A DNA stretch of 32,000 nucleotides from Tannockella kyphosi. Lineage in GTDB: Bacteria; Bacillota_I; Bacilli_A; Erysipelotrichales; Coprobacillaceae. The notes beneath the pieces were generated by a model that was not told the origin of the DNA, made no database searches, and saw nothing but the letters and a program-made list of their open reading frames with translations. Positions within the stretch are counted from its first letter, which is position 1; each line of letters begins with the position of its first letter. This document shows, in pieces, positions 1-32,000 of the stretch. A program made the position numbers and the translations under genes. Location of the stretch: assembly GCF_021054785.1 (NCBI RefSeq), contig NZ_CP088239.1, positions 2,190,001 to 2,222,000 on the forward strand, given 5' to 3'.

Positions 1-2
1 AT

Positions 3-725
3 ATTATTAATACCATTGTACTAGATTGGATTGCTAATTCACAAGATGTGATCGTAGTTACTGATTCAGCATTTAGCATATCTTTCGTGAAATTTTTAAA
101 GAAAAAAAAAGTGAATATGTGCCTTTATTTTCAAAACGAAATAACAAATGAAAACTGTTATAAAATGTCTTTTTTTGATAATATATATACTTATGATAAT
201 GTAGATGCCAAAAAATATGGACTAAAATTTATGCACTATCCATACTCAGGAAAGGTAAAAAAAAATAATTCCACTAACTATCTTTATGACGTTTACTTTA
301 TTGGAAACGCAAAAGATAGAGAACCTCAAATCTTAAAATTATACGGAGAATTAAAAAAAGCAGGACTAAGTGTTCTTTTTAAAGTTGTTGGAGCAGAAAG
401 CAAATCTATTAAAAGTGATAAGTATGTCAATTATGAAGAAAATTTAAAATATATAGAACAATCTAAGTGTCTTTTGGATATCAATGATGTTAATCAACAC
501 GCGCCATCGATTAGATATTTAGAATCAATTTTTTTGGAGAAAAAACTTATCACTACCCAAACCAACATAAGAACATATAAGTATTTTAATCCTGAAAATA
601 CTTTGGTCATAGATTCAGACAACTATTTTGATCAGCTTAATGATTTTATTGCCAAGGAATATAAAGAAGTAGAAACAAATTTTGATAATATTGATTTTCA
701 TAATTGGATTGATCTGTTTTATTAA
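3..725 (+). CDS. Polysaccharide-locus protein of unknown family, 5'-truncated by the window edge
   Basis: The frame is open from nt 3 to the stop at 723-725. There is no stop between nt 3 and the GTG at 48 used by the ORF track, so the gene most likely begins upstream of the window. The product is Lys/Asn-rich and I see no motif I can assign safely. Context: it is the first gene of the glycan operon. Confidence 0.5.
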   Translation: MINTIVLDWIANSQDVIVVTDSAFSISFVKFLKKKKVNMCLYFQNEITNENCYKMSFFDNIYTYDNVDAKKYGLKFMHYPYSGKVKKNNSTNYLYDVYFIGNAKDREPQILKLYGELKKAGLSVLFKVVGAESKSIKSDKYVNYEENLKYIEQSKCLLDINDVNQHAPSIRYLESIFLEKKLITTQTNIRTYKYFNPENTLVIDSDNYFDQLNDFIAKEYKEVETNFDNIDFHNWIDLFY

Positions 726-772
726 GATTAAGAGAATTTAGTTAATATGGATACAGAGAAGGGATAAGAAAA

Positions 773-1768
773 ATGAAAGCAGATAGAATAGAAATAATAT
801 TAGTTACAGGGGCTGCAGGATTTATAGGATCACATTTATGTGAGCAATTACTTAGAGAAGGAATAAACGTTATCGGAATAGATTCTTTTAATTCTTATTA
901 TGATGTCGAGATTAAGAAAAACAATGTGAAATTAATAGAAGCTACTGCAAAAGATAATGGCAAAAATTTCCAGATGCTTACAGGGGATATCAGAGACACA
1001 CAGTTTCTAAACACGGTCTTTAGTAAATATAAAATTGATGCGATAGTTTCATTAGCTGCAAATGCAGGGGTTAGACCATCAATTGAAGAACCTTTAGAAT
1101 ATATTTCGGTAAATTTGGATGGACTAACTAAATTACTTGAATGTGCAAAAAATTACGGAATAAAAAAGTTTATTTTTGCGTCATCATCATCAGTTTATGG
1201 AAATAATAGGAAAACACCTTTTTCAGAAGAGGACCCTGTGGATAACCCTATTTCTCCTTATGCAGCCACAAAAAAAGCTGGAGAATTAATCTGTTATACA
1301 TATCATTCGTTATATGATATTAATATTGCTTGCCTTCGATATTTCACAGTATATGGACCGAGGCAAAGACCAGATTTAGCAATTAATAAGTTTACAAGAT
1401 TAATATTTAACGGCAGTAAGATTGAAATGTATGGTGACGGATCAACGGCACGAGATTATACATATGTTTCAGACGTTGTTTCAGGAACTATTGCAGCAAT
1501 AAACTATCTCTCACGAGATGAAAGTATTTATGATATTTTTAATTTGGGCGGTTCGAATCCGATTAAGCTAATTGATCTAATTGATTTAATAGCTAAAACT
1601 TTAAATAAACCGGTTGAGATTATTACTAAGCCTATGCAACCTGGAGATGTTGAAGTTACGTTTAGTGATTTTAGTAGGGCACAAGAAAAATTAAACTACT
1701 ATCCTCAAGTGACTATTGAAAAAGGGATTGAAAATTTTGTAAGATGGTATGTAAAGAACTCGGATTAG
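773..1768 (+). CDS. NAD-dependent nucleotide-sugar epimerase (extended SDR, UDP-glucuronate 4-epimerase-like)
   Basis: Rossmann motif VTGAAGFIGSHL at the N-terminus. Catalytic YxxxK is present as YAATKKAGE. The YFTVYGPRQRPDLAI block is typical of the Cap1J/LpsL/GAE group. A purine-rich RBS (GAAGGGA) lies upstream of the ATG. Confidence 0.75.
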   Translation: MKADRIEIILVTGAAGFIGSHLCEQLLREGINVIGIDSFNSYYDVEIKKNNVKLIEATAKDNGKNFQMLTGDIRDTQFLNTVFSKYKIDAIVSLAANAGVRPSIEEPLEYISVNLDGLTKLLECAKNYGIKKFIFASSSSVYGNNRKTPFSEEDPVDNPISPYAATKKAGELICYTYHSLYDINIACLRYFTVYGPRQRPDLAINKFTRLIFNGSKIEMYGDGSTARDYTYVSDVVSGTIAAINYLSRDESIYDIFNLGGSNPIKLIDLIDLIAKTLNKPVEIITKPMQPGDVEVTFSDFSRAQEKLNYYPQVTIEKGIENFVRWYVKNSD

Positions 1769-1862
1769 TAAATAACTAAATTTTAATAAAAAAATGGATT
1801 TTATCTGATGCATTTTTCTATAAAAATAATTTTTATAAAATTCAAAATGGGAAGGCGTTAAA

Positions 1863-2741
1863 ATGAAAGGCATAATTTTAGCAGGTGGGAGTGGTACAAG
1901 ATTATACCCTCTTACACAAGTAACAAGTAAACAATTATTACCAATATATGATAAACCTATGATATATTATCCATTATCAACCCTAATGTTAGCAGGTATA
2001 AAGAATATTTTAATAATCTCTACACCCGAGGATACACCAAGATTTAAAGATTTGCTTTGCGATGGTAACCAGTATGGGATTAACTTGGAATATAAAGTAC
2101 AAGAAAGTCCTGACGGATTGGCACAAGCTTTTACTATAGGTGAAGAATTCATCGGAAGTGATAGCGTTGCTATGATTTTAGGAGATAATATTTTCTATGG
2201 ACATGGGTTAACAAAAAGATTAAAAGAAGCAGAAAAGAAACAAGAAGGAGCGACTGTTTTTGGATATTATGTAGATGATCCAGAAAGATTTGGGATAGTT
2301 GAATTTGATGATAAAGGAAATGCATTATCATTAGAAGAAAAACCTGTTAATCCAAAGTCTAACTATGCAGTAACTGGATTATATTTTTATGATAACAAAG
2401 TGGTTGAATATGCAAAAAACTTAAAGCCAAGTGCTAGAGGTGAGTTAGAAATTACAGACATTAATAAAATTTATCTAGAAGAAAACAAATTAAGTGTAGA
2501 ATTACTTGGTCGTGGATTTACATGGCTAGATACTGGTACTCATGAATCTCTTGCTGATGCCACTTCATTTGTGCAAACTGTGGAGAATTACACAAACAGA
2601 AAAATAGCTTGTTTGGAAGAAATATCATATAGTAATGGTTGGATTACAAAAGAGCAGTTAGAAGAAAGATGTCAGCTATATAGTAAGAATCAATATGGAA
2701 AATATCTAAAAGAGATATTAGATGGTAAATTTCAGTTTTAG
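1863..2741 (+). CDS. rmlA: Glucose-1-phosphate thymidylyltransferase
   Basis: The N-terminus [18 protein letters not shown] is the canonical RmlA/RfbA signature. Length is 292 aa. The C-terminal block [10 protein letters not shown] is conserved. Confidence 0.93.
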
Positions 2742-2752
2742 GAGAATGTAAT

Positions 2753-4069
2753 ATGGAAGAACTATTAGAGTGGATTAATCATTTAAATGAAACAACACAT
2801 GTAGACATAAAAACAAGTGAAATGAGTGATGACTCTTTTTGGTTTTTAGATACTCGAACAGGATATATAAAGAATCGTAATAATTCTTTCTTTTCCATTG
2901 CCGGAATTAAAGGAAATGTGAATAATAAAGAAATACAACAGCCTATCATCATACAAAATGAGATAGGCTATCTTGGTATTATATGTAAAGAGTTTGAAGG
3001 AGTTACAAAGTATTTGATGCAAGCGAAAATAGAACCAGGAAACATTAACTGTGTTCAGATTTCGCCTACAATACAAGCTACTAAAAGCAATTTCACTCAA
3101 AAACATGGAGGTAAGAAACCTGATTATTTAGATTTCTTCATTAATGCAAATGAGTATCAAATAATTGCAGATCAAATACAATCAGAACAGTCTTCAAGAT
3201 TTTATAAAAAAAGAAATAGAAATATGATTATTAAGGTGACTGGAGATGTTGAAGTACTACCGAGATTTAGATGGATGACTTTATGTGAGATAAAAGAAAT
3301 TATGAAGTATCGTAATTTAGTGAATATGGATACTAGAACTGTATTATCATGTTTACCACTTGTTGATGTAAACGCTAGTGATATTGATTGTCAGTTCAAT
3401 TATTTATCAGAAGAATTTAAGAAATCAATACATTCGATAGAATATATTGATGAAATCACGTCTATATATCATAAAATAAATAATTACAAGATGTTTAACT
3501 ACAATGAAGCTAAAATTGTCTCATTATATGAATTAGATAATTGGAATGTATCTAATTTAGGAGTATCATGTAAGAGTGATTTCCCATACGAAGTGAATAT
3601 ATATGATATTGAAATAGAAGGAAGAGAAGTAACTAAATGGCAACAGCCATTATTTAAAGCAAATGGTATTGCTTTATTTGGATTGATTAGAACAATAATT
3701 AATGGAGAGTATAAATATTTAGTAAAGTTATCACCAGAAATTGGTAATTTTGATGCAATGGAAATCGGACCAACAATACAAAAAGAATATGGTGAAACTT
3801 ATCAAGAGGATGCTATAGAAGTCCTTTTTAAAGACAGAATAGATAGAAATATAAGTGTTTCTTTTGATTCTATTTTATCAGAAGAAGGCGGAAGATTTTA
3901 TCATGAAGAAAACAGAAATATTATTTTAGATGTAGAGTATGAGGACTTAAAGGAGTTACCTTTAGAATACTCATTATTATCTTATCGTGCCTTAAATCAC
4001 TTGAATTTAGTTAACAACTGTTTAAATATACAACTTAGAAATTTATTATCAACAATGGAGGTTTGTTAA
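2753..4069 (+). CDS. NDP-hexose (dTDP-4-keto-6-deoxyglucose) 2,3-dehydratase, EvaA/OleV/TylX3-like
   Basis: 438 aa with a visible internal duplication. YLMQAKIEPGN..ISPTIQ / QSEQSSRFYKKRNRNMII in the N-half is mirrored by YLVKLSPEIGN..IGPTIQ / LSEEGGRFYHEENRNIIL in the C-half. This is the two-Nudix-like-repeat architecture of hexose 2,3-dehydratases. The gene is embedded among rml genes. Confidence 0.8.
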   Translation: MEELLEWINHLNETTHVDIKTSEMSDDSFWFLDTRTGYIKNRNNSFFSIAGIKGNVNNKEIQQPIIIQNEIGYLGIICKEFEGVTKYLMQAKIEPGNINCVQISPTIQATKSNFTQKHGGKKPDYLDFFINANEYQIIADQIQSEQSSRFYKKRNRNMIIKVTGDVEVLPRFRWMTLCEIKEIMKYRNLVNMDTRTVLSCLPLVDVNASDIDCQFNYLSEEFKKSIHSIEYIDEITSIYHKINNYKMFNYNEAKIVSLYELDNWNVSNLGVSCKSDFPYEVNIYDIEIEGREVTKWQQPLFKANGIALFGLIRTIINGEYKYLVKLSPEIGNFDAMEIGPTIQKEYGETYQEDAIEVLFKDRIDRNISVSFDSILSEEGGRFYHEENRNIILDVEYEDLKELPLEYSLLSYRALNHLNLVNNCLNIQLRNLLSTMEVC

Positions 4070-5073
4070 TGAATAAAATACGTATTGGAGTAATTAGTCC
4101 ATCAGAAATAGCTTTTAGAAGATTTATGCCTGCTATTTTGAACCATGATTCGTTTGAATATGTAGGTGTGGCGTATCCAACTTCTGATGAATGGGATAAT
4201 GCTTCCGTGTCACAACTAGATTTAGAAATTAATAAAGCAAAAGATTTCATGAAAGAGTACGGTGGAAATATATATGAAGGGTATAAATCGGTTATTAGCG
4301 ACCCATCTATAGATGCAATATATCTTCCATTACCACCAGCTTTACATTATAAATGGGCCAAGTTGGCTTTAGAGAATAACAAACATGTTTTTTTAGAGAA
4401 ACCATCGACTACAAATGAGAAAGACACATTAGAGCTTGTAGAACTAGCAAATAGCAAGTCACTAGCACTACATGAAAATTATATGTTTCAATATCATAAT
4501 CAAATAGATCTATTAAAAGAATTAATAGATACTAAAGAAGTTGGTGAAACGAGACTGATTAGAACTAATTTTGGTTTTCCTAAAAGATTAAGTAATGATT
4601 TTCGTTATAACAAAGACTTAGGTGGTGGTGCATTACTTGATTGTGGAGGATACCCACTTAGATTAATGTCTAAATTAATGGAGCATGATTTGGAAGTAAT
4701 AGCCTCTAAATTAGTATATAATGAAAATGATATTGACTTGTTTGGAAGTGTAATGCTTACAAACAGTGATGTAATAGGACAAGTGTCATTCGGTATGGAT
4801 AATGCTTATAAATGTGATATTGAAGTATGGGGAAGTAATGGAACTATTTATACAGGCAGAGTATTTACTGCTCCAGAAGGTTTTGAAACATCAATAGTAA
4901 TCAATAAAAATAATCAAGAGTCTACTATTTCTGTTAGAGGAGATGATACTTTCTACAAGTCTATTGATAAGTTTTATAAATGTATAACAGATGATAATAT
5001 TAGAGAGTTAGAGTATAAAGAGTTATTAACACAAATTAGATTAGTTGAAGAAGTAAGAAAAGAGGGGAAGTAA
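4069..5073 (+). CDS. Gfo/Idh/MocA-family oxidoreductase, probable dTDP-3,4-diketo-2,6-dideoxyhexose 3-ketoreductase (OleW/TylC1/KijD10-like)
   Basis: N-terminal Rossmann IRIGVISPSEIAFRRF plus the EKP motif (VFLEKPST) characteristic of Gfo/Idh/MocA. I prefer the ATG at 4069 over the track's TTG at 4063: GGAGG sits 8 nt upstream and it forms a TAATG overlap with the upstream stop. The specific function is inferred from its position directly after the 2,3-dehydratase. Confidence 0.65.
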   Translation: MNKIRIGVISPSEIAFRRFMPAILNHDSFEYVGVAYPTSDEWDNASVSQLDLEINKAKDFMKEYGGNIYEGYKSVISDPSIDAIYLPLPPALHYKWAKLALENNKHVFLEKPSTTNEKDTLELVELANSKSLALHENYMFQYHNQIDLLKELIDTKEVGETRLIRTNFGFPKRLSNDFRYNKDLGGGALLDCGGYPLRLMSKLMEHDLEVIASKLVYNENDIDLFGSVMLTNSDVIGQVSFGMDNAYKCDIEVWGSNGTIYTGRVFTAPEGFETSIVINKNNQESTISVRGDDTFYKSIDKFYKCITDDNIRELEYKELLTQIRLVEEVRKEGK

Positions 5074-5074
5074 A

Positions 5075-5638
5075 GTGAAAAAAGTAGAAACTAAGTTACC
5101 AGGAGTTTTTGTTATAGAACCAAATGTATTTTATGATTATAGAGGCTATTTCATGCAGTCCTATGCAATTAATACATATGAACCATTAGGAATCAATAAT
5201 ACATTTGTACAAGATAACCATGCTTTTACAGAAAAAAAAGGAACAATTAGAGCTATTCATTTCCAAAATGATCCTTTTGCACAAGCAAAATTAGTAAGAT
5301 GTACTAGAGGGAGTATACTCGACGTAGCTGTTGATTTAAGAGAAGGGTCTCCAACTTACGGGATGTGGGATGCCGTTGAACTATCAGCTGAAAATTTTAA
5401 GCAAATTTATATTCCTAGAGGTTTTGGTCATGGGTATATGACATTAGAGGACAATTCGGAAGTGCAATATAAATGTGATGATATCTATGATACCAAAACA
5501 GAAAGAGTACTAAGATGGGATGATCCTACTATAGGTATTGAATGGGGAATATCGGATCCAATCGTTTCTCAAAAAGACCAGGATGCACCATTTTTGTCAG
5601 AGTGTGATATTAATTTTAAATATACAGGTGACGAATAA
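5075..5638 (+). CDS. rmlC: dTDP-4-keto-6-deoxyhexose 3,5-(or 5-)epimerase, RmlC cupin family
   Basis: RmlC-type blocks are present: RGYFMQSY, QDNHAF..GTIRAIHFQ, KLVRCTRGSILDVAVDLR..SPTYG, IPRGFGHGY. GTG start with the RBS AGAGGGGAAG upstream. Confidence 0.85.
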   Translation: MKKVETKLPGVFVIEPNVFYDYRGYFMQSYAINTYEPLGINNTFVQDNHAFTEKKGTIRAIHFQNDPFAQAKLVRCTRGSILDVAVDLREGSPTYGMWDAVELSAENFKQIYIPRGFGHGYMTLEDNSEVQYKCDDIYDTKTERVLRWDDPTIGIEWGISDPIVSQKDQDAPFLSECDINFKYTGDE

Positions 5639-6573
5639 TGAAAAAAGTTATAATTACGGGTGTTGGAGGATTTATTGGAAAATCGATATGTTTACGATTG
5701 CTGAGAAGTAATGTAACTGTAATCGGTATTGATGTGGATGACTCAAGAGTAAAAGATTTATTTGAATTTTCTAACTTTTCGTTCAAACAAGCGTCATTTA
5801 GTGAATATGATCAGTTAGAAAAAATAATTAAGGATCGAGATGTTGATGTGCTGTATCATTTTGCATTAAAGGGAGGTCTTTTGGCAAATGCGATAAATGA
5901 TGTTGATATGCAGTTGGAGAATGCTAAGTATACAGTCATGATTTTAAAAAAAGCAATCGAGATGAGTGTAAAAAAATTTGTATTTATTGGAACGGCTAAT
6001 CAATTTGAAGTTCAACAAATAGCTTATAATGAGGATGTTATTCCTAGAAACACATGTATTTATGCAGCGTCTAAATTGGCATCTGAAATGATGTGTAAAG
6101 TGATAGCCAATCAACATGAAATTATTATTTGTTCTGCTTTGTGTGCTATGGTATACGGAGAAGGTAATTACTCTATGCAATTGCCTAACGTAGTAATGAA
6201 ACAGATTATAGAAGGGGCAGAACCAAGGTTGATAGACGGGAATTCTCAATACGATATGGTATATATTCATAATCTAACAAAGGCATTGTCATTAATTGGG
6301 GAACAAGGGGAAAATAATACTAGTTACTATATAGGAAGTCATAGCAATGATTTATTAACGTTTAAAGAACTATGGACTGAAATAAGAAATATTATAAATC
6401 CTGATATCAAACTTGGTTTTGGAGAGTTCAAAGACTCTTTTTCGATGGATTACAGTAAAATCAATTGTAATAAATTGTATGAAGAATTGGGTTATAGACC
6501 AGAATATTCGCTACAAGAAAGTGTGAATAATAGTGTAGAATGGATCAAAAACAATCTGATGGAGGATAAATAA
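5638..6573 (+). CDS. Extended-SDR NAD(P)-dependent reductase, probable dTDP-4-keto-2,6-dideoxyhexose 4-ketoreductase
   Basis: Glycine-rich N-terminus ITGVGGFIGKS and catalytic YAASKLASE (YxxxK). TAATG start/stop overlaps at both ends (5636-5640 and 6571-6575) tie it to rmlC and rmlB. The 4-ketoreductase role is an inference from pathway logic. No canonical rmlD is present in the window. Confidence 0.55.
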   Translation: MKKVIITGVGGFIGKSICLRLLRSNVTVIGIDVDDSRVKDLFEFSNFSFKQASFSEYDQLEKIIKDRDVDVLYHFALKGGLLANAINDVDMQLENAKYTVMILKKAIEMSVKKFVFIGTANQFEVQQIAYNEDVIPRNTCIYAASKLASEMMCKVIANQHEIIICSALCAMVYGEGNYSMQLPNVVMKQIIEGAEPRLIDGNSQYDMVYIHNLTKALSLIGEQGENNTSYYIGSHSNDLLTFKELWTEIRNIINPDIKLGFGEFKDSFSMDYSKINCNKLYEELGYRPEYSLQESVNNSVEWIKNNLMEDK

Positions 6574-7604
6574 TGAAAATACTAGTAACAGGTGGAGCTG
6601 GATTCATTGGTGGTAATTTTGTACACTATATGGTAGATAAGTATCCAGAAGACATGATTGTAAACTTAGATGCATTAACATATGCAGGTAACTTAGAAAC
6701 ATGTGCTCCTGTAGAAGGAAAAGAAAATTATAAGTTTGTAAAAGGTGATATTGCAGATAGAGAATTTATTTATAAACTATTTGAAGATGAAAAGTTTGAT
6801 GTTGTTATTAACTTTGCTGCTGAATCACATGTAGATAGAAGTATTGAAGATCCTGAAATATTTGTAAAAACAAATGTTATGGGTACTACTACTTTATTAG
6901 ATGCATGTAATAAATATGGTATCACTAGATACCATCAAGTATCTACGGATGAGGTTTATGGAGATTTACCTCTAGATAGACCTGATTTGTTCTTTACAGA
7001 AGAAACACCATTACATACATCTAGTCCATATAGTTCTTCTAAAGCTTCAGCAGACTTATTTGTTTTAGCTTATCATCGTACATTTGGATTACCAGTTACT
7101 ATATCTAGATGTTCTAATAACTATGGACCATATCATTTCCCTGAAAAATTAATACCTCTAATGATTTCTAGAGCATTAGAAGATGGAGAATTACCAGTAT
7201 ATGGTAAAGGGGAAAATGTAAGAGATTGGTTACATGTATATGATCATTGTGTAGCTATTGATCTTATTGTAAGAAAAGGACAAGTAGGAGAAGTATATAA
7301 TGTAGGTGGACATAATGAACGTACGAACTTAGAAGTAGTACAAACTATATTAAAAGCATTAGATAAACCAGAAACATTAATTAAATATGTTACGGATAGA
7401 AAAGGACATGATATGCGTTATGCTATTGATCCTAAGAAATTAGAAACAGAATTAGGATGGGTACCTAAGTATAACTTTGATACTGGTATTCAACAAACAA
7501 TTCAATGGTATTTAGATAACAAAGAATGGTGGCAAAACATTATCTCTGGCGAATACCAAAATTATTTCAATAAAATGTATAAGGAAAATGGAAGAGTAGA
7601 TTAG
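6573..7604 (+). CDS. rmlB: dTDP-glucose 4,6-dehydratase
   Basis: VTGGAGFIGGNF, AAESHVDRSI, STDEVYGD, YSSSKASAD (YxxxK) and NNYGPYHFPEKLIP are canonical RmlB/RfbB blocks. Confidence 0.93.
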   Translation: MKILVTGGAGFIGGNFVHYMVDKYPEDMIVNLDALTYAGNLETCAPVEGKENYKFVKGDIADREFIYKLFEDEKFDVVINFAAESHVDRSIEDPEIFVKTNVMGTTTLLDACNKYGITRYHQVSTDEVYGDLPLDRPDLFFTEETPLHTSSPYSSSKASADLFVLAYHRTFGLPVTISRCSNNYGPYHFPEKLIPLMISRALEDGELPVYGKGENVRDWLHVYDHCVAIDLIVRKGQVGEVYNVGGHNERTNLEVVQTILKALDKPETLIKYVTDRKGHDMRYAIDPKKLETELGWVPKYNFDTGIQQTIQWYLDNKEWWQNIISGEYQNYFNKMYKENGRVD

Positions 7605-7653
7605 CATAAAGTGCATGTGAAAATAAATTTCAATAATTTAGAAGGAGAAAAAA

Positions 7654-8844
7654 ATGAATATACTGATTTATTATCATGATGAAATATGCCCCAATCATGG
7701 AGGAATACAGCGAATGTCCAGTAACTTGGCTGAAGAATTAATTAAGAAGGGACATGCCGTATACTTCCTATCTAACAAGGAAAATGGAGTTAGTGAGGAT
7801 AGTGGGTCAGTTTGTGAAAAGTTCTTTATACAAACTGATACGTTTTGTGATTTAGAATCAACTAAATTTGTTAAGAATTTAATGATTTCAAAGGGAATAG
7901 ATATTGTTTTAAATCAGTCTCATCGCTACACAGACTTCATTAAATATGTAAAAATCAATTTTGATATACCAATAGTAACAGCGTTTCATTTGGCACCGTA
8001 CCATCAAGTAGCAATTGAAAAAAATGGTTTAAATAAACTTGCAAACTTTTTTTCAATAGAACAAGCTTTAAACCTTAAAAGGATTATTGGTAGGCCATAT
8101 AAAATATTTATGGCAAAAAAGAGTATTCGGAGACTTTTCAAAGACATGTATAATAACAGCGATAAAATTGTTGTTTTGTCTAGTGGATTTGAAAGTGATT
8201 TTTCCGAAGTGATTGGGGAAAACTCGGGAAAGATTGTTTCTATCTCAAATTTTACAACATTCTCCCCCAATGCTGTAGAGAAAAGCATTTTAATTAATAA
8301 AGAAAAAACAATTCTATTCGTAGGGAGATTAACTTTTTCAGACAAGAGAGTTGATAGGCTAATATTAATTTGGGGGAAAATTTATAGAAAATATCCTGAA
8401 TGGAAATTAAAGATACTAGGAGATGGACCTGAAAAAGAGAGAATACAAAAATATATAGATCGGAAGAATATTCAAAATATTGAATTGGTGGGGTTTGTGA
8501 AGCCAGAACAAGAATATAAAAATGCATCAATTCTTTGCATGACATCATCTTGTGAAGGACTGCCGATGGTATTGGTGGAAGCAGGAAACTATGGTTGTGT
8601 GCCAATGGCATTTGAATGTTCTTCATCACTAAAAGATGTCATTGACCACAAAAAGAATGGAATACTGGTGGCTCCATTTGACATGAAAAAATATCAAGAA
8701 GAGTTAGAAATGTTAATTGGGAATACGGAATATAGAGAGCAACTTCAAAACGAAGTGCTGCTAGTGAATGAAAAATTCGATAAGGATAGAATTATATTAA
8801 AGTGGGAAACGCTCTTTAGTGAGCTGCTAGAACAAAAAAAATAA
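7654..8844 (+). CDS. GT4-family (GT-B fold) glycosyltransferase
   Basis: The C-terminal retaining-GT4 signature is present: SSCEGLPMVLVEAGNYGCVPMAF, followed by NGILV. The RBS GAAGGAG lies upstream. Confidence 0.85.
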   Translation: MNILIYYHDEICPNHGGIQRMSSNLAEELIKKGHAVYFLSNKENGVSEDSGSVCEKFFIQTDTFCDLESTKFVKNLMISKGIDIVLNQSHRYTDFIKYVKINFDIPIVTAFHLAPYHQVAIEKNGLNKLANFFSIEQALNLKRIIGRPYKIFMAKKSIRRLFKDMYNNSDKIVVLSSGFESDFSEVIGENSGKIVSISNFTTFSPNAVEKSILINKEKTILFVGRLTFSDKRVDRLILIWGKIYRKYPEWKLKILGDGPEKERIQKYIDRKNIQNIELVGFVKPEQEYKNASILCMTSSCEGLPMVLVEAGNYGCVPMAFECSSSLKDVIDHKKNGILVAPFDMKKYQEELEMLIGNTEYREQLQNEVLLVNEKFDKDRIILKWETLFSELLEQKK

Positions 8845-8860
8845 TTATGTAGGAGTCAGT

Positions 8861-10405
8861 ATGTCGAGAAGAAAGAAAGCAGTTAAAAATTTATATGTAT
8901 CCATATTGTGTTATAGTGTGAACATTGTAATGGCTTTCGGGCTAAGAACAATATTTATTAAAGTTTTATCGGTTGATTATTTGGGAATCAATGGGTTATT
9001 TACTAATATTTTATCTTTTCTATCTCTAGCTGAGTTAGGTATTGGAACTGCTATAGTTTATTCTCTTTACGCTCCTTTAGCTGATAATGATGTAGAGTTA
9101 GTTAAAACGTACATGCTAATTTATAAGAAAGTATATAACGTTATAGGATGTCTAGTATTTATTTTAGGTATGTGTTTATTACCTGCTCTACCATATTTTA
9201 TTGCAGGAGAAACATCTATTGAAAGTCTTAATTTGATTTATTTATTATTTATTTTCAATAGTGCAAGTTCTTATTTCTTCAGTTATAACCAAAGTCTTTT
9301 AACAGCCGATCAGAAAATTTATATGGTAAAATTTTATTCGGAAATATTTAAGGTGTGTATGATGATTGCACAAGCAGTTCTTTTGATTGTTACTAGGGAC
9401 TATATTTTTTACTTAATAGCTAGCATTATATTCACATTATTGACAAATATTTTTCTTTATTATAAAACACTGAGAGTTTATCCGTTTTTAAAGGATAAAT
9501 CATCCGTTTCATGTTTGGATGATGAGAAAAAAAACAAACTAATCACAAATGTAAAAGCACTTTTTTTACATAAAATTGGGTCGCTCCTGGTAGTTGGTGT
9601 TGACAACATTGTGATATCCGCCTTTATAGGATTATCAGCAGTTGGAATATACTCAAATTACACACTAATTATTGCTAATATATCTGCAGTTATAACGCTT
9701 ATAGAAGGTTCCATTAGGGCAGGAATAGGAAACTATGTGACGAAAGAAAACGATAAGAAGTGCTATGATTTTTTCATGTTTAATGACTTTATTTGGTATG
9801 TGATTTATTTGTTTTGCGCAATTTGTTTGGTTAATCTTTTGAATCCTTTTATAGGAACTATATGGTTAAATGATACAAGTTATTTATTTGATATGTCAAT
9901 CGTAATAGTAATCGTGTTAGACTTCTTTATTAAGGGGATGAGAAAAAATACATTATTGTTTAAAGAAGTTTATGGAATATATGACCAAGATAAATTTAAA
10001 CCTCTTTTTGAAGGAGGATTAAATTTAATCCTTTCCGTTATATTAGTCCAAAGAATGGGCATAGTAGGAGTTTTGGTGGCAACTATAATTACTAATGTTA
10101 TGATAAACTTTCTAGTTGAACCGTATATGGTTTTTAAGTATGGACTTAAGCGTGATGTAAAGTCATATTATGTACATCTTATTTTGAAAGTTTTTACATC
10201 GTTAATAATTATAATGGTATCAATGTGTGTTGTATCTTTAATAGAAAGTAATACGGTTTTAGCATTTGTTTTAAGGGGTGTCACAGCAATTATTGTATTC
10301 AGTGTAGGCGTCACACTTTTTAACTTTAAAAATATATATTATAAAAAAATATTATCAACGCTGAAAAATAATGTTAAAGGAAAATTGTTCAGGCGTTATA
10401 AATGA
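8861..10405 (+). CDS. wzx: Wzx-type oligosaccharide-unit flippase (MOP/PST superfamily)
   Basis: 514 aa and hydrophobic throughout, with about 12-14 predicted helices. The basic N-terminus (RRKKAVKNL) is followed by LGINGLFTNILSFLSLAELGIGTAIVYSLY, which is typical of Polysacc_synt flippases. Glycan-locus context supports the call. Confidence 0.8.
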   Translation: MSRRKKAVKNLYVSILCYSVNIVMAFGLRTIFIKVLSVDYLGINGLFTNILSFLSLAELGIGTAIVYSLYAPLADNDVELVKTYMLIYKKVYNVIGCLVFILGMCLLPALPYFIAGETSIESLNLIYLLFIFNSASSYFFSYNQSLLTADQKIYMVKFYSEIFKVCMMIAQAVLLIVTRDYIFYLIASIIFTLLTNIFLYYKTLRVYPFLKDKSSVSCLDDEKKNKLITNVKALFLHKIGSLLVVGVDNIVISAFIGLSAVGIYSNYTLIIANISAVITLIEGSIRAGIGNYVTKENDKKCYDFFMFNDFIWYVIYLFCAICLVNLLNPFIGTIWLNDTSYLFDMSIVIVIVLDFFIKGMRKNTLLFKEVYGIYDQDKFKPLFEGGLNLILSVILVQRMGIVGVLVATIITNVMINFLVEPYMVFKYGLKRDVKSYYVHLILKVFTSLIIIMVSMCVVSLIESNTVLAFVLRGVTAIIVFSVGVTLFNFKNIYYKKILSTLKNNVKGKLFRRYK

Positions 10406-10495
10406 TAATAGAATTTTATGAAAATTCAGCTTTACGTTATTGTAGAGTTTGCCGATATCGGCGCTTTAAAATCTAGCGGGGTTTAGCGTAAAAAA

Positions 10496-10543
10496 GCTTT
10501 AAAAATAGAGCGGGGATAATTTTCCCCGTTCTATTTTTAAAGC
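10496..10543. terminator. Long hairpin, probable (bidirectional-type) intrinsic terminator after wzx
   Basis: GCTTTAAAAATAGAGCGGGGA (10496-10516) pairs with TCCCCGTTCTATTTTTAAAGC (10523-10543), giving a 21-bp stem with one G-U pair. The GC-rich core is flanked by an A-tract on the 5' side and a T-tract on the 3' side. Confidence 0.65.
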
Positions 10544-10624
10544 CAATGCGAACATAAATTACAGTTTTTTTATTTTTTCGATTTTTTGTAGGGTCCCCTT
10601 GGTGATCCTACTCTTTTTATTGGC
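10535..10624 (+). repeat. Copy 1 of a ~90-nt direct repeat unit with a conserved internal hairpin
   Basis: It aligns by eye with 10700-10790: 5 substitutions plus 2 small indels over about 90 nt. It contains GTAGGGTC-CCCTTGGT-GATCCTAC, an 8-bp stem with one G-U pair. Confidence 0.85.
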
Positions 10625-10641
10625 TCTGTGTCAAGACTGGG

Positions 10642-10683
10642 GGACAAGTGATTATTAAGTAATCACTTGTCCTTTTTCTTTTT
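10642..10683 (+). terminator. Rho-independent terminator between the two repeat units
   Basis: GGACAAGTGATTA (10642-10654) and TAATCACTTGTCC (10660-10672) form a perfect 13-bp stem with a 5-nt loop. TTTTTCTTTTT follows immediately. Confidence 0.75.
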
Positions 10684-10699
10684 CTATAAATTGGGGTGC

Positions 10700-10790
10700 T
10701 TTTAAAGCTGATGCAAACATAAATTACAGTTTTTTATTTTTTAGATTTTTTGTAGGGTCCCCTTGGTGATTCTACTCTTTTTATTTTGGC
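10700..10790 (+). repeat. Copy 2 of the ~90-nt direct repeat unit
   Basis: See copy 1. The hairpin is retained as GTAGGGTC-CCCTTGGT-GATTCTAC; the C-to-T change keeps pairing as a G-U pair. Confidence 0.85.
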
Positions 10791-10813
10791 AGAATGTTCA
10801 CTTATAAGTAAGT

Positions 10814-10845
10814 GTGAAATTATGTAGATAACAACATAATTTCAC
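10814..10845. repeat. Perfect 12-bp inverted repeat (hairpin) downstream of repeat copy 2
   Basis: GTGAAATTATGT (10814-10825) and ACATAATTTCAC (10834-10845) flank an 8-nt loop. No T-run follows, so it is not a classical terminator. Confidence 0.6.
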
Positions 10846-10925
10846 AATCACCCTTAATTCTTCATAATCATAATAAGACATTATCATAAGTTAATCAGTG
10901 CTACATTTTTATTGTGCCTTTTTCA

Positions 10926-10953
10926 TTGAAAATCACAGTCAAAATGATATACT
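10926..10953 (+). promoter_or_regulatory. Candidate sigma-A promoter (extended -10) for the cpsC-cpsD-cpsB module
   Basis: TTGAAA (10926-10931), a 16-nt spacer ending in TG-a, then TATACT (10948-10953). It lies about 50 nt upstream of the ATG at 11003. Confidence 0.4.
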
Positions 10954-11002
10954 AGTAGTAGTTTTAAAAATAAGTATATTAATTAAAGAAAAGGGGAATA
11001 AT

Positions 11003-11740
11003 ATGGAAGATGATATTTTTATAGATTTGTCTGTTGTGTTTAAGACAATGTTAAAGAAAAGCTGGATTATTGCTATTGCAACAATACTAGGGGCAACTGC
11101 TATGTTTGGGTATAGTAGCTTTGTTAAAACACCATTGTATGAGGCAGATGTAAAGTTATATGTAAACAATAGTACCTTTTCATTAGGTAGTACATCATAT
11201 AGTATTACTAGTGGTGAGTTATCTGCTGCACAGAGTCTGATAGAGACATATATTGTTATATTAGAAACAAGAACTGTAATTAATGAGATCATTGATGAAG
11301 GAAATTATGACTACACATATGAGGAAATGCTTTCAATGATTAGTGCAGCATCAGTAAATAGCACAGAGGTCTTTAGTGTTACTGTTACGAATGAATCTGC
11401 ATCAGAAGCTGCAGATATTGCTAATACAATAGGAACAGTACTACCTGACTGTATTAGTGATGTAGTAGATGGTAGTGATGTACGTATTGTAGATTATGCA
11501 GTAGAAGCAGTAAATCAAGTATATCCTGTAGTACTTACGGATACAATAAAAGGTGCAATGATTGGATTTGTTCTAGTAAGTGGTATTATTTTATTACAAA
11601 TATTGTTTGATAGTGTAATTCGTAGTCAAGACTATATTAGTCAAACATATGATTATCCTATTCTAGCATCTATTCCTGAAGGTGAAACTAAAGGTGGATA
11701 TTATGGTGGTATAAAAACCGGAAAAAAAGGAGGCCTGTAA
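11003..11740 (+). CDS. cpsC: Wzz/CpsC/YwqC-type chain-length determinant, transmembrane activator of the BY-kinase
   Basis: I prefer the ATG at 11003, which has the RBS AAGGGGAA 4-5 nt upstream, over the track's start at 10898. An N-terminal TM (WIIAIATILGATAMFGY) is followed by an extracellular domain, a second TM (GAMIGFVLVSGIILLQILF) and a short basic tail. The kinase gene follows directly. Confidence 0.85.
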   Translation: MEDDIFIDLSVVFKTMLKKSWIIAIATILGATAMFGYSSFVKTPLYEADVKLYVNNSTFSLGSTSYSITSGELSAAQSLIETYIVILETRTVINEIIDEGNYDYTYEEMLSMISAASVNSTEVFSVTVTNESASEAADIANTIGTVLPDCISDVVDGSDVRIVDYAVEAVNQVYPVVLTDTIKGAMIGFVLVSGIILLQILFDSVIRSQDYISQTYDYPILASIPEGETKGGYYGGIKTGKKGGL

Positions 11741-12445
11741 ATGAGTAAAGTAAGTACATTAAATGATGCGAATCTAATTTATCCAAATTTACCTTTCGCT
11801 GCTACAGAAGCTTATAAAATGCTTCGTACAAATATTGTTTATTCCTTTACAGATGAAATTAGTTGTCCTGTAATAGGAATTACTAGTTCTCTAAAAGGAG
11901 AAGGGAAAAGTACAACGGCTATTAATATAGCCTATACACTAGCTGTTACAAACAAGAAAGTATTATTTATTGAATGTGATATGCGTTTACCAAGTGCTGG
12001 TAAACACTTACACATTCAATCAGAAGATGGTCTTTCTTCTATTTTAACAGGTGTTCAAAAGAATATAGCTAGTGTAATCATTAAAGATAAAAGTTTTCCT
12101 AATTTAAATTTCATGTTAAGTGGTCCTATACCACCAAACCCATCTGAAATACTAGATTCAAATAGTATGAAAAAAGTTCTAGAATTACTAAAAAAAGAAT
12201 ATGATTACATTGTATTGGACTTACCACCAATAACACTAGTATCTGATCCAATAGTTGTTTCTAAATATACAGATGGTATGATTATTGTAACTCGTCAAGA
12301 CTATAGTGAGAAAAAAGCATTACATCAATCTATATCACAATTGAAATATGTAAATGCTAGAATTCTAGGTTTTGTATATAGAGGACAAAAGAATAGTGGA
12401 TTTGGATATGGTAATAAGTATAGTGGTAAATATGAATATAAATAG
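11741..12445 (+). CDS. cpsD: BY-type protein tyrosine kinase (CpsD/Wze/YwqD-like)
   Basis: Walker A is SSLKGEGKST, Walker A' is VLFIECDMRLP, and Walker B is DYIVLDLPP. The C-terminal tyrosine cluster is YRGQKNSGFGYGNKYSGKYEYK. The start codon follows the cpsC stop directly (TAAATG). Confidence 0.9.
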   Translation: MSKVSTLNDANLIYPNLPFAATEAYKMLRTNIVYSFTDEISCPVIGITSSLKGEGKSTTAINIAYTLAVTNKKVLFIECDMRLPSAGKHLHIQSEDGLSSILTGVQKNIASVIIKDKSFPNLNFMLSGPIPPNPSEILDSNSMKKVLELLKKEYDYIVLDLPPITLVSDPIVVSKYTDGMIIVTRQDYSEKKALHQSISQLKYVNARILGFVYRGQKNSGFGYGNKYSGKYEYK

Positions 12446-12454
12446 GATGATGAA

Positions 12455-13162
12455 ATGATAGATTTTCATAGTCATATATTACCAGGAATAGATGATGGTA
12501 GTGATAGTATAGAAACAACAATACAAATGCTAAAAGAATCTAAGAAGCAAGGTGTAGAATACATGATTGCAACACCACATTATTATCCTATGAATATTTC
12601 ATTACAAGACTTTATAAGTAATAGAAAAAAAGCAAAAGATAAAGTAGATGCTATTATGGATGACTCTATGCCTAAACTCCTTTTAGGAGCAGAAGTATAT
12701 TATTATTATGGAATCAGTAGTTTAGGCACAGATATTCATTCTTTGTGTGTAGAAGGAACAAATGTATTATTGTTAGAATTACCAATGTGTTCTTTTACTC
12801 AAGAACACATTTCTGAAGTAATTAAACTTCAAAATCAATGTGGTTTGACAGTGGTTTTAGCTCATATTGAAAGATATATAGGATTTAGTGGAAATAAAGA
12901 TGTATTTATGTATCTAAAAGAACAAGGTATCTTATTTCAAGTAAATGCTACTTTCTTTATGAATCATAAAACAAGAAGATATGCATTATCTTTATTAAAA
13001 CAAGGTTATATAGATGCATTAGGTAGCGACTGTCATAATATGACAAGTCGCAATCCTAATCTTCTATTAGCGATGAATTATTTAGAGAAAAAAGGTTGTT
13101 TAAAGCAAGTGTTATCAATTTTTAATGAAAATAGTTTAATTCTTAACATTTCAGGAAAATAA
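12455..13162 (+). CDS. cpsB: PHP-family manganese-dependent protein-tyrosine phosphatase (CpsB/Wzh/YwqE-like)
   Basis: The N-terminus MIDFHSHILPGIDDG is the signature of CpsB-type phosphatases. Later His motifs are present (ATPH, LAHIERY, GSDCH). Confidence 0.9.
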   Translation: MIDFHSHILPGIDDGSDSIETTIQMLKESKKQGVEYMIATPHYYPMNISLQDFISNRKKAKDKVDAIMDDSMPKLLLGAEVYYYYGISSLGTDIHSLCVEGTNVLLLELPMCSFTQEHISEVIKLQNQCGLTVVLAHIERYIGFSGNKDVFMYLKEQGILFQVNATFFMNHKTRRYALSLLKQGYIDALGSDCHNMTSRNPNLLLAMNYLEKKGCLKQVLSIFNENSLILNISGK

Positions 13163-13185
13163 TTCATTTTTTAAGGTAATATCTA

Positions 13186-13213
13186 TTGATTTTTAAAAAT
13201 TATGTAGTAAACT
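13186..13213 (+). promoter_or_regulatory. Weak candidate sigma-A promoter upstream of the acidic surface-protein gene
   Basis: TTGATT (13186-13191), a 16-nt spacer, then TAAACT (13208-13213). The strong RBS AAGGAGGAG follows before the ATG at 13251. Confidence 0.3.
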
Positions 13214-13250
13214 GAAGAAAGTATTAGAAATTCAAGGAGGAGATGTAAAA

Positions 13251-13946
13251 ATGAAAAAAATTGTAAGTTCTTTAATCGTATGTGCTATGTTAGCTGTATC
13301 GGTTTGTTCAGTAAATGCAACAGTAGTATCTAGTGTGGAAGCAAAGGCTGCACCAACTATTTCAACTGTAACTACTTCAACAGGAGCAGTTATTGACGTT
13401 GCTGATATTGAAATTACTGCTTTAGCAGATTTAAGTACATTAGATGCAGATGATCAAGTAGCTTTAGATGCAGCTTATGAAGAAATTAAGGATGCGTCAT
13501 CACTAGTAACTTTAGTTCCTGCTTTAGCAGATGTATTAGAAGATGGTGAAAGTGCAGATGATTTAGCTGTACGTGATTTATTTTATTTAGATGTACCAAC
13601 AGAAGTATATGATGTATTAGATGCTGGTGGAACTGTTACACTTTCATTTGCAGTAACTGCAGATGCTGGAGAAACATTCTATGTAATGGCTAATTGTGAT
13701 GGTGAATGGGTTCCTGTATCAAGCGAAGATGTAACTTTAAGTGCTGATGGTTCAACTTTAACTGTTACTTTCAGTGAGTTATGCCCAATTGCTTTTGTAA
13801 GTAATACAGTTGCAGCTGATGATTCATCAAGTGATTCAGTTGATACTGGAGACAATACTAACGTAGCTATGTATGGTATTATTGCAGCTGGTTGTGCAGC
13901 AGTAGCGGTAGCTTTAGTAGTAACTCGTAAAAAAGAAGTTGAATAA
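13251..13946 (+). CDS. Secreted, highly acidic surface protein with a C-terminal sorting-signal-like anchor
   Basis: Signal peptide MKKIVSSLIVCAMLAVSVCSVNA. By my count there are about 38 Asp/Glu against about 8 Lys/Arg. The C-terminus is SVDTGDNTNV, then a hydrophobic segment (AMYGIIAAGCAAVAVALVV), then TRKKEVE. No family recognised. Confidence 0.7.
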   Translation: MKKIVSSLIVCAMLAVSVCSVNATVVSSVEAKAAPTISTVTTSTGAVIDVADIEITALADLSTLDADDQVALDAAYEEIKDASSLVTLVPALADVLEDGESADDLAVRDLFYLDVPTEVYDVLDAGGTVTLSFAVTADAGETFYVMANCDGEWVPVSSEDVTLSADGSTLTVTFSELCPIAFVSNTVAADDSSSDSVDTGDNTNVAMYGIIAAGCAAVAVALVVTRKKEVE

Positions 13947-13963
13947 TTTCAACTTTTAAAGAT

Positions 13964-14941
13964 TTGAAAAAAACAAGTATAAGTATATATAAAATAGTAG
14001 TCGCTATATTGGCATGCGTTTCTGTGGTGTCTGGCTACTATTTTTTTACTAATTTTAATCAAACAGAAGAAGCCATTGATAATGGAAATCCGTTTGATAC
14101 AACAACTGCACTAGAATATAATGGACAAACATATGATGAAAAATCAAATTTAGAATTAGTCTTATTTATGGGTATTGATGAGTTTGGTGCTCAAGTATCC
14201 AGTGAATCTTATAACAATTCTGCTCAAACTGATTTTGTTTCATTAATCATATTTGATCATACTAATAAAACCTTTGAAGTGCTTTACTTAAGCAGAGATA
14301 CAATACTTGAAATGGATGTTCTTGGAATAAGTGGAACAATAACAGGAACATATACAGGACAATTAGCTTTAGCTCATACATATGGAGATGGATTAGAAGA
14401 AAGCTGTGAGAATACAGTTACAGCAGTATCTAGACTCCTTAATGATATTTCTATTGATTATTATATTTCTGTTACAATGAGTGCGATACCAATACTAAAT
14501 GATGCTTATGGTGGTATAGAAGTAACGATTAATGAAGATTTAACATCAGTAGATTCTACTTTAATAGAAGGAGAAACAATTCTATTAGATGGAGATCAAG
14601 CACTAAATTACTTAAGAGCTAGAATGACTGTTGGAGATGGTACAAATGCTGCACGTATGGAAAGACAACAAATATATTTAGATAACTTATATACTAAAAT
14701 GATGGAAACAGATGTAAGCTTAGTAAACTTAGTAATAAATGATCTTTCTGATTATTTATTAACTGATGCAACTATTAATGAACTTACTAGTATGAATACA
14801 AATATTCAAGAATATGAATTCTTAGGAAGTAATTATATAGAAGGAGAAACAGTTTTAGGTGAAGAATATTATGAAGTATATTTAGATGAAGATTCTTTAT
14901 TAGAAACCATATTTAATCTATTTTACAATCCAAATTACTAA
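13964..14941 (+). CDS. LytR-CpsA-Psr (LCP) family glycopolymer-to-peptidoglycan ligase
   Basis: An N-terminal TM anchor (IYKIVVAILACVSVVSGYYFF) is followed by LCP blocks: LVLFMGIDE, QTDFVSLIIF, DGDQALNYLRAR, R..RQQ. The only in-frame start is a TTG with no convincing RBS, so start confidence is lower than gene confidence. Confidence 0.8.
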   Translation: MKKTSISIYKIVVAILACVSVVSGYYFFTNFNQTEEAIDNGNPFDTTTALEYNGQTYDEKSNLELVLFMGIDEFGAQVSSESYNNSAQTDFVSLIIFDHTNKTFEVLYLSRDTILEMDVLGISGTITGTYTGQLALAHTYGDGLEESCENTVTAVSRLLNDISIDYYISVTMSAIPILNDAYGGIEVTINEDLTSVDSTLIEGETILLDGDQALNYLRARMTVGDGTNAARMERQQIYLDNLYTKMMETDVSLVNLVINDLSDYLLTDATINELTSMNTNIQEYEFLGSNYIEGETVLGEEYYEVYLDEDSLLETIFNLFYNPNY

Positions 14942-14948
14942 TAAAAGT

Positions 14949-14975
14949 AGCGACATGTAAATGTCGCTTTTCTAT
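14949..14975 (+). terminator. Rho-independent terminator ending the polysaccharide locus
   Basis: AGCGACAT (14949-14956), loop GTAA, ATGTCGCT (14961-14968), then TTTCTATT. Confidence 0.7.
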
Positions 14976-15059
14976 TATAAAACTATTTCACTATCTTTTT
15001 AAAATAAATATACACTTATTGTTGTATATTTGGTACTATAGAAGAAAGGAGTGATAAAG

Positions 15060-15908
15060 ATGGACAAAAAAGAAATAGTAATTGTTACAGGTATGTCAGG
15101 AGCTGGGAAAACTAGTGCAATGGCTTGCTTTGAAAACTTAGCGTATCGTTGTATTGATAATTATCCAGTAGACTTATTAGAAGAGTTTGGAGAATTAGTA
15201 AAAAGTGATGCTAAGTATCATAAAATAGCTTTAGCAGTTAGTTTAGGAGACTCTATTAAAGCAATACGATTATTATCTAATATGGATTGGATTAGTCTTA
15301 CTGTAGTATTTCTTGATTGCGATGATGAAATCATTGTAAAGAGATATAGAGAAACAAGAAGATCACATCCATTACTAATATCAAATAAAGCTGCTTCTTT
15401 AGTAGAAGGTATTTCTTTTGAAAGAAAACTAGCAGAACCTATCTCTAATTTAGCTAATTTTACAATGGATACTTCAAAACTAAAATTCGTAAAATTCCAA
15501 GAACTTATAGAAGGATACTTCTCTAAAGGAATTATTGCACCTTTCCGTATCAGTTTTGAATCCTTTGGATTCAAATATGGTGTTCCTAAAGATGCAGATC
15601 TATTACTAGATGTACGTTTCTTACCAAATCCTTTCTATTTAGAAGAACTAAGAGAAAAAACAGGAAATGATAAAGAAGTATATGACTATGTTATGGAAAA
15701 AGAAGAAACAAGTTTATTTGTTAAAAAAACAACAGAATACTTAGATTACTTAATCAAAGAATATGAAAAAGAAGGGAAGATGCATTTAATCATTGGAATT
15801 GGATGTACTGGTGGACAACATCGTTCAGTTACACTAACAAACTACTTTGCTAGTGTTTATGCAAAACAATATCAAGTACATTGTCTCCATAGAGATGCAC
15901 ATCACTAA
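15060..15908 (+). CDS. rapZ: RapZ/YvcJ P-loop nucleotide-binding RNase-adapter-like protein
   Basis: Walker A is VTGMSGAGKTSA and the C-terminal block is GCTGGQHRSV. I prefer the ATG at 15060, which has AAAGGAG 7 nt upstream, over the track's GTG at 15051. Confidence 0.9.
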   Translation: MDKKEIVIVTGMSGAGKTSAMACFENLAYRCIDNYPVDLLEEFGELVKSDAKYHKIALAVSLGDSIKAIRLLSNMDWISLTVVFLDCDDEIIVKRYRETRRSHPLLISNKAASLVEGISFERKLAEPISNLANFTMDTSKLKFVKFQELIEGYFSKGIIAPFRISFESFGFKYGVPKDADLLLDVRFLPNPFYLEELREKTGNDKEVYDYVMEKEETSLFVKKTTEYLDYLIKEYEKEGKMHLIIGIGCTGGQHRSVTLTNYFASVYAKQYQVHCLHRDAHH

Positions 15909-15910
15909 TT

Positions 15911-16861
15911 ATGAAAGTATCCTTTTCAAGAACAGTAAAAGAAGAAGTCGTTTTCAACGACTTCAATGAATGTTGTTCCAAAGCAATGCTATGTGCCATT
16001 ATTAAAATAAACGGTACACTAGCCTTAAGCAACCAAGGCTTAGCACTAACCATTCGTACAGAAAATGCTAAAATAGCTTCTAAAATACATAAAATGTTAA
16101 AAGAAACCTATGCTCCAACCATAGAATTCTTAGTATCACGTAAAATGAAACTAAAAAAGAACAACGTCTATGTTGTAAAAGTATCAAAAGCAAGAGAAAT
16201 ACTAGATGACCTATCACTAATGTCTGGTTTTGGTTTTCAAGATGTACCAGACAAAAAGATGATTCGAAAAGAATGCTGTAAAAGAGCTTATCTAGCAGGA
16301 GCCTTCTTATCTAGTGGAAGTGTAAATCCACCAGACACATCTAACTATCACCTAGAAATATCACTAAGCCAACAAGAACATGCAACCTTCATACAAGACC
16401 TCATGAATCGTTTCGACTTGAATGCAAAATGCATTCAAAGAAGAAACAAATACATAGTCTACCTAAAATCATCAGAAAAAATAGGTGACTTTATGAGAGC
16501 CATAGGTGCTAGCCAATCCGTTATGCACTTTGAAACAACAAGAATAGATCGTAACATGTCTAACACAGTAAACCGTTGGAATAACTGTGATATCGCAAAC
16601 GAAATGAAATCTATCACTACTGCTAACAAACACATAGAAGACATTCATGTAATAGAAATGTTTCTAGGAATTGATATGTTAGATGATAAAACAAAAAAAG
16701 TAGCGAAAGTTCGTTTAAAATATCCCGAAGTAAGTTTAAAAGAACTTGCTAATTATTATTTAGAAGAAACAGGAGAAACCATTAGTAAATCAGGATTGCA
16801 TCATCGACTAAAGAAAATACATGATGAAGCAGAAAGATTACGTGTAATGGAGACAAACTAA
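15911..16861 (+). CDS. whiA: WhiA/YvcL DNA-binding cell-division/sporulation regulator
   Basis: The N-terminus SFSRTVKEE resembles the conserved WhiA start (SF..VK.E). The degenerate LAGLIDADG-like core YLAGAFLSSGSV is present. The C-terminal HTH region is SLKELANYY..ISKSGLHHRLKKI. The gene immediately follows rapZ. Confidence 0.9.
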   Translation: MKVSFSRTVKEEVVFNDFNECCSKAMLCAIIKINGTLALSNQGLALTIRTENAKIASKIHKMLKETYAPTIEFLVSRKMKLKKNNVYVVKVSKAREILDDLSLMSGFGFQDVPDKKMIRKECCKRAYLAGAFLSSGSVNPPDTSNYHLEISLSQQEHATFIQDLMNRFDLNAKCIQRRNKYIVYLKSSEKIGDFMRAIGASQSVMHFETTRIDRNMSNTVNRWNNCDIANEMKSITTANKHIEDIHVIEMFLGIDMLDDKTKKVAKVRLKYPEVSLKELANYYLEETGETISKSGLHHRLKKIHDEAERLRVMETN

Positions 16862-16862
16862 T

Positions 16863-17078
16863 ATGGAAACAATTGAACGTAGATTTGGTCACAAAGTAAA
16901 ACAACTAAGACTATCACAAAAAATATCTCAAGAAGAACTAGCGTTTCGTTCAGGACTATCTAAAAACTACATCTCTGATGTAGAAAGAGGAACTAGAAAT
17001 GTATCGCTAAGAGCGATACATAAACTAGCTTATGGTCTGCAAGTAACAGAAAATGATTTGTTCATGTTTAATTCATAA
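16863..17078 (+). CDS. Small XRE-family helix-turn-helix transcriptional regulator (71 aa)
   Basis: KQLRLSQKISQEELAFRSGLSKNYISDVERGTRNVSLRAIHKLAYGL is a canonical HTH_3/Cro-C1 fold sequence. The ATG lies 1 nt after the whiA stop. Confidence 0.85.
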   Translation: METIERRFGHKVKQLRLSQKISQEELAFRSGLSKNYISDVERGTRNVSLRAIHKLAYGLQVTENDLFMFNS

Positions 17079-17116
17079 TTACATCATATAGTAATAAAAG
17101 ACGAGGAGTGGGTAAA

Positions 17117-17392
17117 ATGGCATTTTTATATTATATATTATTCTTTATGTTCATATACATAATCTTTACTTTCTTTTTCCATCTTCTTTTAAATCCATAC
17201 TTTTGGATTATTATAGGAGTATTCGTAATATACTCTGGTTTTAAAAGAAAATCAATGGAAAAACAAACACAAGAATATTATCAAAACTTTGAAAAAGAAA
17301 CACAACAAAAGAAACAATCTTATCAATCATCAAACACTCATGGAGATGTAATCGATGTAGATTATACGATTGTAGAAGAAACGGAAGACTAG
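17117..17392 (+). CDS. Small membrane protein (two predicted TM helices plus a Gln/Glu-rich tail), unknown function
   Basis: I prefer the ATG at 17117, which has AGGAG about 9 nt upstream. The hydrophobic N-terminal half is FLYYILFFMFIYIIFTFFFHLL..FWIIIGVFVIYSGF, and the C-terminal half is polar. A terminator overlaps the stop. Confidence 0.55.
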   Translation: MAFLYYILFFMFIYIIFTFFFHLLLNPYFWIIIGVFVIYSGFKRKSMEKQTQEYYQNFEKETQQKKQSYQSSNTHGDVIDVDYTIVEETED

Positions 17393-17405
17393 TCTTTCGT
17401 TTTTT
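17382..17405 (+). terminator. Rho-independent terminator of the rapZ-whiA-xre operon
   Basis: CGGAAGAC (17382-17389) pairs with GTCTTTCG (17392-17399), with one G-U pair. TTTTTT follows (17400-17405). Confidence 0.65.
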
Positions 17406-17447
17406 GCTAAATTATAATATACTCAAAGTATAGAAAGAAGGGGTAGC

Positions 17448-18434
17448 GTGAAGATTATTGTAACAGGTGGAGCAGGATTTATAGGAAGTAACTTTGTATT
17501 ATATATGCTAGATAAATATCCAACATATCAAGTCATCGTAGTAGATTCCCTAACTTATGCAGGAAACATAAAAAACTTAGAATCAGTTAGGAATAACCCT
17601 AACTTTCATTTTATACATGCATCCATTACAAATAAACAATTAATAGATAAAGTATTTGTTGATTATAAACCAGATATCATTGTAAACTTTGCAGCAGAGT
17701 CACATGTTGATCGTTCTATCGAAGATGCAACTACTTTCTTAGAAACAAATGTAATAGGAACAAATATATTACTAGATGCATGTCTAAAATATGGTATCTC
17801 TAGATACCATCAAATATCAACAGATGAAGTATATGGTGATTTGTCATTCGATAAACCTAATATATTATTCAATGAAACAACACCATTAAACCCTAGTAGT
17901 CCTTACTCTGTATCCAAAGCATCCGCAGATATGCTTGTACAAGCATATCATCGTACACATAAACTACCAGTAACAATAAGTAGATCTTCTAATAACTATG
18001 GTCCCTATCAGTTCCCTGAAAAACTAATACCTCTAATGATAACCAATGCCTTATTAAATAAACCATTACCAATCTATGGTAATGGTGAAAATAGAAGAGA
18101 TTGGATATATGTAGTAGATCACTGTAAAGCAATAGACAAGATATTACATCAAGGAATAGTAGGACAAACCTATAACATTGGTGGAAACCAAGAGCTTACT
18201 AACAAAGATGTTGTACTAAATATATGTAATCTACTAAATAAAGAACAATCATCTATCATCTATGTAGAAGATCGTAAAGGACACGATTTACGTTATGCAA
18301 TTGATAATACAAAAATAAATCAATCACTAAATTGGTATCCAGAAACAAGTTTCAATGAAGGTTTAAAGAAAACAGTAAGTTGGTATTTAGAAAACAAAGA
18401 ATGGTGGCAAGATATTTTATCTAAAACAAAATAG
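17448..18434 (+). CDS. rmlB: dTDP-glucose 4,6-dehydratase, second (orphan) paralog
   Basis: It carries the same RmlB blocks as 6573-7604: VTGGAGFIGSNF, AAESHVDRSI, STDEVYGD, YSVSKASAD, NNYGPYQFPEKLIP. GTG start with the RBS GAAGGGG. It is monocistronic, lying between two terminators. Confidence 0.9.
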   Translation: MKIIVTGGAGFIGSNFVLYMLDKYPTYQVIVVDSLTYAGNIKNLESVRNNPNFHFIHASITNKQLIDKVFVDYKPDIIVNFAAESHVDRSIEDATTFLETNVIGTNILLDACLKYGISRYHQISTDEVYGDLSFDKPNILFNETTPLNPSSPYSVSKASADMLVQAYHRTHKLPVTISRSSNNYGPYQFPEKLIPLMITNALLNKPLPIYGNGENRRDWIYVVDHCKAIDKILHQGIVGQTYNIGGNQELTNKDVVLNICNLLNKEQSSIIYVEDRKGHDLRYAIDNTKINQSLNWYPETSFNEGLKKTVSWYLENKEWWQDILSKTK

Positions 18435-18456
18435 GCTAGATTCTAGCCTATTTTCA
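18430..18456 (+). terminator. Rho-independent terminator after the orphan rmlB
   Basis: AATAGGCTAG (18430-18439), loop ATT, CTAGCCTATT (18443-18452), then TTCATT. It overlaps the stop codon. Confidence 0.65.
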
Positions 18457-18477
18457 TTATCATTTTTATTATATTTA

Positions 18478-18486
18478 TGATAAAAT
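18478..18486 (+). promoter_or_regulatory. Candidate extended -10 promoter element for the zinc-ribbon protein/murF/ddl unit
   Basis: TG-a-TAAAAT at 18478-18486. The -35 region is poor (TATCAT). The RBS AAAGGGGTGG follows before the ATG at 18509. Confidence 0.3.
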
Positions 18487-18508
18487 GTAGACTTAAAGGG
18501 GTGGTATA

Positions 18509-19648
18509 ATGATTTGTACATATTGTGGATATGATAATAATGATACACATAAATATTGTAGTATGTGTGGTGCAAAACTAGAAACAGTAGAAAAACCAGT
18601 AAGTGGTTATATACCTATAGAAAGAAACTATGAAACAATCATAGAAGAACCTATCTATGAAGAAACTAAAAAAGGTAGAAACTACTTTTTTAGTCCTATT
18701 ATATGGATAGTATCCATTCTATTTCTAGTAATATGTGTTGGATTAGAACTAACCATTAGCTCTTATACCATAACGCCTACTATCACCTATGATAGTAGTT
18801 ACTATGATATCCAAGCATCTTTGCAAGGAGATGGTATGATATGTCAAGGAGAGAATAGTTTATATTTAGCGATGGAAGGATATATCTATGAATATAGTTA
18901 TGCTATGGAAGAAGTACAAGTAATAGCTTATGAATATGGAGAAAACTTACATGTAGTAGATAACTATTTATATTTTGTAGATTCTAATAATGATTGTCAA
19001 AAGATAAACCTAGATACATTAGAAAAAGAACTAGTCTTAGAAAATGTTTACTATGTATCGATTCAAGATAATATTATTACTTATCAACATGATAGTGATA
19101 ATGAATCGATACATCAATATAATATCGATACACAAGAAGATAGTAAACTAAATGATGAAGTATCCTATATGTTAACAGTAGTAGATAATGATATCTATTA
19201 TGTAGATACTAGTAATAACTTATGGTTATTAAATGATACAAAAAAATTAATTACAACAGAAGTAACTGATTTTGTAGTATATGAAGATGAACTATATATC
19301 ATGATACCTACTGGTATCATGATATATACGGTAGATAAAGAATTAGAAAGTGAAGTAGTAACTACTTATCCATTAGATATTACTTTTATTGATGGAAGAT
19401 TATATTTTAGTGATATTTATGGGATGTTATATGGACAATTAGATGATGATACTTATGAAGTAATAGAACAATCTGGTGTTACAGATTTAGAAGGTATAGG
19501 AAACATATTGTTCTATTATAATATGAGTGAAGGTAGTTATTATGTATATGACATTAATGGAACAAAACAAGTTATGTATGATGGAATGTTACATAGTGAT
19601 TATAAAGAAGATGAAGAAATAGAATGGGAAGGCGTGGAAGAATTCTAA
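18509..19648 (+). CDS. Zinc-ribbon / single-TM / extracellular beta-propeller-like repeat protein (DUF5050-like)
   Basis: The N-terminus is CTYCGYDNNDTHKYCSMCG (CxxC-x11-CxxC). The TM segment is FFSPIIWIVSILFLVICVGLEL. At least six spaced repeats of the x-[LI]-Y-[FY]-x-D type follow (NYLYFVD, NDIYYVD, DELYIMI, GRLYFSD, NILFYYN and others). The stop overlaps the murF ATG (TAATG). Confidence 0.7.
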   Translation: MICTYCGYDNNDTHKYCSMCGAKLETVEKPVSGYIPIERNYETIIEEPIYEETKKGRNYFFSPIIWIVSILFLVICVGLELTISSYTITPTITYDSSYYDIQASLQGDGMICQGENSLYLAMEGYIYEYSYAMEEVQVIAYEYGENLHVVDNYLYFVDSNNDCQKINLDTLEKELVLENVYYVSIQDNIITYQHDSDNESIHQYNIDTQEDSKLNDEVSYMLTVVDNDIYYVDTSNNLWLLNDTKKLITTEVTDFVVYEDELYIMIPTGIMIYTVDKELESEVVTTYPLDITFIDGRLYFSDIYGMLYGQLDDDTYEVIEQSGVTDLEGIGNILFYYNMSEGSYYVYDINGTKQVMYDGMLHSDYKEDEEIEWEGVEEF

Positions 19649-20967
19649 TGAAAGTATATGAAATAATAGAAGCTACTAATGGAGTATTACTATCAGGTGA
19701 TAGTAATACACCTATTTATGGTTTTTGCCAAGATACAAGGAAACTACAGCCTGGAGATATGTATATAGCATTAATAGGTGAAAATAGTGATGGACATGAT
19801 TATATCCAACAAGCGATGGATGCTGGTGCTATTGCAGTACTAACAAGTAAGAAAGTAGACTATCCTAATAGTATCGTCATACAAGTAGAAGATACTCTTC
19901 TAGGATTACAAGATATGGCACGATATGTTCGCACACATCGTGAAATGAAAGTTATCGGTATTACAGGTAGTGTAGGTAAAACTAGTACCAAAGATATGGT
20001 ATATAGTGTTATGAAACAAAAGTATAAAACATTAAAAACACTAGGGAATTATAATAATGAAATAGGGTTACCTTTGACTATATTACGTCATTCTAATGAA
20101 GAAGTAGTGATTCTAGAAATGGGAATGAATCATTTAAGAGAAATGGCACATCTATCTTCTATAGCTACTCCTGATATTGCAATCATTACCAATGTAGGCA
20201 CTGCCCACATTGGTGAAGTAGGAAGTAGAGAAAATATTCTAAAAGCGAAACTAGAAATACTAGAATATATGGAAGATAACACAAATGTTATCTTAAATGT
20301 AGATAACGATATGTTATCTACAGTACAATTAGATAATCATCCGATTATTTCAGTATCATTAGAAAAAGAAGGATTAGATCCTATCTATTATGAAACAAGT
20401 AGTGACTTTCAATATCATAACCAAACAATACATGTACCAGTAGCAGGAAAACATTTTATTACGAATGCCTTGTTAGCACTAGCTTTAGGAGAATTATTAG
20501 ATATTCCTTTTGATCTATGTAAAAAAGGTATTGAAGAATTTAAACTAACTAAAAATAGAATGGATATACATCCATTAGATAATGATATTCAACTAATAGA
20601 TGGTACTTATAACGCTAGTGAAGAATCAATGAAATCATCATTAGACGTACTAAAAAACTATCAAACAAGAAGAATAGCAGTACTAGGAGATATGTTAGAA
20701 CTAGGAGACTATTCTAAAGAATTACACTTATCGGTAGGTAAACACGCTAGTGCTTGTTGTGATGTCTTATTTTGCATAGGAACAGAAGCTACCTACATTG
20801 CACAAGGTGCAATGCAGGAGGGTATGAAGGATGTATTTTGTGTAGCTACAAATGTAGAACTCTATAACTTACTAAAAGAATACTTAGAACCAAAAGATAT
20901 TTGTTTATTAAAAGCATCAAATGGAATGAAATTAAAAGAAATAGTAATAAAATTAATGGAGGGTTAA
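19648..20967 (+). CDS. murF: UDP-N-acetylmuramoyl-tripeptide--D-alanyl-D-alanine ligase
   Basis: The Mur ligase P-loop is GITGSVGKTSTKDM, with the MurF-type blocks NYNNEIGLP, EMGMNH, DGTYNAS and VLGDMLELG. I prefer the ATG at 19648 (MKVYEII) over the track's upstream ATG at 19624, which lies inside the previous gene. Confidence 0.92.
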   Translation: MKVYEIIEATNGVLLSGDSNTPIYGFCQDTRKLQPGDMYIALIGENSDGHDYIQQAMDAGAIAVLTSKKVDYPNSIVIQVEDTLLGLQDMARYVRTHREMKVIGITGSVGKTSTKDMVYSVMKQKYKTLKTLGNYNNEIGLPLTILRHSNEEVVILEMGMNHLREMAHLSSIATPDIAIITNVGTAHIGEVGSRENILKAKLEILEYMEDNTNVILNVDNDMLSTVQLDNHPIISVSLEKEGLDPIYYETSSDFQYHNQTIHVPVAGKHFITNALLALALGELLDIPFDLCKKGIEEFKLTKNRMDIHPLDNDIQLIDGTYNASEESMKSSLDVLKNYQTRRIAVLGDMLELGDYSKELHLSVGKHASACCDVLFCIGTEATYIAQGAMQEGMKDVFCVATNVELYNLLKEYLEPKDICLLKASNGMKLKEIVIKLMEG

Positions 20968-20968
20968 T

Positions 20969-22006
20969 ATGAAAAAATTATTAATAATATGTGGAGGACA
21001 ATCAAGTGAACATATTGTTTCTAGAATGTCTACAACATCATTGCTAAGTGTCATTGATCATTCAAAATATCAAGTAACTGTAATAGGCATTACTGAAGAA
21101 GGCTCATGGTATCAATTAGATAGTAAGATACAAGATATAACAAAAGAAACATGGTTAGATAATGCTACGAAAGTAATCGATGTATTTGGTTTACTAAAAA
21201 GCCAAGAAGTAGCTTTCCCTGTATTACATGGTCTATATGGTGAAGATGGTACTATCCAAGGATTATTTGAACTAGCAGGACTTCCTTATGTAGGTTGTCG
21301 AGTATTAGCTTCTAGTGTCTCAATGGATAAAATATATACAAAGAAAATACTAGATACAGTGGGTATCCCACAAGTACCTAGTATGTATGTAAAAAGAAGA
21401 TATGATAATACGTTAGTAGTAGTATCTAACTCTTTTGAAGAATATACAGACATAGAAAACCAAATCGAAAAAGAACTAGGATTCCCTTGCTTTATTAAAG
21501 CAAGTAACTCTGGTTCTAGTGTTGGATGTTATCGTGTGAATCAAAAAGAAGAACTTCTTACTAGCTTACAAGCAGCTGCTAAATATGATCGTAAAGTAGT
21601 CGTAGAAAAATGTGTAGACTGCATTGAATTAGAAACAGCAGTATTAGGTAATGATGATCCGATTGTATCAAGAGTAGGACAAATTATGCCTCATGGAGAA
21701 TTCTATACTTTTGAATCTAAATATGAAGATAAAGAAAGTAAAACATGTATACCTGCTAATGTAGATCCATCTATTCAAGATAAAATAAGAGAGTATGCCC
21801 TAAAAGTATTTAAAGCAGTAGATGGACATGGTTTAAGTAGAGTAGACTTTTTCTTAGATAAACAAAGTGGAGAAATCTATTTAAATGAAATTAATACGTT
21901 ACCTGGATTTACAGTTATTTCTATGTATCCACAACTAATACAAGATTTAGGTATTACGTATCAAGAACTAATTGATAAGCTAATAGAATTAGCTTATCAA
22001 AGATAA
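20969..22006 (+). CDS. ddl: D-alanine--D-alanine ligase
   Basis: GGQSSEH, PVLHGLYGEDGTIQGL, the ATP-grasp KASNSGSSVG, GEFYTFESKY and LNEINTLPGFT are canonical Ddl blocks. The RBS GGAGGG lies upstream. Confidence 0.92.
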   Translation: MKKLLIICGGQSSEHIVSRMSTTSLLSVIDHSKYQVTVIGITEEGSWYQLDSKIQDITKETWLDNATKVIDVFGLLKSQEVAFPVLHGLYGEDGTIQGLFELAGLPYVGCRVLASSVSMDKIYTKKILDTVGIPQVPSMYVKRRYDNTLVVVSNSFEEYTDIENQIEKELGFPCFIKASNSGSSVGCYRVNQKEELLTSLQAAAKYDRKVVVEKCVDCIELETAVLGNDDPIVSRVGQIMPHGEFYTFESKYEDKESKTCIPANVDPSIQDKIREYALKVFKAVDGHGLSRVDFFLDKQSGEIYLNEINTLPGFTVISMYPQLIQDLGITYQELIDKLIELAYQR

Positions 22007-22079
22007 ACTAGTATGAATATTATGATGAACGAATGTCTTTAAAAATAAGAACATAGATCTAATTCCATTATAAATCCTT

Positions 22080-22113
22080 AAAGAGTTGACAATAGTCAAC
22101 TCTTTATTCTATT
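22080..22113 (+). terminator. Rho-independent terminator after ddl
   Basis: AAAGAGTTGAC (22080-22090), loop AATA, GTCAACTCTTT (22095-22105), then ATTCTATT. Confidence 0.7.
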
Positions 22114-22238
22114 GCTTTATAGGAATGCTTTTTTATATTGTTTTGTATAATCTTTAAGGTGTTAAGATTGTATTTTTATGAAAACAATAAATAGTATGTA
22201 CTATATTTTCGTTAATAAGAAAAAATAGTACAAAACAG

Positions 22239-22267
22239 TTGACATATGAGAGTATAACTTATAAAAT
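22239..22267 (+). promoter_or_regulatory. Sigma-A promoter of the leu/ilv operon
   Basis: Consensus TTGACA (22239-22244), an exact 17-nt spacer, then TAAAAT (22262-22267). It sits directly upstream of the T-box leader. Confidence 0.65.
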
Positions 22268-22274
22268 ACAAATA

Positions 22275-22568
22275 ACTATAAAAGCAAATGCAAAGATAGG
22301 AACTAGTAGATAGTATATGAATGCATAGAGAGATTCTGGTTGGTGGAAAGAATTGTTTTATGACTATTGAACTCATCCTTGAGTAGAGCACTGAAAGATA
22401 GTAAGTGGCTTCGGAAGCATCCGTTATCATGCAAGGGTATGGACTATTTGAAATAGCGTACTTGATGAGATTTATATTGTGAGGTATAAATAAATAAAGG
22501 TGGAACCACGGGATAACTATGCTCTCGTCCTTAAGATGATAAGATCATTTTGAGTGCGAGTTTTTTTT
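22275..22568 (+). promoter_or_regulatory. T-box leader RNA (tRNA-sensing riboswitch), specifier CUC = Leu
   Basis: In Stem I, AGGA...UCCU closes a specifier loop with AGUA on the 5' side and GAA-CUC-A on the 3' side (CUC at 22372-22374). An AGAGAG bulge and a GGUUGGUGGAAAG distal region are present. The T-box sequence AAAGGUGGAACCACGGG lies at 22497-22513. An antiterminator can be drawn with AAGG/CCUU and ACGGG/CUCGU helices around a 7-nt UGGAACC bulge. It competes with the terminator at 22524-22568. Confidence 0.85.
22524..22568 (+). terminator. T-box leader terminator (attenuator)
   Basis: An imperfect hairpin, CTCGTCCTTAAGATGAT / ATCATTTTGAGTGCGAG, is followed by T8 (22561-22568). Its 5' arm overlaps the 3' arm of the antiterminator. 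Confidence 0.8.
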
Positions 22569-22592
22569 ATAGATAAATTGGGAGGGAATATC

Positions 22593-24272
22593 ATGAATTA
22601 TCAAAAATACAAAAAGTTTGAAACAATCAAACTACCAGATCGTACATGGCCAGATAATGAGATTACGAAAGCACCTATTTGGACATCTGTAGATTTAAGA
22701 GATGGAAATCAAGCATTAATTACACCAATGAAAATAGAAGAAAAAGTAATGATGTTTCAATTATTAGTAGATATGGGATTTAAAGAAATAGAAGTAGGTT
22801 TTCCTTCTTCTAGTCAAATAGAATATGATTTTCTTAGAATACTAATAGATGAAAACTTAGTACCTGATGATGTTACAGTTCAAGTATTAACACAAGCAAG
22901 AGAACATCTAATTCGTAAAACATTTGAATCTTTAGAAGGATTACCAAAAGCAATCGTTCATATTTATAATTCAACATCTATTTTACAAAGAGATGTTGTC
23001 TTCCATAAAGGTCAAGATGAAATAAAGAAAATAGCAGTAGAAGGAGTCAAACTAGTAAAAGAATTAGCTCAAGAATTCAAAGGAGAAGTATTACTAGAAT
23101 ACTCACCAGAAAGCTTTACTGGAACAGAAGTAGAATATGCATTAGAAGTATGTGAAGCAGTGATGGATGAATGGGAAGCATCTAGTGATAAGAAAGTAAT
23201 TATTAATCTTCCTTCTACAGTAGAAATGTCTTCACCTAATGTATATGCTGATCAAATAGAATGGATGTGTCGTAATTTCAAAGATAGAAGTCGTGTTATT
23301 GTGAGCTTACATGCTCACAATGATAGAGGATGTGGAGTTGCAGCTAGTGAGTTAGGAATTATGGCTGGTGCAGACCGTGTGGAAGGAACTCTATTTGGGA
23401 ATGGAGAACGTACTGGAAATGTAGATATTATTACATTGGCACTAAATATGTTTACACAAGGTGTCAATCCAGAGTTAGATTGTTCTAAGATTAATGATAT
23501 TAAACATGTTTTTGAAAAAGTTACAAAAATGGAAATACCGCCAAGACATCCTTATGTTGGACAATTGGTATTTACGGCATTTTCTGGTAGTCACCAAGAT
23601 GCAATTAATAAAGGAATGCAATGTTATCGAGAAAGAAATGCAGGAATATGGGAAGTTCCTTATTTACCAATTGATCCTAGTGATTTAGGAAGACAATATG
23701 AACCAATTGTTCGTATTAATTCACAATCTGGTAAAGGTGGTGTATCTTATGTGATGGATAGTATGTATGGATATCACTTACCAAAAGGATTACAAGCAGA
23801 TTTTGCTAAGGTGATTCAAGATATTTCAGAAGAAGAAGGAGAAGTATCACCAGAAAGAGTATATGATACATTTGTAGAACAATATGTAGAGAATAATCAA
23901 CCATATAAATTAATAAAACAACAATTAATTGATATTTCAGAAGAAAATGAAGAACATGAAAGAAAAGCAGTACTTATCTTAGAAGATCATGGTGTAGTAA
24001 AAGAAATAATAGGTTATGGAAATGGACCTATTGATGCTGTGAAAGATGCCTTTAATTCAAATGGATTTATAGGATCACACTTATTAGACTATAGTGAACA
24101 TGCATTAACTTCAGGATCTAGTTCAAAAGCTGCTGCATATGTTCACTTACGTCTAAAAGGTAGTGCTATTCAAGAATTTGGGGTAGGTGTTCATCCAAAT
24201 ATTGCAACTGCAACGATTATGGCTATTGTATCAGGGTTGAATCGTTTGTATCAAAGAAAGGCAGGGATGTAA
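22593..24272 (+). CDS. leuA: 2-isopropylmalate synthase (long, LeuA type-2 form)
   Basis: PDRTWPD..APIWTSVDLRDGNQAL, HAHNDRGCGVAASELG and GERTGNVD are present. I prefer the ATG at 22593, which has the RBS GGGAGGG. The track's upstream start at 22554 lies in the T-box terminator. Confidence 0.92.
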   Translation: MNYQKYKKFETIKLPDRTWPDNEITKAPIWTSVDLRDGNQALITPMKIEEKVMMFQLLVDMGFKEIEVGFPSSSQIEYDFLRILIDENLVPDDVTVQVLTQAREHLIRKTFESLEGLPKAIVHIYNSTSILQRDVVFHKGQDEIKKIAVEGVKLVKELAQEFKGEVLLEYSPESFTGTEVEYALEVCEAVMDEWEASSDKKVIINLPSTVEMSSPNVYADQIEWMCRNFKDRSRVIVSLHAHNDRGCGVAASELGIMAGADRVEGTLFGNGERTGNVDIITLALNMFTQGVNPELDCSKINDIKHVFEKVTKMEIPPRHPYVGQLVFTAFSGSHQDAINKGMQCYRERNAGIWEVPYLPIDPSDLGRQYEPIVRINSQSGKGGVSYVMDSMYGYHLPKGLQADFAKVIQDISEEEGEVSPERVYDTFVEQYVENNQPYKLIKQQLIDISEENEEHERKAVLILEDHGVVKEIIGYGNGPIDAVKDAFNSNGFIGSHLLDYSEHALTSGSSSKAAAYVHLRLKGSAIQEFGVGVHPNIATATIMAIVSGLNRLYQRKAGM

Positions 24273-24275
24273 AAC

Positions 24276-25818
<1,543 letters not shown>

Positions 25819-25825
25819 TTGATTT

Positions 25826-25880
25826 CAACACACTTTTGTGTGTTGTAGGTAAGAAGCTTTGCTTCTTAGCTACAACCTAC
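25826..25880 (+). other. Intercistronic structured element (two adjacent hairpins with an alternative pairing), no T-run
   Basis: The first hairpin is CAACACAC-TTTT-GTGTGTTG (25826-25845). The second is GTAGGTAAGAAGC-TTT-GCTTCTTAGCTAC (25845-25873), a 13-bp stem with one mismatch. ACCTAC (25875-25880) can alternatively pair with GTAGGT (25845-25850). Confidence 0.5.
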
Positions 25881-25911
25881 AAAATGAGGGTTTAAGAGGG
25901 GGAAAATAAAT

Positions 25912-27189
25912 ATGGCAATGACAATGACTCAAAAGATACTGGCAGCTCATGCAGGATTAGAACATGTCGAAGCAGGACAACTAATTGAGGCCAAATTAGA
26001 TGTTGTAATGGCAAATGACATTACAGGTCCAATGGCTTTACCAATCTTTCATGAAATGGCAGAAAAAGTATTTGACAAAGAAAAAGTAGTCTTAGTACCA
26101 GATCACTTTACACCAAACAAAGATATTAAATCAGCAGAAAACTCAAAATCAATAAGAGAATTCTCTAATTGTCAATGTTTAACACATCACTATGAAATAG
26201 GACAAATGGGAATAGAACATGCCTTACTTCCTGAAAAAGGAATTGTAGTAGCAGGAGAATGTATTATTGGAGCTGATTCACATACATGTACTTATGGAGC
26301 TTTAGGAGCGTTTTCTACTGGAGTAGGAACAACTGATATTGCTGCCGGGATGGCTTTAGGAGAATTATGGTTTAAAGTACCGAGTGCTATTCAATTTGTA
26401 ATAACAGGAAAACCTAGTCCTTATGTATCAGGGAAAGATGTTATCTTACATATTATTGGTAAAATAGGAGTAGATGGTGCTTTATATAAATCAATGGAAT
26501 TTGTAGGAGAAGGAATAGCTAATCTTACAATGGATGATCGTTTTACTATTGCTAATATGGCTATTGAAGCAGGTGCTAAAAATGGAATATTTGTAGTAGA
26601 TAAACAAGCTGAAGATTATATGAAAGAACATTCATCAAAACAATATACTATTTATCAAGCAGACAAAGATGCTATCTATGATGAAATAATTGAAATAGAC
26701 TTAAGTACTATTCGTCCAACCGTTGCATTCCCTCATTTACCAGGTAATGCAAAAACAATTGATGAAATAGAAGCAATGGAAGCTATCAAAATAGATCAAG
26801 TAGTCATTGGTAGTTGTACCAACGGAAGAATGGAAGACATGCGTAAAGCAGCTGCTATTCTAAAAGGAAACAAAGTACACAAAGATGTCCGTGTTATGGT
26901 CATTCCAGCAACACAAAAAATCTACTTACAATGCATTATGGAAGGTTTAGTAGAAACCTTCATAGAATCAGGATGTACCTTCAATACCCCAAGCTGTGGA
27001 CCTTGTATGGGTGGACACATGGGTGTAATGGCAGCAGGAGAAAAATGTGTATCAACAACCAACCGTAACTTCGTTGGACGTATGGGACATGTAGAATCAT
27101 TAATCTACCTAGCATCACCACAACTAGCAGCAGCTAGCGCTATTGCTGGTGTGATCGCAAATCCTGAAAAAGTAGGAGGACAAAACTAA
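25912..27189 (+). CDS. leuC: 3-isopropylmalate dehydratase large subunit (short, type-2/archaeal-like form)
   Basis: TQKILAAH start, aconitase-family GADSHT, and the Fe-S cysteines in GSCTNGR and SCGPCMG. At 425 aa it is the short LeuC/HacA-type form. Confidence 0.88.
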
Positions 27190-27674
27190 TGGGAAAAGTA
27201 TTCAAATATAACGACAACGTCGATACAGACGTAATTATACCAGCTAGATATCTTAATTCATTTGATGCAAAAGAATTAGCTACTCATGCAATGGTAGACA
27301 TTGATCCAACCTTTGCATCAAAAGTACAAGTAGGAGATATTATAGTAGCAGGGAAAAACTTTGGATGTGGTTCTTCTAGAGAACATGCTCCACTATGCTT
27401 AAAAACAGCAGGAGTAAAATGTGTTATTGCTAAAAGCTTTGCACGTATCTTCTATCGTAATTCTATTAATATTGGATTTGCTATCATTGAATGTGTTCAA
27501 GCAGCAGATGATATTGAAGCAAATGATGAAGTAGAAGTAGACTTTATCACAGGAATTATCTATAACAAAACAAAAAACAAACAATATCAAGGACAACCCT
27601 TCCCAGCATTTTTACAAAAAATGATTGAACAAGATGGGTTAGTAAACTATGTAAATAGTAAAAAACAGAGGTAA
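27189..27674 (+). CDS. leuD: 3-isopropylmalate dehydratase small subunit (type-2)
   Basis: [28 protein letters not shown] and SFARIFYRN are present. Length is 161 aa. TAATG overlap with leuC. Confidence 0.88.
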
Positions 27675-27676
27675 CT

Positions 27677-28759
27677 ATGGAAAAGAATATAACAATAATC
27701 AAAGGTGATGGAATCGGACCAGAAATAGTAGATGAAGCAATCAAAGTATTACAAGCAATCGCTAAAAAATACAACCATACCTTTACCTATACAGAAGTAC
27801 TAATGGGAGGAGCATCTATCGATGCTCATGGAGTACCTATTACCCAAGAAACAATCGATATTGCTAAAAGCAGTGATAGTGTCTTACTAGGATCTATTGG
27901 TGGAGATACCAACACATCTCCTTGGTACCAACTAGAACCAAAACTTCGTCCTGAAGCAGGACTACTAACAATAAGAAAAGAACTAGGTTTATTCGCAAAC
28001 CTAAGACCAGCTTATTTATATAACGAACTAAAAGAAGCATGTCCTCTAAAACCAGAAATCATTGAAGGTGGTTTTGATATGATGGTAGTAAGAGAATTAA
28101 CAGGAGGAATCTATTTTGGTGCTAGAGAAACCAAAGAAATAGATGGACAACTAGTTGCTACAGATAGCTTAGCTTATAGTGAAACAGAAATAAAAAGAAT
28201 CGTAAAAAAAGCTTTTGAAATAGCGATGAAAAGAAAAAAACAATTAATCAGTGTTGATAAAGCAAACGTATTAGATTCATCAAGACTATGGAGAAAAATA
28301 GTTAACGAACTAGCTAGTGACTACCCAGAAGTAACAGTAGAACATATGTTAGTAGATAACTGTGCAATGCAATTAGTCAGAGATCCAAAACAATTTGATG
28401 TTATTGTAACAGAAAATATGTTTGGAGATATTCTTTCAGATGAAGCAAGTATGATAACAGGATCTATTGGAATGTTATCTAGTGCTAGTCTAAGAGATGA
28501 CAGTTTTGGAATGTATGAACCAAGTCATGGTAGTGCACCAGATATTGCTGGTACAAATAAAGCAAATCCAATTGCTACGATCTTATCAATGGCCCTAATG
28601 CTACGTTACTCTTTTGGTTTGAGTAAAGAAGCATTAGAAGTAGAACAAGCAATAGAAAAAGTATTACAACAAGGATATCGTACAGTTGATATCCTATCAA
28701 AAGATAAAACACTAGTAGGTACAAAAGAAATGGGAGACTTAATTGTAGCCAATTTATAA
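27677..28759 (+). CDS. leuB: 3-isopropylmalate dehydrogenase
   Basis: [32 protein letters not shown] and GSAPDIAG are canonical. Confidence 0.92.
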
Positions 28760-28770
28760 AAGGAGAACAT

Positions 28771-30441
28771 ATGAAAAGTGATAATGTAAAAAGTGGTAGT
28801 CAAAGAGCACCACATCGTTCATTATTTAATGCATTAGGTTATGTAGAAGAAGAACTAGATAGACCATTAATCGGAGTAGTAAACTCTTATAATGAAATAG
28901 TTCCAGGACACATGAACCTAGATAAAATAACAGAAGCAGTAAAAAAAGGAGTATACTTAGCAGGAGGAACTCCTATTGAAATACCAGCTATCGCAGTATG
29001 CGATGGTATCGCAATGAATCATACAGGAATGAAATATTCTTTAGTAACCAGAGAATTAATTGCAGATAGTACCGAAGCAGTAGCTACTGCTCATCAATTT
29101 GATGGACTAGTAATGGTTCCTAACTGTGATAAAAATGTACCAGGACTATTAATGGCAGCAGCTAGAATTGATGTTCCTACTATCTTTGTAAGTGGTGGCC
29201 CAATGTTAGCAGGTCGTAAAGTAGATGGCCAACAAACATGTTTATCTTCTCTATTTGAAGCAGTAGGAGAATTTAATGCCGGTAAAATCAGTGAAGACAA
29301 ACTAAAAGAACTAGAACAAAAAGCATGTCCAACATGTGGATCATGCTCAGGTATGTATACAGCCAACTCAATGAACTGCTTAACAGAAGCGTTAGGAATG
29401 GGACTAAAAGGAAATGGAACAATTCCTGCAGTCTATTCAGAGCGTATTCGTCTAGCTAAAAAAGCTGGTATACAAATCATGGACTTAGTAAAAAGAGATA
29501 TTCGTCCTAGTCAAATCATGTGTGAAGATGCATTTATGAATGCATTAACAATTGATATGGCATTAGGATGTTCTACTAATTCAATGTTACACTTACCTGC
29601 TATCGCTTATGAAGCAGGAGTAGAATTAGACTTAGAAATAGCGAATGAAATAAGTAAAAAAACTCCTAATCTATGTCACCTAGCACCAGCTGGTGACACA
29701 TATATGGAAGATTTAAATGATGCTGGTGGGGTCTATGCAGTAATGAATGAGTTAGATAAACTAAACTTATTAAAAACAGACTTAATGACAGCTACAGGTA
29801 AAACAATCAAAGAAAATATTGAAGGATGTGTAAACCTAGATCATAATATCATTCGTCCAGTAGAAAATCCATATAGTAACTATGGTGGAATAGCAGTATT
29901 AAAAGGAAACTTAGCTCCTGATGGAAGTGTTGTAAAACAATCAGCAGTAGCCAAAGAAATGATGGTACATAGTGGACCAGCACGAGTATTTGAAAGTGAA
30001 GATACGGCAATAGAAGCAATTCGTGCCGGTAAAATAGGAAAAGGAGATGTCGTAGTTATTCGTTACGAAGGACCAAAAGGTGGTCCTGGAATGCGAGAAA
30101 TGTTATCTCCAACTAGTGAAATTGCTGGAATGGGACTAGACAAAGATGTAGCCTTAATTACAGATGGACGTTTCTCAGGAGCTACAAGAGGAGCTTCTAT
30201 TGGACACGTTTCACCAGAAGCAGCACTAGGAGGACCTATTGCCTTTGTAAATGAAGGAGATATCATTGATATCGATATTTACAATCATTCTATGAATGTA
30301 CGTATCACAGATGAAGAAATGGAAGCCAGAAAAGTAGGGTGGCAACCAAAAGAACCAGAAATCAAAAAAGGATACTTAGTAAGATATGCATCATTAGTTA
30401 CATCAGCAGCTAAAGGTGCGGTATTAAAACCTAAAAAATAA
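28771..30441 (+). CDS. ilvD: Dihydroxy-acid dehydratase
   Basis: [39 protein letters not shown] and [15 protein letters not shown] are canonical IlvD blocks. Confidence 0.93.
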
Positions 30442-30459
30442 AGAGAGGAGAGTAGTATT

Positions 30460-32000
30460 ATGATTTTAACAGGTGCAGATATAGTTGTAGAATGTTTATT
30501 AGAACAAGGTGTAGATACAGTATTTGGGTATCCGGGAGGAACGATATTAAACGTCTATGACAGTTTATATAAATACCAAGATAAAATTAATCATATTCTA
30601 ACTTCTCATGAACAAGGCGCAAGTCATGCTGCAGATGGATATGCTAGATCAACAGGAAAAGTAGGAGTTTGTTTAGCGACATCTGGACCAGGAGCTACAA
30701 ATCTTGTTACAGGGATTGCAACAGCTTATATGGATTCTATTCCAATGGTTGCAATCACTGCGAACGTAGCTAGATCATTATTAGGTAGAGATAGTTTTCA
30801 AGAAATTGACATAACAGGTGTAACAATGCCTATTACAAAACATAACTTTATTGTAAAAGACGTAAAAGACTTAGCACATACCATTCGTAGAGCCTTTAAC
30901 ATCGCCAAAGAAGGAAGACCAGGACCAGTACTAGTAGACATTACGAAAGATGCAACAGCTGCCACTATTGAATTCGAACCAAAAATACCAGACACAATAG
31001 GACCTAGAAGCTATACCTATTCAACCTCTGATATCGATAAAGCAGTAGAAATGATAGAAGCATCATCTTGTCCTTTCATCTTTGCAGGAGGCGGAGTTAT
31101 CGCAAGCAACGCAAGTGCTCAACTAAAAGAATTTGCTGAAAAAATAGATGCTCCAGTAGCAGACTCACTAATGGGAAAAGGTGCCTATGATAACACACGT
31201 CCTAGATACACAGGAATGTTAGGAATGCATGGAACAAAAGCATCTAACTTTGGAGTAAGTAAATGTGACTTACTAATTGTAGTAGGAGCTAGATTCTCTG
31301 ATCGTGTTACTGGAAACACACAAAAATTCGCTAACAATGCAAAAATACTACATATCGACATTGATGCAGCAGAAATCAATAAAAACATCGACGTACACCT
31401 AGGTGTAGTTGGAGATGCAGCATGCATCTTAACAGATCTAAATGCAAAACTAACAAGACAAAACCATCCTCAATGGTTAAAAGAAATAAGAGATCTAAAA
31501 GAAAGATATCCAATGACCTATCCTCAAGATCGTTTAACAGGACAATACGTAGTAGAACAAATTGACTTCCTAACAAATGGAGAAGCTCTAATCACAACAG
31601 AAGTAGGACAAAACCAAATGTGGGCTGCTCAATTCTTCCAATACAAATATCCTCGTCAATTTATATCATCAGGAGGAGCAGGAACAATGGGTTATGGATT
31701 AGGTGCTAGTTTAGGAACTAAACTAGGTAATCCACATAAAGATGTATTCAACATTGCAGGAGATGGATGCTTCCGTATGAATATGAACGAACTTGCTACT
31801 GCAAGTCGTTACAACATTCCTATCATTCAAGTAATCTTAAACAATCAAGTACTAGGAATGGTAAGACAATGGCAAACATTATTCTATGGAAAACGTTACT
31901 CTGCAACTGTACTTCATGATAGTGTAGACTTCTGCAAAGTAGCAGAAGGATTAGGATGTCAAGCCATTCGTGTAACAACCAAAGAAGAAGTAGCACCAGC
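30460..32000 (+). CDS. ilvB: Acetolactate synthase large (catalytic) subunit, 3'-truncated by the window edge
   Basis: It is not in the supplied ORF track because no stop falls inside the window. My own translation from the ATG at 30460 (RBS AGAGGAGAG) gives MILTGADIVVECLLEQGVDTVFGYPGG..HEQGASHAADGYAR..TSGPGATN. In the same frame at 31669 onward it gives the ThDP motif SGGAGTMGYGLGASLG..GDGCFRMN. The three minus-strand ORFs listed here are shadow ORFs. Confidence 0.9.
   Translation, partial: MILTGADIVVECLLEQGVDTVFGYPGGTILNVYDSLYKYQDKINHILTSHEQGASHAADGYARSTGKVGVCLATSGPGATNLVTGIATAYMDSIPMVAITANVARSLLGRDSFQEIDITGVTMPITKHNFIVKDVKDLAHTIRRAFNIAKEGRPGPVLVDITKDATAATIEFEPKIPDTIGPRSYTYSTSDIDKAVEMIEASSCPFIFAGGGVIASNASAQLKEFAEKIDAPVADSLMGKGAYDNTRPRYTGMLGMHGTKASNFGVSKCDLLIVVGARFSDRVTGNTQKFANNAKILHIDIDAAEINKNIDVHLGVVGDAACILTDLNAKLTRQNHPQWLKEIRDLKERYPMTYPQDRLTGQYVVEQIDFLTNGEALITTEVGQNQMWAAQFFQYKYPRQFISSGGAGTMGYGLGASLGTKLGNPHKDVFNIAGDGCFRMNMNELATASRYNIPIIQVILNNQVLGMVRQWQTLFYGKRYSATVLHDSVDFCKVAEGLGCQAIRVTTKEEVAP

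Follow-up and report, generated by a model that had tools for sequence, protein, structure and literature searches.

The oleandomycin pathway makes dTDP-L-olivose with six enzymes, OleS/E/V/W/L/U, of which OleU is probably RmlD-like. In the kijanimicin pathway, dTDP-L-digitoxose is produced by KijD5/D4/B1/D10/D11/C2, and Lys102 has been described as a catalytic residue of the KijD10-type ketoreductase (PMC11167396). A surface glycan, the O-glycan of the Tannerella forsythia S-layer protein, contains digitoxose (PMC6120980).

We analysed a window of 32,000 nucleotides (NZ_CP088239.1, positions 2,190,001 to 2,222,000) of Tannockella kyphosi, a fish-gut bacterium of the Coprobacillaceae. Six ORFs on the + strand, together spanning positions 1863-7604, encode in order RmlA, an NDP-hexose 2,3-dehydratase, a sugar 3-ketoreductase, an RmlC-type epimerase, an extended SDR and RmlB (Table 1). 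They form a translationally coupled block of a capsule operon, and we consider it probable that they convert glucose-1-phosphate into a dTDP-2,6-dideoxy-L-hexose for incorporation into the capsule. An earlier note on this DNA had assigned the six families by eye, and profile and structure-database searches bore out all six. Of the six-enzyme logic that it proposed, five roles are supported by family matches and catalytic residues; that of the SDR as 4-ketoreductase is drawn from context, its database match being to a generic SDR.

Table 1. Features of the cassette and of the surrounding locus, in window coordinates.
Position	Strand	Feature	Step	Match
1..725	+	WaaS/CpsH-family glycosyltransferase, 3' part		NF053598 145-148 bits (cutoff 60)
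773..1768	+	UDP-glucuronate 4-epimerase-like extended SDR		PF01370 E 3.9e-62
1863..2741	+	RmlA, glucose-1-phosphate thymidylyltransferase	1	TIGR01207 495.6 bits (cutoff 360.65)
2753..4069	+	NDP-hexose 2,3-dehydratase, EvaA-like	3	PF03559 E 2e-114
4069..5073	+	Gfo/Idh/MocA protein, predicted dTDP-3,4-diketo-2,6-dideoxyhexose 3-ketoreductase	4	PF01408, PF22725
5075..5638	+	RmlC-type 3,5-epimerase	5	TIGR01221 210.8 bits (cutoff 155.75)
5638..6573	+	Extended SDR, putative 4-ketoreductase	6	PF01370 E 2.5e-32
6573..7604	+	RmlB, dTDP-glucose 4,6-dehydratase	2	TIGR01181 491.8 bits (cutoff 365.1)
7654..8844	+	GT4 glycosyltransferase		PF00534 E 5.2e-29, PF13439
8861..10405	+	Polytopic membrane protein, distant Wzx-like flippase		NF041503 E 1.6e-7, full profile length
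10588..10675	+	Terminator-like hairpins closing the long operon		17-bp stem 10639-10675, then T run
10898..11740	+	Wzz/CpsC		PF02706
11741..12445	+	CpsD-like P-loop protein		PF13614
12455..13162	+	CpsB phosphatase		PF19567
13251..13946	+	231-aa protein of no assigned function
13964..14941	+	LCP ligase		PF03816

The profile scores of RmlA and RmlB are at equivalog level, and RmlB has the STDE and YxxxK motifs. The ORF taken by the earlier note for a 2,3-dehydratase indeed matches that family, in two stretches that correspond to two tandem Nudix-like repeats. Both halves of EvaA (PDB 4j7g) are matched, with an E value of 3.4e-71. Glu94 and Glu145, the glutamates of the motifs MQAKIEPGN and QSEQSS, are invariant in 30 homologues and align with EvaA Glu139 and Glu190, which we take to be the catalytic glutamates of its N-terminal domain. 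The predicted activity is dehydration of dTDP-4-keto-6-deoxyglucose at C2/C3.

The two Pfam matches of the ketoreductase represent an N-terminal Rossmann domain and a Gfo/Idh/MocA C-terminal domain. Its best match in the PDB is the sugar 3-ketoreductase 3rbv, presumably KijD10, with an E value of 6.8e-53 over residues 4-333; the second-best Gfo/Idh/MocA structure reaches only 1.7e-20. Three residues are identical in the alignment with 3rbv: the lysine of the EKP motif and, within GGGALLDxGxYP (LLDxGxYP), the Asp and the Tyr. The catalytic residues of the KijD10-type enzyme are Lys102 and, we assume, Asp182 and Tyr186. The epimerase is closer to true RmlC structures (E values from 1.7e-52 to 6.6e-50) than to NovW (8.6e-33) or EvaD (3.8e-28), and its His62, Lys72, Tyr132 and Asp168 align with the His/Lys/Tyr/Asp catalytic set of 1dzr. 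This likeness suggests action at both C3 and C5. Such a textbook RmlC might also accept the 2-hydroxylated RmlB product, in which case the operon could yield, in addition or exclusively, a sugar of the rhamnose or 6-deoxytalose type.

The SDR contains a GxxGxxG motif (TGVGGFIG) and the triad Thr119/Tyr142/Lys146, and has TAN where RmlB has the TDE dehydratase motif. The glycine motif, the triad and the missing Asp-Glu pair are common to reductases and epimerases and do not discriminate between them. Identification as RmlD was rejected, the scores being 18.7 bits for TIGR01214 (cutoff 224) and 25.4 bits for PF04321 (cutoff 27). The best PDB matches, with 17-24% identity, comprise GalE-like enzymes, RmlB and Rmd; epimerases, dehydratases and reductases score similarly, and the fold search identifies only a generic SDR fold. 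In another locus, a relative of 36% identity occupies the position of RmlD: the operon reads rmlA-rmlC-rmlB-SDR and lacks both dehydratase and ketoreductase. Other relatives, of 30% identity, adjoin RmlC-like genes in what look like CDP-type dideoxy loci. From this genomic context, we infer that the SDR is the 4-ketoreductase.

The junctions, read from the sequence, are tight: TAATG overlaps occur at 4069, 5638 and 6573, and the remaining gaps are 11 nt (2741/2753) and 1 nt (5073/5075), in keeping with the contiguity and the 12-nt upper limit given in the earlier note. The six genes are co-directional. A GGAGG-like ribosome-binding site precedes each of the six starts. For the ketoreductase, the TTG start at 4063 called by the ORF lister was rejected in favour of the ATG at 4069. 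No + strand hairpin comparable to that in Table 1 was found between positions 1 and 10,000. The start/stop overlaps and the lack of internal terminators indicate that the cassette is a single transcription unit. Aminotransferases, methyltransferases and 3-dehydratases were absent from the scanned window ORFs of at least 100 aa, and so was a canonical RmlD, the best TIGR01214 score being 55 bits (cutoff 224); the same absences had been noted by eye. One public assembly has a nonsense allele of the epimerase gene, and the full pathway is therefore dispensable, at least in that sample.

Judged by its gene content, the cell-surface polysaccharide locus of the earlier note is a capsule locus, probably of the Wzx/Wzy type. 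Besides a priming phosphoglycosyl transferase (L081, 144-1523; TIGR03025 301.9 bits, cutoff 295.55), it has four further glycosyltransferases. The priming enzyme, glycosyltransferases and a 438-aa membrane protein with nine hydrophobic segments, for which no family match was found and which is the probable Wzy, are encoded upstream of the cassette; downstream are the Wzx-like protein, CpsC/D/B and the LCP enzyme. The immediate flanks are as first described. The product of the upstream gene (773-1768) is similar to a UDP-GlcA 4-epimerase from Bacillus cereus (PDB 6zl6, E 4.4e-60) and is outside the dTDP pathway. On the other side, the GT4 gene is followed by the Wzx-like gene, whose product has at least ten hydrophobic segments and scores 30.7 bits with NF041503, well below the cutoff of 300; no Pfam match was found for it. 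The preferred candidate for the dideoxyhexosyl transferase is the WaaS/CpsH-family enzyme encoded two genes upstream of the cassette. Its gene begins 142 nt before the window, and the full-length product in L081 has 288 aa; the family occurs in 11 of the 80 best related loci (of at least 582), all 11 of which also have the RmlC+SDR module. The GT4 enzyme, whose gene is not a conserved neighbour of the cassette across the same 80 loci, is a second, alternative candidate.

In species-representative genomes, the same dehydratase subfamily is encoded in no fewer than 582 stretches, of which the best 80 were examined for gene content. Nearly all of these 80 are from gut Bacillota and lie among glycan-assembly genes, and 21 have the complete set of six. 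Dehydratase and ketoreductase are adjacent in 69 of the 80. Sufficient sequence downstream of this pair was available for 68 loci, and in 32 of them RmlC and SDR come next. The gene order of T. kyphosi recurs in an Erysipelotrichales MAG (L068) and in Coprobacillus cateniformis. Homologues are conserved by the hundreds at 50-69% identity. Elsewhere, too, the cassette is flanked by glycan-assembly genes, and the 25 commonest neighbouring families include neither PKS nor NRPS. The cassette belongs to a subfamily that is native to gut Bacillota and widespread among them, and is no isolated acquisition from antibiotic producers. The label 'antibiotic-style' in the earlier note holds for the enzyme logic, but not for any such import.

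The proposed order of steps (synthase, 4,6-dehydratase, 2,3-dehydratase, 3-ketoreductase, epimerase, 4-ketoreductase) is that of the dTDP-L-olivose and dTDP-L-digitoxose routes, as the earlier note had pointed out. RmlA would make dTDP-glucose and RmlB dTDP-4-keto-6-deoxyglucose, from which the EvaA-like dehydratase would remove the 2-hydroxyl group. The resulting unstable 3,4-diketo-2,6-dideoxy sugar would be reduced at C3 at once by the KijD10-like enzyme, epimerised at C5 and probably also at C3 by the RmlC-type enzyme, and reduced at C4 by the SDR. A cytoplasmic glycosyltransferase of the locus could then add the sugar to an undecaprenyl-linked repeat unit. The Wzx-like protein would flip this unit, and after polymerisation the LCP enzyme would attach the glycan to the wall. 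The likeliest product would be L-olivose (2-deoxy-L-rhamnose) or L-oliose (2-deoxy-L-fucose), the outcome expected should the epimerase invert C3 as well as C5; the caution that C3/C4 stereochemistry cannot be read from the sequence was correct. To our knowledge, no capsule of this kind has been reported to contain this 2-deoxy sugar, which is familiar chiefly from antibiotics.

Alternatively, RmlA/B/C and the SDR might supply the capsule chiefly with an ordinary 2-hydroxylated L-sugar (from dTDP-6-deoxy-L-talose or L-rhamnose), with the dehydratase and ketoreductase diverting only part of the flux to a 2-deoxy analogue; in the capsule, the 2-hydroxy sugar would then predominate or occur beside the 2-deoxy one. 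The RmlC-like character of the epimerase, which exceeds the equivalog cutoff, and the 36%-identical SDR relative in an operon free of dehydratase and ketoreductase fit this proposal, as does the lack of RmlD in the window, which would leave the SDR as the only reductase available. We nevertheless regard it as unlikely, since dehydratase and ketoreductase directly follow RmlA and are translationally coupled, and many genomes keep the four tailoring genes together in an unchanged order. Known pathways face the same competition, yet yield 2-deoxy products.

If the 2-deoxy sugar is made, its destination could still be a teichoic-acid-type polymer, a glycolipid or a glycoprotein instead of the surrounding Wzx/Wzy capsule. 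Related genomes link the cassette to teichoic-acid genes and to a GT2 (PgfS/ArnC-like)/GtrA/YfhO triad, and such triads decorate polymers outside the membrane via an undecaprenyl-phosphate sugar. In T. kyphosi, however, the window and the upstream 7 kb hold no ArnC-like GT2, GtrA or YfhO/GT-C gene, and no terminator separates the cassette, itself part of the capsule operon, from the Wzx-like gene; we find another acceptor quite improbable. It would surprise us even more if the dehydratase or the ketoreductase, or both, were remnants or used another substrate, such that the 2-deoxy sugar is absent. The nonsense allele is a precedent for point inactivation in this operon, but it concerns the epimerase, and both ORFs in question are full length, retain their catalytic residues and belong to the strongly conserved set of homologues described above. 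A 2,6-dideoxy-L-hexose destined for the capsule is the reading we retain.

Individually, the cassette enzymes are ordinary members of their families. The pathway type is known, and cassettes like this one are frequent among gut Bacillota; it is the capsule context that is under-described. The oleandomycin L-olivose route has the same six chemical steps and shares the families of the synthase, the 4,6-dehydratase, the 2,3-dehydratase, the Gfo/Idh/MocA 3-ketoreductase and the RmlC-type 3,5-epimerase. It belongs to a polyketide cluster, whereas the present cassette is in the capsule locus of a Coprobacillaceae gut bacterium, and the last reductase of the cassette fails the RmlD family model. The kijanimicin pathway has the same reaction order and supplies the closest solved homologue of our 3-ketoreductase. 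KijD11 is described as a 5-epimerase; the cassette enzyme looks like a full 3,5-epimerase, which would give the arabino or lyxo, not the ribo, configuration. RmlABCD/Tll, the route to dTDP-L-rhamnose and dTDP-6-deoxy-L-talose, shares RmlA, RmlB and RmlC with the cassette at equivalog level, and relatives of the SDR can occupy the RmlD position; the cassette differs in having two extra enzymes for removal of the 2-hydroxyl group and in lacking RmlD.

The earlier note had held that 2,6-dideoxyhexoses are seldom reported in capsules, EPS or wall glycopolymers. The context is indeed under-described, but the digitoxose of Tannerella forsythia is a precedent for the concept of such a sugar in a bacterial cell-surface glycan. 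That glycan is a Bacteroidota protein O-glycan and not a Gram-positive capsule, and the likeness is at the level of the sugar, the paper naming neither dTDP nor dehydratase genes (PMC6120980). The 3,6-dideoxyhexose (ascarylose/abequose) O-antigens also depend on a rare dideoxy-sugar operon inside a surface-polysaccharide locus. The loci of the 30%-identical SDR relatives, with a short nucleotidyltransferase, a 4,6-dehydratase, a DegT-like protein of ~450 aa and the RmlC-like gene, look by gene content to be of this type. Unlike the cassette, 3,6-dideoxyhexose pathways are CDP-linked and deoxygenate C3 with a PMP enzyme, by a different chemistry.

The cassette lies in an uninterrupted series of + strand genes on our ORF map. 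Its six contiguous, co-directional ORFs, with the coordinates given to them in the earlier note, agree with the Pfam and NCBIfam profiles (see table). Read from the DNA, the junctions are, in order, an 11-nt gap, a TAATG overlap, a 1-nt gap and two further TAATG overlaps, just as described before (three overlaps, gaps of at most 12 nt); inspection of the DNA also reveals a Shine-Dalgarno-like motif at every cassette gene start. For the ketoreductase, ATG 4069, which is also used by public gene calls, is favoured over the less likely TTG 4063 of the ORF lister.

Features of the cassette and its surroundings (window positions, except for L081, a near-identical metagenomic contig that reaches upstream of the window)
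Feature	Position	Strand	Evidence or context
Priming polyprenyl glycosylphosphotransferase	L081, upstream of window		TIGR03025, 301.9 bits (cutoff 295.55)
One GT2 and two GT4 glycosyltransferases	L081, upstream of window		
D-glucuronyl C5-epimerase-like gene	L081 3659-4621, ~2.6-3.6 kb before window position 1		PF06662, E 1.7e-42
438-aa protein, nine hydrophobic segments	L081, upstream of window		No family match
WaaS/CpsH-family glycosyltransferase	Starts upstream in L081; 3' part opens window		
UDP-GlcA 4-epimerase-like SDR	773-1768		Same operon, between WaaS/CpsH-family gene and cassette
RmlA	1863-2741	+	TIGR01207, 495.6 bits (cutoff 360.65)
NDP-hexose 2,3-dehydratase	2753-4069	+	Two PF03559 stretches, E 2e-114
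Gfo/Idh/MocA oxidoreductase	4069-5073	+	Pfam/NCBIfam profiles
RmlC	5075-5638	+	TIGR01221, 210.8 bits (cutoff 155.75)
Extended SDR	5638-6573	+	PF01370, E 2.5e-32
RmlB	6573-7604	+	TIGR01181, 491.8 bits (cutoff 365.1)
GT4 glycosyltransferase	7654-8844		Directly after cassette
514-aa polytopic protein	After GT4		
Terminator-like hairpin cluster	10588-10675		Closes cassette-bearing unit
Wzz/CpsC, CpsD, CpsB, 231-aa protein, LCP ligase	10898-14941		Past terminator hairpins
231-aa protein	13251-13946		No annotation; hydrophobic N- and C-termini; between cpsB and LCP gene
Second dTDP-glucose 4,6-dehydratase	17448-18434		60% identical to cassette RmlB
T-box leader	22284-22535		RF00230, 117.7 bits; upstream of leuA/ilv operon

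The earlier assignment of the second and third genes to the 2,3-dehydratases and to the Gfo/Idh/MocA family is borne out by structural relatives. The dehydratase matches EvaA (4j7g) over both domains with an E-value of 3.4e-71. The glutamates of its MQAKIEPGN and QSEQSS motifs align with EvaA positions 139 and 190, which we take to be catalytic residues, and both are invariant across 30 homologues. The ketoreductase matches the sugar 3-ketoreductase structure 3rbv, presumably KijD10, with an E-value of 6.8e-53, compared with 1.7e-20 for the next Gfo/Idh/MocA structure. It keeps the EKP lysine as well as the Asp and Tyr of LLDxGxYP; according to a review, Lys102 is an active-site residue of KijD10 (PMC11167396).

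The epimerase is nearer to genuine RmlCs (1.7e-52, 6.6e-50) than to the mono-epimerases EvaD (3.8e-28), NovW (8.6e-33) and ChmJ (3.2e-26), and retains the His/Lys/Tyr/Asp set. In the Logan assembly SRR27046588, a C>T change at window position 5264 (L081 12507) converts Gln64 of this gene into a stop codon, two residues past the catalytic His62. Just one other difference occurs in the 6,851 shared bases. The change is either a loss-of-function allele, of natural or laboratory origin, or an error of assembly; a further assembly, SRR26879383, has exactly the window sequence.

The extended SDR is the weakest link in the pathway assignment. It contains GxxGxxG and T119/Y142/K146, lacks the TDE of RmlB, and scores below the cutoffs of the RmlD family models. 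A Foldseek search of the PDB with its predicted structure (pLDDT 93) returned only the generic extended-SDR fold and did not separate reductases, epimerases and dehydratases, which are also mixed among its nearest PDB relatives (17-24% identical). The proposed function comes from genomic context. In Clostridium butyricum, a relative of 42% identity is part of the same dehydratase-ketoreductase-RmlC-SDR module, and a 36%-identical relative ends an rmlA-rmlC-rmlB-SDR operon, the usual position of RmlD. At 30-31% identity, further relatives adjoin RmlC-like genes, in loci that also encode a 4,6-dehydratase, a short nucleotidyltransferase and a DegT-like protein of ~450 aa; we read these loci as CDP-3,6-dideoxyhexose pathways. 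Given this common denominator, we infer that the SDR is a 4-ketoreductase acting after an RmlC-type epimerase on L-series deoxysugars.

Proteins that match the dehydratase with an E-value of 1e-20 or better number more than 6,500 when clustered at 90%; clustering at 50% leaves 1,505 representatives of the whole family at E <=1e-3 and 561 at <=1e-30. A scan for motifs specific to the subfamily, with one genome per species, yielded at least 582 confirmed stretches. The best 80 of these come nearly all from gut or rumen Bacillota (Lachnospiraceae, Oscillospiraceae, Erysipelotrichales, other Clostridia), with a few from Brevinema, Mailhella and Pelosinus, and include the cultured strains Oscillibacter ruminantium GH1, Peptoanaerobacter stomatis ACC19a and Pseudoflavonifractor sp. 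524-17; Coprobacillus cateniformis and C. butyricum are further cultured carriers. The six-gene set, whose frequency beside wzx/cpsCDB genes in Bacillota the earlier note had proposed to survey, is complete in 21 of the best 80 of at least 582 loci, amid glycan-assembly genes. As in the window, rmlA and rmlB bracket the tailoring genes in C. cateniformis and in another Erysipelotrichales locus, L068. A random sample of 139 neighbouring proteins consisted mostly of GT2, SDRs, DegT, GT4, GLF, Wzx and acyltransferases. It follows from this spread and these neighbours that the cassette is a recurrent module of Bacillota surface-glycan loci, and not peculiar to the Tannockella genome. A natural-product cluster was rejected, as no PKS or NRPS is among the 25 commonest families of the 139 neighbours. 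Horizontal import from actinomycetes was likewise rejected: the locus and its flanks have a uniform GC content of 0.27-0.33, with no compositional island, and hundreds of Bacillota proteins, 50-69% identical, are its nearest homologues.

The related loci vary in several ways. A human-gut Erysipelotrichaceae MAG (L001 9112-14254) shares with the window an RmlB of 89.6% and an RmlA of 70% identity, a dehydratase of 61% and an SDR of 30%, and lacks RmlC; the picture is of a mosaic cassette inside conserved rmlA/rmlB brackets. Tandem RmlC-like and SDR paralogues follow the ketoreductase in six loci (L023, L024, L025, L065, L071, L074), with two RmlC and six SDR genes in L024, which hints at several stereoisomers or variable expression. 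In 13 of the best 80 of at least 582 loci (e.g. L037 6587-7702), a DegT/EryC1-type aminotransferase follows the dehydratase-ketoreductase pair and the RmlC+SDR module is absent; these variants presumably make amino-trideoxy sugars. A UDP-galactopyranose mutase-type gene (TIGR00031, 355 bits; cutoff 304) is inserted between the SDR and rmlA/rmlB in 26 of the same best 80 of at least 582 (L004-L011, L078, L084, L087 and others), 18 of which have the RmlC+SDR module. It may simply supply Galf or act on the dTDP-sugar. We did not adopt the latter role, since its score clears the equivalog cutoff for UDP-galactopyranose mutase and the window has no such gene. Finally, a PgfS/ArnC-like GT2 of ~315 aa adjoins the cassette in 32 of the best 80 of at least 582 loci, often with GtrA (e.g. 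L001 14254-18388, L087 3151-4500), and L001 also carries a YfhO protein and teichoic-acid genes (Glyphos_transf, ABC-2 transporter). Such loci suggest that an undecaprenyl-phosphate-linked 2-deoxy sugar decorates wall polymers outside the membrane.

The dehydratase and the SDR are 100% identical to proteins of Tannockella kyphosi (Coprobacillaceae, Erysipelotrichales). In Tannockella, whose literature concerns the gut of the herbivorous fish Kyphosus, the gene content around the cassette points to a capsule locus of the Wzx/Wzy type, with a putative Wzx and a putative Wzy. L081, which differs from the window at just two of 6,851 shared positions, adds 7.2 kb upstream of it, where the 438-aa polytopic protein is probably Wzy. 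Of the GT4/Wzx pair noted earlier after the cassette, the GT4 stands and the 514-aa protein resembles Wzx only distantly. No comparable + strand hairpin was found before the terminator-like cluster, at window positions 1-10,000. The intergenic region after the Wzx-like gene (10405-10898) contains a 24-nt palindrome (10496-10543), a terminator with a 17-bp stem (10639-10675) and two ~87-nt direct repeats 164 nt apart (10535-10621, 10700-10785), each ending in a terminator-like hairpin. The cpsC/D/B and LCP regulatory genes form a separate unit at the 3' end of the locus, not the 5' end. The C5-epimerase-like and UDP-GlcA 4-epimerase-like genes belong to one operon; further capsule components may be galacturonate and perhaps residues of iduronate type. 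From ~15 kb on, the window holds housekeeping genes: rapZ, whiA, the second rmlB, a Mur ligase-family gene, ddl and leu/ilv. The second rmlB is isolated: its neighbours are whiA and a zinc-ribbon/DUF5050 gene, and none is rmlA, rmlC or rmlD.

In the proposed pathway, RmlA and RmlB would be followed by the 2,3-dehydratase, the 3-ketoreductase, the epimerase and the 4-ketoreductase. 2,3-Dehydratases release an unstable product, consistent with the TAATG overlap that couples the dehydratase to the reductase and with the two genes being adjacent in 69 of the best 80 of at least 582 loci. With C3 left in the D-gluco configuration by Gfo/Idh/MocA-type 3-ketoreductases (KijD10, OleW), C4 reduction after a true 3,5-epimerase would give L-olivose or L-oliose, and after a C5-only epimerase L-digitoxose or L-boivinose. 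The RmlC-like epimerase sequence makes us lean towards L-olivose or L-oliose as the predicted product. The step order would follow the established deoxysugar enzymology of the Ole, Kij, Tyl and Gra pathways (in part PMC11167396). The main rival is a branch to a 2-hydroxy L-sugar, for which a canonical RmlC and an SDR family able to serve plain rml operons would be suited; we consider it improbable. That the cassette enzymes are inactive is highly unlikely. Our preferred reading, a predicted 2,6-dideoxy-L-hexose probably bound for the capsule, matches that of the earlier note, whose interpretation is supported in silico.

With regard to that destination, the first candidate for the dideoxyhexosyl transferase is the WaaS/CpsH-family enzyme. 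The family occurs in 11 of the best 80 of at least 582 loci, all 11 with the RmlC+SDR module; these are mostly related rabbit-gut MAGs and hence not independent. The GT4 at 7654-8844 was down-weighted as dedicated transferase, as it is not conserved beside the cassette in other loci. GT2/GtrA/YfhO contexts of cassettes in other genomes would favour use of the sugar on another polymer, but such genes are absent from the Tannockella locus; we regard this alternative as quite unlikely, and incorporation into the capsule as the preferred reading.

A broader reading, which we hold tentatively and a little short of an even chance, is that 2,6-dideoxyhexoses are an overlooked, widespread envelope building block of gut Bacillota, with two delivery routes and stereodiversity from swappable modules. 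One route may add the sugar to Wzx/Wzy capsules in the cytoplasm, as proposed for Tannockella, where it would stand beside uronic acids possibly including iduronate. The other may be extracytoplasmic decoration of wall polymers via an undecaprenyl-phosphate-linked 2-deoxy sugar (GT2, GtrA and YfhO) in Lachnospiraceae, Oscillospiraceae, C. butyricum and relatives. Epimerase/reductase modules exchanged between conserved rmlA/rmlB brackets may generate stereochemical diversity. If so, the surface glycans of gut commensals hold more monosaccharide types than current tables. Glycosides of 2-deoxy sugars are cleaved unusually easily by acid, and standard acid hydrolysis destroys the sugars; the 2-hydroxyl that they lack is a recognition point for many lectins, antibodies, phage depolymerases and glycosidases. 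Immune recognition, phage host range and hydrolysis-based sugar detection could therefore all be affected. The cassettes are also compact, anaerobe-derived enzyme sets for making dTDP-2-deoxy sugars in glycoengineering. Mechanistically unsurprising, the finding points concretely to a class of sugar not yet listed for the envelopes of gut commensals, and the cultured carriers make the idea of a surface 2-deoxy sugar directly testable.

In our full-text literature search, NDP-hexose 2,3-dehydratases appeared mostly in actinomycete natural-product clusters (13 of 18 papers), and no description of this pathway for surface glycans of Bacillota came to light. No 2,6-dideoxyhexose is listed in a 2025 review of the surface polysaccharides of gut microbiota, the main text of a survey of 55 monosaccharide pathways contains none, and the digitoxose review (PMC11167396) does not mention surface glycans. 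A precedent for a surface 2,6-dideoxyhexose is the digitoxose in the protein O-glycan of Tannerella forsythia, reported without its biosynthetic genes (PMC6120980). The pathway type is already known, as is the idea of such a sugar at the cell surface; new are a complete and well-supported cassette within the capsule locus of a Gram-positive bacterium, and how widely it occurs in gut Bacillota.
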